A stretch of DNA of 64,000 bases, from positions 832,001 through 896,000 of the forward strand of contig OZ219866.1 of assembly GCA_964291675.2 (NCBI GenBank). Reading direction: 5' to 3'. The first letter of the stretch is position 1; the number at the start of each line of letters is the position of its first letter. Origin of the DNA: Alphaproteobacteria bacterium (GTDB taxonomy: Bacteria; Pseudomonadota; Alphaproteobacteria; MPNO01). Shown here one piece after another: positions 1 through 64,000 of this stretch. A model generated the notes under the pieces. That model worked only from the letters and a program-made list of their open reading frames with translations, did not search any database and was not told where the DNA came from. The translations under genes were made by a program, and so were the position numbers.

Positions 1-1
1 C

Positions 2-1267
2 CCGCTGACCTGGCGCCCCGACGTGCTCGCCGCGCGGCTGACCAACTGGCTGATGGCGGCGGAGCATCTCTACCCGGTCGACGAGCCGCTCGACGCCAAG
101 CCCTTTCTCGGCAGCCTGATCCGCCAGGCGCGGCATCTGGGCCGGGCGGTCGGCATGCTGGACCCCGGCACCGACCGGCTGCTGGCGCTGTGCGCGCTGG
201 CGCTGACGGGGGTCTGCATGCCCTCCCAGGCCCGCAACCTGCCGCGCTGGCTCGACATGCTGAGCGCCGAAGCGGTCGCCCAGATCGGCGGCGACGGGGT
301 CCACGTCACCCGCAGCCCGGCCGGGCAGCTCTTGATCCTGCGGCGCCTGGTGGAGCTGCACGGGGTGCTGCGCGAGGCCGGGATCGATGCGCCGCAGTCG
401 CTGGAGAGCGCGATCGCCCGGATGGCGGCGGCGCTGCGCGCGCTGCGCCACGGCGACGGCCGGCTCTGCCTGTTCAACGACAGCAACGAGGAGGAGAACT
501 GGCTGATCGACCTCGTGCTGAGCCGCGCGGAGATGCGCGATCACCATGTCGAGACCTCGCCCGCGGATGCCGGGTTCCAGCGCCTCGTCGCCAACCGCGC
601 GGTGGTGGTGATGGATGCCGCGCCGCTGCCCCCGCCGGGCTTCGACCGGCACGCCCATGCCGGCACGCTGAGCTTCGAGATGAGCGTCGGGCGCCAGCGC
701 ATGGTGGTCAACTGCGGCGCCTATTTCGGCTCGCGCGAGGACTGGCGCTTCGCCCAGCGCGCCACCGCCGCCCACTCGACCGTGACCATAGACGACTACA
801 ACTCGGCCGACGTGCTGGGCGACTCGCTGATCGGGTTCCGGCCCCGGGTCGACTCGGTCGACCGCCACGAGGCGGACGGCAATGTCTGGCTCGACGCTGC
901 GATCTCCGATTATGGCGGGATCCCCGGGCTCGGGCACCAGCGGCGGCTCTACTTGTCGTCGAACGGCGCCAACCTGCGCGGCGAGGACAATATTTCGAGC
1001 CGGCGCCAGCATCGCTTCGTGGTCCGCTTCCACCTGCACCCCTCGGTCACCGCGTCGCTGGCGCAGAACGAGGAATCGGTGCTGCTCCGGCTGCGCGACG
1101 GCGAGGGCTGGCGCTTTCGCGCCGAAGGCGGCGTCGTCGGGCTGCAGGAGAGCGTCTATCTCGGCTTTCGCGGGCGGCCGCGGCGCACCGGCCAGATCGT
1201 CGTCACGGGCGTCAAGCGAAGCGGCTCGGCGACCGTCAAATGGGCCTTTAGCCGGCTCGGCGGCTGA
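2..1267 (+). CDS. Heparinase II/III family protein (5' truncated at window edge)
   Basis: Frame is open from the window start; motifs LRHGDGRLCLFND, HAHAGTLSFEMS, RATAAHST and RFHLHP are typical of alphaproteobacterial heparinase II/III-like proteins. Confidence 0.85.
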   Translation, partial: PLTWRPDVLAARLTNWLMAAEHLYPVDEPLDAKPFLGSLIRQARHLGRAVGMLDPGTDRLLALCALALTGVCMPSQARNLPRWLDMLSAEAVAQIGGDGVHVTRSPAGQLLILRRLVELHGVLREAGIDAPQSLESAIARMAAALRALRHGDGRLCLFNDSNEEENWLIDLVLSRAEMRDHHVETSPADAGFQRLVANRAVVVMDAAPLPPPGFDRHAHAGTLSFEMSVGRQRMVVNCGAYFGSREDWRFAQRATAAHSTVTIDDYNSADVLGDSLIGFRPRVDSVDRHEADGNVWLDAAISDYGGIPGLGHQRRLYLSSNGANLRGEDNISSRRQHRFVVRFHLHPSVTASLAQNEESVLLRLRDGEGWRFRAEGGVVGLQESVYLGFRGRPRRTGQIVVTGVKRSGSATVKWAFSRLGG

Positions 1268-1487
1268 CCGCCTCGCGCAGCCCCTCGACGACGTAAACCC
1301 GGAGCGCCGAGGCGAGGCTGCCCCGCCGCGCGGCATCGATCTCGGTGACCAGCGCGGCGATCGTCAGGCTGCGCCGCTCGGCGGTCGCAGCGAGCTCCTG
1401 CCAGAACGCGGGCTCCAGCGCGACGCTGGTCCGGTGACCCGACACGGTCAGCGTGCGCCGCTCCAGGCCGGATCGCGTGAGGCTCAT
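1248..1487 (-). CDS. Ribbon-helix-helix domain protein (RHH_4-like)
   Basis: RRTLTVSGHRTSVALEPAFW...SLASALRVYV signature. Confidence 0.85.
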   Translation of the reverse strand: MSLTRSGLERRTLTVSGHRTSVALEPAFWQELAATAERRSLTIAALVTEIDAARRGSLASALRVYVVEGLREAVSRRAG

Positions 1488-1518
1488 CGCGGGATCCGGC
1501 GTGCGCGCCGGGCGGCGT

Positions 1519-3213
1519 TCAGAACAGCCCTTCGATCTCGCCCGCCTCGTTGACCGTGATGCTGTTCGCCGCGGGAACCCGCGGCAGCCCGGGCATGGTC
1601 ATGATGTCGCCGCAGATCGCGACCACGAAGCCCGCGCCGTTGGCGAGCCTCGCCTCGCGGATTTGCAGATCGTGCCCCTCCGGCGCGCCGCGCAAGGCGG
1701 GATCGGCCGAGAAGCTGAGCGGGGTCTTGGCCATGCAGACCGGGAGCGTGCCGTAGCCGGCCTCCTGGTAGCCCGCGATCTGGCGCCTTACCCGGTCCGG
1801 GGCGCCGACCGTGCCGGCCTTGTAGATGTCGCGCGCGACGGTCTCGATCTTGTCCCAGAGCGGCATCTCATCGGGGTAGAGGAAGCGGAAGCCCGGGTTG
1901 GGCGCCTCCGCCGCGGCGACCACCTTCTCGGCGAGCGCCACGGCGCCGGCGCTGCCCTCGCCCCAATGGGTGCAGTCGACCGCCTCGACCCCGTACTCCG
2001 CGCAGGCCCCGGTGACCACCGCGACCTCGGCCGCGGTGTCGGCGTTGAAGTGGTTCAGCGCGACGACGACCGGGACGCCGAAGCCCTGGAGGTTCTCGAT
2101 ATGGCGCTTGAGATTGGCGACGCCGTCGCCGACGGCGGCGACGTTCTCCGCGCCGAGCGCGTCGCGCGCCACCCCGCCATGCATCTTGAGCGCGCGGATG
2201 GTCGCCACCAGCACCACCGCGTCGGGCTCGAACCCCGCCTTGCGGCACTTGATGTCGATGAATTTCTCGCCGCCCAGGTCGGAGCCGAACCCGGCCTCGG
2301 TGACGGTGTAATCGGCGAGCTTGAGCGCCGTTCTCGTGGCGGTCACCGAGTTGCAGCCATGCGCGATATTGGCGAACGGCCCGCCATGCACGAAGGCGGG
2401 CGTCTTCTCCAGCGTCTGCACCATGTTGGGCAGGATCGCCTCCTTCAGGAGCGCGGTCATCGGGCCGGGCGCCATCAGGTCGCGGGCGAAGACCGGCTCG
2501 CGGCCCCTGGTCTCGGCAACCACGATGTTGCCCAGCCGCTCTTTCAAATCGGCCAGGCTCTCGGCGAGGCAGAACACGGCCATCACCTCGGACGCCACGG
2601 TGATGTCGAACCCGTCCTCGCGCGGAAACCCGTTGGCGACGCCGCCGAGCGAGCCCACGATCGAGCGCAGCGCCCGGTCGTTGAGGTCGACCACCCGGCG
2701 CCACGAGATGCGGCGCGCGTCGATGCCCAGCGCGTTGCCCCAGTAGATGTGGTTGTCGAGCAGCGCCGACAGCAGGTTGTGGGCCGAGCCGATGGCGTGG
2801 AAATCGCCGGTGAAGTGGAGGTTGATGTCCTCCATCGGCACCACCTGGGCATAGCCGCCGCCCGCGGCGCCGCCCTTGACGCCGAAACAGGGGCCGAGGC
2901 TGGGCTCGCGCAGGCAGATCACGGTCCGCTTGCCGATCGCGTTCAGCGCGTCGCCGAGACCGACCGTCGTCGTGGTCTTGCCCTCGCCGGCCGGGGTGGG
3001 CGTCATGCCGGTGACCAGGATCAGCTTGCCGTCCGGCTTGCCGGCGAGCGTGTCGATATAGTCGAGCGAGACCTTCGCCTTGTGCGGGCCGAAGCGGTAG
3101 ACCGCCTCGTCCGGGATGTCGAGCGAGCCGGTGATCTCGGTGATTTCCGCGAGCGTGGCGGCGCGCGCGATCTCGAGGTCGGACTTGACCTCGCTGCCCA
3201 TGTTGTTGCTCAT
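1519..3213 (-). CDS. fhs: Formate--tetrahydrofolate ligase
   Basis: [42 protein letters not shown]; start taken at [16 protein letters not shown]. Confidence 0.97.
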
Positions 3214-3355
3214 CGTGCCTCCCGATCCTGCGGCCCCGGATATTAGGGATGCGCGGCGCCGCGCAAAAGTCCGGGCGACGAATCCGGGCCTCGGCGCGCG
3301 CGGTCTGGCAGAATGGCCGGCGACGGCGCGCAACCGGAGAGCGGAGGAGCGGCAG

Positions 3356-3832
3356 ATGGCGGGACGGATCGAGGCGCGGCTTGCGGAGCTCGGCATCGTG
3401 CTGCCCGAGGCGGGGGCGCCGAAGGCGGCGAAGATCCTGACCGCCAAGATCTCGGGCGACTGGATGTATGTCTCGGGCGCGGTGCCGAAGGAGGGCGGCG
3501 AGCTCCGCTATGTCGGCAAGGTGGGGCGCGAGTTCTCGCTGGACGAGGGGCGGGCGGCGGCGCGGCTCAGCGCGCTCAACATGCTCGCCCATGCGCGCAA
3601 GGCGCTCGACGGCGACCTCGACCGGGTGCGCGACATCGTCAATGTGCGTGGATTCATCAATATCGACCCCGACTTCACCGAGATCGCCGAGACCCTGAAC
3701 GGCGCCTCGGAGGTGCTGATCGAGATCTTCGGCGAGCGCGGCCGCCACGCCCGGACCGCGGTCGGGGTGTCGGGGATGCCGTTCGGCGTCGCCATCGAGG
3801 TCGAGGCGCAGATGCGCATCGACCCGGCCTGA
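3356..3832 (+). CDS. RidA/YjgF family protein
   Basis: [37 protein letters not shown]; GGAGG RBS upstream. Confidence 0.9.
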
Positions 3833-3897
3833 GCGGCTTGCAAGCGCGGCCGGGCTGGGCCACGATCCGTCAGCGCAAGGCCGAAGGAGGTCCCGTC

Positions 3898-4446
3898 ATG
3901 CAGCGCGTCAAGCACGAGGTCCCGGGCGCCTACCGGGACATGACCATCGACGAGCTGGCCGAGCGCCAGGTGGTGCGCTACGGCGAGCTGGAGCCCGACT
4001 GGGACGCCTTCGCGGACTCGCAGATCGAGGGCCGGCGCCGGGCGCAGTTCCGCCTGATCGGCGTCGGCGGGTCCGGCAAGGAGGACCCGCACGCCTTGCC
4101 GGCGGGCGGGTTCACGCTGTCGATGCTGATAATCCCGCCGGGCCAGGGCGGCTCCGCCCACACCCACGAGGTGGAGGAGGCGTTCTTCGTGCTGGAGGGC
4201 GAGCTCACGGTGTTCTTCCAGGACGAGACCGGGCGCCAGGCCGGGACCGTGCTCCGCCCCTACGAGGTCGCGCTGTGCCCGGCCGGCATCCCGCACGGCT
4301 TCGTGAACGAGGGCGACCGGGACGCGCTGATCCAGATCATGATCGGCAGCGGCGAGCCCGGCCCGATCGGCTTCGTCGACGACGACATCTATCGCGAGGA
4401 GGTCGACCGGCTGACCTCGCGCGGCCGCGCGGTGGCGGCGGAGTAG
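3898..4446 (+). CDS. Cupin domain protein
   Basis: AHTHEVEEAFFVLEG...PAGIPHGF cupin motifs; AAGGAGG RBS. Confidence 0.9.
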   Translation: MQRVKHEVPGAYRDMTIDELAERQVVRYGELEPDWDAFADSQIEGRRRAQFRLIGVGGSGKEDPHALPAGGFTLSMLIIPPGQGGSAHTHEVEEAFFVLEGELTVFFQDETGRQAGTVLRPYEVALCPAGIPHGFVNEGDRDALIQIMIGSGEPGPIGFVDDDIYREEVDRLTSRGRAVAAE

Positions 4447-4464
4447 GACGCTCCCGAGGGCGCG

Positions 4465-5460
4465 ATGACGGCCGAGCAGGTCCCGCTGATCGACATCTCC
4501 GGCTTCGAGACCGGGGATGCCGCGGCCAGGCGGCGCATCGCCGGCGCGGTGGCCGAGGCGGTCGAGGGGATCGGCTTTTTCTCGGTCGCCGGGCACGGCG
4601 TCGATCCGGCGCTGATGCGGCGCATGGCCGGGCGCTGCGCCGCCTTCTTCGACCTGCCCGAGCCGGCCAAGCGGCGCCATGCCAACCCGGCGCGCAACAT
4701 CAACCGGGGCTACGTGCCGCTCGGCGACGAGTTCGTCGCTGCCTCGCAGGGCGACGCCACGCCGCCGGACTACCGCGAGGCGCTCGCCTTCGGCCGCTTC
4801 GACCTGCCGGACGACCCCTATTACCGGCGGCCCGAGGCGGCCTACGCCTACGAGCCCAATATCTGGCCCGACGGGGTGGCGGGGCTGGGCGGGACGGTGC
4901 GCGAATACTACGCCGCGCTGGAGGGGCTCAACCGCCGCCTGCTCGGCATCTTCGCCGCCGCGCTCGGCATCGACGCGCAGTATTTCCTCGACCGCTTCGA
5001 CCGCCATGCCAGCGTGCTGCGGGCGATCAACTACCCCGACCAGGACGAGCCGCCGGCGCCGGGCCAGCTGCGCTGCGGCGCGCACTCGGATTTCGGCACC
5101 CACACGCTGCTGCAGATCGACGACGCGCCGGGCGGGCTGCAGGCGCGGGCGCGCGACGGCTCGTGGGTCGACGTGAGCCCGCCTTCCGGCTCCTTCGTGG
5201 TCAATATCGGCGACCTGATGATGGTGTGGACCAACGACCGCTGGCTGTCCAACCTGCACCGGGTGGTCAACCCGCCGGAAGGGGCCGGCGGCGCCAGGCG
5301 CCAGTCGATCGCCTTCTTCGTCCAGCCCAACTACGACGCCCGGATCGCCTGCATCCCGACCTGCCTGGCCGCGGGGGAGGCGCCGCGCCACGCCCCGGTC
5401 ACCGCCTGGGAGTACCGCCACGCCAGGCTCAGCCGGACCGCACCCGCGCACAACGCGTGA
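4465..5460 (+). CDS. Isopenicillin N synthase-like 2OG-Fe(II) oxygenase
   Basis: VPLIDIS, HSD...SNLHRV...RQSIAFF motifs. Confidence 0.92.
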   Translation: MTAEQVPLIDISGFETGDAAARRRIAGAVAEAVEGIGFFSVAGHGVDPALMRRMAGRCAAFFDLPEPAKRRHANPARNINRGYVPLGDEFVAASQGDATPPDYREALAFGRFDLPDDPYYRRPEAAYAYEPNIWPDGVAGLGGTVREYYAALEGLNRRLLGIFAAALGIDAQYFLDRFDRHASVLRAINYPDQDEPPAPGQLRCGAHSDFGTHTLLQIDDAPGGLQARARDGSWVDVSPPSGSFVVNIGDLMMVWTNDRWLSNLHRVVNPPEGAGGARRQSIAFFVQPNYDARIACIPTCLAAGEAPRHAPVTAWEYRHARLSRTAPAHNA

Positions 5461-5466
5461 GCCGCC

Positions 5467-6276
5467 CTACTTGCCGAGCTCGGCCACGCGCGCCTCGATG
5501 CGCTGCAGCGCGTCGCGCGCGGCGGCGGCCTCCTCGCGGATGGATCTCAGCGTGTCCTCGCCGTCGCCGAGCGAGACCTCGACGCGCGCGTCCTGCAGAT
5601 TGTTGATCACCACCGCGATCACCAGGTTGATCATGATCACGGCGGCCAGCATGACGAAGCTGACGAAGAACAGCCACGCCATCGGGTGGAGCTCCATCGC
5701 GACATACATCACGTCGGTCCAGTCCTCCAGCGTCATCACCCGGAACAGGGTGAGCAGCCCGATGCCGAGCGAGCGCCAATGCGTCGGGTCGTGGTCGCGG
5801 AACAGATGCACACCGGCGACCGCGTAGACGTAGTACAGCACCGAGAGCAGCAGCATCACGTTGCCGAGCCCGGGGAGCGAGCGGATCAGGGTGGCGATGA
5901 TGAGCCGGAGCTGGGGCAGCACGGTCGCCACCCGGAGCACCCGGAGCAGCCGGGCGAGCCGGGCGATCAGCGCGAAGTCGCCGGTCTCGGGCAGGAAGGC
6001 GAGCACCAGCACGGTGAAGTCGAACAGGTTCCAGCCGTCGCCGAAATAGCGCCCGAAGCGCGGCGCGACGGCGGTGAGCTTGACCGCCGCCTCGACCACG
6101 AACGCCGCCAGCGCCACGTCATAGGCGATCAGGATGGCGGCGCCGAAGCGCGCCCCGAGCGCCTCGCTGGTCTCGATGCCGAGCCCGACCGCGGTCGCCA
6201 GGATCATGGCCACGATCGCGATGTTGAAGGCGCGCGTCTCGACGATGCGCGCGCAGCTTCGGGTCAGTGGATTCAT
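5467..6276 (-). CDS. Voltage-gated cation channel (BacNav-like ion transporter)
   Basis: Six hydrophobic segments, S4 RLARLLRVLRV, pore filter TLEDWTD, S6 INLVIAVVINN. Confidence 0.93.
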   Translation of the reverse strand: MNPLTRSCARIVETRAFNIAIVAMILATAVGLGIETSEALGARFGAAILIAYDVALAAFVVEAAVKLTAVAPRFGRYFGDGWNLFDFTVLVLAFLPETGDFALIARLARLLRVLRVATVLPQLRLIIATLIRSLPGLGNVMLLLSVLYYVYAVAGVHLFRDHDPTHWRSLGIGLLTLFRVMTLEDWTDVMYVAMELHPMAWLFFVSFVMLAAVIMINLVIAVVINNLQDARVEVSLGDGEDTLRSIREEAAAARDALQRIEARVAELGK

Positions 6277-6364
6277 CCGAGCAAGCTCCCGTCCTGAAAC
6301 GCGGCCGCTTCATCGCCCAGAGCGGCGGAGTCCGCAAGCACCGCGCGCCGGGACGGCCGCCCCC

Positions 6365-7696
6365 TCACTTGCCGATGCAGAAATCTCGGAAGATGGCGTC
6401 GAGCACGTCCTCGACCCCGACCCGCCCGGTGAGCCGCCCGAGCGCGGCGGCGGCGGCGCGCAGGTCCTCGGCGCGGAGCTCGGGGATGTCCTGTCCTTGC
6501 GCCCGATCCAGCGCGGCGAGGCAGGTTTCGAGCGCGAGCCGGTGGCGCAGCCGGGTCGGCACCGGCGCGGCGCCCGAGGCGGTGCGTTCCGCGACGGCGT
6601 CCGCGAGGCGCGCGATCACCTCCGCGAGCCCGTCCCCGGTGCGCACCGAGAGGGCGGTCGCGGGCCGGCCGGCGATGCGGGCGGGCGGCGGGGTTGCGCG
6701 GAGGTCGGTCTTGTTGAGCGCGACCAGCGCGTCGCCGTCGATCAGCCGGGCGAGCGCGGCGTCGGGCTCGGGGTCGCGCGCGTCGAGCATCACCAGGCGG
6801 AGATCGGCGTCGTCCGCGCGCGCCAGCGCGCGGCGGATGCCCTCGGCCTCGACGGCGCCCGCCGCCTCGCGCAGCCCGGCGGTGTCGATCACCGTCGCCG
6901 GCAGCCCGCCGAGGTCGAGATGGATCTCGATCGCATCGCGCGTCGTCCCGGCCTCCTCCGCCACGATCGCCGCCTCGCGCCGGGCGAGGGCGTTGACCAG
7001 GCTCGACTTGCCGACATTGGGCGGGCCGAGCACGGCGACCGCGACGCCGTCGCGCAGCCGCTCGCCCCGCCTGGCGTCGCCGAGATGGCGGGCGACCTCG
7101 CGGGCGAGCCCGGCGACGGTCTCCGCGATCCGCGCTTCGGCCTCCGGCGGCAGATCCTCGTCGGGGAAGTCGATGAAGGCTTCGAGATGGGCCAGCGCGC
7201 CGACCAGAAGCTCGCGCCAGGATTCGTACAGCGCGGCCAGCGCGCCGCCCGCCTGGCGCCGCGCCTGGCGGCGCTGCGCCTCGGTCTCGGCGTCGACCAG
7301 ATCGGCGATCGCCTCGACCTGGGTGAGGTCGAGCTTGCCGGCGGCGAAGGCGCGGCGGGTGAAGTCGCCGGGCCCGGCCGGCACCAGCCCGTCGATGCGC
7401 CCGAGCGCGAGCCCCACCGCCTCGATCACCGCCCGCCCGCCATGGACGTGCAGCTCGGCCATGTCCTCGCCGGTATAGCTCGCCGGGCCCGGGAACCACA
7501 GCGCGAGCCCGTCATCGATCACCTCGCCGGTCGCGGGCTCGGTGATGTCCACCCGCATCGCCCGCCGGGGCGCCGGGTCGGCGAGCCCGGTCAGGCGTTC
7601 GAGCGCGGCACCGGCGGCGGGGCCCGAGACCCGGAACACCGCGATCGCAGCCCGCCCCCGCGCGGTCGACAGCGCAAACACGGTGGTAACGCTCAC
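6365..7696 (-). CDS. mnmE: tRNA modification GTPase MnmE/TrmE
   Basis: GPPNVGKSSL, GTTRD, DTAGLR, NKTD, C-terminal FCIGK; GTG start inferred. Confidence 0.97.
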   Translation of the reverse strand: MSVTTVFALSTARGRAAIAVFRVSGPAAGAALERLTGLADPAPRRAMRVDITEPATGEVIDDGLALWFPGPASYTGEDMAELHVHGGRAVIEAVGLALGRIDGLVPAGPGDFTRRAFAAGKLDLTQVEAIADLVDAETEAQRRQARRQAGGALAALYESWRELLVGALAHLEAFIDFPDEDLPPEAEARIAETVAGLAREVARHLGDARRGERLRDGVAVAVLGPPNVGKSSLVNALARREAAIVAEEAGTTRDAIEIHLDLGGLPATVIDTAGLREAAGAVEAEGIRRALARADDADLRLVMLDARDPEPDAALARLIDGDALVALNKTDLRATPPPARIAGRPATALSVRTGDGLAEVIARLADAVAERTASGAAPVPTRLRHRLALETCLAALDRAQGQDIPELRAEDLRAAAAALGRLTGRVGVEDVLDAIFRDFCIGK

Positions 7697-7749
7697 CGGC
7701 CGCACCCGCCATGGTTGACGGGCCGCCATGCATCGGGGAGAATCCGCGC

Positions 7750-8043
7750 ATGACGGTAGAGATCGGCGGCTTCATCGGCCTCGCCGCCCTGATGGTGGCA
7801 CTCTTCGCGTGGATGCGCCTGGACGTCAGGACGCTGCGCGAGGAAATGCGCCAGATGGAGGCGCGCATCGGCGACCGCTTCGAGCGGCTGGAGGCGCGTA
7901 TCAACGACCGCTTCGAGCGACTGGAGGCGCGGGTTGCGGCCATAGAAATGCGGCTCGCCGCGGTGGAGCACGGCCAGGCCAAGCTGGAAGGGCTGCTCGA
8001 AGGGTTGCGCGAGGCCATCGCCGGCCGCACCCCCGCAGAGTAG
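7750..8043 (+). CDS. Small N-terminally membrane-anchored coiled-coil protein (copy 1)
   Basis: Hydrophobic N-terminus followed by 11-aa repeats EARIGDRFERL/EARINDRFERL; GGAG RBS. Confidence 0.75.
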   Translation: MTVEIGGFIGLAALMVALFAWMRLDVRTLREEMRQMEARIGDRFERLEARINDRFERLEARVAAIEMRLAAVEHGQAKLEGLLEGLREAIAGRTPAE

Positions 8044-8154
8044 CGGAAGCCCGGCCTCTCCCCCGCCGTCCGCGTCGCGCGGGGACGCGAACGGCACACC
8101 GGCCGCCCCCTTGCCTCGTGGAACCGCCTCGCCGAAGAGGCCGGGAATTCGCCC

Positions 8155-8296
8155 GCGCGCGAACCCGACCGCCTCGATCGCCGCCCGCCCGCCATGGACG
8201 TGCGGCTCGGCCATGTCCTCGCCGGTCGCGGGCTCGCGGATCGCACCCCGCCCCCGCGCGGCCAACAGCGCGAACACGGTGGTAACGCTCACCGGT
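8155..8296 (-). pseudogene. Decayed duplicate of the mnmE 5' end
   Basis: Near-identical blocks to about 7416-7474, 7532-7541 and 7641-7696, with internal deletions. Confidence 0.85.
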
Positions 8297-8345
8297 CGCA
8301 CCCGCCACGGTTGACGGCCCGCCATGCATCGGGGAGACTCGTCGC

Positions 8346-8735
8346 ATGACGGTCGAGATCGCCGGCTTCATCGGCCTCGCCGCCCTGATGGTGGCTCTCT
8401 TCGCGTGGATGCACCTGGACATCAGGGCCCTGCGCGAAGAGGTACGCGGGGACTTGAAGGCGCTGCGCGAAGAAATGCGCGGGGACTTGAAGGCGTTGCG
8501 CGAAGAGATGCGCGAGGACTTGCGCCGCCTGGAGGCGCGGCTCGCCGGCGTGGAGCACGGCCAGGCGAAGCTCGAAGAGCGGTTCTCGGCGGTGGAAAGG
8601 ACTCTCGCCGCGCTGGAACGCGGCCAGGCCAGGCTGGAAACGCGGCTCACCGCGGCGGAGCACAGCCAAGCCTAGTTCGAAGAACTGCTCGAAGGGCTGC
8701 GCGAGGCCATCGCCGGCCGCGCCGTCGCGGCGTAG
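8346..8735 (+). pseudogene. Small membrane-anchored coiled-coil protein (copy 2), premature TAG at 8673-8675
   Basis: Paralog of 7750-8043; TAG replaces AAG, and the homologous tail LLEGLREAIAGR continues in frame to a stop at 8735. Confidence 0.75.
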
Positions 8736-8852
8736 CGGAAGCCCGGCCTCTCCCCCGCCGTCCGCGTCGCGCACCGCCGCCACGCCGCCGCCTTGCGCGC
8801 GCGGGGACGACGGCGGCACACTGGCCGCCCCCTCGCCTCGTGGAACCGGCCG

Positions 8853-10865
8853 ATGAACCGCCTCGCCGAAGAGACCAGCCCGTATCTGTTGCAGCATGCC
8901 GACAACCCGGTCCACTGGCACCCCTGGGGCCCGGAGGCGCTCGCCCGGGCGAAGGCGGAGAACAAGCCGATCCTGCTCTCGATCGGCTACGCCGCCTGCC
9001 ACTGGTGCCATGTGATGGCGCATGAGAGCTTCGAGAACGACGCGATCGCCGACCAGATGAACCGCTACTTCGTCAACGTCAAGGTGGATCGCGAGGAGCG
9101 CCCGGACATCGACACCATCTACATGCAGGCGCTGCACATGATGGGCCAGCAGGGCGGCTGGCCGCTGACCATGTTCCTCACCCCGGACGGCGAGCCGTTC
9201 TGGGGCGGCACCTATTTCCCGCCGACCGGGCGCTGGGGGAGGCCGGGCTTCGCCGACGTGCTGGAGGGGCTCGCCAAGGTGTGGCGCGAGACCCCGGAGA
9301 AGGCGGGCGAGGCGGCGGAGACCCTGCGCGAGCGCATCGCCGGGCTCGGCCGGGCCGAGGCGGGGGCGCATATCCCGGTCCGGGTCAACGACGAGGCCGC
9401 GCACCGCATCGCCGGCCAGTTCGACATGAAGGAGGGCGGGCTCGGCACGGCGCCCAAATTCCCCAACCCGAGCGTGCTCCAGCTCCTGTGGCGGGCTTAC
9501 CTCAGGAACGGCGACACCGCCGCGCGCGACGCCGTCCTGCTCACCCTCGACAAGATGAGCCAGGGCGGGATCTACGACCATCTCGGCGGCGGCTACGCGC
9601 GCTACTCGACCGACGCGCGCTGGCTGGTGCCGCATTTCGAGAAGATGCTGTACGACAACGCGCAGCTCCTCGACCTGCTGACCGCCGCCTGGAAGGAGAC
9701 CGCAAGCCCGCTCTACGAGGCGCGCATCCGCGAGACCGTGGGCTGGGTCCTGCGCGAGATGATCGCCGAGGGCGGCGGGTTCGCCGCCACGCTCGATGCC
9801 GACTCCGAGGGCGAGGAGGGCAAGTTCTACGTCTGGACGGAAGCCGGGATCGACGCCGCGCTCGGGACCGACGCGGCGCTGTTCAAGGCGGCCTATGACG
9901 TGAGCGCGGACGGCAACTGGGAGGGCAAGGCGATCCTCCACCGCAACCACGGCGCGGGGCCGTTCGACGCGACCCACGAGGCGCGGCTCGCGGCCTGCCG
10001 ACAAACCCTGCTGGAGCTCAGGGCGGAGCGCATCCGCCCGGGCTGGGACGACAAGGTGCTCGCCGACTGGAACGGGCTGATGATCGCGGCGATGGCGAAC
10101 GCGGCCGCGGTGTTCGGCGAACCGGATTGGCTGGAAGCGGCCCGGACGGCGTACCGCTTCGTCGCGGAGACGATGCAGGCGGATGGCAGGCTGTTCCACG
10201 CGCACCGCGACGGCAGGACGAAGCACGCCGCCACCCTCGACGACTACGCGGCGATGGCCGGCGCCGCGCTCGCGCTCAACGAGGTGACCGGAGACGCGTC
10301 CTGCCTCGCCCAGGCGGAGGCCTGGGTGGCGGCGCTCGATGCGCATTACTGGGACGCGGCGGAGGGCGGCTATTTCCTCACCGCGGACGACGCCGAGGCG
10401 CTGATCGTCCGCACCAAGTCGGCCGACGACGACGCGACTCCGTCGGGCAACGGGCTCGCCGCCGAGGTGCTGGCGCGGCTCGCCCTGGTGACCGGCGAGA
10501 CGCGCTACCGCGACCGCGCCGAGGCGCTGATCGCCGCCTTCTCAGGCCAGATCGGGCGCAACTTCTTCCCGCTGGCGACGCTGATGAACGCGAGCGAGAT
10601 GCTGCTCGAAGGCGCGCAGGTCGTCGTCGCCGGCGCGCGCGGGGAAGACGACACCGAGGCGCTGCTCCGCGCCGCGTTCCGCACCCCCGCCGTGGCGCGG
10701 GCGATCGCCGTGGTCGAGCCGGGGACGGAGCTCCCCCGCTCCCACCCGGCGCACGGCAAGGGCCGGGTCGACGGACGGGCGGCCGCCTATGTCTGCGTCG
10801 GCCAGACCTGCTCGCTGCCGGCAACCGACGCCGAGGGGCTGCGCGCGGCGATGGCGCGGGGGTAG
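8853..10865 (+). CDS. Thioredoxin domain-containing protein (DUF255/YyaL/SSP411 family)
   Basis: [47 protein letters not shown]. Confidence 0.95.
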
Positions 10866-10888
10866 GGCAATGCGGCGGACGGTCGACA

Positions 10889-10915
10889 TTGAAGAAATAT
10901 AGTGAAACCGCTATA
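10889..10915 (+). promoter_or_regulatory. Putative TA promoter/operator inverted repeat
   Basis: TATAGTG-aaac-CGCTATA palindrome preceded by TTGAAG, just upstream of the toxin start. Confidence 0.55.
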
Positions 10916-10922
10916 GAGTTGC

Positions 10923-11291
10923 ATGAGCGCGGCGACACTGAAGCCCGTCGCGTGGGTCGGCTCCAGTCGGGAGGATGTGAGGCGGTTTCCGAGCCCGGTG
11001 CAGGATAGGGTCGGCTTTGCGCTTTACCAGGCCCAGATCGGCCGCAAGCATCGCGATGCCAAGCCGCTCAAAGGGCTCGGCTCCGGCGTGCTCGAAGTGG
11101 TCGCCCGCCATGACGGAGACACGTTCAGGGCGGTCGATGCTGTCCGCTTCCATGCGGCAGTCTATGTCCTGCACGCGTTCCGCAAGAAGGCCAGGCGGGG
11201 GATCGCAACGCCGAAGCTGGATATCGCGTCGATCCGGCGGCGGCTCGCGGCGGCGAAGCGGCACTACCGCGATCTTCATTCCGGAGGATGA
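10923..11291 (+). CDS. RelE/ParE-superfamily toxin (Gp49/DUF891-like)
   Basis: KPVAWVGSSREDV, AKPLKGLGSGVLEV, VYVLHAFRKK. Confidence 0.9.
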   Translation: MSAATLKPVAWVGSSREDVRRFPSPVQDRVGFALYQAQIGRKHRDAKPLKGLGSGVLEVVARHDGDTFRAVDAVRFHAAVYVLHAFRKKARRGIATPKLDIASIRRRLAAAKRHYRDLHSGG

Positions 11292-11295
11292 GACG

Positions 11296-11634
11296 ATGGA
11301 CGGCACGGAAAGCACGGTGGAGCGCGGATCGGGCAACGTGTTCGCCGATCTCGGCCATCCCGATGCGGAGATCCACCTGGTGAAGGCGGAGCTGGTGTCG
11401 CGCATCGACGGGATCGTCCGCCGGCGCGGCCTCAAGCAGGTCGAGGCGGCAAGGCTGCTCGGCCTGTCCCAGCCGGACGTGTCGCGCCTGCTGCGGGGAG
11501 ACTTTCGCGAATACTCGGTCGACCGCCTGCTGCGCCTGCTCACGGCGCTCGGGCGCGACGTGGAGATCGTCATCCGCCGGCCCCGGTCGCGGCGGCCCGG
11601 GAGGCTGAGCGTCGAGGCCGGCGGGGCGCGATGA
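11296..11634 (+). CDS. XRE-family HTH antitoxin
   Basis: GSGNVFADLG, QVEAARLLGLSQPDVSRLLRG; directly follows the toxin. Confidence 0.9.
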   Translation: MDGTESTVERGSGNVFADLGHPDAEIHLVKAELVSRIDGIVRRRGLKQVEAARLLGLSQPDVSRLLRGDFREYSVDRLLRLLTALGRDVEIVIRRPRSRRPGRLSVEAGGAR

Positions 11635-11652
11635 GACCGCCGGGGTAGGGCG

Positions 11653-12111
11653 GTGCAGCGGACGGTCGAATCCCCGCTCGGCCCGCTGACGCTGGTCGCC
11701 GCGGACGGCGCGCTCACGGCGCTGCGCTGGGGGCGGGCGGGGCGCGAGGACGAGTCCAACCTGCTGATGCACGCGGCCGCCGCGCTCGCCGCCTATTTCG
11801 CCGGCGAGCGGCTCGACTTCGACCTTCCCGTGGCACCGGAGGGGACGGCGCACGACCTCGCGGTGTGGCGGGCGATGCAGCGCATCCCGGCGGGCGAGAC
11901 CCGGACATACGGCGCGGTCGCCCTAAAAATCCGCTCAAGCCCGCGCGCGGTGGGCACCGCCTGCGGCCGCAACCCGATCCCGATCGTCATCCCCTGCCAC
12001 CGTATCGTCGCCGCCGGCGGCGCGTTCGGCGGGTATTCGGGTCAGGGCGGGGTCGAGACCAAGCGGTATCTGCTGCGGCTGGAGGGGGTGGGGATGAAGG
12101 GAGGCGCGTAG
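11653..12111 (+). CDS. ogt: Methylated-DNA--protein-cysteine methyltransferase
   Basis: RAVGTACGRNPIPIVIPCHRIV active-site motif. Confidence 0.93.
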   Translation: MQRTVESPLGPLTLVAADGALTALRWGRAGREDESNLLMHAAAALAAYFAGERLDFDLPVAPEGTAHDLAVWRAMQRIPAGETRTYGAVALKIRSSPRAVGTACGRNPIPIVIPCHRIVAAGGAFGGYSGQGGVETKRYLLRLEGVGMKGGA

Positions 12112-12153
12112 GACGGACGCCAAGGGAAGAGAGCTTACGAAGAAAACATGCTG

Positions 12154-12182
12154 TTGACAGCATATGTAGTTTAATACATAGT
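12154..12182 (+). promoter_or_regulatory. Sigma70-type promoter with operator palindrome
   Basis: TTGACA-17nt-CATAGT overlapping TATGTA-gtttaa-TACATA. Confidence 0.65.
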
Positions 12183-12188
12183 CTCCCG

Positions 12189-12567
12189 GTGAGTTGGGTT
12201 GTCGAGATCGCCGATGAGTTCGACCGTGAGTTCGATGCTCTCGACGAAGCAGTACAGTTGGAGACCTTCGAAGATCCTGGCCCTGTCGCGGCTCCTGCAG
12301 CGTTTCGGGCCTCAATTGGGACGGCCGCATGTCGATACTCTCAACGGATCTCGGCACTCGAACATGAAGGAGCTGCGGTTTGGCACAGCGGGCGGGGTGT
12401 GGCGGCTAGCTTTCGCGTTCGACCCTAGGCGCACGGCCGTCCTTCTGGTGGCGGGCGACAAGTCCGGGGGAAGCGGGAGGCGGTTCTACCGGACTCTGGT
12501 TCGCAAGGCAGACGAGCGCTTCGACAGCCACCTTGCCAGGCTCGCGCGGGAGGGGGACCGGCCATGA
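12189..12567 (+). pseudogene. RelE/ParE-like toxin, frameshifted
   Basis: VSWVVEIADEFDREFDALDEAVQLE in one frame and ILALSRLLQRFGPQLGRPHVDTLNGSRHSNMKELRF in another; 10 extra nt (accttcgaag) at the junction near 12265-12274. Confidence 0.8.
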
Positions 12568-12890
12568 CGGGCAATGTCGAAGACCGGATCGCCCGGCTCG
12601 ATCCCGGCCGGCGCCGCAGGGTCGAGGAGCGGGCGGCGGCGCTGATCGCCGAGGAGATGACGCTGCGCGAGCTGCGCAAGGCGAGGCGGCTCACCCAGGC
12701 GCGCGTCGCCGCCGAGCTCGGCATTTCGCAGGACGGCGTCTCCCGGCTGGAGCAGCGGAGCGATATCCTGCTGTCCACCCTGCGCCGGACGGTCGAGGCG
12801 ATGGGCGGCAGCCTGTCGCTGATCGCCCGCTTCCCCGACCGGCCGCCGGTCGAGCTGTCCGGCCTCGCCGAGCCGGAGCCGCGCGACTGA
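12564..12890 (+). CDS. XRE-family antitoxin
   Basis: LRELRKARRLTQARVAAELGISQDGVSRLEQRSDILLSTL; ATGA overlap with toxin stop. Confidence 0.9.
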   Translation: MTGNVEDRIARLDPGRRRRVEERAAALIAEEMTLRELRKARRLTQARVAAELGISQDGVSRLEQRSDILLSTLRRTVEAMGGSLSLIARFPDRPPVELSGLAEPEPRD

Positions 12891-12904
12891 GCTGGCCCGC
12901 GGCG

Positions 12905-13162
12905 CTATTTCGTCTGCCGCGCCCGGACGTAGCTCTCCAGCACGCGGTTGATGCGCGTCTGGTAGCCTTTGCCGGGCGCCCGGAAATGGTCGAGCACCGA
13001 GCGCTTGACGCGGATGGTAATCTGCTCGGCCGGGTCGGGCTCGACCAACACCGCTTCGCGCCAGAAGGTTTCGTCCAGCTCCGGGATGTCGCTGAAGTCG
13101 ATGTCTTCGTCCTTCACCGCCGCGATCCGCTCCGGGGTCAGCGGCTTATCGTATGCGGTCAT
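12905..13162 (-). CDS. brnA: BrnA antitoxin
   Basis: IDFSDIPEL, ITIRV...GKGYQTRINRVL. Confidence 0.9.
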   Translation of the reverse strand: MTAYDKPLTPERIAAVKDEDIDFSDIPELDETFWREAVLVEPDPAEQITIRVKRSVLDHFRAPGKGYQTRINRVLESYVRARQTK

Positions 13163-13421
13163 ACCAGGCCTGCCTCTCCTTGCGCGACGCCGGGCGGGCG
13201 GAAATCAGCCGTATGCGTCCGCCGCGCTCCGTGTGGGCGACGACGACCAGAACGGCATCGCTGACGCGTCCGATGGTGACGTAGCGTTCCTCGCCATAGT
13301 CCCTGCGGCTGTCCCGCCGCGACAGCAGCGGCCCGTCGAAAATGCGCTTGGCCGTCTCGAAATCGATCCCGTGCTTGCGGATATTCGCGCTGTTCTTGGC
13401 CTCGTCCCACTCGTACTCCAT
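13146..13421 (-). CDS. brnT: BrnT toxin
   Basis: MEYEWDEAKNSANIRKHGIDF...RIRLISARPA. Confidence 0.92.
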   Translation of the reverse strand: MEYEWDEAKNSANIRKHGIDFETAKRIFDGPLLSRRDSRRDYGEERYVTIGRVSDAVLVVVAHTERGGRIRLISARPASRKERQAWYDRIR

Positions 13422-13471
13422 TAAGTGTATGTATAATTGGTATGGACGTAGGCTGCAAGAGCCGCCGCCGC

Positions 13472-14788
13472 TCAATGCGGCATCAGCCCGGGCAGCCAGA
13501 GGGCGATCCGCGGGAAGGCGATCAGCAGGACGAGGACCACGAAGGCGCAGCCGATATAGGGCGCGGCGGCGAGCGCGACATGGCCGAGCCTGGTGCCGGC
13601 GGGCGCCACCCCCATCATCACGAACAGCAGCAGCCCGAAGGGCGGCGTGGTCAGGCTGATCTCCAGCCCGAGCAGCATCACCAGCGCGAACCAGACCAGG
13701 TCGAACTCCAGCGTCTGGGCGAGCGGGAAGAAGATCGGCACGGTGATCAGCATCATCGAGACCTGGTCCATGAACATGCCGAACACCAGCAGGACGGCGA
13801 ACATGACCAGCAGCATGAGGATCGGCGCCACCTCGACATCGGTCGCCCAGCCGATCAGCCCGGCGGTGGCGCCGGAGAAGGCGAGGATCTGGCTGAAGGT
13901 CGACGAGCCGACGATGATCAGCAGCACCAGCGCGGTGATGCGGAGCGCCCCCATGAACGACTTGGCGAGCGCGTCCCGGGTGAGCACCCGGTAGGCGACG
14001 CCGAGCACCATCACCCCGAAGGCGCCGAACCCGGCGGCCTCGGTGGGGGTGGCGACGCCGAGGATGATCAGCCCGATGACGCAGAACACCACCAGGCTCA
14101 TCGGCAGGATGTTGAGCGCCACCGCGCGGGCGATCTCGCCCAGCGTCGAGGGCTCGACGTCGTAGACCGGCGCCGCCTCGGGATCGAGGCGCACCTGGCC
14201 CCAGATCAGCACCGTGTAGAGCGCGGCCAGGATCAGCCCCGGGATCACGCCGGCGATCAAGAGCGCGCCGATGTCGATCTCGGCGAGGCTCGCCAGCAGC
14301 ACCGCCAGCGCCGAGGGCGGGATGATCATGGCGAGCCCGCCGGTCCCCAGGATCGGCCCCATCGACATGTGGCGCTTGTAGCCGCGCCGCGTCATCTCCG
14401 GCACCATCAGCGCGCCCATCATCGCGGTGTTGGCCATGGTCGAGCCCGACAGCGTGGCGAAGATGGTGCCGCCCGCCACGGTGATGTAGCTGAGCCGGCC
14501 GGGGATGCGCCCGAAGCACTTGTCGAGCGCATCGAACACGCGGATCGCAAGCCCGGTGTGGAAGAACAATTCGCCCATGATGATGAACAGCGGCACCGGC
14601 ACGAGCGCGAAGATGGTCACCGATTCGACGGCGTTGACGACGATCTGCGGGAAGGCGCGGAACCCGCCCATGAAGACCAGCGCGCCGATCAGGTTGCTGG
14701 CGAGGAAGGCAAACGCGACCGGCACGCCCAGCAGCATCAGCGCGACCACGGCCCCGACCAGCAGCGCGGCGGCCTCGTACCACTCCAT
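13472..14788 (-). CDS. dctM: TRAP transporter large permease
   Basis: Polytopic membrane protein with IIPPS, ATPTEAA, TTPPFG motifs. Confidence 0.93.
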   Translation of the reverse strand: MEWYEAAALLVGAVVALMLLGVPVAFAFLASNLIGALVFMGGFRAFPQIVVNAVESVTIFALVPVPLFIIMGELFFHTGLAIRVFDALDKCFGRIPGRLSYITVAGGTIFATLSGSTMANTAMMGALMVPEMTRRGYKRHMSMGPILGTGGLAMIIPPSALAVLLASLAEIDIGALLIAGVIPGLILAALYTVLIWGQVRLDPEAAPVYDVEPSTLGEIARAVALNILPMSLVVFCVIGLIILGVATPTEAAGFGAFGVMVLGVAYRVLTRDALAKSFMGALRITALVLLIIVGSSTFSQILAFSGATAGLIGWATDVEVAPILMLLVMFAVLLVFGMFMDQVSMMLITVPIFFPLAQTLEFDLVWFALVMLLGLEISLTTPPFGLLLFVMMGVAPAGTRLGHVALAAAPYIGCAFVVLVLLIAFPRIALWLPGLMPH

Positions 14789-15301
14789 CTACAGCGATTC
14801 CGACTTGCCGGGCTGGCCGGAATAGTAGCTGTCGAAGCCCAGCAGGTAGCGCGCGAACTCGACCGCCATCAGCCCGAAGCCGAGCGGGAAGGAGGCGTAC
14901 AGCACCCAGCGCGGCATGTCGATCGAGCGGATGTCGATCTCGCCGGCGATCCAGGCGGCGATCGCCTTGTCGGCGCCGTACCAGACGAACAGCGCCGACA
15001 TGACGATGCAGAGCGCGTAGGAGAACTTGGCCGAGATCAGGCGGAGCATGGGCGGCATCGCCAGCATCAGCGATTCGACCACCACATGGCCCTTGACCCG
15101 GACCAGCCACGGCCCGCCCAGCATGGTGGCGAAGAGCAGGCTGTATTCGGTGAGCGCGCTGTACCACTGGAGCGGCTGGAACCCCGCCGTGCGCAGGCTC
15201 ACATCGACCACGATGCCGGCGAACACGAAGGCGAGGATCGCCGCGCCGAGCACGGCGAGGCCGTGGATCAGCCGGAGATAGGCGGCGGCGACGATCCGCA
15301 T
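14789..15301 (-). CDS. dctQ: TRAP transporter small permease
   Basis: Four TM segments, GHVVVE motif, lies between dctP and dctM. Confidence 0.9.
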   Translation of the reverse strand: MRIVAAAYLRLIHGLAVLGAAILAFVFAGIVVDVSLRTAGFQPLQWYSALTEYSLLFATMLGGPWLVRVKGHVVVESLMLAMPPMLRLISAKFSYALCIVMSALFVWYGADKAIAAWIAGEIDIRSIDMPRWVLYASFPLGFGLMAVEFARYLLGFDSYYSGQPGKSESL

Positions 15302-15331
15302 GCCGGCCGCCCGGCCCCTCCCGGTTCGCGC

Positions 15332-16327
15332 CTATTCGCGCCCGTGATAGAGCCGGCCGAGCTTCTTGGCGAGCGGCGTGCCGAGCCCGGCGAGGCGGTC
15401 CTGCACCAGCTTGTTGGCCAGCGCGCGGTACTTCTCGCCCGCCGCGGCGTCGAGATGGACCTCCTTCTGGCCGAACTCGCCGTTCAGGATCTCGCGCTCC
15501 TTGGCGATCTTCGGCTTCCACGAGAAGTAGTCGTCGATCTCGAACTGGGTGGCGTAGCGCACCAGCGTGTCCTTGCCCTTGCGCGACAGCCTGGCGAAGG
15601 CGTCGTTGTTGATCGCGATCACCGTGTCGAGCTGCATGAAGTTGGGATAGATCCGGTATTTTATGAACTTGGCGTAGCCGAAGCGCCGGGTCCACAGCTC
15701 GGGGAAGGCGAAGCCGTCGACGATGCCGCGCTGCAGCGCCGAGTGGATTTCCGGCAGATGGATGGTCACCGTGGTCGCGCCGAGCGCCTTGAGGAAGGCG
15801 TCGTAGGTCGGCACCGAGCGCATCTTGAAGCCGCTGAGGTCGACCAGCCCGTCGGCCCCCATCTTCGGCTCTTTCCGGAGATAGAGGTTGAACGAGACGC
15901 CGGCGTTCCACACCAGCACGGTGCCGTTGATCTTGGCCGAGACCGCCTCGTTGAACGCGGCGAGCCCGCCATTGGCGCGCGCGATCCAGGGCGCGGTGGT
16001 GTTGCCGGACAGCGCGTCCACCTCGGGGATGATGCCGCGGTGGTAGCTCATCGCGGTGAACATCACGTCGAACAGCCCGGCCTTGAACCCTTCCGGCTGG
16101 GCGGCGGCCTTGGAGATCTCCGGCCCGCCGATATAGTTCAGCCGGAACTCCCCCTTGCCCGCCTGGTTGGCGCCCTCGACGAAGGGCAGGAAGCTCTCGG
16201 AGACGAAGGGGAAGGTCTTGGGCCAGGCGCTGATCGCCTTCAGCGTCGCCTCGGCGAGCGCCTGCGGCGCGGCGAGCGCGGCCCAGGCGCCGAGCGCCGC
16301 TGCGAGCCATGTATCGCGTCGAGTCAT
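15332..16327 (-). CDS. dctP: TRAP substrate-binding protein
   Basis: Signal peptide, DLSGFKMRS, EIHSALQRGIVDG; GGAGG RBS. Confidence 0.9.
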   Translation of the reverse strand: MTRRDTWLAAALGAWAALAAPQALAEATLKAISAWPKTFPFVSESFLPFVEGANQAGKGEFRLNYIGGPEISKAAAQPEGFKAGLFDVMFTAMSYHRGIIPEVDALSGNTTAPWIARANGGLAAFNEAVSAKINGTVLVWNAGVSFNLYLRKEPKMGADGLVDLSGFKMRSVPTYDAFLKALGATTVTIHLPEIHSALQRGIVDGFAFPELWTRRFGYAKFIKYRIYPNFMQLDTVIAINNDAFARLSRKGKDTLVRYATQFEIDDYFSWKPKIAKEREILNGEFGQKEVHLDAAAGEKYRALANKLVQDRLAGLGTPLAKKLGRLYHGRE

Positions 16328-16588
16328 GTCGGTTCCTCCCGAATATGTCCGGGCGCCGCGGCGCTTCTTGCGGCTCGCCGTCGGGCGCGCGGACCGGAAG
16401 TGTGCTGGGCGGGGAGGATCGCCGTCAAGCGCGCGCTGCCGGGCGCGGCGGGCGGAAGGTGTATGCCGCTGGCGGCATGCCTGCCCGTATCGAATCAATA
16501 TGTACAGCGCCCGCGCTTTCTGTCAGACTGAGAGCTTGTTCCACGCTCGGTCGAACGTTTGGCCGAATTTTCGGGGGGGAGGAAGAAC

Positions 16589-17728
16589 ATGGTAAGGGGC
16601 GTTCCACTCAGGGCCGCGCTGCTCGGCGCCGGCGCTGCACTCGTATTGGCGCTCGGGCCCGCCAGTGCGCAGGACATGAACAAGGAGATCGAGGCCCTGA
16701 AGGAACGGGTGGCCGAGCTCGAGGGCAGCACCTCGGTCTCGATCAGCGGCTACGTCAAGGGCGACTTCTTTATCGACAGCCACAACGATCTGGGCGACGC
16801 CTTCGATCCCACGTCGATCAGGCTCGACGGCGCGGGGGGAGATGACGCCGAGGACGGCAGTTTCGGGGCTCACGCCAACCAGTCCCGCTTCCGGGTGGGC
16901 ACCAGCACCGACACCCCGCACGGGGCGCTGAAGACCGTCATCGAAGGCCATTTCTGGGGCGGCAGCTCGTTCAATCTGCGCCACGCCCATGGCGTGCTCG
17001 GCCCGGTGCTGGCGGGGCAGGCGTGGTCGATCATCGTGGACGAGGACACCTTCGCCTCGACAGTGGACTTCAACGGACCGGTCGGGACGAACTTCACCCG
17101 CCAGCCGCAGCTCCGCCTGAGTCTCCCCATCGGAGATGGCTTTGTCGGCCAGGCGGCCATCGAGCCGGGCATCGAAGGCAATGAATTGCCGAAGTTCCTG
17201 GCGGCGGTTCGCTACCGCGCCGGCTGGGGCGCCGTCAACGCGGCCGGCGCGTTCGGGCGGATCGATCGCAATATGGCGGCGGCAGACGCTCCCGCCGACT
17301 GGCAGGACGAGGGCGCCTACGCGCTGCATTTCGGGGCCAACTTCAACGTGGCCGACGGCACCAAGGTGGTGGCGACGCTGAACGTGACCGAAGGCTGGAA
17401 CCTGATCTGGGGCGGGGCCAACGGCGCCAGCGCGGATGCCTCCGGCAACCTGACGACCCGTCAGACAATGGGCGGAATCGCCGGAGCCTCGCATAGCTGG
17501 ACCGACGCCATCAGCACCGGGATCTATGTCGGCTGGGTGGAGAACGACACCGAGGACGCTGATCCGGGAACCAACGAGCGGCTGCAGACGGTGCACGCCA
17601 ACGTGTTCTGGAGCCCGGTGGCCGCGGCTAGCATCGGCTTCGAGGTCATGCACGGCTGGCGCGAGACCAACGACGGTGGCTCGGGCGAGGCCACGCGCTT
17701 CCAGGTCGGCGCCCAGTACAGCTTCTAG
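16589..17728 (+). CDS. DcaP-like outer membrane porin (copy 1)
   Basis: Signal peptide, short coiled coil, ISGYVKGD, LRHA, GQAWS, C-terminal QYSF. Confidence 0.85.
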   Translation: MVRGVPLRAALLGAGAALVLALGPASAQDMNKEIEALKERVAELEGSTSVSISGYVKGDFFIDSHNDLGDAFDPTSIRLDGAGGDDAEDGSFGAHANQSRFRVGTSTDTPHGALKTVIEGHFWGGSSFNLRHAHGVLGPVLAGQAWSIIVDEDTFASTVDFNGPVGTNFTRQPQLRLSLPIGDGFVGQAAIEPGIEGNELPKFLAAVRYRAGWGAVNAAGAFGRIDRNMAAADAPADWQDEGAYALHFGANFNVADGTKVVATLNVTEGWNLIWGGANGASADASGNLTTRQTMGGIAGASHSWTDAISTGIYVGWVENDTEDADPGTNERLQTVHANVFWSPVAAASIGFEVMHGWRETNDGGSGEATRFQVGAQYSF

Positions 17729-17995
17729 GCGTCAAGCCGGGGGCGGGCGCCGTCCGCCCCCGGCCCCGCGCCGCCGGGAAATCGGCGGCGTCGCGGATCG
17801 CCATGCGGCGATCGGCTCCAGTTCGACCCTTCCTCTTGCAGAGCGCTTCGCGCGCACGCCGGCGCATGTGCCCTGCGCGGCCCAGGAGCGCCGCGCATGT
17901 ACACGTATCGGGCTCTCTTGTAATACTGTAATGCGGCTACGACGTTTCCTGGTTTCTGTCGGCTATTCGGCCGAATATTTGTTGAGGAGATTGAC

Positions 17996-19228
17996 ATGAT
18001 CGGGAGGGCGCCGCTCGGGGCAGCGCTGCTCGTTGCGGGCGCCGCCGTGGTGCTGGGGCCCGGGCCGGCCGGCGGCGCCGAGACCGGCGGCATCGAGGCA
18101 GAGATCGAATCCCTGGACAAACGGCTGGACCGGCTCGAGGCGTCGCTGACCGGGCCGGTGGAACGGGCGGTGGCCGCCGGCGTCGAGAGCGGGTGGTGGC
18201 GGATACCGGGGACCGACAGCTGGATCTCCGTCGGCGGTTACGTCAAGGGCGATTTCCATTTCGACAGCGGCAGGGATCTCGGCGATTTTTTCGTTCCCGG
18301 ACGCATCGGGCTGGACGGCCAGACAGTCCCCGGGGACGAGGACGGCGCGGTCGGGATGCACGCCCGGGAGACGCGCCTGCGCGTGGTCACCCACACGCCC
18401 AGCGCGCTCGGCGCGCTCGGCGCCGTCATCGAGACCGATTTCTACGGCGGCGGCGACGCGCTCAGGCTGCGCCACGCCGCCGCCAGGCTCGGGCCGGTGC
18501 TGGCGGGGCAAGCGTGGTCGCTGCTCGTCGACGGGGACATGGCCGCCGACACGGTCGATCTCGCCGGGCCGGTCGGGACCTACGTGCACCGCGAACCGCA
18601 GCTCCGTCTCAGCCTGGACATGGCGCCCGGCCTCGTCGGCCAGGCGGCCGTCGAGCCGGGGCTGGAGGGCAACGAGCTGCCGAGCTTGCTCGCGGCGCTG
18701 CGCTACCGCTCCGGCTGGGGCGGGGTCAGCGCGTCCGGCGCGATCGGACGGGTCGACCGCGACGGGGAGACCGAGGGCGCCCACGCGATCGCTCTGGGAG
18801 CCTTTTTCGACGTGACCGACGCCACCAGGCTGACGGCGACGTTCGGCAGGACCAGCGGCATCAGGCTGATCTGGGGCGGCGGCCCCGGCGCGGTCATGGC
18901 CCGCGGCGACCTCAAGGTCCAGGAGTCGACGGGCGGCACCGCCGGGGTCTCGCATCGCTGGTCGGATACCGTCCGCAGCGGGGCGTATTTCGGCTGGGTG
19001 GAGAATGACACCGCCGAGGGCGCCCCGGCCCGGCTGTCGGCGGGGCGCAACAAGGCGCTGCGGACGCTCCACGTCAACGTCTTCTGGAGCCCGGTGCCCC
19101 GGGCGGATATCGGCTTCGAGATCATGCATGGCTGGCGCGAGACCTACCCCAGGCCCGGCCGGGGCCGGCCGGCGCCGACCGAGGGCGAGGCGACGCGCGC
19201 CCAGCTCGGCGTGAAGTACAGCTTCTAG
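17996..19228 (+). CDS. DcaP-like outer membrane porin (copy 2)
   Basis: Paralog of 16589-17728: VGGYVKGD, LRLRHA, GQAWS, C-terminal KYSF. Confidence 0.85.
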   Translation: MIGRAPLGAALLVAGAAVVLGPGPAGGAETGGIEAEIESLDKRLDRLEASLTGPVERAVAAGVESGWWRIPGTDSWISVGGYVKGDFHFDSGRDLGDFFVPGRIGLDGQTVPGDEDGAVGMHARETRLRVVTHTPSALGALGAVIETDFYGGGDALRLRHAAARLGPVLAGQAWSLLVDGDMAADTVDLAGPVGTYVHREPQLRLSLDMAPGLVGQAAVEPGLEGNELPSLLAALRYRSGWGGVSASGAIGRVDRDGETEGAHAIALGAFFDVTDATRLTATFGRTSGIRLIWGGGPGAVMARGDLKVQESTGGTAGVSHRWSDTVRSGAYFGWVENDTAEGAPARLSAGRNKALRTLHVNVFWSPVPRADIGFEIMHGWRETYPRPGRGRPAPTEGEATRAQLGVKYSF

Positions 19229-20174
19229 CCGTCCGCGCCCTGGGCCGTTCCGAACAGCTCGTCCATCGCCACCACCCGGTGTTGCGGGGCTCGATCCCGA
19301 GCAGCCGCGCCGGGTTGCGGATCGCCATCTTGGCGATGGCATCGAGCGACACCCCCTTCTCGTGCAGCACCTGGGCGAAGCTCCTGAACATGTCGGGCAG
19401 CTTCGGGCTGAAGGGCTGGCCGGAATCGGTGGCGATCACCGCGCAGTCCGGCCCCACCGCGTCGATCGCCGCCTTCATCTGATCGGCCGTCACCGCCTGG
19501 AACATCGGCATGCAGTTGACCGCGCAGTACTCCATCAGGCAGCCGGCGCGGGCGAGCTCGACCTGGGCGTCGATCGAGAGGCCGGGGCACTGCATCTCGG
19601 GGTGGGTGACGACGATGCGCCCATGCCCGCGGCCGATGGCGTAGTCGACCACTTCGCGGATCTCCGCCTCGCCGAGATGGCCGGTCGCCAGCACCGCGTC
19701 GAAATCGGCGACGATGTCGATCGCCGTCCGCGCATCCGCCGTCAGCTTCCCACCGTCGAGCACGGTGTAGGTGCCGCCGATGCCGTAGCGCGATTCGTTG
19801 GCGTAGCTGCCGGCGCCGATCGCCCCGAAGGCGCCGGGCGCGCCGAACACCCGGACGTGGTTCTGGGCGTCGATGGTCGGCATCCACACCACCTTCGCGT
19901 CCTGCTTCAAGGCCTGCTCGACCGCGCCCGGGTTGATGCCGCCGACGCCGCGGTTGAGCGCGATCCCGGCCCACAGGCCGAGTTCCGGCACCGCCTTGCG
20001 GGCGTGGTAGACCTTGGCGATCGTCGCCTCGAAATGGCTTTTGATCACGATCCCCAGCATGCCGGCCTCGCGGCACCAGCGCGCCACGTCGATCGAATCG
20101 CCGATGCGGCGGAACGGCGCCGGGCCGGTATGGACATGGGTGTCGATGAACCCCTCGACCGAGATAATCGTCAT
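19225..20174 (-). CDS. Amidohydrolase/PHP-fold metalloprotein (DUF6282-like); 1-nt frameshift near C-terminus
   Basis: IDTHVHTGP, IKSH, VWMPT, ATGH, VTHPE, ATDSGQ; adding one base at about 19276 yields ...VVAMDELFGTAQGADG-stop at 19225. Confidence 0.8.
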
Positions 20175-20252
20175 CGCGCCGCCCCCCTCGCGAGCCCCGC
20201 CCCATAACAGCAGACCCGCCCCCGCCTGGCGACCCCCCGGCGCGCCCCCCCA

Positions 20253-20402
20253 CGTCATGCGCCGGCCCCCGGATCAAGTCCGGGGGTGATCCGCGCACCC
20301 ATGCCCGGACTTGATCCGGGCACCCACTGCCGCCACAGCCTCTCCCGCCGGGGCACCCACTGCCGCCACCGCCGCTCCCGCCCGGGGCACCCACTGCCGC
20401 CA
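20253..20402. repeat. CGTC-tagged palindromic REP cluster plus three gggcacccactgccgcca units
   Basis: cgtcatg...cccccggatcaagtccggggg, catgcccggacttgatccgggcaccca; 18-mer units at 20318, 20351, 20385. Confidence 0.85.
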
Positions 20403-20502
20403 TCGGCTTTTCCTATGCCCCGGCCAAGCCGACGGTATTGGCGCCCGCGCCCCGCCCGCCCCACATCGGGAGGCGAGGCAAGACGACGAGGCGGAGGCAA
20501 CG

Positions 20503-20607
20503 ATGCGCGGCAAACGAGGCGGCCCCTCCGGGCTGATGGACGCTCTCCAGGGCGTCCTGGCGCGGCGCTCGCAGAGGCTGCCCGCGCGCTACCGCATCCG
20601 GTTCTGA
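20503..20607 (+). CDS. Putative 34-aa basic peptide
   Basis: GGAGG RBS, ATG, MRGKRGGPSGLMDALQGVLARRSQRLPARYRIRF; no homology recognised. Confidence 0.35.
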   Translation: MRGKRGGPSGLMDALQGVLARRSQRLPARYRIRF

Positions 20608-20630
20608 CCGCCCGCCCGGAGGAGGACGCG

Positions 20631-21218
20631 ATGCACGAATTGGAGACGCTCAGGGCCGAGGCGGTCGCCGAGCAGCCCGGGCCGCACGAGCTCCTGCTGT
20701 TCGAGGCGGCGCTGTGGGGGCCGGCCTGCGACCGCCGGCGGGCGGCGCGGCGCATGCGCCCGGGCTTCAGCGCGGGCGGGTTCCCGCTGCCGCCGTTCCG
20801 CCGCGGCCGCCTGCTGGCGATCGACGCCGGCACCGCGCTGCCGCCGCGCGCCGGCCATGTCGAGAATGCCGGGCGCGCGCCCGCCGGAGACGGCTGCTCG
20901 GCGACGCCGCTGGTGCTGCCGGCCGGGCCCGGCGGCCCCGGGCTGGTCCATCTCCACATCCTCCCCGGCACGGCCGGGGGCTGGCAGCGCCGCGACGGCG
21001 CGCGCATCGGCCTGGCGGTCGCCGGGCGCGGGCTCGTGCATCGCGAGGCGGGCCCGCCGCTGGCGCTCTACCCCGGCCGCGCCTGGCGCATCCCGCCCGG
21101 CGCGCGCCACCGCTTCGAGACCGGCGTCTACGCGCTCGACATGCTGGTGTTCGAGGCCGCGGGGGCCTGGGCGCCGGCGGGCGAGGCGGCCCGGGCGCTG
21201 GAGCCGGTGCCGGCGTGA
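20631..21218 (+). CDS. Degenerate cupin-fold protein
   Basis: GGAGGAGG RBS; RIGLAVAGRG...IPPGARHRFET cupin-like second half; first-motif histidines absent. Confidence 0.55.
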   Translation: MHELETLRAEAVAEQPGPHELLLFEAALWGPACDRRRAARRMRPGFSAGGFPLPPFRRGRLLAIDAGTALPPRAGHVENAGRAPAGDGCSATPLVLPAGPGGPGLVHLHILPGTAGGWQRRDGARIGLAVAGRGLVHREAGPPLALYPGRAWRIPPGARHRFETGVYALDMLVFEAAGAWAPAGEAARALEPVPA

Positions 21219-21263
21219 GCGGCGACCCTTCGGCAGGCGCGCGGCCAGCCCCCGACAATCGCC

Positions 21264-21321
21264 CCCGGTGTTCCACTGTCCCCAAAGAAATTCCCGACTG
21301 TATGTATCGAGGGGTCCGGGC
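21264..21321 (+). repeat. ~58-bp imperfect direct repeat, copy 1
   Basis: cccggtgttccactgtccccaaagaaattcccgactgtatgtatcgaggggtccgggc; matches 24568-24626. Confidence 0.9.
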
Positions 21322-21344
21322 CCCGTCATACGCTCGTTCGAACC

Positions 21345-21506
21345 ATGGTCCCCGCGAACCTGGTCCTGATTTTCGCTTCCTGCGTGGGCGTCGGCACGGC
21401 GATCGCCGTCGCCGTTCAGGGCGTCATCCAGGGATATTTCCGGGAGTCCCTGCTCGGGGGCGCCTTCCTCGCCTGGGTGCTCCGCGAGATTTTCGAGGAC
21501 CGGTGA
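21345..21506 (+). CDS. 53-aa small membrane protein (not in ORF track)
   Basis: MVPANLVLIFASCVGVGTAIAVAVQGVIQGYFRESLLGGAFLAWVLREIFEDR; two hydrophobic stretches, GC-rich third positions; RBS weak. Confidence 0.55.
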   Translation: MVPANLVLIFASCVGVGTAIAVAVQGVIQGYFRESLLGGAFLAWVLREIFEDR

Positions 21507-21689
21507 CGCGTGCGCGCGAACCGCCGCCGGGCGGCCGCGGCGCGGCCCCCAGGGGAGGGACCCGGAGCGCGGTCCCGCCGGCGCGAAGCCGGAGACGCCG
21601 GTATGCGCGGTGGCGCGGACGGGCGGTCCGGGGCCGCGGAAGCCCGGGCGGGTCCTCCCGCCTCCAGCCCATCGCGACAGGGAGCTCGC

Positions 21690-22322
21690 ATGAACTACTA
21701 CACCTACCATTTCATCGTGAACGGCCGCGTCGTTCATACCGGGATCACCACCGACCCGACACGCCAGCAGCTGGCGGATCAGGCGAGATGGTCCCAGGGC
21801 CATATCCAGGTTGTCGGCGGCCCGATGCCGGAGCGGGCCGCGATGGCATGGAAAGCGAATGCCGACCGGCAAGCCCGCCTGGCGGGGAAATCGCCGCAGG
21901 GCCCGCGCTACGCGGGAGACGAAGCCATCGGCATCGACATCGAGCGCGACGATGGCATCGTGACCGTGAGCGTGACGGGCCGGATGGACTCGGTGTCCGC
22001 GCAGAGCTTCCACCGCGAGACCAGGCCCCTCATCGAAGACGCCGCGCGCGGCGTCGTCCTGAACCTGACCGACCTGACCTTCATGAGCAGCGGCGGGCTC
22101 CGGGCGACCCTGCTCCTGGCGAGGCAGCTCGGCGCGAGACGCAGCACCCTGGTCATGTACGGGCTGTCGGAGATGGTCCGCGAGGTCTACGCCATCAGCG
22201 GCTTCGACCGGTTCCTCAACATCGTGGAGAGCCGCGCGGCGGCGATGGCGATTGTCGGGCGGGAGGAGTCGTCCCCGGACCCCGGCGGGGAAGCTCCCAA
22301 GCCGCGCGGCACCGCCCGATGA
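21690..22322 (+). CDS. STAS (anti-sigma-factor antagonist) protein with N-terminal mini GIY-YIG-like domain
   Basis: C-terminal VTGRMDSVSA...DLTFMSSGGLR...VREVYAISGFDRFLNI; N-terminal YTYHFIVNGRVVHTGITTDP; GGAG RBS. Confidence 0.8.
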   Translation: MNYYTYHFIVNGRVVHTGITTDPTRQQLADQARWSQGHIQVVGGPMPERAAMAWKANADRQARLAGKSPQGPRYAGDEAIGIDIERDDGIVTVSVTGRMDSVSAQSFHRETRPLIEDAARGVVLNLTDLTFMSSGGLRATLLLARQLGARRSTLVMYGLSEMVREVYAISGFDRFLNIVESRAAAMAIVGREESSPDPGGEAPKPRGTAR

Positions 22323-22489
22323 GGGGATGGCACGGACCCGGCGGGGTGCAAGGCCGCTAGCACCGGCAAGGCGGACGGACCCGCGCCCGGGCGTTGCGGG
22401 GTTGAAGGCGGGCAGGCGCCGGACCATTTCAAGTAGAGCATGAATGCGCACCACGCACGCATGCCGTGCGCCGGTCCCGGGCGGGCGCG

Positions 22490-24064
22490 GTGACCGGGGC
22501 GGGCGGGATCGAGACCGTCGGCGGCGCGGAGATCGCCGCGGCGATCGACCGGCGGCGCTGCTTCCGGGGCTTCCGCTACCGCCTGCTCGGCATCGCCCGC
22601 AAGGCGGCGTTCGCCTGCTTCCTGTTCCAGTATCTGCTGCTCTTCGAGGTCGGCCTCCCGTGGGCCCTGGCGCTCGGCGCCGCGGCGCTCGCCGTCGAGC
22701 TCCGCACCAACCGGTTCACGATGGCGACCTATGCGACCCGCGAGATCGTCGATCTGCTGTTGCGGCGGGCGAGCCTGGAAGCGAAGCGCAACGATGCCCC
22801 GAAGCGGGTGGCCGCCGGTTCGCTGCTCTGGCTCGCGGGCGTCGTCGGCTGCATCGCGGGCGTGCCGTTCTGGGTGTGCCAGGCGGCGATGTTTGCCGGC
22901 GCGCTGTGGCTGCTGTGGGCGCTCAAGACCGTGGACGCGATCGGCAACATCGGGAGCGGGATGTTCGAATACATCGAGACCGGGGACGGCCGGTTTCATG
23001 TCCGGCTGCGACGCAACCTTGGCGACATGGAACTCATCCGGCCCTGGGAAGACCGGGGCTGGTCCGCGTATATCCTGGCGATCCTGTATGCGTCGTTTGC
23101 GGCTCTCGCGCTGTTCGCCGCCGTCGCCGACATCCGGGACCTCGAAGGCGGAGAAAATGCGTTCACCCTTCTGCCGCTCGTCCTTTCCGTGTTCGGCTGC
23201 GCCGCCCACGAGCCGGCCCGGTTCCACCTCGTCGACCGCGAGCTGGAGCGCCTGCGCGGATGCGGCGCGCGACCCGGAGGGCTGGGCCGGGGCGCTGCGC
23301 CGGGCGGACCGCGAGGAGAGTCTCATCGCCGGGCTCGGCACATGACCCCGGCCGGGATCGCCCGGGCGGTCGAGGCCAGGGGGTTTCGCTGGAACCTCTA
23401 TCTCCACCTGCTCCGCATCGCCCGCCGATACGCCTTCACCTGGCTCGCCGGCCAGTACTTGCTGGCGGTCGGCGCCCATCCGCTGTCGACGATCGTGACC
23501 ACCCTCTGCGTCTGGGGCTTGGAACGCGCCACCAACCGGTTCGCGCTGCGGGTCCATTCGACGCAGCGCATCGTCGATCACTGGCTGGGGCGCCCGGCGC
23601 TGGGCAAGTCCGCGCTGCGCTGGGGCGATGCGCAGATCGTGCTCTGCCTCGCCGGCGTCGCCGTCTTGCTGGTCTGCCGGTCCGGCGCGCCGGTCTATCT
23701 GTGCCAGATCCTGTTCTTCTCGGCGATGGTGGCGGCGCTCTACTGGGCGAAGACCGCGGATTTCCCGCCCTTCCATCTGCACCGCCCCGCCCTCGTCCGG
23801 CTGTTCGGCCCGGCGCTCAGGCCGGTGCGCAGCGTGTTCGCGGGCCTGTCCTGCCTGGTCGGCCTGACGGTCTGGCTGGTGCTGCCTCTTACGCTTTGGG
23901 GCAAAGGCGGGGCGATGGCGCTGGACCACGCCGACCAGCCCTGGGTGCTGGCGATCGCCATCCTGCCCTTGCTCGGCTGCGCCGGCCACGAGACGCTCCG
24001 CTTCCTGCTGGTGCGCCGCGAGATGGCGCGGCTCGGGGAGCAACGCCGGGGCGAGACCGGGTAG
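22490..24064 (+). CDS. Polytopic membrane protein made of two homologous halves
   Basis: Motifs IAR..AF....QYLL, E..TNRF......T..IVD and GCA.HE..RF.LV.RE..RL each occur twice; start uncertain. Confidence 0.7.
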   Translation: MTGAGGIETVGGAEIAAAIDRRRCFRGFRYRLLGIARKAAFACFLFQYLLLFEVGLPWALALGAAALAVELRTNRFTMATYATREIVDLLLRRASLEAKRNDAPKRVAAGSLLWLAGVVGCIAGVPFWVCQAAMFAGALWLLWALKTVDAIGNIGSGMFEYIETGDGRFHVRLRRNLGDMELIRPWEDRGWSAYILAILYASFAALALFAAVADIRDLEGGENAFTLLPLVLSVFGCAAHEPARFHLVDRELERLRGCGARPGGLGRGAAPGGPRGESHRRARHMTPAGIARAVEARGFRWNLYLHLLRIARRYAFTWLAGQYLLAVGAHPLSTIVTTLCVWGLERATNRFALRVHSTQRIVDHWLGRPALGKSALRWGDAQIVLCLAGVAVLLVCRSGAPVYLCQILFFSAMVAALYWAKTADFPPFHLHRPALVRLFGPALRPVRSVFAGLSCLVGLTVWLVLPLTLWGKGGAMALDHADQPWVLAIAILPLLGCAGHETLRFLLVRREMARLGEQRRGETG

Positions 24065-24146
24065 GCGGAGACATCGCGACCGCGCCCGGGACGGGCGACG
24101 CCGCGTGTCGAAGCCCGGCCCCCGCCAATCGCCCCCCCCCAGCCTT

Positions 24147-24552
24147 CATGCCCGGACTTGATCCGGGCACCCATGGCCGGACTTGATCCGGCCACCCACC
24201 GCCGCCACCCCTCCCCACGGCCCGCCGTGCGCGCCGATAGGCCGCATGGGTGCCCGGATCAAGTCCGGGCATGACGAGGGGGGTGCATGACGGGGGGAAA
24301 GAGCATGGGACGCGTGGGGTGCGGTTGCGCATGACGGGGGGTGCATGACGAGGTGGGGAGGCATGGCGAGCGTTCGGGCGCTCGGGCACGACGCCGGGGA
24401 TCGCCGGCGGGCGCGCCGCCCCCCGTGACGCCCGGCCCCCGCTCCGTCAAATAATCTGGATAAGCCCCTATCGAAGGGCAGCCCGGCCCCCCCAAGCGTC
24501 ATGCTTGGCCCCCGGATCAAGTCCGGGGGTGAGCCGGGCACCCACTGCCGCC
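24147..24552. repeat. CGTC-tagged REP cluster
   Basis: Tandem/inverted catg(c/g)ccggacttgatccgg(g/c)caccca units; about 24147-24249 is nearly identical to about 54321-54425. Confidence 0.88.
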
Positions 24553-24567
24553 CTCGCGGCGTCGCGC

Positions 24568-24657
24568 CCCGGTTTTTCCACTGTCGGTAAAGAAATTTCC
24601 GACTGTATGTATCGAGGGATCCGGGCGCCGGCACGGCGATCGCCTTCGCCGCTCAGG
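24568..24657 (+). repeat. Direct repeat copy 2 fused to a fragment of the 21345 small ORF
   Basis: Matches 21264-21321 and then 21386-21420 (cggcacggcgatcgccNtcgccgNtcagg). Confidence 0.85.
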
Positions 24658-25544
24658 CGGCCTCGCCCCGCAGGATCTCGCCCTCCACATAAGCGCGGAA
24701 CGCCGCGCCCGAGGTGAAGCAGCGGTAGCCGGCGGCGCTGGCGATCGCCAGAAGCTCGGCCGGCTCGTTCAGCAGCACGGCGACCGGCCCGGTCAGCCCG
24801 GGCTGCAGCCCGTCCGGCCAGGCGAGGTCGAACACCGCCATCTGAGCGCCGGTCGCCGGGTCGGCGTGGTCGAAGGCGAGCGCCCCGCGCGGCAGGTCGC
24901 GTGCGGCGATCCAGTCGTTGAGCGCCTCCAGCTCCCGCTCCTCGGCCTCGCTCGCGATGCCGCCGGGCGGGGCCGGGGCCGGCTCGGCGGTCGCCGGCCG
25001 GGCTTCGGCGAGCCATTTCGGATCGCCGTGCAGCAGGTCGGCGAAGCACCGGTTGGCCTCCGCCGCCAGCAGGGCCCTGCGCGCTGCGAGAAAATCGCGG
25101 TAGCGCTCGATGCGCCACAGGGCGGGGTCCATCGGTATCCACTGCGAGGCGAGCGCGCCCGGATGGCTCGCCTCCACCGCCTCGAAATACGCCTCGGGGA
25201 AGCGGTTGCCGATGACCAGGTTGGTCTCCCTGGTCAGGATGCGGATTCCTACGGACTTGACGGCGGATTCCTATTTTACTTGACCGCGATTCCTGGCACT
25301 TGACCGCCAGGGCGGTGGCGTTTGTCAGTCTCTCCCGGGTGTTGCCGTAGGGGTTCTCCGTTGCTGGTTGGGGGCTGGCCGGAGGTCAGCCCGGTGCGAG
25401 CGTAAGCGAGCCCTCGCCGTCATGCAAAGGCCTGTCGGGCGCGGCGGCGAGCTCCCTCATTCAGCACGCCGCCGCGCGCGCCTGTGTTGCCACCGGGGAC
25501 GGCGCCGCAGGCGCCCATGGACCCGGCCGCCAGGCCGGGCCCCC

Positions 25545-26306
25545 TCACTTGTCGTTGCCGCCGTCGAGCGGCGGCGGCCTGTTGCGCTTGCGCTGGGATT
25601 CGCCCTTGAGGTCGATGCGGTAGGCGTTGTGGACGATTCTATCGAGGACCGCGTCGGCGATCGTGGGTTCTCCGATCACCTCGGGCCAGCGCTCCACGGG
25701 TATCTGACTGGCGATCAGGATGGACTTGCGTCCGTGTCGCGCCTCGGCGATCTCCAGCAGGTCGCGCCGGCCCTCGGTAGAGAAGCCTTGCAGCCCCCAG
25801 TCGTCGAGGACCAGCAGGTCGACCCTGGCGAGGCGTCCCATCAACCGGGCGTGGGTGCCCTTGTCGCGGGCGCGGTCCAGCGCCGTGACCAGCTCGGGGA
25901 CGCGGCGGTAGAGCACCGACTGCTTCTGGCGGCAGGCCTGGTGGGCGAGCGCGCAGGCCACGAATGTCTTGCCCGATCCCGTTGCGCCGAGCAGGACGAG
26001 ATTGACGGCCTGTCGGATCCAGTCGCCGGCGGCGAGCTGGGTGAGCGTGGTTCGGGCGATGCCGCGCCCGGCGCGGCAGTCGACGTCCTGGATGTCGGCG
26101 CGGATGCGCAGCTGGGCCTGGCGCAGGTGGCCGAGATAGCTCCTGTGCTCGCGGTGCTCGGCCTCGCGCTCGATCAGCATGGCGAGGCGGTCGTCGAAGC
26201 CGAGCCGCTCGATGTCGGGGACGTCCTTCTGCTCCTCAAGCGCCTCGGCCATGCCGGTGAGGCCGAGCTGCAGCATGCGTTCGATATTGGGCTGTCGCAG
26301 GGTCAT
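25545..26306 (-). CDS. istB: IS21 helper ATPase
   Basis: GATGSGKT, LLVLDDWG, IADAVLDRIVH, GESQRK. Confidence 0.96.
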   Translation of the reverse strand: MTLRQPNIERMLQLGLTGMAEALEEQKDVPDIERLGFDDRLAMLIEREAEHREHRSYLGHLRQAQLRIRADIQDVDCRAGRGIARTTLTQLAAGDWIRQAVNLVLLGATGSGKTFVACALAHQACRQKQSVLYRRVPELVTALDRARDKGTHARLMGRLARVDLLVLDDWGLQGFSTEGRRDLLEIAEARHGRKSILIASQIPVERWPEVIGEPTIADAVLDRIVHNAYRIDLKGESQRKRNRPPPLDGGNDK

Positions 26307-27892
26307 GGTGTCGCTCCGTCGTTTCCGTAGTAATCGCCGCCGCGGATGTTGTCGTGGCCGGGGATGGTCTCCCTGGCTTGCACGCGGCGCCGATCGGGGC
26401 CGCCGCCGTGCTTGATGCGCTCCCTGAGGAAGCCCGAGGCGAGGCGGTTGAGATCGAGGGCCTCGGCGCAGAGCGCGTCGAGGCGCGCGTCGTCGTGGTC
26501 TTCGGCGAGGCGGATCATCCCCTGCACGGTGGCGAAGGCCTGTTCGGGGAAGTCGCGCGAGGCGAAGCAGCGCTCGGCCCAGGCCGCGGCGTTCGGGCCG
26601 ATCTTGCGGGCGCGCTCCAGCAGGATGTCGCCGTAATCGGGCTCGCGGATGTCGCGCACCGCCCTGAGACGGTCGGGCATGTGCTCGGGCTCGGTGGCGT
26701 ACTGGTTGCGCCCGCTCTTCAGCCGGTGGACGGCGATCCGCTCGCCGCCCTTGTCCAGGAAGAGCTCGACCATGCGCTCGCCGACCCGGGCGTGGATCTT
26801 GCGGCCGATATGGCGCTCCGGCGCGGAGTAGTGATTGCGGGCGATGCGGACGTGGCAGTTGGGCCCGACCTTCCGCTCGATCCACTCGCCCCATTCCCAG
26901 GGGTTCCGGGGCAGCGGCTTGAGGAGTGTCCGCTCGCCTGCTTCGAACAGCGCGCGCCGGGTCTCGCCGCACGCCATGGGGGCTTCGTTCAGCCGGTCGA
27001 GCTCGCGCCGGATCGCGGCGTTCATCGCGTCCAGCGAGAAGAAGGTCTCGTGACGCAGCACCAGCAGGATGCGCGACTGGACCGCCCCGACGCAGGCCTC
27101 CACGAGCCCCTTGTCGGTCGCTCGCCCCGAGCGCGCCGGCAGCACGGCGACGCCGTAGTGCTGGGCGAACTCGCGGAAGCTCGGATTGAGCCGGGGCGCC
27201 TCGCGGTCCGGCTTGTCGACGCCGGCCTTGAGGTTGTCGATGATCCAGCGCCCGGGGACGCCGCCGAAGTACTCGAAGGCGCGGCGATGCGCCATGATCC
27301 AGTGACGCACGCGCTGGTCGGGCACCGCCTCGGCATAGATCAGGTTCGAATGCGCCAGCACGGCGACGAAGATCTCGACATCCTTCTCGCCGCGGCCGGT
27401 CCTCAGCGCCAGCGTCTTGCCGGAGAAGTCGGACAGGCCCCAAAGACCCGGCGCATAGTGGAAACGCATCTGCGCCGGCTCGGGCCGGCTCCCCAGACGC
27501 TCGCCGAGCAGCGCGCAGAACCGGCTGTAGGTATAGGGCTTGCCCTCCTGGGCCAGCGCCTCGTCGCGGTACTCGACCCAGAGCTGGCGCCGCGTCAGCC
27601 GGGCGCGGCGGCGCTTGCGCGGCGCGGTGAGCGCTTCGATGACCGCATCCCAGTCCGGCTGAACCCGGTCGCCGTCCGGATCCGGCGCCGGGTAGAGCCG
27701 CGCGCGAAGCGCCGCATCGTCGAGATCGTCCGGCAGCGGCCAGGACAGACCCGCCGCCGCGGCACGGGCAAGCACATGCGAGACCGTCCCCGTGCTCACC
27801 CCGACCGCGGCCGCGATCTGCGCCCGAGGCAGCGCAAGATCGTGGCGGTGCCGCAGAATGTCCTTGATCTTCATCGTGCCGGTCCTCTTCAT
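26303..27892 (-). CDS. istA: IS21 transposase
   Basis: N-terminal HTH, FGGVPGRWIIDNLKAGV, DKGLVE; ATGA overlap with istB. Confidence 0.96.
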   Translation of the reverse strand: MKRTGTMKIKDILRHRHDLALPRAQIAAAVGVSTGTVSHVLARAAAAGLSWPLPDDLDDAALRARLYPAPDPDGDRVQPDWDAVIEALTAPRKRRRARLTRRQLWVEYRDEALAQEGKPYTYSRFCALLGERLGSRPEPAQMRFHYAPGLWGLSDFSGKTLALRTGRGEKDVEIFVAVLAHSNLIYAEAVPDQRVRHWIMAHRRAFEYFGGVPGRWIIDNLKAGVDKPDREAPRLNPSFREFAQHYGVAVLPARSGRATDKGLVEACVGAVQSRILLVLRHETFFSLDAMNAAIRRELDRLNEAPMACGETRRALFEAGERTLLKPLPRNPWEWGEWIERKVGPNCHVRIARNHYSAPERHIGRKIHARVGERMVELFLDKGGERIAVHRLKSGRNQYATEPEHMPDRLRAVRDIREPDYGDILLERARKIGPNAAAWAERCFASRDFPEQAFATVQGMIRLAEDHDDARLDALCAEALDLNRLASGFLRERIKHGGGPDRRRVQARETIPGHDNIRGGDYYGNDGATP

Positions 27893-29608
27893 CGCGCCCC
27901 CGCCTGCTCGATCCGATCGAGCGATCGATCAGGCAGGGTCGGGAGAGAATCGGCACCTCGGACGGCTCGTCGGACGCCGCCCGGCAATGGCCCGTCAGGC
28001 CAGGTCCAGAGCCTCGGCCCGGACCGTCAAATGCTCAGGAATCGCGGTCAAATCCCGTAGGAATCGCGGTCAAATCCGCCAGGAATCTGCAGTCAGGAAG
28101 CAGAAATTGGCCACCGCGTTGACCTCCGCCCGCTCGTAACCGGCGTCGTAGAGCCGCGACTTGGGGAAGATGTGGTGCACCTCCAGGCGGTGCATCCTGC
28201 CCAGCAAATCGGCCTTGAGGGGCAGGCCGGTCCCCCAGTCCCTGGCCTGGCCCATGCGGGTCAGCATGTAGAGCACCGGATAGAACCGCGCGCCGAGGCT
28301 CCAGCCGTCGAAATGGCCGGGCTCGACGCGCAGCCCGCCCTGCCACAGGCGGAGCCGCTCGATCGGCGCGTCGAGCCCGCCATCGGGGCCTTCCAGCGCC
28401 GCGAGGTCCTGGTCGATAACGGTCTCGGTCGAGCCGGAGAACCGGCCCCACATCCCGGCCTGGGCGAACCAGAAGAGCAGCTTGTCGCTCTCCTCCGCGG
28501 CCATCGGCCGGGCCCTTCGGTCCATGTAGCGCACCATCACCGGCACGCCGAAGCGCCCGAACAGCACCCGGTCGTGGTCGAGCCCGATCCGGCCCGGCGA
28601 TCAGGTCGAGGCTGGCGTCGATCTGCCTGGCCGCGCGCGCGAGCCCGTCCTGGATGTCGGGCGCCGCCTTGTCGTGCAAATGGGCGAACCTCGCCTCGCC
28701 GGTGAGCACCGTGTTGACCGAACGGAGCAGCCAGTCGAGGTTGAAGGAGTAGCCGGCGTCCTCCCACGCCTTCAGCTTCGCCTTCATCTCGCCCCGCGCT
28801 TCGGGCCATTCGGCGCAGATCCTGGCCAACGCCAGATCGCCCTTCGAGAGCTTGGTGCCGCCGCTGTTGACGCGGTTGAAGATGTCGACGACGACATCGA
28901 GCGACTTGTCCGCGCCGGTTACCTCTTCGACGTGAAGGTCGATTTCGGTGATGCTGAGCAACGTGCTCAGACGGCCGACGAAATCGCCCACCCGTTCGGC
29001 GAGCTCGGGAATTGCCGTCAGCCGGCCAACGAAGCCGCCGAGCCCGGCGGCCCCCCCTTTCATCAGCTCGGTAACGTCGATCCAGAGCGGATCGCCGCGC
29101 ATCCTGACGGGCTGATAGAACTCGAAGCTCTGGTCTTCCAGATGGAAGCGCAGCCCGGTGAAGGTCTGCGGGTTGCCGTCGAAGAATTCGGGCGGCTTGC
29201 CGCGCACCACCCCGTAGAGCGAGGTCATGCGCTGCTGCCCGTCGAGCAGCAGCTTGACGCTGCCGGCGGCGACCGGCCCGCCGCCGCGGCGGTCGGCGGT
29301 CTTCGACTCCGTCACCCAGACCAGCAGCCCGCCCACCGGATGGCGCCGGTACAGCGACTCGAACAGCCCGCGCACCTGGTCGCGGTTCCACACATAGCCG
29401 CGCTGAAACTCGGGCAACGCCATGTCGCCGCTGTCGATGTAATCGAGAACGGTGGAGATTTTCATGGGTGGGGCTCGCTCGTTGTCGTTGGAGCCGCAAA
29501 GGGAGGCGTTCGGTTGGGGTTATGATCGGCGATGGCCGGCGTCGAGAACGACGTCGACCCCGTCCGCTCATAGCCTTGCTTAACGCTGTCGGCTGGCAAT
29601 GTCCCCTC

Positions 29609-29755
29609 TCAACCCCACCGGTTCCGTAGCCGCGAAACGAGAGTGTAAACACCGCCAACAACACCAGACAAAACAGCCAGCACGATAAACCAGGCCAAGT
29701 CGCCTGCGAACTGGAATAACTGCCACAGCATAGCGTTCTGAATGAAATCAAGCAT
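29609..29755 (-). CDS. Putative 48-aa single-pass membrane peptide (not in ORF track)
   Basis: MLDFIQNAMLWQLFQFAGDLAWFIVLAVLSGVVGGVYTLVSRLRNRWG in a lower-GC patch upstream of the DUF262 gene. Confidence 0.45.
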   Translation of the reverse strand: MLDFIQNAMLWQLFQFAGDLAWFIVLAVLSGVVGGVYTLVSRLRNRWG

Positions 29756-29831
29756 AGCGCATCTCTCTGGGGTTAGTCCGTCCCGGTGTGCCGCATCGTA
29801 AGTTCCTGTCCACCTCCGCCGCGCCTCACAA

Positions 29832-30225
29832 CGTCATGGCCGGACTTCCCCCACTGCTGTCCGGTTTAGATTTTCGACGCGGGCTCCGCGCCCGTGAGCA
29901 TCTGCATCTCCGCTCCCGCTGTTACCCCTACGTCATGGCCGGACTTGATCCGGCCATCCACGCGGCCTCTCCGCCCGCACGACGGTCCGACGAGAGGGGC
30001 GGCGGCGCACATGGATGCCCGGATCAAGTCCGGGCATGACGAGGGAGGGCCGGGGGCGACGGCGGCATGCGACGACGCGTTGCGCGTGTCGCGATCCGTG
30101 TCCCGATCCGGCGGATGGGCCGGAAATCCGCGCGTACCGAGGCTTTGCGCCCGGTCCAGCTGATCCAAACCGGACAGCAGTGGACTTGTTCCGGATCACA
30201 GTCCGGGCTTGATCCGGCCACCCGC
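29832..30225. repeat. CGTC-tagged REP cluster including an inverted pair (29931-30041)
   Basis: cgtcatggccggacttgatccggccatccac ... atggatgcccggatcaagtccgggcatgacg, plus partial copies at 29832 and about 30200. Confidence 0.85.
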
Positions 30226-30409
30226 ACAGCCTCTCCGCCCGCGAGGCAGCGGGGCGGGAGGGGCGCCGGCGCCTGTGGGTATCCGGTACACCTTCGGGCT
30301 TGTTGCGGGGCCGCGCATGACGAATTGCGGGAAAGCCTCGGCGGACGATACCGCGCACGGTCCCGACCACGTGCAGACGAAGCTCGCAGACGGGACACCA
30401 GCGGGACAA

Positions 30410-30655
30410 CCCCTTTCCAAGCCGCGCATTGGTTTCCCAATGCAGAGGGATGGGATTGGCCAGGTCGTCAGACCCACCTCGGGACTTGGCGCGAAGGTGG
30501 TGAATTTCCCAACCGTATTTCGAGCGGCGGTCTCCGTAGTCTCCCCACTTAATTGCCTTGCCGTCCCGGTCATGACGCCAGTCGGCCGGATTGCAAGAGG
30601 GGACAATCCGCCCTTGGTTCCAAACGGACTGCTTCGTAAAGTCGTTAAAGGTCAT
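30410..30655 (-). pseudogene. Small HNH endonuclease, 3' end degenerate
   Basis: GDYGDRRSKYGWEIHHLRAKSRGGSDDLANPIPLHWETN; frame then runs on into repeat DNA. Confidence 0.7.
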
Positions 30656-30873
30656 TCGTTCCTCCCTTTCGTGCGCCTCCATCGGGATAAGAAGCCGACC
30701 GGCTGAAGCCCGGCTCGTCCGGGCAGGCCTCCGATCTTGTCAATCTTTTCGTGGGTTTTCCGGAAATCCTCTGCCAGGGGCTTCTTCACATTTTCGTACC
30801 GGGCCTCGAGCGATTATACCTTCCCCTCAAGTTAGATTATCTTCGCCGGGAGAGAATTTGGTTCATTTGCCAT
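30652..30873 (-). pseudogene. Short coiled-coil-like ORF remnant with two in-frame TAA
   Basis: MANEPNSLPAKII*LEGKV*SLEARYENVKKPLAEDFRKTHEKIDKI; final TGA overlaps the HNH ATG. Confidence 0.4.
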
Positions 30874-31074
30874 AATCGGTGTTCGCCATTTCAAGACGTC
30901 GCCAACGCGACAGATGCCGATAGAGCTAGGACGCCTACAATCGACCACCGTAGCGAGTCGCGCAGCAGGCCCGGCACGCCGCCGGGAAGCAGCATCCCCC
31001 CGATTTCCTTCACCGGGTCGCCCGATCGTCGTCGGGCTCGTCGGCTCACGGTGCCCTCCACCGAGCGCGGCGGT

Positions 31075-31404
31075 TCAGATGCCGGTCTCGTGTTCGCCCG
31101 CCAGCCTGCGACAGCGGACGGAGAGAGCCTCGTAGCGGGCGGAGAGGTAGGTGTAGGGCTCGCTCGTCCGCGCGACGGGGACCCGCTCGGTGTCCGAGAA
31201 GGACACGTCCTCCACACCCTCCAGCGAGTCGATCATCAGGCACATCGCCCTTGCGACCCAGACCTGCGCCGCCTGCCACGGAAGGAGGTCTGCGCCGTCG
31301 TCCGCGCCGTCCGATAGCTCGGTGACCCGGTCCAGTATCCGGTCCGCCCGTGCCAGCGCCTGCACGGCATCCTCGATCCCCGAAAGAACCGCCTCTTCGC
31401 TCAT
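31075..31404 (-). CDS. Hypothetical 109-aa protein (paralog A)
   Basis: GAGGAGG RBS; 81/109 residues identical (manual count) to 32444-32773. Confidence 0.8.
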   Translation of the reverse strand: MSEEAVLSGIEDAVQALARADRILDRVTELSDGADDGADLLPWQAAQVWVARAMCLMIDSLEGVEDVSFSDTERVPVARTSEPYTYLSARYEALSVRCRRLAGEHETGI

Positions 31405-31942
31405 GATCGCCTCCTCTCGAAGCCGTCGACCGCTTGGGCGTGCACAAAGTCGAACAGCCCGGGCCTTCGCTCCGCGGTCGAACTTGCCGATGCGGGCATT
31501 TCCGACTGGCGTCGTCGGCCCATCCATGACGTCGGCTTATTCCTGCATACGAGAAAATAATCTTCGGGTCCACGGCGCGGCGATGGCGGGCGCCCCTCCC
31601 GTTTCAACCGGAAGACGAGCGGTGTCCGATGGGCGTCGGGACATGCGCGGCGCCGTCCTGCCGGCCTCGGCACGGGGACCGGGCGCAACTGCGCGGGCGG
31701 GAAGTCGGCGAAGCGCGCGATCCGGCCCGCGGCCCGTCCTGGCGATGGAGAAGGAGAGGGGCGGTACAACCGGCGGATGCTGGAGCTGTCGGCGACAGGG
31801 GCGTATGCAGGCATGTCGTAATGTTATGGAGCGGGATTGCCCCGGCCGGGCGCCGCGCGGGGACGGAGGTCCGCCATCGCGCGGCAAGCCGACGGCACCC
31901 GTCGCTCGTTGCCATTCCCCGGCCACGGATACCGAGACCACG

Positions 31943-32365
31943 ATGACCAAGACATTTTTTCGCGCGGCCGCGCTGGCCTGTTTCCTGCTCCTGCCCCTGA
32001 ACCAGGCGCTCGCCCATGGCGGCGGCACCGACCGCCACGGCTGCCACACGGAGACCCGGACGGGCGAGCGCCATTGTCACAATCGCAAGGACGAGGACCG
32101 CGGGATCGACTGGGCGATCGTCGGCGGGGTCGCCGGCGGGGCGCTGCTGCTGTGGCTGGCCGTGGAGCTGCTCGACCGCGGCGGCGAGACGGCGGCGGCG
32201 GAGCGGCTGCGGATCGCGCCCTATCCCGGCGCGGCGGGCGGCATGGGCTTCGCCGCCGAGTACGGCCTCGGCGGGGCCGGCGCGATCGGCGTCCGCGCCG
32301 TGCCGCCGGTGGAGGCCGGGCACGAGCGCGGCCATGTCGGCGCCTACTGGCGTCTCGGGTTCTGA
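31943..32365 (+). CDS. Secreted His/Cys-motif (YHYH-like) protein
   Basis: Signal peptide then HGGGTDRHGCH...GERHCH, a hydrophobic segment and C-terminal YWRLGF. Confidence 0.7.
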   Translation: MTKTFFRAAALACFLLLPLNQALAHGGGTDRHGCHTETRTGERHCHNRKDEDRGIDWAIVGGVAGGALLLWLAVELLDRGGETAAAERLRIAPYPGAAGGMGFAAEYGLGGAGAIGVRAVPPVEAGHERGHVGAYWRLGF

Positions 32366-32443
32366 TCCGGCAGCGCGCGTCGCGCGCCCGCCGGCCGAGG
32401 CACGCCTGGAGGCAGCGGTCGCGATCGTGTCCCGCGCGGCGGA

Positions 32444-32773
32444 TCAGGCGCCGTCCTCGTGCTCGCCCGCCAGCCGCCGGCAGCGGACGGACAGGATCTC
32501 GTAGCGGGTGGAGAGGTAGCTGTAGGGCTCTTTCGTGTGCGCGACCGGGACCGGCTCGCCCGCCGAGAAGGACACCGCCTCGGCACCCTCCAGCGAGTCG
32601 ATCATCAGGCACATCGCCCTGGCGATGCAGGCCCGCGCCGCCTGCCACGGCAGCACGGCCGCGGCGTCCTCCTCGCCGTCCGAGAGCTCGGTGAGCCGGT
32701 CCAGCAGCCGGTCCGCCCGCGCGAGCGCCTGCAAGGCGTCCTCGACCCCCGCGACGACCTGCTCTTCGCTCAT
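32444..32773 (-). CDS. Hypothetical 109-aa protein (paralog B)
   Basis: GAGGGAG RBS; paralog of 31075-31404. Confidence 0.8.
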   Translation of the reverse strand: MSEEQVVAGVEDALQALARADRLLDRLTELSDGEEDAAAVLPWQAARACIARAMCLMIDSLEGAEAVSFSAGEPVPVAHTKEPYSYLSTRYEILSVRCRRLAGEHEDGA

Positions 32774-32960
32774 GTTCGTCTCCCTCGAAGTGCGCGACCG
32801 GGATGCGCGTATCCGGGACGCCGGGGCTGGAACGCTCCTCGCCGTGCCGCGCCGGAGTCCGTCCAGTATACATAACAATAAAATCCTTTGCTATGACGAG
32901 CAGTAATATTTGGCGCCGCGCCGTCTCCCGGGCGGAGGCGGGGTTGCCCGAGCCGGATTT

Positions 32961-32992
32961 TTGCACTATATTTACATTGGAAACATTGTAAA
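32961..32992 (+). promoter_or_regulatory. Putative promoter/operator palindrome
   Basis: TTGCAC followed by TTTACA-N10-TGTAAA immediately before the ATG at 32993. Confidence 0.55.
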
Positions 32993-33460
32993 ATGCCGCC
33001 CATGCCCGAGCTCCGCGTCGCCGACGAGGTGTGGATCGCCACCGCGCTGCTGCACCGCCAGTACCCCGACCGGGCGGATTTTTCCGTCCGCGAGATCGTC
33101 CGCCGCGCCGCCACCGCGCGCGCCACCGGGGTCGAGCCGCTGCGCCCCGGGGTGCAGTCGCATGCCTACAGCCACTGCGTCGCCAACCGGCCGCCCGGGC
33201 CGGGGCGCTACCGCATGCTGGTCGAGACCGCGACGGGGCGCCGGCGGCTGTACCGCCCGGGCGATCCCTGCCACCCGCTGCGGGCGCGCGGCCGGCATCT
33301 GCCCGACCCGGCCCGCGTGCCGCCGGCCTGGCGCGGGCTGATCGGCTGGTACCAGGACGAAGTCGCCGGCGCGGGCGACGACCCGATCCTGGCGCTGGCC
33401 GGATTCGGCGGGGCGGCGGCCGAGGCCTGGCTCGCCGCCTGGCGCGAGGGCAGGCGGTGA
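32993..33460 (+). CDS. Hypothetical protein, probable antitoxin of downstream PIN toxin
   Basis: VADEVWIATALLH...HCVANRPP.PGRYRML; GTGA overlap with PIN gene; DDPILALAG tail. Confidence 0.7.
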   Translation: MPPMPELRVADEVWIATALLHRQYPDRADFSVREIVRRAATARATGVEPLRPGVQSHAYSHCVANRPPGPGRYRMLVETATGRRRLYRPGDPCHPLRARGRHLPDPARVPPAWRGLIGWYQDEVAGAGDDPILALAGFGGAAAEAWLAAWREGRR

Positions 33461-33861
33461 GCCGGGTGTTCTGGGACACCGACGTCTTCCTCCACCTCGC
33501 CGGGGCCGGGGCGCGGGCGGCGCGGGCGGCGGCGCTCGGGCGGTGGATGGCCGGGCGCGGCGACGAGCTCGCGACCTCGGCGCTCACTTTGGGCGAGCTT
33601 CTGGGCGCCTGCGGCCCGGCCGGGCCGCGCTTCGCCGCCGCGCTCGCCGGCGGGGCGACCCTGCTCCCCTTCGACGCCGACGCCGCCGCCCGCTTCGCCG
33701 CGCTCAGGCGCGAGGCCGGGCTCGGCACGGCGGATGCCATCCAGCTCGCCTGCGCCGCGTCCGGGGCGGCCGACCTGTTCGTCGCCGGCGACGAGCGCCT
33801 CGCCGGGCTGCACGTGCCCGGCATCGGCTTCATCCAGTCGCTGGAGCGCGCCGCGCCCTAA
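33457..33861 (+). CDS. vapC: PIN-domain (VapC-like) toxin
   Basis: VFWDTDVF, TLGELL, ADAIQLACA, FVAGDERL acidic tetrad. Confidence 0.85.
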   Translation: MSRVFWDTDVFLHLAGAGARAARAAALGRWMAGRGDELATSALTLGELLGACGPAGPRFAAALAGGATLLPFDADAAARFAALRREAGLGTADAIQLACAASGAADLFVAGDERLAGLHVPGIGFIQSLERAAP

Positions 33862-33877
33862 TGTTTCACGTGAAACA
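33862..33877. promoter_or_regulatory. parS centromere site 1
   Basis: Perfect TGTTTCACGTGAAACA. Confidence 0.97.
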
Positions 33878-33898
33878 TAGGTCAGCATTGTTGACCAT

Positions 33899-33914
33899 TG
33901 TTTCACGTGAAACA
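33899..33914. promoter_or_regulatory. parS centromere site 2
   Basis: Perfect TGTTTCACGTGAAACA. Confidence 0.97.
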
Positions 33915-33969
33915 TTAGGATCGCCCGGGCGGGGTGACATTTGGCCCCGGCGCCCCTAGATTCCGCGCC

Positions 33970-35812
<1,843 letters not shown>

Positions 35813-35841
<29 letters not shown>

Positions 35842-36466
35842 GCCGCTGACCCCCGAGGCCTGCGCCGCCGCGCTTAATGTTTCACGTGAAACATTAGAGC
35901 GCCTCGAATCCTATGTGGCCCTCCTCGGGCGCTGGCAGCGCCGGCGCAACCTGGTCGGGCGCGGCACCGAGGCCGATATCTGGCGCCGCCACATCCTGGA
36001 TTCGGGCCAGCTCGCGGCGCATCTGCCGCCCGGCGCCCGGCGCATCGTCGATCTCGGCTCGGGCGCCGGCCTCCCCGGGCTGGTGCTCGCCATCCTGACC
36101 GGGGCGGAGACCGCCCTCGTCGAGGCCGACGCCGCCAAAGCCGCCTTCCTCGCCGAGGCCGCGCGCGCCACCGGGGCGCGCTGCGAGATCCGCCGCGCCC
36201 GGATCGAGGACCTCGCGCCCTGGCCGGTCGATGTCCTGACCGCCCGGGCGCTCGCGCCGCTGCCCCGTCTGCTCGACTACGCCGCCCCCTTCGCCCCGCC
36301 GCTCGCGATCTTCCCCAAGGGCGCGCGCTGGCGCGAGGAATTGACCGAAGCGTCCCGGACATGGCATATCTCGGCACGCGACGCGCCGAGCGCGACCGAG
36401 CCCGCGGCGCGGATTCTCATCGTCGAGCGCTTCGCCAGGAAGGCAGCCATGACCGGCGACGCATGA
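35813..36466 (+). CDS. rsmG: 16S rRNA m7G527 methyltransferase
   Basis: [34 protein letters not shown]. Confidence 0.95.
35878..35893. promoter_or_regulatory. parS centromere site 3 (inside rsmG)
   Basis: Perfect TGTTTCACGTGAAACA encoding VSRET. Confidence 0.96.
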
Positions 36467-37266
36467 CCGGAGAGCCCGGCCCGCCCGTCCCGGGGCGCAT
36501 CATCGCCATCGCCAACCAGAAGGGCGGCGTCGGCAAGACCACGACCGCGATCAACCTCGCCGCCGCGCTGGCCGCCGCGGGCAAGCGGCTGCTGGTGCTC
36601 GACCTCGACCCCCAGGGCAACGCCTCCACCGGGCTCGGCATCGCCCGCGCCGAGCGCCGCCGGGGCAGCTACGACGTGCTGTCGGGCACGGCCGCGCTCG
36701 GCGACGTGGCCCGGCCGACCGAGATTCCGGGCCTGTTCGCGGTGCCGGCGACGGAGGACCTCTCGGGCGCCGAGATCGAGCTCGCGACACTCGACCGGCG
36801 GGTCTACCGGCTGCGCGACGCGCTCGGCGGCGCGGACGCGCTCGCCGCCTGGGACTACATCCTGATCGACTGCCCGCCCGCGCTCGGCCTGTTGACGCTC
36901 AACGCGCTGGCCGCCGCCGACCGCGTGCTGGTGCCGTTGCAATGCGAGTTCCTGGCCCTCCAGGGGCTGAGCCAGCTCGTCCGCACGGTCGAGCGGGTGC
37001 AGCGGAACTACAACCACGAGTTGCATATCCAGGGCATCCTGCTCACCATGTATGACAGCCGCAACCGGCTGAGCGCGCTGGTCGCCGACGACGTGCGCGG
37101 CTATTTCCGCGACAAGGTGTTCGAGACGGTGATCCCGCGCAACGTCCGGGTGTCGGAGGCGCCGTCGCACGGCAAGCCGCTGCTGCTCTACGACCATCGC
37201 TGCTCCGGCGCCCGCGCCTATATGCACCTCGCGGGCGAGATGCTGAGCCGGGAGGGGGTTGCATGA
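36463..37266 (+). CDS. parA: Chromosome partitioning ATPase
   Basis: NQKGGVGKTTT, DLDPQGNAS, DCPP, IPRNVRVSEAPSHG. Confidence 0.97.
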   Translation: MTGEPGPPVPGRIIAIANQKGGVGKTTTAINLAAALAAAGKRLLVLDLDPQGNASTGLGIARAERRRGSYDVLSGTAALGDVARPTEIPGLFAVPATEDLSGAEIELATLDRRVYRLRDALGGADALAAWDYILIDCPPALGLLTLNALAAADRVLVPLQCEFLALQGLSQLVRTVERVQRNYNHELHIQGILLTMYDSRNRLSALVADDVRGYFRDKVFETVIPRNVRVSEAPSHGKPLLLYDHRCSGARAYMHLAGEMLSREGVA

Positions 37267-38150
37267 CCGAAGAGAGATCCAAGCTCGGGCGCGGCCTGTC
37301 GGCGCTGTTCGAGGACGACGGGCCCGCCGCCCCGCAACCCGGCGCCGGCGCGGCGAGCCTGCCGGTGGCCGACCTCGCGCCGGGCCCGTTCCAGCCGCGC
37401 GAGACTTTCGACGACGAGGCGATGGCCGCCCTGATCGACTCGGTCAAGGAGCGCGGCGTGATCCAGCCGCTGATCGTCCGCGCCGACCCGGGCGCGCCCG
37501 GGCGCTACCAGATCGTCGCCGGCGAGCGGCGCTGGCGCGCGGCCCAGGCGGCGCAGCTCCACGAGGTGCCGGTCGTCGTCCAGGAGCTCACCGACGATGC
37601 CGCGCTCGAGGTCGCGCTGATCGAGAACATCCAGCGCCAGGACCTCACGCCGATCGAGGAGGCCGAGGGCTACCGCCGGCTGACCGCCGAGTTCGACCGC
37701 ACCCAGGAGGAGCTCGCCCGCTCGCTCGGCAAGAGCCGCAGCCACATCGCCAACGCCATCCGGCTCCTCAACCTGCCGGGCCCGGTCAAGCTGCTGCTCA
37801 ACAATGGCGGGCTCTCGGCCGGGCACGGCAGGGCGCTGCTCAACGCGCCGGACCCGATGGCCGTGGTCGGCGAGATCCTCAAGCGCAATCTCACCGTGCG
37901 CGACACCGAGCGCCTGATCGCCGGCCACGCCAGCCGCGCCCGCCGCGGCCCCCGCCCGCGCGCCGACAAGCCGCACGCGATCCTCGACGTCGAGCGCGAG
38001 CTCGCGCGCTGCCTCGGCATCAAGGTCGCCATCGTCCCCCGCGAGGGCCGGACCGGCGACCTCATCATCCGCTACAACACGCTGGAACAGTTCGACGATC
38101 TGCTCAGGCGGCTGACGAAAGGGGTGATGGGGGGGGAGGTAAAGGGGTGA
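37263..38150 (+). CDS. parB: Chromosome partitioning protein
   Basis: [35 protein letters not shown]. Confidence 0.97.
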
Positions 38151-38709
38151 GTGAGGTGGTTGGAGCATTACAGCATCTTTGATCTTGCCTAATCAACAAG
38201 ATTGCATGGGCGCTAAAGAATGCCCCACCCTTGGGTTCCATGGCTACGGCGGCGGTGCATGTCCCGCGTAAAGTCAATGCTCGGACTCGATCAGCCCGGC
38301 ACGAAAACAACACTCACCGAATCCGCCGCACAGTTCACCGACCGTTTGCGCGAGACCAATGGGTGAAGAAACCAACATCTCTTCTAACGGGCGTGTGCCG
38401 GGGCCGCTGTCTTGTACCGACGTATCGGCCATACAATGCCGCCCCCAATACGAAAACTATTCTATCGGACCTCTTCCAAGTCAACACCCGTCTCGGCGAA
38501 TACCTCACCCGCGTACAACCCGGGGTTTGAGTACTAACTTTATTCCGGTGCACCCTGACTCGTCGGAATCACATCACTCCCTGTTACATCTGTCGTTGAC
38601 GCAGTGGAGAAACCCAGAGTCCTAACCGTCCTTACGTACTGGAATTTGAGCGAGCTAGCCGAAAATGACCCTGATCGTTAGCTTCATCAAGCCGATGTTC
38701 ACTTAGTCG

Positions 38710-40155
38710 ATGCAAATTAAGCGAAGTTTCGACCCAAGGAGCACAGCCGTGAACGACACCAAGAGAAAAGTATTAGAGCAATTAAAGCTTTATGTACTTC
38801 CAAATGGGGGAATAGGCAGTTGGTTGTCCGAAGAAACAAATGACTATGTCTTTCAAAGACTCTCAGAACTTGAAAGCACCCCTTTGTCGACGACGCAGCT
38901 CAATCAGCTCTTAGCACTTGCCCATGAGGCACCCCTAACCGATGGGTTTTTTCAATACTATTGGCTTGACTGTCCAGAACAACATCCGTACCAAATTTCG
39001 GACCTTGCCGGTAATGGCGAGCGTTGGAAAGAATCCCGGGCCATCGAATCACTCGATCATTTGTCGTGGGGACTACACAGACTATATGTGGATGGTCTCC
39101 TCTGGTTCGGTAATGTGAGGACTGCCTATCGAACATTGCGTGTCCAGAGCTACTGCTCCCTACGAGAGTTCTTCTCCAAACAGCGAATCGATACGGATCA
39201 CATCAAACAAAGGGGCCCGGCGCTCAATTTGCGGGCCATCGCTAAAGACAATCGCTACCTTATTTCCGAGATGGCATGCAAATCATACGGGGACAATCCT
39301 ACGACTAGCAGCGAACTAAAGGATATGCTCCTGCAATCTTTCCAAGAACACATGAGAAGAGGAGGTAAGGCGATCAAAATTAAAGAATTGATTGAAGGGC
39401 CGACTTCTTCGGTGAAAGATGACAGTCAAAGCCAATTCATTTTTTCTGCCGACGATGTTCTCGAAGATATTGTCGAAACAGAGGATCAACTAGTGACTAA
39501 GTATGAGGCAATCGCAGATGAATTTTTCCGAGCCAGGGAACTAGCTTTAGAAAATACAAAGTTCTACTTGTCGATGGTCGGAGATCTTGATGTATATGTG
39601 GCCACTAGTATGCGCACCCGCGCTGACTTTAGAAATATGGCGGAAACGTGCTACCGGATTTTCGGTCACGAGAAATTACAATCACTCGGTCTCCGGTATT
39701 TCGATCCTACTTTGAGCGCAGCGGCTGGGCATGAAGACAAGGGAATAATAGAGTGCTTGATGGTCAAATGTGCAAAAGCATTGGTTTATTGTGCGGGAGA
39801 CAAAGATAGCTACGGAAAGGACGCTGAGGCCGCTATGGCGCTTAGCCTCGGCAAACCAGTTATCTTTTTTTGCGATCAGGAGCGACGAAGCCGATTCTAC
39901 AGAGAGGTACATCCCCTAAGTCGCCTGATTGAATTTGAGACAGGAATTGCGGTCGGTGCGATGGTAACAGATTCGTTAGAGGACGTATCGAATCTCCTAT
40001 TCAGGATATTCGAGAACAAGATGGAATATATCTTGGAACAACCCAAACCAGGCTATCTCAGACTGAAGGAAGCTTTAACAGGGTCGGTCGTTCGTCTCCA
40101 GACTAATGATCAAATGCTACAGGAAACCTTTTGGAACTATTATCATAACAAATAG
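38710..40155 (+). CDS. Low-GC hypothetical protein with C-terminal nucleoside 2-deoxyribosyltransferase-like domain
   Basis: 481-aa ORF in visibly AT-richer DNA; VYVATSM...YFDP...DSYGKDAEAAMALSLGKPVIF; alternative GTG start at 38749 after AGGAG. Confidence 0.7.
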   Translation: MQIKRSFDPRSTAVNDTKRKVLEQLKLYVLPNGGIGSWLSEETNDYVFQRLSELESTPLSTTQLNQLLALAHEAPLTDGFFQYYWLDCPEQHPYQISDLAGNGERWKESRAIESLDHLSWGLHRLYVDGLLWFGNVRTAYRTLRVQSYCSLREFFSKQRIDTDHIKQRGPALNLRAIAKDNRYLISEMACKSYGDNPTTSSELKDMLLQSFQEHMRRGGKAIKIKELIEGPTSSVKDDSQSQFIFSADDVLEDIVETEDQLVTKYEAIADEFFRARELALENTKFYLSMVGDLDVYVATSMRTRADFRNMAETCYRIFGHEKLQSLGLRYFDPTLSAAAGHEDKGIIECLMVKCAKALVYCAGDKDSYGKDAEAAMALSLGKPVIFFCDQERRSRFYREVHPLSRLIEFETGIAVGAMVTDSLEDVSNLLFRIFENKMEYILEQPKPGYLRLKEALTGSVVRLQTNDQMLQETFWNYYHNK

Positions 40156-40198
40156 TACAGTATGCAAGTAGCTTTTTCACAATGATTGAATGGTGAGC

Positions 40199-40996
40199 CT
40201 ACGCATCCTTAAGCGTGATAATTGTGGATCGCGCCCTCTCTAATTCTCCGGCCGGAACCAGACGGTAGTGGCGTTCCTCAAGCACCTGAATCTCGTCGTC
40301 CTGCAATGTCAATTCGATCAGCGCGATCTCCCCATTCTTCATGAGCTGCGCGGCCACCGGCCGGCAATGAAGGCTCCGAAATTTCTCTTCTACGAAGGCA
40401 ATGTCCTGGATGACCTGCACGACGCCGATCCGGTCCTTCCCGACCTTCGCCTGAACAGGAATTATGTGATGGCCACCGTCCTTGTCCAAGCCGATATAGA
40501 GCTCGTCGACCTCGATCTGTCCCATTCCTTCTACAGTCGTTCGGAGATGGTTTTGCAGGCTGTAGGTCGTGAGGCCGAGGAAGGTGTCGATCAGCCGGTT
40601 GTACCTGACGATCGCCAACAGAGCCTGCTCGTCGCCCATCGCGTGGAACCGGATGAGCTCGGGCGTTGCGTCGGGGATGTCGGTGACGACGAGCCCCTCC
40701 CGCGGCAGGATGTTGGCCTTCCTGAAAAGCTTGAACCGGTATCGGCCCTTACCCGCGCCCAGAATAATCCACTCGCGCCCGTCCGGCTGCGTCGCGAGGA
40801 TGCTTTCGGGCAATTTGCGCCGGTAACGGAAGGAATAGGGAACGTCGCCGATATTCCTGACCCGCGCAAAGCCGAGAGCGGCGGCGCCGGTCTCCAGCTC
40901 CTCTCGCACGAACTCGAACTCCGTCGCCCCGTCCGCATAGTGGTCGAAGAAGACCTTTTGGATCAGTTTCTGGTATCGGTTCAGGTCCTCAGCCAT
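40199..40996 (-). CDS. Putative PD-(D/E)xK restriction endonuclease
   Basis: GQIEVDELYIG...IIPVQAK; overlaps the methylase stop. Confidence 0.75.
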   Translation of the reverse strand: MAEDLNRYQKLIQKVFFDHYADGATEFEFVREELETGAAALGFARVRNIGDVPYSFRYRRKLPESILATQPDGREWIILGAGKGRYRFKLFRKANILPREGLVVTDIPDATPELIRFHAMGDEQALLAIVRYNRLIDTFLGLTTYSLQNHLRTTVEGMGQIEVDELYIGLDKDGGHHIIPVQAKVGKDRIGVVQVIQDIAFVEEKFRSLHCRPVAAQLMKNGEIALIELTLQDDEIQVLEERHYRLVPAGELERARSTIITLKDA

Positions 40997-42320
40997 AGAC
41001 CGCCTGCCCGCCCACCCGCTCGCGCTCGATGTCGACCTGCTTGCGCTTCCTCGCGCCGCTCTTCCGGTCGCGGCGGCTGGGCGGCGGGTCCACTTCGAAA
41101 TGCGCGGCAGCGGCGGAGATGTCCAGCGCCAGGAGCCCGGAATTTCCGAGAGACAGCGTTGTCTCCGCCGGGGTCGGGGCCATCCCCAGCGCCTCCATCA
41201 CCCCCCAGGCGACCGCCCGTGCCAGCGGCGGCGGGACGGCGTTGCCGATCTGGCGGGCGCCGTGCCACTTGGTCGCGTGGAAGCGGAACCAGTCGGGGAA
41301 GCCGTGCAGCCGGGCCATCTCCCGCACGGTGACGCAGCGGTCGTGGCGGTAGTGGATCGGCCGCGGGCTGGTGAACGCCCCGCGCGCCCCGTCGGTACCG
41401 GCGCGCAGCGTGTTGCTTACGCCGCTCTCGGCGAGCTTGAAGAAGCGGCTGATGGGCTCGACGGTGCCCGGTCCGGTCTCGCGGAAGCGCCGGCGCGATA
41501 TGCCGGTATGGGCGGTGCGCGCGCTGGAGGTCAGGACGGCCGGGTCCCATTCCCGCACATAGCCGCAGTGCCAGGCATCGTTGGCGAGACAGCGGAGCGC
41601 GGCCGCGTAGGCAGACGGCACGCCGTAGCCGGCGGTTCGGACCGAGTCCGACTCGGTCAACGTCTCGAAACCGTCGGCGTCGGGCAGGTCGCCGAGCGCG
41701 TCGCCGCAGGTCGGGCCGTCGGGAAGACCCTCGCTGCGCGGCCGTCTGCCGGCGATATTCGTCGTGGGTACCGGATACCCGGGCAGAGCCTCGCCCTTCC
41801 GCGCGCCGAGCAGGATCAGGCGTTCGCGATGCTGCGGCACGCCGAAGTTGCCGGCGTTCAGCACCCGCCAGGGTACCCGCACGTCGTAGCCGGCCTGCGC
41901 GAATTCCTCGACCAGCTCGTCGAGGAACGCGCGGTGCCGGCCGACCGTGAGGCCCTTCACGTTCTCGAACACGAAGGTCCGGGCGTCGAGCTCGGCCACG
42001 ACGCGCACGAATTCGCGGACCAGCCGGTTGCGCGGGTCTTCGAGCGCGCGGTGGCCGATCAACGAGAACCCCTGGCACGGGGCGCCGCCGAACACGCAAT
42101 CCACCGGCTTGCCGCCGATCCCGGCCGCCTTCGCGATATCCTCGCCCGACAGGGCCTCGATCGGCCGCGGGACGACCGCCGTCCTCGGGAAGTTGTACTT
42201 GTGGACGGCGCAATGCACCGGGTCGATCTCGACCGCCGCGGCGACGTCGAAACCGGCCTGCTCGAAGCCGAGGCTCAGCCCGCCGGCGCCGGCGAACAGG
42301 TCGATACCGATGGGTCTCAT
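40989..42320 (-). CDS. DNA (cytosine-5) methyltransferase
   Basis: DLFAGAGG, GGAPCQGFS, FENVKG, VPQHRER, REMARLHGFPD, QIGNAVPP. Confidence 0.96.
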   Translation of the reverse strand: MRPIGIDLFAGAGGLSLGFEQAGFDVAAAVEIDPVHCAVHKYNFPRTAVVPRPIEALSGEDIAKAAGIGGKPVDCVFGGAPCQGFSLIGHRALEDPRNRLVREFVRVVAELDARTFVFENVKGLTVGRHRAFLDELVEEFAQAGYDVRVPWRVLNAGNFGVPQHRERLILLGARKGEALPGYPVPTTNIAGRRPRSEGLPDGPTCGDALGDLPDADGFETLTESDSVRTAGYGVPSAYAAALRCLANDAWHCGYVREWDPAVLTSSARTAHTGISRRRFRETGPGTVEPISRFFKLAESGVSNTLRAGTDGARGAFTSPRPIHYRHDRCVTVREMARLHGFPDWFRFHATKWHGARQIGNAVPPPLARAVAWGVMEALGMAPTPAETTLSLGNSGLLALDISAAAAHFEVDPPPSRRDRKSGARKRKQVDIERERVGGQAVYG

Positions 42321-42799
42321 GACGCCGAACCCGGCCCGTGGTTGCCGTCCGGTCCGATCCTAGCACGGTGCCTACCGGATGTCGATCGAATTTCCCGGCT
42401 ACCCACAAAATCCTGTAGGCGCGAGGCCAGCGCTTGGAGGTCGGCCGTTTCGCACTGCCAGATCGTAAGCACGCTCCACCCCATCGACTGTAATTGTTCC
42501 AGTTTTGTTCTATCGCGTTCGCGATTTTTGTCAACCTTGGGTTGCCAGTAAGCGAGGCGCGACTTGGGGAGACGCCCCTTGGAGCAGCCATGGCCGTGCC
42601 AGAAGCAGCCGTGCACGAAGATCGCCTTGCGGCGCGAGCCGAAGACGATATCGGGCCTGCCGGGGAGGTCCTTGCGGTGCAGCCGGTAGCGATAGCCCAT
42701 GCCGTGCAGGAGGCGCCGCACGACGAGCTCCGGCCCGGTGTTCTTGCTCTTGACCGACTGCATGATGCGCCGGCGCTGTTCCGGGGTGCGGGTGTCCAT
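42317..42799 (-). CDS. vsr: Very short patch repair endonuclease
   Basis: MDTRTPEQRRRIMQSVKSKNTGPE, LPGRPDIV, FVHGCFWHGH, IWQCE. Confidence 0.95.
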   Translation of the reverse strand: MDTRTPEQRRRIMQSVKSKNTGPELVVRRLLHGMGYRYRLHRKDLPGRPDIVFGSRRKAIFVHGCFWHGHGCSKGRLPKSRLAYWQPKVDKNRERDRTKLEQLQSMGWSVLTIWQCETADLQALASRLQDFVGSREIRSTSGRHRARIGPDGNHGPGSAS

Positions 42800-42879
42800 C
42801 GCGGCAAATATTCCGCTGGGGGATTGGACGTTGAAATGCACGGACATCCGTACAGGATTTCGCGCCGTCCGGCGAGGCC

Positions 42880-42982
42880 CGCCGAGACCGCGCTCCGCCT
42901 CGCGCGCTATTTCGGCACCGATGCCAGGAGCTGGATGAACCTGCAGCAGGGCTGGGCGCTCGAACGCGCGGCGCGGGACGGC
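42880..42982 (+). pseudogene. Remnant of higA 3' half
   Basis: Near-identical to 43483-43584 (AETALRLARYFGTDARSW..LQQ.WALERAARDG). Confidence 0.88.
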
Positions 42983-42998
42983 GGCAGCGATCGATCGC

Positions 42999-43030
42999 TT
43001 GATTTCTGTATATCGAAATGCGATATACGG
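42999..43030 (+). promoter_or_regulatory. higBA promoter/operator
   Basis: TTGATT then CTGTATATCG-aaatg-CGATATACGG inverted repeat. Confidence 0.65.
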
Positions 43031-43036
43031 CGCAAC

Positions 43037-43315
43037 ATGATCCGTAGCTTTCGCTGCAAGGATACCGAGCGGCTCGCGAACGGATACCGGGTGCCGCGCT
43101 TTGTCGACGTCGAGCGGGTGGCGCAGCGCAAGCTCGCCCAGTTGAACGCGGCGGCGACGCTCGACTTTCTGAGGGCGCCGCCCGGCAACCGGCTGGAGGC
43201 CCTGCGCGGAGACCGGGGAGGCTGGTACAGCATCCGGATCAACCTTCGGTGGCGGCTCTGTTTCCGCTTCGAGGATGGAGACGCCTGGGATGTGGAGATC
43301 GTCGACTATCATTGA
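43037..43315 (+). CDS. higB: HigB toxin
   Basis: MIRSF, PPGNRLEALRGDR, YSIRIN, DVEIVDYH. Confidence 0.94.
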   Translation: MIRSFRCKDTERLANGYRVPRFVDVERVAQRKLAQLNAAATLDFLRAPPGNRLEALRGDRGGWYSIRINLRWRLCFRFEDGDAWDVEIVDYH

Positions 43316-43333
43316 GACCGGGGAGCCACCGCC

Positions 43334-43627
43334 ATGACCCGACTTGAGCCGGTCCATCCGGGCGAAATTCTGAAGCACGACTACATGGAACCGCTGGGCC
43401 TGTCGGCCACCGCGCTGGCGGCGGCGATCGGGGTGACGCCGGCGCGCGTCAGCGAGATCGTGCGCGGGCGGCGCGGGATTTCCGCCGAGACCGCGCTCCG
43501 CCTCGCGCGCTATTTCGGCACCGACGCCAGGAGCTGGCTGACCTTGCAGCAGGACTGGGCGCTCGAACGCGCGGCGCGGGACGGGGCGGCCGCCATCGCC
43601 GCCATCCGCCCGCGCGCGGCGGGGTGA
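43334..43627 (+). CDS. higA: HigA antitoxin
   Basis: PVHPGEILK, ISAETALRLARYFGT. Confidence 0.94.
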   Translation: MTRLEPVHPGEILKHDYMEPLGLSATALAAAIGVTPARVSEIVRGRRGISAETALRLARYFGTDARSWLTLQQDWALERAARDGAAAIAAIRPRAAG

Positions 43628-43628
43628 G

Positions 43629-43741
43629 CGTCCTTCGATACCGCGCTCATCGTCACTCCCTCCCCGTCATGCCCGGACCCGTTCCGGGCACAAGGCGGTG
43701 GACCGACCGAGTGGATGGGCGGAACAACTCCGGCCGTGACG
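43629..43741. repeat. Degenerate REP elements of two families
   Basis: cgtccttcgatac at 43629; cgtcatgcccggacccgttccgggca ... ggccgtgacg. Confidence 0.6.
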
Positions 43742-43754
43742 GTGGGCGCCCCCC

Positions 43755-44558
43755 TCAGAACCGGTAGCGGAAGCCGATCTCCAGGAAGTGGACCCGCATG
43801 GCGGTCTCGACGTCGACGGTGCCGAACTCGTTGCTGCCGTCGAAGCCGAGGTCGCTCGCCGCCTGGAAGCGGTAGCCCGCCTGGAGGATCACCCTGTCGT
43901 TGAGCCGGTAGCCCAGCCCGGCGCCGAGATGCCAGGCGAACACGTTGTCGACGGTGGAGATCTCGGGCACGAAGCCGGGCGGGTATTGCGGCCCCTGGCC
44001 CCGGGTCAGCCGGTCGGTAATCTCCTGCACCAGACGGTTCGCGTCGTAGTCGAGCCCGGACTGGTCGATGCGGATGAAGCCGAGCCCGCCGCCCGCGAAG
44101 GGCAGCCAGTCGCCGCCGAAATCGATGTCGTACCACAGATTGGCGAAGCCGCCGAGCTGGTCGGCGGTGCCGTCGATCGGCACGTTCACCCTGCCGCCCA
44201 GGGGCACCCCCCGGGCGTTCACCCCCGCATAGGTCAGCCGCTCGACCTCGGAGCGGGCGAAGAACAGCTCGCCCTCGACCCGCAACCCGCCGCCGAGCTC
44301 CCAGCCGACCACGCCCGCCACCTTGAACCCGGTGCGGTGCTCGGCGGTCGAGCCCGCCCGGTAGGGCGCGCGCATGCCGGGCGCCCGGGGATCGCCGGCC
44401 TGCATGCCCCTGGTGGTCGAGTCCGTGTCGTCGACGAACATCACCGGCGCGTTGAGCCCGGCATACATCCTGCCGTCCGCGGCGCCCGCCCCCGCGGCGG
44501 CGAGCGCCAGCGCGGCCGCGAGTACGCCTGCGCATGCCCGAAGCCCGATCGGTGCCAT
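43755..44558 (-). CDS. Outer membrane beta-barrel protein (opacity/Msp2-like 8-strand family)
   Basis: Signal peptide, GLRVEGEL, ANLWYD, PFAGGGLG, C-terminal GFRYRF. Confidence 0.85.
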   Translation of the reverse strand: MAPIGLRACAGVLAAALALAAAGAGAADGRMYAGLNAPVMFVDDTDSTTRGMQAGDPRAPGMRAPYRAGSTAEHRTGFKVAGVVGWELGGGLRVEGELFFARSEVERLTYAGVNARGVPLGGRVNVPIDGTADQLGGFANLWYDIDFGGDWLPFAGGGLGFIRIDQSGLDYDANRLVQEITDRLTRGQGPQYPPGFVPEISTVDNVFAWHLGAGLGYRLNDRVILQAGYRFQAASDLGFDGSNEFGTVDVETAMRVHFLEIGFRYRF

Positions 44559-44627
44559 CCCGCCCTCCGGCCCTGCCTCGCGAAGCCGTGAGGCTAGCAG
44601 ACGGCCGGAGAATCGGGCAATCGGCGG

Positions 44628-44862
44628 GTCCTTCGATACGCGGCTTCGCCGCTACTCAGGATGAGGGTGGGTGGTGGAACGGCCCCGGAACAGGTCCCCG
44701 GGCGTTCCGGGCACCCGCGGACGCCTCTCCCGACCTGCCGCCTCGCTGACGGAGAGCCCGCATGGGTGGCCGGAACAAGTCCGGCCATGACGGGAAGGGG
44801 GCAGCGGCCCGTCCACCACCCACCCTCATCCTGAGTAGGCCCGAAGGGCCGTATCGAAGGAC
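44628..44862. repeat. Composite inverted-repeat element (REPIN/MITE-like)
   Basis: About 50-bp arms 44628-44678 and 44812-44862 enclosing family-1 REP hairpins. Confidence 0.8.
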
Positions 44863-44865
44863 GCC

Positions 44866-46920
44866 CTACCCCCCGCCCGGCTTCGGGATGCGGGCATCGA
44901 GGCGGCGCAGCAGCGCCTCCGCCTCGGCCATCTCGGGCCCGGCGAGCGGCTTGCCGGTGCAGGACCGCGCCGCCTCGGCGCCGGCGAAGCCGCGCGCCGC
45001 GGCGAGGCCGAGCCAGGCCCAGGCGCGCACGTCGTCGCGCGCCACCCCGCCGCCCCGGCAATAGGCCGCGCCGAGGTTGAACTGCGCCGCCGCGTCGCCC
45101 CGCTCGGCCGCCGCGCGGTAGAGCGCCGCCGCGCGCGCCGGGTCCCGCGCCACCCCCGCGCCGGTCTCGTAGAGCACGCCGAGCGCGTTGCTCGCCGCGG
45201 CGAAGCCCTGCGCGGCGGCGCGGCGGAACAGAGCCGCGGCTCGCTTGCCGTCGCGCGCCACGCCCTTGCCGTCGCGGTACAGCACGCCGAGATTGTACTC
45301 TGCCGCCGCCAGCCCCTGCGCCGCCGCCTTGCCGTACCAGCCGGCCGCCGCCGCCGCGTCCCCGGCGCCACCGAGCCCCTTGTCTGCGAGCGCGCCGAGA
45401 TTGTTCTGCGCCAGCGCCTCGCCCTGCTCGGCCGCCCGGCGGTACCAGCGCGCCGCCGCCGCGTAGTCGCGCCCCTGCTCGTACAGCACGCCGAGATTGA
45501 CCGCCGCCCGGGCATTGCCCTGCCCGGCCGCGGCGCGGTACCAGCGCGCGGCGGCCGCCGCGTCGCGCGCGACGCCGCGCCCGGCGGCATGCGCCGCGGC
45601 GAGGTTCGCCTGCGCCGCCGCCAGCCCCTGCGCCGCCGCCCGGCGGTACCAGCGCGCCGCCGCTTCCTCGTGTTGCGCAACCCCGCGGCCGGCGGCGAGC
45701 ATCGTCCCGAGCGCGTTCTGCGCCCGCGCATCGCCGCTGGCCGCCGCGCTGCGGTACCAGCGCACCGCCGCCGCGTCGTCCTGCGCAACCCCGCGACCGG
45801 CGGCATGGAGCGCGGCGAGCTCGCGCTGCGCCCGGGCGATGCCCTGCTCGGCCGCCGCGCGGAGCCAGCGCGCCGCCTGGCGGGGATCGGGCGCCACCCC
45901 GCGCCCGGCGGCATAGAGCGCCGCCAGCTCGTGCTGCGCCCGGGCGAGACCCTGCCCGGCGGCCGCGCGGAGCCAGCGCGCGGCCTGCCCGGGGTCGCGC
46001 GCCACGCCCCGCCCGGAGAGGTAGAGCGCGGCCAGGTCGAGCTGCGCCCGGGCGAGGCCCTGCCGGGCGGCGCGGGCGAACCACTCGGCCGCCTTCGCAT
46101 CGTCCTGCGCGACCCCGCGGCCGGCGGCGTACATGGTGCCGAGATTGTGGCGGGCGAGCGCGCTTCCCTGCCCGGCCGCGCGGCGGTACCAGGCGACGGC
46201 CTCTTCGTCGTCGCGCGCCACCCCGCGACCGGCGGCGTACATCACGCCGAGCGCGTTCTGGCCCCGCGCATGGCCCTGCCCGGCCGCCTCGCGGTACCGG
46301 CGAACGGCCTGCCGGTCGTCGCGCGCGACGCCGCTGCCGGTCGCGTGCATCAAGCCGAGGTTGAACTGCGCCGCCGCGTTGCCGCGCGCCGCCGCGCGGC
46401 GGAACCAGCGCGCCGCCTCGGCGTCGTCGCGCGCCACGCCCCGCCCGGTGCGGTACATGTAGCCGAGATTGGCCGCGCCGCGCGGATCGCCCTGGCCGGC
46501 CGCCTTCTGGAACCAGGCGGCGGCGGCGGCATCGTCGCGCGCCACGCCCAGCCCCTCGCGATACGCCACGCCGAGATAGTTCTGGGCCGCGGCGTCGCCC
46601 TGCCCGGCCGCCTTCTGGAACCAGGCGGCGGCGGCCGCATCGTCGCGCGCCACGCCCGTCCCCGCGCGCAAAAGCACGCCGAGATTAGTCTGCGCGACCG
46701 CGACCCCCTGCGCCGCCGCCTTGCGGTACCAGAAGGCGGCGCGCGCGGCGTCCGCCTCCGCCCCCCGGCCGAGATGGTAGACCTGGCCGAGCAGGGCCTG
46801 GGCCCTGGCATCGCCCCGCTCGGCGGCGCGGGTGAGCGCGGCGAGATCCGCGCCCGCCGCCGGCGCTGCCAGCGCCGCGGCGGCGAGCGCCGCGGCGAGA
46901 ACCGCCCTTATCCTGCGCAT
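44866..46920 (-). CDS. Secreted Sel1-repeat protein (17 repeats)
   Basis: Signal peptide, then 17 counted ~36-aa A(Q)xNLG..Y..G.GVARD...A..W...AA.QG units. Confidence 0.95.
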   Translation of the reverse strand: MRRIRAVLAAALAAAALAAPAAGADLAALTRAAERGDARAQALLGQVYHLGRGAEADAARAAFWYRKAAAQGVAVAQTNLGVLLRAGTGVARDDAAAAAWFQKAAGQGDAAAQNYLGVAYREGLGVARDDAAAAAWFQKAAGQGDPRGAANLGYMYRTGRGVARDDAEAARWFRRAAARGNAAAQFNLGLMHATGSGVARDDRQAVRRYREAAGQGHARGQNALGVMYAAGRGVARDDEEAVAWYRRAAGQGSALARHNLGTMYAAGRGVAQDDAKAAEWFARAARQGLARAQLDLAALYLSGRGVARDPGQAARWLRAAAGQGLARAQHELAALYAAGRGVAPDPRQAARWLRAAAEQGIARAQRELAALHAAGRGVAQDDAAAVRWYRSAAASGDARAQNALGTMLAAGRGVAQHEEAAARWYRRAAAQGLAAAQANLAAAHAAGRGVARDAAAAARWYRAAAGQGNARAAVNLGVLYEQGRDYAAAARWYRRAAEQGEALAQNNLGALADKGLGGAGDAAAAAGWYGKAAAQGLAAAEYNLGVLYRDGKGVARDGKRAAALFRRAAAQGFAAASNALGVLYETGAGVARDPARAAALYRAAAERGDAAAQFNLGAAYCRGGGVARDDVRAWAWLGLAAARGFAGAEAARSCTGKPLAGPEMAEAEALLRRLDARIPKPGGG

Positions 46921-47026
46921 GGCACCGGCAACCCGAACCGCACGATCGACCCGCCAAGGATAGCCCGGATCGCCCGCGCCGGGCCATTTTTCCGCCGCCG
47001 TCCCGCTGCCGGCCGCATCCCACCCC

Positions 47027-47731
47027 TCATCCCCGGCGCGGGCCGAACACGGCGGTGCCGAGGCGGATATGGGTGGCGCCGAGCTGGATCGCGGTCTCGA
47101 AGTCGGCGGTCATCCCCATGCTGAGCCGCGCGAGCCCGTTGCGCCGCGCGATCTCGGCCAGCAGCGCGAAGTGGAGCGCCGGCTCCTCGCCCGCCGGGGG
47201 GATGCACATCAGCCCTTCCACCGGCAGGCCGTAGGTCGCGCGGCAGGCGGCGATGAAATCGTCCGCCTCCGCCGGGTGGACCCCCGCCTTCTGCGCCTCG
47301 ACCCCGGTATTGACCTCGACCAGGCAGGCGGGGCGGCGTCCGCTGCGGTCCATCTCGCGGGCGAGCGCGGCGGCGAGCTTCGGCCGGTCGAGGGTCTCGA
47401 TCGCGTCGAACAGCGCCACCGCGTCGCGCGCCTTGTTGGTCTGCAGCGGGCCGATCAGATGGAGCGCGAGACCGGGCGCCGCCACGCGCAGCGCCGGCCA
47501 CTTGGCCTTCGCCTCCTGCACCCGGTTCTCGGCGAAGACGCGCTGGCCGGCATCGATGGCCGCTTGCGCGAGCTCGGCCGGGTGGGTCTTGGCGACCGCG
47601 ACCAGCTCGACCGAGCCCGGCGGCCTGGCCGCCTCGGCCTCGGCGGCGGCGATGCGCGCGCGCAGCGCAGCGAGCCTCGCCGCCACGTCGACGATGTCGC
47701 CGGCAAGGGGTTGCGATGTCTCGACGGTCAC
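47027..47731 (-). CDS. yggS: PLP homeostasis protein
   Basis: LVAVAKTH, FAENRVQEA, LHLIGPLQTNK, LSMGMTADF; GTG start after GGGGAG. Confidence 0.95.
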   Translation of the reverse strand: MTVETSQPLAGDIVDVAARLAALRARIAAAEAEAARPPGSVELVAVAKTHPAELAQAAIDAGQRVFAENRVQEAKAKWPALRVAAPGLALHLIGPLQTNKARDAVALFDAIETLDRPKLAAALAREMDRSGRRPACLVEVNTGVEAQKAGVHPAEADDFIAACRATYGLPVEGLMCIPPAGEEPALHFALLAEIARRNGLARLSMGMTADFETAIQLGATHIRLGTAVFGPRRG

Positions 47732-47829
47732 GGCGGCGCTCCCCGGATCGGCCCGCACCATATCAGCGCCGGCGCGCGCGGCAAGCGGCCGCTTGACGGG
47801 TCCCGAGCCGGTATGGTTGTAGAGCCGCC

Positions 47830-48783
47830 ATGACCGCATCCCCGAGCGCGACGGCGCCCCGCGCCGACCGGCGGGTCTGGACGCTCACCACCGGCCAGGC
47901 CGGCACCGCCGCCCAGGCGGTCGGGCTTGCCGAGGCGCTCGGCTGGCCCTTCGAGACCGTCGTCGTCCGGCCCCGCCCGCCCTGGTCGTGGCTGCCCGCG
48001 CATTGCCAGCCGCCCGGGCTGCTGCGGGGTGGGCTGGAGCGACCGCTCGGCCCGCCCTGGCCCGATTTGCTGATCGCCTGCGGGCGGCGCAGCGCCGCGG
48101 TCGCGCTCGCCATCCGCCGCGCATCCGCCGGCGCGGTCTTCACCGTCTTCGTCCAGCACCCGCGCGCGCCCGCGCGTCACTTCGACCTGGTGGTCGCGCC
48201 GCGCCATGACGGGCTCGCCGGGCCCAACGTGGTGGCGACGCGGGCGGCGCTGCACCGGGTGACGCCGCAAAAGCTCGCCGCCGCCGCGACGGCGTGGCGC
48301 GGCCGGCTGGGCGGGCTCCGGGTCGCCGTGCTGCTCGGCGGGCGGACGCGCTCGCACCGCTTCTCGCGCGCCAGCATCGCGTCCCTGGCGGCCGGCCTCG
48401 CCGGGCTCGCCGGACCCGTCGCCGTCACCCCGTCGCGGCGCACCGATGCCGGCGCCGTCGCCGAGCTCAGGGCGCGTCTCCCCGGGGCGTGGTTCTGGGA
48501 CGGCGCGGGCGAGAACCCCTATCTCGGCATGCTCGCGCTCGCCCGGCACATCGTCGTCACCGAGGACTCGGTGTCGATGACCAGCGAGGCGATCGCCACC
48601 GGCAAGCCGGTCTACGCCGCGCGCATGGCCGGCGGCAACCGCCGCCTCGCCCGCTTCCAGGCGGCGCTGATCGCCGACGGCATTGTGCGCCCCTTCGACG
48701 GCGGCCTCGCCGAGTGGCGCTACGAGCCGGTCAACGAGACGCCGCGCATCGCCGAGGAGATCCGGCGGCGGATGGCGGGGTAG
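47830..48783 (+). CDS. ELM1/DUF1022 family protein
   Basis: WPDLLIACGRR, FDLVVAPRHD, TPSRRT, ENPYLGML, VTEDSVSMTSEA. Confidence 0.9.
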   Translation: MTASPSATAPRADRRVWTLTTGQAGTAAQAVGLAEALGWPFETVVVRPRPPWSWLPAHCQPPGLLRGGLERPLGPPWPDLLIACGRRSAAVALAIRRASAGAVFTVFVQHPRAPARHFDLVVAPRHDGLAGPNVVATRAALHRVTPQKLAAAATAWRGRLGGLRVAVLLGGRTRSHRFSRASIASLAAGLAGLAGPVAVTPSRRTDAGAVAELRARLPGAWFWDGAGENPYLGMLALARHIVVTEDSVSMTSEAIATGKPVYAARMAGGNRRLARFQAALIADGIVRPFDGGLAEWRYEPVNETPRIAEEIRRRMAG

Positions 48784-48910
48784 GCGGGCGGCGCGGACCG
48801 GACACGCCTCGTCATGGCCGGTCCCACCGTGGGCGGCGTCGCAGTCGCGTTCCGGAGACAGTCTACCACTTGTGCTAGAAATACCCTGAAACCTCCGCTA
48901 GGATCGCTGC

Positions 48911-49102
48911 ATGAACGAGGCCCTCGACTATGCGACCCTCGGTGTCGGGATCGCGATCCTCGCGTTTCTCTGGAACCTGCACAGGGACGTGGCCAACCTG
49001 CGTGAGCGCATGGCGAGGCTGGAAGGCGCGGTCGATCTGCTGACCAAGTTCTTGATCGACCGCGAGGCGGGCCGCGCCGGCGGCGGGACGGCCGGCGAAT
49101 AG
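48911..49102 (+). CDS. Small membrane-anchored coiled-coil protein
   Basis: Hydrophobic N-terminus then DVANLRERMARLEGAVDLL. Confidence 0.65.
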   Translation: MNEALDYATLGVGIAILAFLWNLHRDVANLRERMARLEGAVDLLTKFLIDREAGRAGGGTAGE

Positions 49103-49223
49103 CGCTCCCGCCCGCCATCCGAAGTTGCCCCGGAACAACGGCTTATCTATAGTGCGCCGTCTTGCGGCGCGGCGTTGCGGGGCGGGCGTTCCGTCCCGGG
49201 CCGGGCGCCGGCGGGGGTGGATC

Positions 49224-49787
49224 ATGGTAGCGTTCGGGTCGAGACGATACGTGGCGATGGCGGTTGCCGGCGCGGCGGCTCTGGTGCTGGCCGCGTGCGG
49301 CGGGCGCGGCTTCGAGCAGGACTATCCCGAGCGCCAGGCCGACCCCAACGAGCCCTACCGCTACACCAGCGAGGGGCCGGCGCCGACGATCTTCGGCGAG
49401 GGCGGGTTCAACGTGCTCGACATATTCGGCGGCGACGACGAGGGCGGCGGCGCCGCCGGGATCGGCGTCAACGGGTTCCTGTGGCGCGCCGCGCTCGATA
49501 CCGTCTCGTTCATGCCGCTCGCCTCCGCCGATCCGTTCGGCGGGGTGATCATCACCGACTGGTACGCGCCGCCCGAGACGCCGCGCGACCGCTTCAAGAT
49601 GACCGTCTACATCCTCAGCCGCCAGCTCCGCGCCGACGGCATCCGCGTCTCGCTGTTCCGCCAGACCGGCGACGCGGCCGGCGGCTGGACCGATGCCAGC
49701 GTGCAGCCCAAGACCGCGACCGATCTGGAGAACCAGATCCTCGCCCGCGCGCGCCAGCTCCGCATCGCCCGGGCGTCGTCCGGCTAG
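49224..49787 (+). CDS. DUF3576 lipoprotein
   Basis: LAACGG lipobox, [33 protein letters not shown]. Confidence 0.92.
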
Positions 49788-49827
49788 GCGCCCCGCGCGG
49801 CCCGGCGCGGCCGCCCTCCGGCAAGCC

Positions 49828-52409
49828 ATGACCGCCATGACCGAACGCTACAACGTCAAACAGAGCGAGGCCCGCTGGCAGGCGGTGTGGGACGAGCGCG
49901 GCACCTTCGTCGTCGCGCCGGATCCGGAGCGCCCGAAATACTATGTGCTCGAAATGTTCCCCTACCCCTCGGGGCGCATCCATATGGGGCATGTGCGCAA
50001 CTACACCATGGGCGACGTGGTGGCGCGCTACAAGCGGGCGCGCGGCTTCAACGTGCTGCACCCGATGGGCTGGGACGCGTTCGGCATGCCGGCCGAGAAC
50101 GCGGCCATGGAGCAGGGCGTCCACCCGGGCTCGTGGACCTACGAGAACATCGCCGCGATGCGCGCCCAGCTGCGCTCGATGGGGCTGTCGATCGACTGGA
50201 GCCGCGAGATCGCCACCTGCCATCCGGGCTATTACCGCCACCAGCAGGCGATGTTCCTCGACTTCCTCGAATCCGGGCTCTTGTACCGCGCCAGCGGCTG
50301 GGTCAACTGGGACCCGGTCGACCGCACGGTGCTGGCCAACGAGCAGGTGATCGACGGGCGCGGCTGGCGCTCCGGCGCCGAGGTCGAGAAGCGCGAGATG
50401 CCGCAATGGTTCCTGCGCATCACCGACTACGCCGAGGAGCTGCGCACCGCGCTCGCCGAGCTGGAGCGCTGGCCCGACAAGGTGCGGACGATGCAGGAGA
50501 ACTGGATCGGCCGCTCCGAGGGGCTGCGCGTCACCTTCCCCATCGCCGGGCGCGAGGGCGGGCTCGACATCTACACCACGCGGCACGACACGCTGTTCGG
50601 GGCGAGCTTCTGCGCGGTCTCGCCGGAACATCCGCTGGCCGCCGAGATCGCCCGCGAGGACAAGGCGGTCGCCGGCTTCATAGAGGATTGCCGCCGGACC
50701 GGGACCAGCGAGGCGGCGATCGAGCGGGCCGAGAAGCTGGGCGTCGATACCGGGCTGCGCGTGCGCCACCCGTTCCGCCAAGGGGTCGAGCTGCCGGTCT
50801 ATGTCGCCAACTTCATCCTGATGGAGTACGGCACCGGCGCCATCTTCGGCTGCCCGGCGCACGACCAGCGCGACCTCGAATTCGCCCGCAAATACGGCCT
50901 CCCGGTGCCCCCCGTGGTGGTGCCGCGGGATGCCGACCCGGCGAGCTTCCGGATCGCCGACGAGGCCTGGCTCGGCGACGGCATCCTCGCCAACTCCGAC
51001 TTCCTCGACGGGCTCACGGTGGAAGACGCCAAGCAGGCGATGGCCAGCCGCGCCGAGGCGGAGGGCAAGGGAAGGCGCGAGGTCAACTACCGGCTGCGCG
51101 ACTGGGGGGTGTCGCGCCAGCGCTACTGGGGCTGCCCGATCCCGGTGGTGCATTGCGCGGCGTGCGGCATCGTCCCGGTGCCGCGCGCGGACTTGCCGGT
51201 CGTGCTGCCGGACGACATCGACTTCGAGACGCCGGGCAACCCGCTCGACCGCCACCCGACATGGAAGCGCGCCGCCTGCCCGGAATGCGGCGGCCGGCGG
51301 AGCGCGAGACCTCGACGCTCGATACCTTCGTCGATTCGTCGTGGTATTTCGCGCGCTTCTGCTCGCCGCGCGCCGATGCGCCGGTGGATGAGGCCGACGG
51401 CGCCTACTGGCTGCCGGTCGACCAGTATATCGGCGGCGTCGAGCACGCGATCCTGCATCTGCTCTATGCCCGCTTCTTCACCCGGGCGATGACCGACCAC
51501 GGCGAGCTCGACCTCGCCGAGCCCTTCGCCGGGCTGTTCACCCAGGGCATGGTGTGCCACGAGACCTACCGCACCCGGGACGGCGAATGGGTGCCGCCGG
51601 TCGAGGTGACGGACGGGCCGGACAGGAAGCCGGTGCGCGCCGCCACCGGCGAGGCGCTGACCGTCGGCCGGTCGGAGAAGATGAGCAAGTCCCGGCGCAA
51701 CGTGGTCGACCCCGAGGACATCATGGAGACCTACGGCGCCGACACCGCGCGCTGGTTCATGCTGTCGGACTCCCCGCCCGACCGCGACCTCGAATGGACC
51801 GAGGCCGGGGTCGCCGGCGCCTGGCGCTTCGTCAACCGGATGTGGCGGCTGGTCGCCGATCCGGGCCGCGCCATCGCCCCGCCGGGGGGTGCGATGCCGG
51901 CGGGCGTGGCGGGCGATCCGGCGCTGGTCGCCATCCGCCGCGCCGTGCACAAGGCGGTCGACGGGGTGACCGGCGACCTCGAAGGGTTCCGCTTCAACCG
52001 CGCGGTGGCGCGCATCCACGAGCTGGTCAACCTGCTCGCCGATTTCGACGCCGCGGGCGAGGCCGCCGCCTGGGTCCGGCGCGAGGCCTATGAGACGATG
52101 ACGCTGCTGGCCGGTCCGATGGTGCCGCATCTCGGCGAGAGCCTGTGGGCGTTCCTCGGCCACGACGCCCTGCTCGCCGACGCGCCCTGGCCGGAGGCCG
52201 ACCCGGCGCTCACGCGCGACGAGATCGTCACCGTCGCGGTCCAGGTGATGGGCAAGACGCGCGGCACCATCGACATCGAGCGCGACGCCGGCCAGGAGCA
52301 TGCCGAGGCGGCGGCGCTGGCGCTGCCGACGGTGACGGCGGCGCTCGCCGGACGGCCGATCCGGCGCATCGTCTTCGTCCCCAACCGCATCCTCAATGTG
52401 GTGGCGTAG
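49828..52409 (+). CDS. leuS: Leucyl-tRNA synthetase (1-nt frameshift near 51295, probably sequencing error)
   Basis: [13 protein letters not shown] in the first frame, KMSKS in the second; one added C restores CPECGGPAERET. Confidence 0.97.
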
Positions 52410-52893
52410 CCTCGCCGCCATCGCCGCCATCGCGACGGCGGCGGCGCTTGCCGGCTGCGGCTTCGCGCCGCTCTACGGCGAGCGCGAGGGGGTGCGCGGC
52501 ATGCTGGCGCGGGTCGAGGTCGCGCCGATCGCCGACCGCACCGGCCAGATGCTGCGCAACGCGCTGCTGCTCGCCTTGCCGCCGCGCCGGGCCGGCGAGG
52601 CGCCGTCCTGGCGCCTCGTCCTGACGCTGGACGAGACCCGCCAGCGGGTCGGCGTCGAGGAGCATGCCGTGGCCACCCGGGCCAACCTGACGCTCGCCGC
52701 GCGCTTCGTGCTGGAGGACGCGGCGGGCGCCGCCGGGCTGTCCGGCCGGCTCGAATCGATCGCCAGCTACAACATCCTCGCCTCGCCCTACGCCACCCTG
52801 GCGGCGGAGCGCAACGCGCGCGCCCGCGCCACCTCCCGGCTCGCCGACGCGGTGGTGGCGCGCCTCGCGGCCTGGCTCGGCGGGCGCGGATGA
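52396..52893 (+). CDS. lptE: LPS assembly lipoprotein
   Basis: [11 protein letters not shown] lipobox; between leuS and holA. Confidence 0.9.
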
Positions 52894-53948
52894 AGATCGC
52901 CCCCGCCAGGGCCGAGCGCTTCCTCGCCGCCCCGCCCGAAGGCTTGCGCGCCTGCCTGTTCTACGGCCCCGATGGCGGGCTGGTGCGCGAGCGGGCAGAG
53001 GCGCTGGGCAGGCGCCATGTCGGCGATCTCGGCGATGCGTTCCGGGTCGCCTCGGTGGCGCCGGCGGCGCTCGCCGACGAGCCCGGGCTGCTGGCCGACG
53101 AGGCGGCGCAGCTCTCGCTCACCGGCGAGACGAGGCTGGTCCGCCTCGAAGGCGCCGGCGATACGGCCGCCGAGGCCTGCCGCATGCTGCTGGAGCGCGG
53201 CGAGGCGGCGGCGCTGGTGGTCGTCGAGGCGGGCGAGCTCGCGCCGCGCTCGAAGCTGCGCCGGCTGTTCGAGCAGGCCGGGGACGCCGCCGCCATCGCC
53301 TGCTACGCCGACGACGAGGCTTCGCTCGGGCGCCTGATCCGCGAGACCCTCGACGCGGCGGGCATCGCGATCGAGCCCGACGCGGCGGCCTTCCTCGTCG
53401 AACGCCTCGGCGCCGACCGCAAGATCACCCGCTCCGAGCTCGACAAGCTGGTGCTCTATGCCGGCGAGGGCGGCAGGATAACCCTGGAGGACGCCGCCGC
53501 GAGCTGCGGCGCCGAGGCGAGCCTCACCATCGACGAGCTGTGCGACGCGGCGGCGGTCGGGCGCGCGCAGGAAGTGATCGCCGGCTGCGACGCGCTCGCC
53601 GGCGAAGGGGTGCATGCGGTCGCCATTCTGCGCGCCGCGCAGCGCCACTTCTCCCGCCTGCAGCTCGCCGCCGCCCGCATCGAGGCCGGCGCCGGCGCCG
53701 AGGGCGCGATCAAGGCGCTGCGCCCGCCGGTGTTTTTTCGCCGCCAGCCCGCCTTCCGCGCCGCGCTCGGGCTGTGGAGCGCTGCGCGCGCCGGCTGGGC
53801 GCTCGAACGCCTGGTCGCCGCCGAGGCGGCGTGCAAGCGGACCGGCGCCCCCGCCGAGGCGCTCTCCGCCGACGCCCTGCTCGCCATCGCGCGCCAGGCG
53901 GGCCCTTCGATACGCCGCCCTTCGATAGGGGCTGATACCGAATACTAG
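52890..53948 (+). CDS. holA: DNA polymerase III delta subunit
   Basis: LFYGPDGGLVRER, LGADRKITRSELDKL, PPVFFRR. Confidence 0.93.
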   Translation: MKIAPARAERFLAAPPEGLRACLFYGPDGGLVRERAEALGRRHVGDLGDAFRVASVAPAALADEPGLLADEAAQLSLTGETRLVRLEGAGDTAAEACRMLLERGEAAALVVVEAGELAPRSKLRRLFEQAGDAAAIACYADDEASLGRLIRETLDAAGIAIEPDAAAFLVERLGADRKITRSELDKLVLYAGEGGRITLEDAAASCGAEASLTIDELCDAAAVGRAQEVIAGCDALAGEGVHAVAILRAAQRHFSRLQLAAARIEAGAGAEGAIKALRPPVFFRRQPAFRAALGLWSAARAGWALERLVAAEAACKRTGAPAEALSADALLAIARQAGPSIRRPSIGADTEY

Positions 53949-53976
53949 ACGGGCGGGACGCCAACGACACTTCTTC

Positions 53977-54505
53977 CGTCATGCCCGGCCCCCGGATCGA
54001 GTCCGGGGGTGATCCGGGCACCCACTGGCGCCGCCGCCCCTCCCGACGGGGCGTTGTACCGGTGGCGCCAGTGGTTGCGCGGATCAAGTCCGCGCATGGG
54101 TGGCCGGATCAAGTCCGGCCATGACGGGGTGGGGGTGGCGGTGGAGAAGCACGGGAGCCGGGTGCGGCCCGCCCCGCCCGTGGGTGCCCGGAACGAGGCC
54201 GGGGATCGCCGGCGGGCACGCCGCAGATCGCGCCGCGCGGCCGCGCCGCCCCCCGTGGCGCCCGGCCCCCGCTCCTTCTCCCCGTTGCTCCACCGACACT
54301 CCCGCTACTCCCCACCCCGTCATGCCCGGACTTGATCCGGGCACCCATGGCCGGACTTGATCCGGCCACCCACTGGCGCCGCCACCCCTCCCCACGGCCC
54401 GCCGTGCGCGCCGATAGGCCGCATGTTTGAGGGCTGCCGGGGATGAGGGAACTGAAAAAAACCCCTCATCCCGAGTAGCGGCGAAGCCGCGTATCGAGGG
54501 ACGCC
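53977..54505. repeat. Large CGTC-tagged REP cluster (two families)
   Basis: Family-1 hairpins at about 53977-54025, 54078-54126, 54318-54372; family-2 copy ccctcatcccgagtagcggcgaagccgcgtatcgagggacg at 54463-54503. Confidence 0.88.
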
Positions 54506-54982
54506 CTACAGCGGCACCACGAGCAGGGTGTCGACGGTGCGCGAGTCGCAGACCACGACGCGCTCGGCGAATTTTAGGGCGCCGTCCCGCTCCACGATGC
54601 GGTCGAGATAGCGGCCGCAGGCGAATACCGACATGGCGCCGGAATGCATGGTGCGGACGACGATGAAGTTGGTCCGCGCGGCGTGGACCCCGTCCCCGCC
54701 CGCGGCCGGCTCGGCCGCGCCCAGCGTGTGGCAGTAGCTGTGCGGCTCGAAGATGTTGGCGGTCCGCATCGCGCGCACCCGGTCGCGCATCATCGCCGCG
54801 CCCTGGCAATGGACGATGGCGAGCGGCAGCGCCGCCTCGTGGTTCTCCCTGGTGACGATGCGGTAGAGCCCGTCTTCGGTGAAGAAGCCGGGCCAGTCCT
54901 CCAGCCGGTCGTCGTCGATGGCATGCGCGTAGGCCGTGTTGAGCCGCCCGATGCGCGCGGCCAGCTCGCCCGCCCCGGTCAC
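54506..54982 (-). CDS. Aromatic-ring-hydroxylating oxygenase beta subunit
   Basis: YAHAIDDDRLEDWPGFF, GRYLD, VDTLLVVPL; GTGA overlap with alpha subunit. Confidence 0.92.
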   Translation of the reverse strand: MTGAGELAARIGRLNTAYAHAIDDDRLEDWPGFFTEDGLYRIVTRENHEAALPLAIVHCQGAAMMRDRVRAMRTANIFEPHSYCHTLGAAEPAAGGDGVHAARTNFIVVRTMHSGAMSVFACGRYLDRIVERDGALKFAERVVVCDSRTVDTLLVVPL

Positions 54983-56205
54983 AGCGCCATGCAGTCCCGC
55001 CAGGCGCGCCAGAAGCCGCGCACCGCCGCCTCGGTGACGCGCGATGCGCCGGCCGGCTCGATGGCGGTGCCGCCCATGCGCATGAAGCTGCGCTCCTCGG
55101 GCACGCTCCTGGTCGCGGCGTCGATGAAGCCGCCGATGCAGCCGTCCTCCATCGACACATAGCCCGCCGGGCCGACCAGGTTGTTGACCTTGAGCCTGAG
55201 CGCCTCCAGCGGCTCGTCGTCGTCCTCGAAGCCGAGCACGGTCCATCTCAGCTCGCACTCCTCCGGCCCCCGAGGCAGGAGCTGGCGGACGGCGAGCGCG
55301 TTCAGGATCTGCTGCACCACCAGGGTCGGAAAGATGGTCTGGATGGAGTTGGTGATGCGGTCGCCGAGCTCGAGGCGGTGCTCCATCAGCGAGGGGTCCT
55401 CGAGCGCGTATTGCTGTTTAAGCGAGCGCACCGCCTCGGCGCCCTCGCGCTCGCTGCCGTCGGCGGCGCGCTCGGTGAAGCTCAGATGGTGCCAGCCGTT
55501 CTCGCTGAGCACGATCCCGCCGCCCATGGTGAAGCGGACGATGCCGAAGGTGTTGTGGAAGACGTGCAGCAGGGTCGCGTGGTAGCTGTCCTTGGTGTTC
55601 TCGGCATAAAACTTCCAGTTGTTGGGCAGCATCTGGCTGTGATAGCCGAGCACCCGGACCGGCTTGACCAACACCCGGTCGAGCGCCGCCAGCATGGCCG
55701 GCCCGACATAGGTCTCCAGATCCGCGACATCCTCGGAGAAGGTGGCGAACACCAGCCCGCTGCGCGTCGCGCAGCGCAGCCGGCGCAGCCCGTGCGCTGC
55801 GGGCTCGAACCCCGGCTCCATGCCGCCCTCGCCGCGCACCCCGCGGCCGAACGCGACCCCGGTCAGCCGGCCGGCGAGGTCGTAGGTCCAGTTGTGGTAG
55901 ACGCAGGTAAACTCGCTCACCCTGCCGCGCGGCCTGTAGCAGAGCAGCGCGCCCTTGTGGGCGCAGCGGTTGACCAGCGCGTTGATGCCGCCATCCGCGT
56001 CGCGCACCGCGATAATCGGGGCGTCGCCGATGAAGCACGCCTTGTAGTCGCCGGGCCCGGGGATCTCGGCTTCGAGGCAGAGGAAGTTCCAGGTGGGCCC
56101 GCGGAAGATCCGCTCCTGCTCGCGGGCATGGATGCCGGGGTCGCTGTAGACCCGGTAGGGCACCCGCGAGACGTCGTCGTCGGGCCAGAGGGGGGCGGTG
56201 CTCAT
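54979..56205 (-). CDS. Rieske ring-hydroxylating oxygenase alpha subunit (AndAc/NagG-like)
   Basis: NRCAHKG, CVYHNW, ENTKDSYHATLLH, GPAGYVSMEDG. Confidence 0.92.
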   Translation of the reverse strand: MSTAPLWPDDDVSRVPYRVYSDPGIHAREQERIFRGPTWNFLCLEAEIPGPGDYKACFIGDAPIIAVRDADGGINALVNRCAHKGALLCYRPRGRVSEFTCVYHNWTYDLAGRLTGVAFGRGVRGEGGMEPGFEPAAHGLRRLRCATRSGLVFATFSEDVADLETYVGPAMLAALDRVLVKPVRVLGYHSQMLPNNWKFYAENTKDSYHATLLHVFHNTFGIVRFTMGGGIVLSENGWHHLSFTERAADGSEREGAEAVRSLKQQYALEDPSLMEHRLELGDRITNSIQTIFPTLVVQQILNALAVRQLLPRGPEECELRWTVLGFEDDDEPLEALRLKVNNLVGPAGYVSMEDGCIGGFIDAATRSVPEERSFMRMGGTAIEPAGASRVTEAAVRGFWRAWRDCMAL

Positions 56206-56273
56206 CCCGGGCCGAGGATAGGCGATCCCCCGCTTCGTGTCATACTGCGATCGATCGAACGGGGGGCCGCATC

Positions 56274-57422
56274 ATGGCGAGAGAAACGGGCGAGACGCGG
56301 CGCGTTACCGTCGACGGAAGGACGCTGGAGGCCTGGTTCGCGGTCCACCGCGGCGGCGCGGGGCCCGGCCTGCTGCTGCTCGCCGACGCGGCGGGGCTGG
56401 ATGCCGGGATCCGGGCGCGCGCGGCGCTGTTCGCCGAGGAGGGCTATGCGGTGCTCGCCGTCGCCGGTCTCACCCGGCCGGGCGAGGTCCGCGCGGCGGC
56501 CGACGCGCTGCGCGCGATGCCCGAGCACGCGGGCGGCACCGGGGCGCTCGGCCACGGCGCGGGCGGGGCGCTCGCCTGCCGGGCGGCGTCGGAATTCGAC
56601 GCGGCGGTCGCGTTCGACCCGGCGGAGCTGGACGAGGCATCGGAGATCGCCGCCGGTTGCCCGGCGCTGCTGGTCTTCGGCACCCGGGACGACGTGGAAG
56701 CCGAGCGGGCGGCGGCACGCATCGAGCGCGGCCTCGACCGGAGCGACGGCAGCTCGGTCGTGCGCTACCAAACGGCGGCCCCCGGCTTCGCGATCCCGCA
56801 CCGGGCCGCGTTCGACAAGCGCGCCGACAGCCTCGCCCACAGCAGGGCGCTCGGGCTGTTGCGCCGCGCGCTCGGCCCGCATTACGACCTCGTCGCGCTG
56901 TTCGAGGCGCATGTGCGCCACGAGTTCGAGACCCGCGACGTCGACGCCACCATGGCGACGATGATCGACGAGCCCTATGTCAACCACGTGCCGACGCTGG
57001 CCGGCGGCGTCGGCCACGACATGCTCAAGCGGTTCTACAAGTACCACTTCGTCGAGCAGAACTCGCAGGAGCGCTCCAGCACCCTGGTCTCGGAGACCGT
57101 CGGCCCCGACCGCATCGTGCTGGAGACGGTGGTCCGCTTCCGCCACGACCGGGTGCTCGACCGCTACTTCCCCGGCATCGCGCCGACCGGCAGGACGGTG
57201 GAGATCCCGACGCTGCTGCTGGTCCGGTTCCGCGGCGACCGGGTGTGCCACGAGCACATCTACTGGGACCAGGCATCGGCGCTCAGCCAGATCGGCGCGC
57301 TCGACGCGGCGGGGCTCCCCATCGCCGGCGCCGAGGCGGCGGCCAAGGTGCTGGACGAGACCCGCCCGTCCAACGTCTTCATGCGGGACGCCTGGGCGGA
57401 GAGCGAAGGCAAGCCGATTTGA
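56274..57422 (+). CDS. Dienelactone-hydrolase-like domain fused to SnoaL/NTF2-like domain
   Basis: C-terminal HEFETRDVDATMATM, PYVNHVPT, HEHIYWDQAS; N-terminal hydrolase fold degenerate. Confidence 0.85.
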   Translation: MARETGETRRVTVDGRTLEAWFAVHRGGAGPGLLLLADAAGLDAGIRARAALFAEEGYAVLAVAGLTRPGEVRAAADALRAMPEHAGGTGALGHGAGGALACRAASEFDAAVAFDPAELDEASEIAAGCPALLVFGTRDDVEAERAAARIERGLDRSDGSSVVRYQTAAPGFAIPHRAAFDKRADSLAHSRALGLLRRALGPHYDLVALFEAHVRHEFETRDVDATMATMIDEPYVNHVPTLAGGVGHDMLKRFYKYHFVEQNSQERSSTLVSETVGPDRIVLETVVRFRHDRVLDRYFPGIAPTGRTVEIPTLLLVRFRGDRVCHEHIYWDQASALSQIGALDAAGLPIAGAEAAAKVLDETRPSNVFMRDAWAESEGKPI

Positions 57423-57498
57423 GCCCGCGCCGGTCTCTGCTAGGCTTTCCGCCTCGATGAACGAAGACCGGCTCGGGCCGGGGAGAGGGAGACATTCG

Positions 57499-58515
57499 AT
57501 GACAGCACGCAGACTCATCGCCGCCGTGCTCGCGGCGGGCGTGGCCGGGGGCGCCGCGGCCACCGCCGAGGCCCAGCTCAAGCGGATCACGATCGGCAGC
57601 AACCCGGCGGGATCGACCTACTTCCTGCTGGCGGGCGGCTTCGCCAAGCACTTCCAGCAGGACCTGAAGATCCGCTCGACCGCCCAGCCGCATGCCGGAT
57701 CGTCGGTCTACCTGCCGCTGATGAACAAGGGCGAGATCGTGATGGGGCTCAACTCGAGCCTGGATTCCGGCATGGCGGTCGCCGGCACCCGGCCGTTCAA
57801 GGAGAAGATCAAGAACGTCCGCATGCTGGCGCGCATCTGGATCCTTCCCTACGCCTACATGGTCAAGGAGAACTCGGGCATCAAGACGATCGACGATTTG
57901 CGCGGCAAGAAGGTGATCGTCAAGGTCAAGACCAACGTCTCGCTCGCCCAGGCCAACGCGACGCTGCTGTCGACCGCCGGCATGACCACGAAGGACGTGG
58001 ACCCGGTGGACTCGGGCGGCGTGGTCAACGGCATCAACATGGTGGTCGAGGACCGCGCCGCCGCGACCACGGTCGCGCTCGCCATGCCGGCGATGCGCAA
58101 GACCCACGCGACGGTGCCCGGCGGGCTGCGCATCCTGCCGCTCGGCAAGCTGGCCAATAACGAGATGCTCGCCGAGGGCATGGCCGGGCTCTACACGCTG
58201 AAGGTCAAGCCCAGCAAGCGCTACCCCTTCGTCCGCGAGCCGATCACCATCGCCGCGTTCGACTCCTATCTCAACGCCTCGGCGGACAAGGTGGGCGACG
58301 AGGACGCGTACCGGCTCGCCAGGTCGCTGCACACCAACTGGAAGAAGCTGCAGAAGGATTACGGGCCGCTGCGCGGGACGCCGCAGGACGGGCTCGCCCC
58401 GGCCAACACGGCGATGCCCTACCACCCGGGGGCGATCAAGTACTACAAGGAAGCCGGGCTCTGGACGGCCGCGCACGATGCGGGCCAGGCCAAGGTCCTG
58501 AGCATGGTCGAGTAG
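57499..58515 (+). CDS. TAXI-family TRAP substrate-binding protein
   Basis: Signal peptide, ITIGSNPAGSTY, PYHPGAIKYYKEAG. Confidence 0.92.
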   Translation: MTARRLIAAVLAAGVAGGAAATAEAQLKRITIGSNPAGSTYFLLAGGFAKHFQQDLKIRSTAQPHAGSSVYLPLMNKGEIVMGLNSSLDSGMAVAGTRPFKEKIKNVRMLARIWILPYAYMVKENSGIKTIDDLRGKKVIVKVKTNVSLAQANATLLSTAGMTTKDVDPVDSGGVVNGINMVVEDRAAATTVALAMPAMRKTHATVPGGLRILPLGKLANNEMLAEGMAGLYTLKVKPSKRYPFVREPITIAAFDSYLNASADKVGDEDAYRLARSLHTNWKKLQKDYGPLRGTPQDGLAPANTAMPYHPGAIKYYKEAGLWTAAHDAGQAKVLSMVE

Positions 58516-58540
58516 CCCACGCCGCAGTCGAGGCGGGGCG

Positions 58541-60451
58541 ATGCGCGGCTCCGGCGCCCCGATGCAGCGGCTGACGGCGCTGCTGCTGCGCGCCTGCCTC
58601 GGCGCGGTGCCGATCATCGGGATCCTCTGGATCTTCGCGGTCGCCGACCGTTTCGGCTTCGCCTTCACCTTCCAGCAGGCGATCGGCGTCGTCCTCGGGC
58701 TGTCGATCGCCGCCGCCTATCTCAAATACCCCTACGGCACCCGGGCCGGGGCGCTGGAGATCGCGCTCGCCATCGTCTCGTTCGCGGCGTGGTTCTGGAT
58801 GTCGTGGAACTTCGAGGACTGGATCGTCGGCATGGCGGACCGCACGCCCGACAAGTGGGTGCCGGGCGTGGTCGCCGTGCTGGCCATGATGGAGGCGCTC
58901 AGGAAGGCCTGCGGCAAGGTGATCACCGTCCTGGTCTGGGTGATGATCGTCTACGCCTATTTCGGCGACATCCTGCCGGGCGCGCTGGAGGCCGAGGTCT
59001 TCCCGCCGACCAAGACGGTGCTCTACCTCTACGCCGACAACAACGGCATCCCCGGCCTGGTGCTGCGCGTGGTCACCGAGCTCGTGCTCGCCTTCATCAT
59101 CCTCGGCAAGCTGCTCGAGGTCTCCGGCGCGACGCGGTTCTTCACCGACCTCGCCATGGGGCTGATGGGCCACCGCCGGGGCGGCCCGGCCAAGGTCGCC
59201 GTCGTCGCCTCCAGCGCCTTCGGCACGATCTCGGGCTCGGCGGTCGGCAACATCATGTCGACCGGGATCGTCACCATCCCGATGATGAAGCGCACCGGGT
59301 TCGAGCCGCGCTACGCCGCCGGCATCGAGGCGGTGGCCTCCAATGGCGGGCAGATCGCCCCGCCGGTGATGGGGGCGACCGCCTTCATCATCGCCGAGTT
59401 CCTCGAACTCCCCTATATCGACGTGGTCATCGCCGCCGCGGTTCCGGCGGCGCTCTACTACCTGGTGCTGTTCCTCCAGGTCGATGCCATCGCGGCGCGG
59501 TTCGGCCTGCGCGGCCTGCCGAAATCGGAGCTGCCCCGCGTGCTGAAGGTGCTGCTGTCGGGCTGGGTGTTCCTGCTGCCGCTGGGCGTGCTGCTCTACT
59601 TCCTGTTCGGGCTGGGATACAACCCCGGCCTCTCGGCGATGTATGCCGCCGCCTCGCTGCTCCTGCTGTTCATCCTGAAGAGCCGGCGCCTGCCGAGCCG
59701 CGCCGAATGGTCCGACTTCATCTTCGGCGCGGGCGAGAACCTGCTGCCGCTGATGCTGATCGCCGGCGGGGCGGGGGTGGTGATGGGGGTGCTGAACGCG
59801 AGCGGGCTCGCCTTCCAGCTCTCGATCATCCTCGCCGAGCTCGGCCAGAGCGCCGGCATCTTCTGGATGCTGGTGGTGACCGCCCTGGTCTCCATCGTGC
59901 TTGGCATGGGGATGCCGACGGCGGCGGTCTACATCATCCTCGCCACGGTGATCGCGCCGGCCCTGGTCGAGATCGGCATAGAGCCGATAGCCGCCCATCT
60001 GTTCCTGTTCTATTTCGGGCTGTTGAGCATGCTGACCCCGCCGGTCGCGGTGGCCAGCATGGTGGCGGCGGGGATCGCCGGCTCCGACATGTGGCGCACC
60101 GGGCTGGTCGGCATGCAGCTCGCCGCCGCGGCCTATCTGCTGCCCTTCCTGTGGGCCTTCAACCCGGCGCTGGTGATGGAGGGGAGCTGGGTGGCGGTGG
60201 TCTATGTCGGGCTGACCGCGCTCGCCGCCGGGTTCCTGATCGCCGAGGCGGTGATCACCTGGGGCGACGGCGGCATCGCCAGGATCGGGCTCGCCCTGTT
60301 CTACTTCGCCGCGGCCATCGCGGTCGGCGGCTCGACCGTCTGGCTCGGCGCCGAATCCCCGCTCGCCCTGCCGGTCGCGGCGGCCGGCGGCGGCATCGCC
60401 TATCTCGCCCGGCGCAGCGCGGCGATGCGCCTCAAGGCGCGCGCTCTCTAG
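58541..60451 (+). CDS. TRAP fused (4TM/12TM) permease
   Basis: RRGGPAKVAVVAS, GGQIAPPVMGA, LGMGMPT, TPPVAVAS. Confidence 0.94.
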   Translation: MRGSGAPMQRLTALLLRACLGAVPIIGILWIFAVADRFGFAFTFQQAIGVVLGLSIAAAYLKYPYGTRAGALEIALAIVSFAAWFWMSWNFEDWIVGMADRTPDKWVPGVVAVLAMMEALRKACGKVITVLVWVMIVYAYFGDILPGALEAEVFPPTKTVLYLYADNNGIPGLVLRVVTELVLAFIILGKLLEVSGATRFFTDLAMGLMGHRRGGPAKVAVVASSAFGTISGSAVGNIMSTGIVTIPMMKRTGFEPRYAAGIEAVASNGGQIAPPVMGATAFIIAEFLELPYIDVVIAAAVPAALYYLVLFLQVDAIAARFGLRGLPKSELPRVLKVLLSGWVFLLPLGVLLYFLFGLGYNPGLSAMYAAASLLLLFILKSRRLPSRAEWSDFIFGAGENLLPLMLIAGGAGVVMGVLNASGLAFQLSIILAELGQSAGIFWMLVVTALVSIVLGMGMPTAAVYIILATVIAPALVEIGIEPIAAHLFLFYFGLLSMLTPPVAVASMVAAGIAGSDMWRTGLVGMQLAAAAYLLPFLWAFNPALVMEGSWVAVVYVGLTALAAGFLIAEAVITWGDGGIARIGLALFYFAAAIAVGGSTVWLGAESPLALPVAAAGGGIAYLARRSAAMRLKARAL

Positions 60452-61467
60452 GCAGCGGCCTCGGCGGCCAGGCGTTCCTCCAGGATGCGGCGTCCCTGGA
60501 AGGCGGCGTTGTCGACGTTGATGTCGATCATGGGCCGGCCCGCGCTGCGGTCGAGGCTCTTCTGCTGGGCCTCGATGGCGACCGTGTCCTCCCGGAGCGC
60601 CGACGAGAACATGCCGCGCAGCTCCTCGGTGAAGGCCGCGTCGTCGAGCCGGAAATTGCGCGCGTGGTGCCAGAAGTAATGCGTCGAGGCGGCGGTCTCG
60701 GGCGTCATGGTGTGGTTCGAGTAGACCTCGGCGGCGCGGCTGCGGTCGCCCTCGCGCGCGCCGGAGCCGGCGATCGCGCTGCCGGCGTCGATCACGATGT
60801 AGGACGGCGCGCGGAAATAGACGTTCTGCCAGCGGTCGACATTGGCGTTGGTGCCGAGCGCGTGGGCGTAGAACGGCGAGGGCGGGGTGTCGAAGGTCCA
60901 GCGGCTGACATGGACCGTGTCCGGGCTCCGCCTGACCTCGATCTCGGCGTCCTGGTCGCCCGGCGCGCCGAGCGTGTTCGCGTGCAGGAACTGGATATGC
61001 GACAGGTCGAGCAAATTGTCGTTCATCAGCCGGTAGTCGCCGGCGACGTGGTAGACGTCGCCATAGGCGGTCCATTCCGGGTCGTCGTTCCAGTGGTAGT
61101 CGGGGATCAGCTCGGGATCGGCGGCGTCCGGATCGCCCATCCAGATCCACACCCAGCGCCAGCGCTCGACCGCGGGCCAGGCGCGCACAGCCGCGCCGGG
61201 CGGGATCGTCGACTGCCCGGGCACCCTCACGCAGCGCCCGTCGAAGGCGAATTCGAGCCCGTGATAGCCGCACTGCACGGTATCTTCGAGCAGCCGGCCG
61301 CGGGACAGCGGCATCGAGCGGTGGCAGCAGCGGTTCTCCAGCGCGCGCGGCTTGCCGTCGGGTCCGCGGAACAGCACCACCGGCTGGTCGAGGATGGTGC
61401 GCGCGAGGAACCCGCCGTCGAGCTCATGGTCCCAGGCGGCGACATACCAGCAATTGCGCAAAAACAT
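60448..61467 (-). CDS. Rieske oxygenase, VanA-like
   Basis: [37 protein letters not shown]. Confidence 0.92.
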
Positions 61468-61516
61468 CCGGACCTCCCTGTTCGCCGGGCGATGGTCGAA
61501 CGACCGGGCGGCCGCG

Positions 61517-63895
<2,379 letters not shown>

Positions 63896-64000
63896 TGCCG
63901 ATCCTCCAGAGATGCGGAACCTTGGACGGTCCCATCGCGGATTAGTGTATCCTACGCTGCTTGAAAATCACCCACACGGAAACATAGCCTTCTCTGCAAC

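Follow-up and report, generated by a model that had tools for sequence, protein, structure and literature searches.

A variable alphaproteobacterial locus with a partial direct repeat, a STAS fusion gene and two paralogous membrane genes

Genes and features of the locus

The region described here lies within a 64-kb window (the whole stretch of DNA analysed, C2:832001–896000), and its features are given below in window coordinates.

20640–21218, + strand: cupin-like gene, left flank (Pfam Cupin_2 25.2 bits, below the 27.2 cut-off)
21245–21420, + strand: left repeat copy (block X 21245–21266, Y 21260–21328, Z 21386–21420), covering the intergenic region and the small ORF's first ∼25 codons
21345–21506, + strand: 53-codon orphan ORF, with hydrophobic residues 1–30 and a charged tail
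21690–22322, + strand: STAS fusion, a 210-aa cytoplasmic protein (GIY-YIG/URI-like residues 1–64, linker, STAS 78–191)
22466–23345, + strand: gene A, predicted multi-pass inner-membrane family, A-type, 63% identical to the protein at the same locus in G010, a genome of the same genus
23342–24064, + strand: gene B, 26% identical to its paralog A and of the B type; its start codon (ATG) overlaps the ancestral stop of A (ATGA)
24115–24136, + strand: right repeat copy, block X, matching the left copy in sequence
24137–24564, no strand: REP/BIME-like cluster, palindromic units that interrupt the right repeat copy (inverted repeats I1, I4, I5 and I16)
24565–24657, + strand: right repeat copy, blocks Y and Z, without 68 bp that include the small ORF's ATG
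24653–25240, − strand: 3′ fragment of a GmrSD-like gene (the ‘174-aa ORF’)
25241–28081, − strand: IS21-family element inside the GmrSD-like gene (istA 26303–27892, istB 25545–26330; Pfam rve, Mu-transpos_C_2, IstB_IS21)
28082–29465, − strand: 5′ part of the GmrSD-like gene (Pfam GmrSD_N 89.1 bits; frameshift near 28594)

As stated in the preliminary description, three co-oriented ORFs lie between the repeat copies, but the start of the second and the nature of the third had to be revised. The small ORF has codon-position G+C values of 0.69/0.43/0.87, resembling real genes of the region, and found only itself among 5.8 billion clusters; it is an orphan and would encode a small hydrophobic peptide. 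The true start of the STAS fusion is at 21690, not 21510. This start is shared by all nine full-length homologs (9/9), and AGGGAG is found 6 nt before the ATG.

The third ORF (22466–24064, 532 aa) had been read as an ‘internally duplicated’ membrane protein. It does contain two homologous halves, but these are really two paralogous genes, A and B, fused by the loss of 2 nt near 23262. Compared with G010, the window lacks 2 nt following the RLR codons, and the tail of the A protein of the closest relative (P0024) matches 23259–23342 in the other frame at 28/28 residues. The ancestral stop of gene A, the TGA at 23343–23345, also lies in the other frame. The G+C of the A/B linker is 0.94/0.76/0.71 in the fused frame, which gives a GC3 of 0.94 in the other frame, and B-type homologs begin at query residues 289–294. 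An independent read-derived contig spans 22541–24175 without difference. A and B were thus once separate genes, coupled by the ATGA overlap and then fused here by the deletion.

The A/B family is small, with 16 matches in 1.84 billion representatives, all of them single-unit proteins or fragments of 147–304 aa. It is also mosaic: the A protein of the closest relative is 42% identical in its body, in addition to the fully matching tail, and its B protein is 90% identical. The model of the membrane protein has a pLDDT of 82 and a pTM of 0.78, and no structural match above Z 4.0 was found. Conserved polar residues are predicted at the cytoplasmic ends of the helices, a topology derived from the model and the charge distribution. 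A rare, confidently modelled membrane family without a fold relative is worth recording, and its function is putative.

The REP cluster reported between the repeats was confirmed. Its 17-nt core has 227 copies in the genome (120 forward, 107 reverse) versus 0 for the reversed control, and the summed contig depth over the cluster reaches up to 7880, compared with ∼11–15 in the flanks. The short palindromic unit is thus found genome-wide, in both orientations and clustered between genes, as a REP/BIME-like element should be.

Homologs of the cupin-like gene on the left were found in 9 of 20 family genomes (G000 counted), all within the genus. On the right, the GmrSD-like neighbour adjoins the region more directly than had been claimed, since the ‘174-aa ORF’ next to the right repeat copy turned out to be the gene's own 3′ fragment: residues 456–646 of the intact 650-aa protein of genome G015 correspond to 25240–24668. 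Residues 1–291 of the same protein map to the 5′ part in frame −2 and residues 291–461 in frame −3, and the gap in the mapping coincides with the IS21 element. The N-terminal DUF262/GmrSD_N domain expected of a GmrSD-like type IV restriction enzyme is present, and the uninterrupted frame has been lost to the frameshift and the IS21 insertion.

Structure and probable origin of the direct repeat

The direct motif of ∼58 bp reported at 21264 and 24568 is real, but is longer and more decayed than was claimed. There are two same-orientation copies in the 4.8-Mb genome, 86–91% identical. Blocks Y (21260–21328 and 24565–24633, 69 nt, 86%) and Z (21386–21420 and 24623–24657, 35 nt, 91%) are joined by a third collinear block, X (21245–21266 and 24115–24136, 22 nt, 91%), which places the true start of the right copy at 24115. 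A 41-nt core pattern of the repeat occurred twice in the window versus 0.00 times in 100 shuffles. Block Y had no match in the 19 other family genomes.

The repeat is a duplicated 5′ region of the small ORF, consisting of upstream DNA and the first ∼25 codons. The right copy is split by the 428-bp REP cluster (24137–24564) and ends on the GmrSD-like gene's stop codon; 68 bp of the left copy, among them the ATG at 21345, have no counterpart in it. In their central 30 nt the copies differ at a single position, and the flanks of the repeat diverge more.

We favour, with moderate confidence, the explanation that this is a variable chromosomal locus with a duplication scar, rather than a mobile cassette or a proven defence system. 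In the direct repeat we see a partial, since diverged, duplication of the small ORF's own 5′ region, most likely arising by local duplication or recombination and then deletion, and the right copy would later have been split by the REP cluster and shortened by 68 bp. The deletion would have ended where the GmrSD stop codon coincides with a 7-nt match, G(C/T)TCAGG. Duplication followed by deletion is, however, one among several histories that fit, and no relative with an intermediate structure was found. Two further points weigh against this explanation, namely the surroundings, which are rich in defence genes, and the near-identity of the central 30 nt, which could point to a conserved regulatory site instead of a neutral scar.

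That last point leads to another reading, in which the repeat is a regulatory element (promoter or operator) present twice, with the left copy driving the small ORF, with or without the downstream genes, and the right copy acting as a second, perhaps antisense, control at the GmrSD end. Consistent with this, the repeat block has a higher A+T content than the DNA around it, sits 32 nt upstream of the ATG that opens the small ORF and contains two ACTGT words 22 nt apart. However, there were 0 sigma-70-type promoter matches in 21000–25300, the motif has no further copy in the genome and none in the 19 family genomes, and the right copy includes coding sequence of the ORF, which is a better fit to duplication than to a reused operator. 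We consider a regulatory role unlikely.

Comparison with related genomes

The gene content of the locus differed between close relatives. In G010, the order is cupin, 264 bp, A, an XRE-HTH gene and a GmrSD 3′ remnant, with an RT-like ORF at the same place; its A shares 70 bp of upstream DNA with the window's A, and its B is 18 kb away. No small ORF, STAS fusion, N-domain or repeat was found in G010. In G001, the order is cupin, an RHH gene, a plain STAS gene on the other strand and a GmrSD remnant. One locus thus has different gene content in three genomes of one genus. Since G010 has A at the locus, the STAS fusion absent and B at a distance of 18 kb, what lies between the repeat copies is not one unit, and a single acquired module bounded by the repeats is not supported.

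A mobile cassette, with site-specific or Campbell-type recombination as its mode of integration and attL and attR represented by the repeat copies, is very improbable. It would account for direct repeats at both ends with only two copies in the genome, and also for the limits of similarity to G010: the cupin-side DNA is 79% identical as far as 21222, divergence begins within ∼25 bp of the left copy and homology returns (at 24650) exactly at the end of the right copy. Against it, no recombinase, integrase or transposase was found in 21245–24657 among the ORFs or with Pfam, nor any recombinase beside the repeats, the nearby IS21 element sitting in the GmrSD-like gene with its own ends. The copies are 9–14% diverged, one being split by REP sequences and one carrying the 68-bp indel, and gene A, inside the supposed cassette, is syntenic in G010. 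The composition is native-like, with a G+C of 0.71–0.73 across the stretch, as in the surroundings, and a GC3 of 0.87–0.93 for all four coding parts.

Two genomes (G010 and G001) have both flanks adjacent, each holding other genes there, and none of 19 family genomes showed an empty-site allele in which one repeat copy stands alone; nor was an excision joint found that would indicate an excised circle. The proposal of a discrete acquired module is not supported.

On the explanation that we favour, the stretch would be part of a variable chromosomal region near mnmG-parAB, between the cupin-like gene and the decayed GmrSD-like 3′ end. It resembles chromosomal variable defence islands in its varying gene content, its GmrSD-like gene broken by IS21 and a frameshift, and its REP insertions; decayed defence genes lie beside the locus, namely the IS21-split gene and, in G010, the RT-like ORF. 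Unlike in described defence islands, none of the known defence families was recognised among the genes that the repeats enclose. With the cassette reading unsupported, the repeat structure itself is of minor interest, although the pair, if it is a duplication scar, is a useful example of an att-site mimic.

The STAS fusion protein and a possible functional module

The C-terminal domain of the fusion matched Pfam STAS (PF01740) at 56.3 bits (cut-off 22.6) and TIGR00377 at 65.7 bits (cut-off 53.45), and in the model of the protein (pLDDT 74) it superimposed on 1tid_B with Z 19.9 and an rmsd of 1.4 Å over 113 residues. The fusion has ten known homologs, each of them from metagenomes. All 11 of 11 sequences carry S133 and S134, and S134, in the loop ahead of helix 2, aligns with the first serine of the DSSGL loop in SpoIIAA chains, which we take to be the phospho-acceptor. 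Judged by its sequence, the domain is of the SpoIIAA/RsbV (partner-switching) type with the phosphorylatable serine retained, and phosphorylation is predicted. It is like these antagonists in fold, in both above-threshold profile matches and in the invariant serine, and unlike them in having an additional N-terminal URI-like domain of ∼64 residues and in the absence of a kinase, phosphatase or sigma gene within the 64-kb window.

The head of the protein had been called GIY-YIG-like. It is URI-like but degenerate, and residues 1–70 matched 0 Pfam families, including PF01541, even at E up to 10. The modelled beta-beta-alpha-beta-alpha topology fits the URI fold, a three-stranded sheet flanked by helices, the ESM feature score was 0.95 to clusters with PF01541 in 58% and 81% of members, and GIY-YIG or homing endonucleases made up 8 of the best 50 rows of a viral Foldseek comparison, at weak E values (0.011–0.054). 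A Y-x-Y ... V-H-x-G-I-T-x-D ... R pattern is common to the fusion N-domain and five stand-alone homologs, four of which (4/5) gave weak PF01541 matches (E 0.0087–0.25; 12.1–16.8 bits, under the 22.6 cut-off).

In its modelled core and its sequence pattern the fusion resembles small stand-alone GIY-YIG (URI) forms, but it differs at the motifs that these conserve. The stand-alone homologs (n = 5–6) have RRExEH and WE, whereas the fusion has RQQLADQ and WK (EH to A/D-Q and WE to W-K), with R25 retained. Because of these replacements, catalysis by the head is doubtful, and it may be more likely to bind than to cut. No paper containing both ‘STAS domain’ and ‘GIY-YIG’ was found in the collection of papers searched. 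The URI-like plus STAS architecture is worth recording and would extend the recent finding that the STAS phospho-switch is reused outside sigma-factor control.

The usual STAS partners are indeed missing from the window, which contains 0 of the genome's 5 Sigma70_r2, 0 of its 14 HATPase_c_2 and 0 of its 1 SpoIIE domains. Elsewhere in the genome there are RsbW-like ORFs at C1:953076 and C2:2005706, a single SpoIIE-type phosphatase at C2:2006131 and three other STAS genes; the nearest RsbW-like ORF and SpoIIE domain (C2:2005706–2006706) are ∼1.15 Mb from the locus. The suggestion of a partner switch holds for the type of domain and its conserved serine; no cognate kinase or phosphatase is encoded alongside. 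The fusion probably feeds a kinase and phosphatase encoded elsewhere, and could be phosphorylated and dephosphorylated in trans by the two RsbW-like kinases and the one SpoIIE-type phosphatase.

Our preferred explanation, the variable locus with a duplication scar, has to be set against the co-orientation of the genes, with no predicted terminator-like site between them. In addition, the closest relative's STAS fusion (P0011), A (P0024) and B (P0012) each have a longest contig of 6863 bp, and this relative appears to carry the three together on that contig. A common operon and function are therefore possible. The STAS phospho-switch might dock on or control a membrane complex of A and B in signalling or abortive-infection defence, aided by the small peptide and with the kinase acting in trans; we consider this less likely than the explanation that we favour. 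The position next to the GmrSD-like gene, the RT-like ORF of G010, the rarity and mosaicism of the A/B family and its polar residues, which are predicted to face the cytoplasm, would all suit such a module. STAS domains also regulate membrane transporters and, in the case of CapKS and VapKSC, both immune operons and a toxin (PMC13373217).

Several observations argue against a single module. G010 has A and B without the STAS fusion or its N-domain, A shares its own 70-bp upstream DNA with G010, and the intergenic gaps of 183 and 143 bp are not operon-tight. Co-occurrence of the STAS fusion with A/B was seen only in the closest relative. The contig sizes of the other, distant STAS fusions (53010, 19907, 70860, 53015 and 12370; likewise 6403/89264/4933, 1491, 914 and 1685) never equalled those of a membrane-family member, a weak test because clusters hide members. 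No kinase is adjacent, and the three proteins had no PADLOC match. Any functional tie of the STAS protein to A/B is putative and unproven.

[quoted passage not shown] The fusion resembles them in its conserved-serine STAS domain, in a second part that may bind nucleic acid or a partner and in its defence-gene region, and is unlike them in that its extra domain is N-terminal and URI-like, with no kinase adjacent and no HATPase_c_2 in the window. It is improbable that the genes form an undescribed defence or stress module in which a STAS switch with an inactivated URI-nuclease head gates a heteromeric A/B membrane effector, with kinase and phosphatase in trans; the head's service there as a sensor or tether is an equally speculative proposition. 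If true, a module of this kind would carry the VapKSC/CapKS logic over to a membrane effector.

The direct repeat and the variable setting of the locus

The preliminary description placed three genes within an acquired cassette bounded by direct repeats. The repeat is real, and is longer and more decayed than described: a 41-nt core pattern has two occurrences in the window, compared with 0.00 in 100 shuffles, and a 101-nt query finds only these two places in the whole genome (two contigs, 4.8 Mb, G+C ∼72%), of which the window is C2:832001–896000. The features of the locus are:

21345–21506, + strand, small ORF of 53 codons
21690–22322, + strand, STAS fusion protein, 210 aa
22466–23345, + strand, membrane gene A
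23342–24064, + strand, membrane gene B, fused to A in a 532-aa membrane ORF
24137–24564, REP cluster
24653–25177, − strand, 174-aa ORF

The repeat consists of three collinear blocks, the first found by extending the unit leftwards:

21245–21266 and 24115–24136, 91% identity
21260–21328 and 24565–24633, 86% identity over 69 nt
21386–21420 and 24623–24657, 91% identity over 35 nt

The left copy is continuous (21245–21420), and comprises the DNA upstream of the small ORF together with its first 25 or so codons. The right copy begins 50 bp past the stop codon of the membrane ORF, is interrupted by the REP cluster, and is missing 68 bp that the left copy has, among them the ATG at 21345. It runs out on the stop codon (24653) of the gene on the minus strand. 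Given this block anatomy, the interruption by the REP cluster and the 68-bp loss, we conclude that the repeat is a decayed duplicate of the gene's 5′ region, unlike a pair of short att cores. A search of 19 other genomes in the family did not find the 21260–21328 block; matches there to the repeat query fell only in a G+C-rich stretch of it (E 1e-4 to 9e-3). An Rfam search returned nothing beyond a chance miRNA match (E 0.89), a sigma-70 promoter scan of 21000–25300 gave no sites, and two terminator-like sites were found where 1.6 were expected.

The 53-codon ORF is a probable gene. Its codon-position G+C (0.69/0.43/0.87) is as in real genes here. Residues 1–30 are strongly hydrophobic, and a search of 5.8 billion clusters returned only the ORF itself.

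The REP core has 227 copies in the genome, compared to none for a reversed control. A second group of the same units, with three tandem 33-nt repeats (20318–20417), lies at 20266–20420 upstream of the cupin gene, so that REP clusters flank the locus on both sides.

The gene content of the locus varies among genomes of the same genus. In the complete genome G010, the cupin gene is 79% identical at the DNA level to that of the window, up to 21222. This is followed after 264 bp by the gene for a 281-aa protein, 63% identical to the first half (A) of the membrane ORF, and the two A genes have 70 bp of upstream DNA in common. After A come an XRE-type HTH gene and then the end of the same minus-strand gene as in the window; homology returns at 24650. 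The small ORF, the STAS fusion and the repeat are all absent from G010, and its B-type gene is 18 kb away, beside an IS21 element. In G001, what lies between these two flanks is an RHH gene together with a plain STAS gene of opposite strand. On the downstream side of the cupin gene in five other genomes of the genus, coding-like ORFs are listed at three of the five loci and downstream ones at two, these being dissimilar.

This synteny argues against a discrete acquired module, as does the composition of the repeat-flanked stretch: its G+C is that of the surroundings, and its codon-position G+C is native (GC3 0.87–0.93). No recombinase ORF was found between the repeats. In the assembled contigs of two sequencing runs, there was neither a joint linking the repeat copies nor a deletion of the 3.3-kb stretch; as contigs drop rare variants, this check does not address rare excision. 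Contigs from the one public run containing the stretch match it without differences (record 1, 20600–21969; record 7, 22541–24175; record 8, 24421–25239), and the two rows of the contig comparison with letters in between fall within the REP cluster. The locus is best read as a variable chromosomal stretch carrying a duplication scar, and a repeat-bounded acquired cassette is unsupported. It does hold a STAS domain architecture that is new, along with a rare membrane family of orphan status.

The cassette was also said to abut a GmrSD-like nuclease gene. The right repeat copy does touch the stop codon of a GmrSD-like gene, and the adjoining 174-aa ORF is not a separate gene but the 3′ fragment of this one. 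Its homolog in the genome G015 is the C-terminal part of a single 650-aa protein with a GmrSD-type N-terminus, which maps to the minus strand of the window in three pieces:

29465–28593, − strand, G015 residues 1–291
28594–28082, − strand, G015 residues 291–461, in a different frame
25240–24668, − strand, G015 residues 456–646

Therefore, the GmrSD-like gene of the window (24653–29465, − strand) is a pseudogene, broken by a frameshift near 28594 and by insertion of an IS21 element (istA, istB) at 25241–28081. The intact version is at L028 70–2022 in G015. The GmrSD remnant of G010 is adjoined by an ORF (L014 3453–3863) that has a YIDD-type reverse-transcriptase motif and sits within a longer open frame whose GC3 is low (0.52; L061 1225–2340), possibly a defence gene of the retron or DRT kind.

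The STAS fusion protein and its N-terminal head

The start of the STAS protein is the ATG at 21690, with AGGGAG 6 nt upstream, and the same start is seen in all nine full-length homologs. Ten homologs were found, metagenomic without exception. Nine have 55–74% identity over 90–97% of the length, and the tenth (P0011, from the closest relative) has 88% identity over 60%. The fusion is absent among 40 relatives' genomes, where matches were to the STAS part or, in four genomes, to the head alone. A scan of genome contigs gave ten loci, every one a plain STAS gene; among metagenome contigs it gave five, comprising four plain STAS genes and one stand-alone N-domain. Within the collection of papers searched, none mentions ‘GIY-YIG’ together with ‘STAS domain’.

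The C-terminal domain is a STAS domain of the SpoIIAA/RsbV type (Pfam, 56.3 bits; TIGR00377, 65.7 bits; Foldseek E 2e-11), which superposes on 1tid_B with Z 19.9 and an rmsd of 1.4 Å over 113 residues. S133 and S134 are invariant in the family; in the alignment, S134 falls opposite the first serine in the SpoIIAA DSSGL loop, the residue that we take to be the phospho-acceptor. As noted previously, the usual STAS partners are missing from the window. The two small RsbW-like ORFs at C1:953076 and C2:2005706, the one SpoIIE-type phosphatase at C2:2006131 and the three other STAS genes of the genome are all distant from it, and none of the five Sigma70_r2 hits in the genome falls inside.

The SpoIIAA/RsbV antagonists, together with the recently described CapS and VapS, are the nearest functional analogues. 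In CapS and VapS, an adjacent GHKL kinase phosphorylates a STAS domain that has a conserved serine, and this releases a repressor or toxin (PMC13373217). Compared to the proteins as described there, the STAS fusion has another domain order, another extra domain and no adjacent kinase, and so is not a CapS/VapS member.

The head (residues 1–64) is the most conserved part of the fusion family. The label ‘GIY-YIG-like’ is supported only as a putative likeness of fold: the head itself has no PF01541 match at E up to 10, but its modelled topology is beta-beta-alpha-beta-alpha, and by ESM features it scores 0.95 to a Tox-URI2 cluster as well as to clusters where PF01541 is carried by 58% and 81% of the members. 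In a viral Foldseek search, GIY-YIG or homing endonucleases made up eight of the best 50 rows (E 0.011–0.054); in the PDB fold searches, which used the whole protein, the STAS domain took all rows. Of 60 relatives, five have stand-alone homologs of the head, of ∼70 aa, and all but one of these match PF01541 weakly (E 0.0087–0.25). The N-domain had no relative on viral contigs and no plasmid match. Where the stand-alone forms have RRExEH and WE, the fusion family has RQQLADQ and WK, and catalysis has therefore probably been lost in the fused head.

Membrane genes A and B

The membrane ORF had been described as an internally duplicated protein. Its two halves are homologous (26% identity), as proposed; they are two paralogous genes, originally separate and translationally coupled, that a 2-nt deletion has fused. 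Four observations show this. B has an ATG of its own at 23342. In another frame, the 28 codons ahead of it agree at 28 of 28 residues with the tail of P0024 (an A-type fragment from the closest relative), and this frame terminates in a TGA overlapping the ATG. The A protein of G010 likewise has RLREDAAR at the fusion point, where the window is 2 nt shorter. Finally, the codon-position G+C of the linker (0.94/0.76/0.71) fits the other frame and not the fused one. The fused sequence itself is confirmed by a read-derived contig. The start ATG of the G010 A gene has no in-frame counterpart in the window (22436–22468), where the first in-frame start is a GTG at 22466; the 5′ end of A may thus carry a small indel too.

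Searching 1.84 billion representatives with the membrane ORF gave 17 hits. One, a 787-aa repetitive protein, was left out. All of the remaining 16, which are 147–304 aa long, are fragments or proteins of a single unit, matching residues 5–280 (A type) or 289–531 (B type), never both. The family had no Pfam, NCBIfam, PADLOC or meaningful PHROGs match, and was found in none of 400 other genomes of the class and in no plasmid records. In the ESM Atlas the best score was 0.82, to unnamed clusters.

The model of A is confident (pLDDT 81.7, pTM 0.78) and has no structural relatives (best Foldseek PDB E 0.13; best VIA-align wide Z 4.0). About 14 of 50 rows in the wide search came from tetrameric cation channels and covered the pore region, with Z of 3.1–3.9, too weak for use. 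Judging from its helices and from where Arg and Lys are found, we infer that A crosses the membrane six times and has its long loops and both termini in the cytoplasm. K154, D157 and R252 are invariant in the family and E249 nearly so; in the model these residues would lie at cytoplasmic helix ends, which argues against a periplasmic sensor.

Linkage of the genes and neighbouring features

We then considered whether the genes belong together functionally. The only positive sign of linkage is that the longest contig given for the STAS fusion, for A and for B of the closest relative (P0011, P0024 and P0012) has the same length, 6863 bp. On this contig, the STAS gene is in three frames relative to the window, so the contig is either error-prone or decaying. 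Against a single module, A and B are present in G010 without the fusion, and no contig size is shared between the other fusion homologs and those members of the membrane family that were listed, a weak test as clusters hide members. A complex prediction for A, B and the STAS fusion, with the STAS protein as partner, an alignment for each and no controls, scored 0.00, which speaks neither for nor against a complex. We regard one functional module as unlikely.

Compared to the window, the closest relative is 42% identical in the body of A, 28/28 in its tail and 90% in B, a mosaic that suggests recombination inside gene A.

The locus lies ∼10 kb from mnmG, parA and parB (33934–38150). Within 33934–44535, this origin-proximal gene set is followed by a low-G+C island at 38–41 kb (G+C 0.47–0.55), which holds a 481-aa ORF without a Pfam match. 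Beyond the island are:

40989–42320, C5 DNA methylase
42317–43378, Vsr endonuclease ORF

At the other side of the locus, two adjacent paralogous ORFs of 389 and 410 aa (16559–17728 and 17996–19228) resemble outer-membrane porins in their signal-peptide-like starts and in ending with ...YSF.
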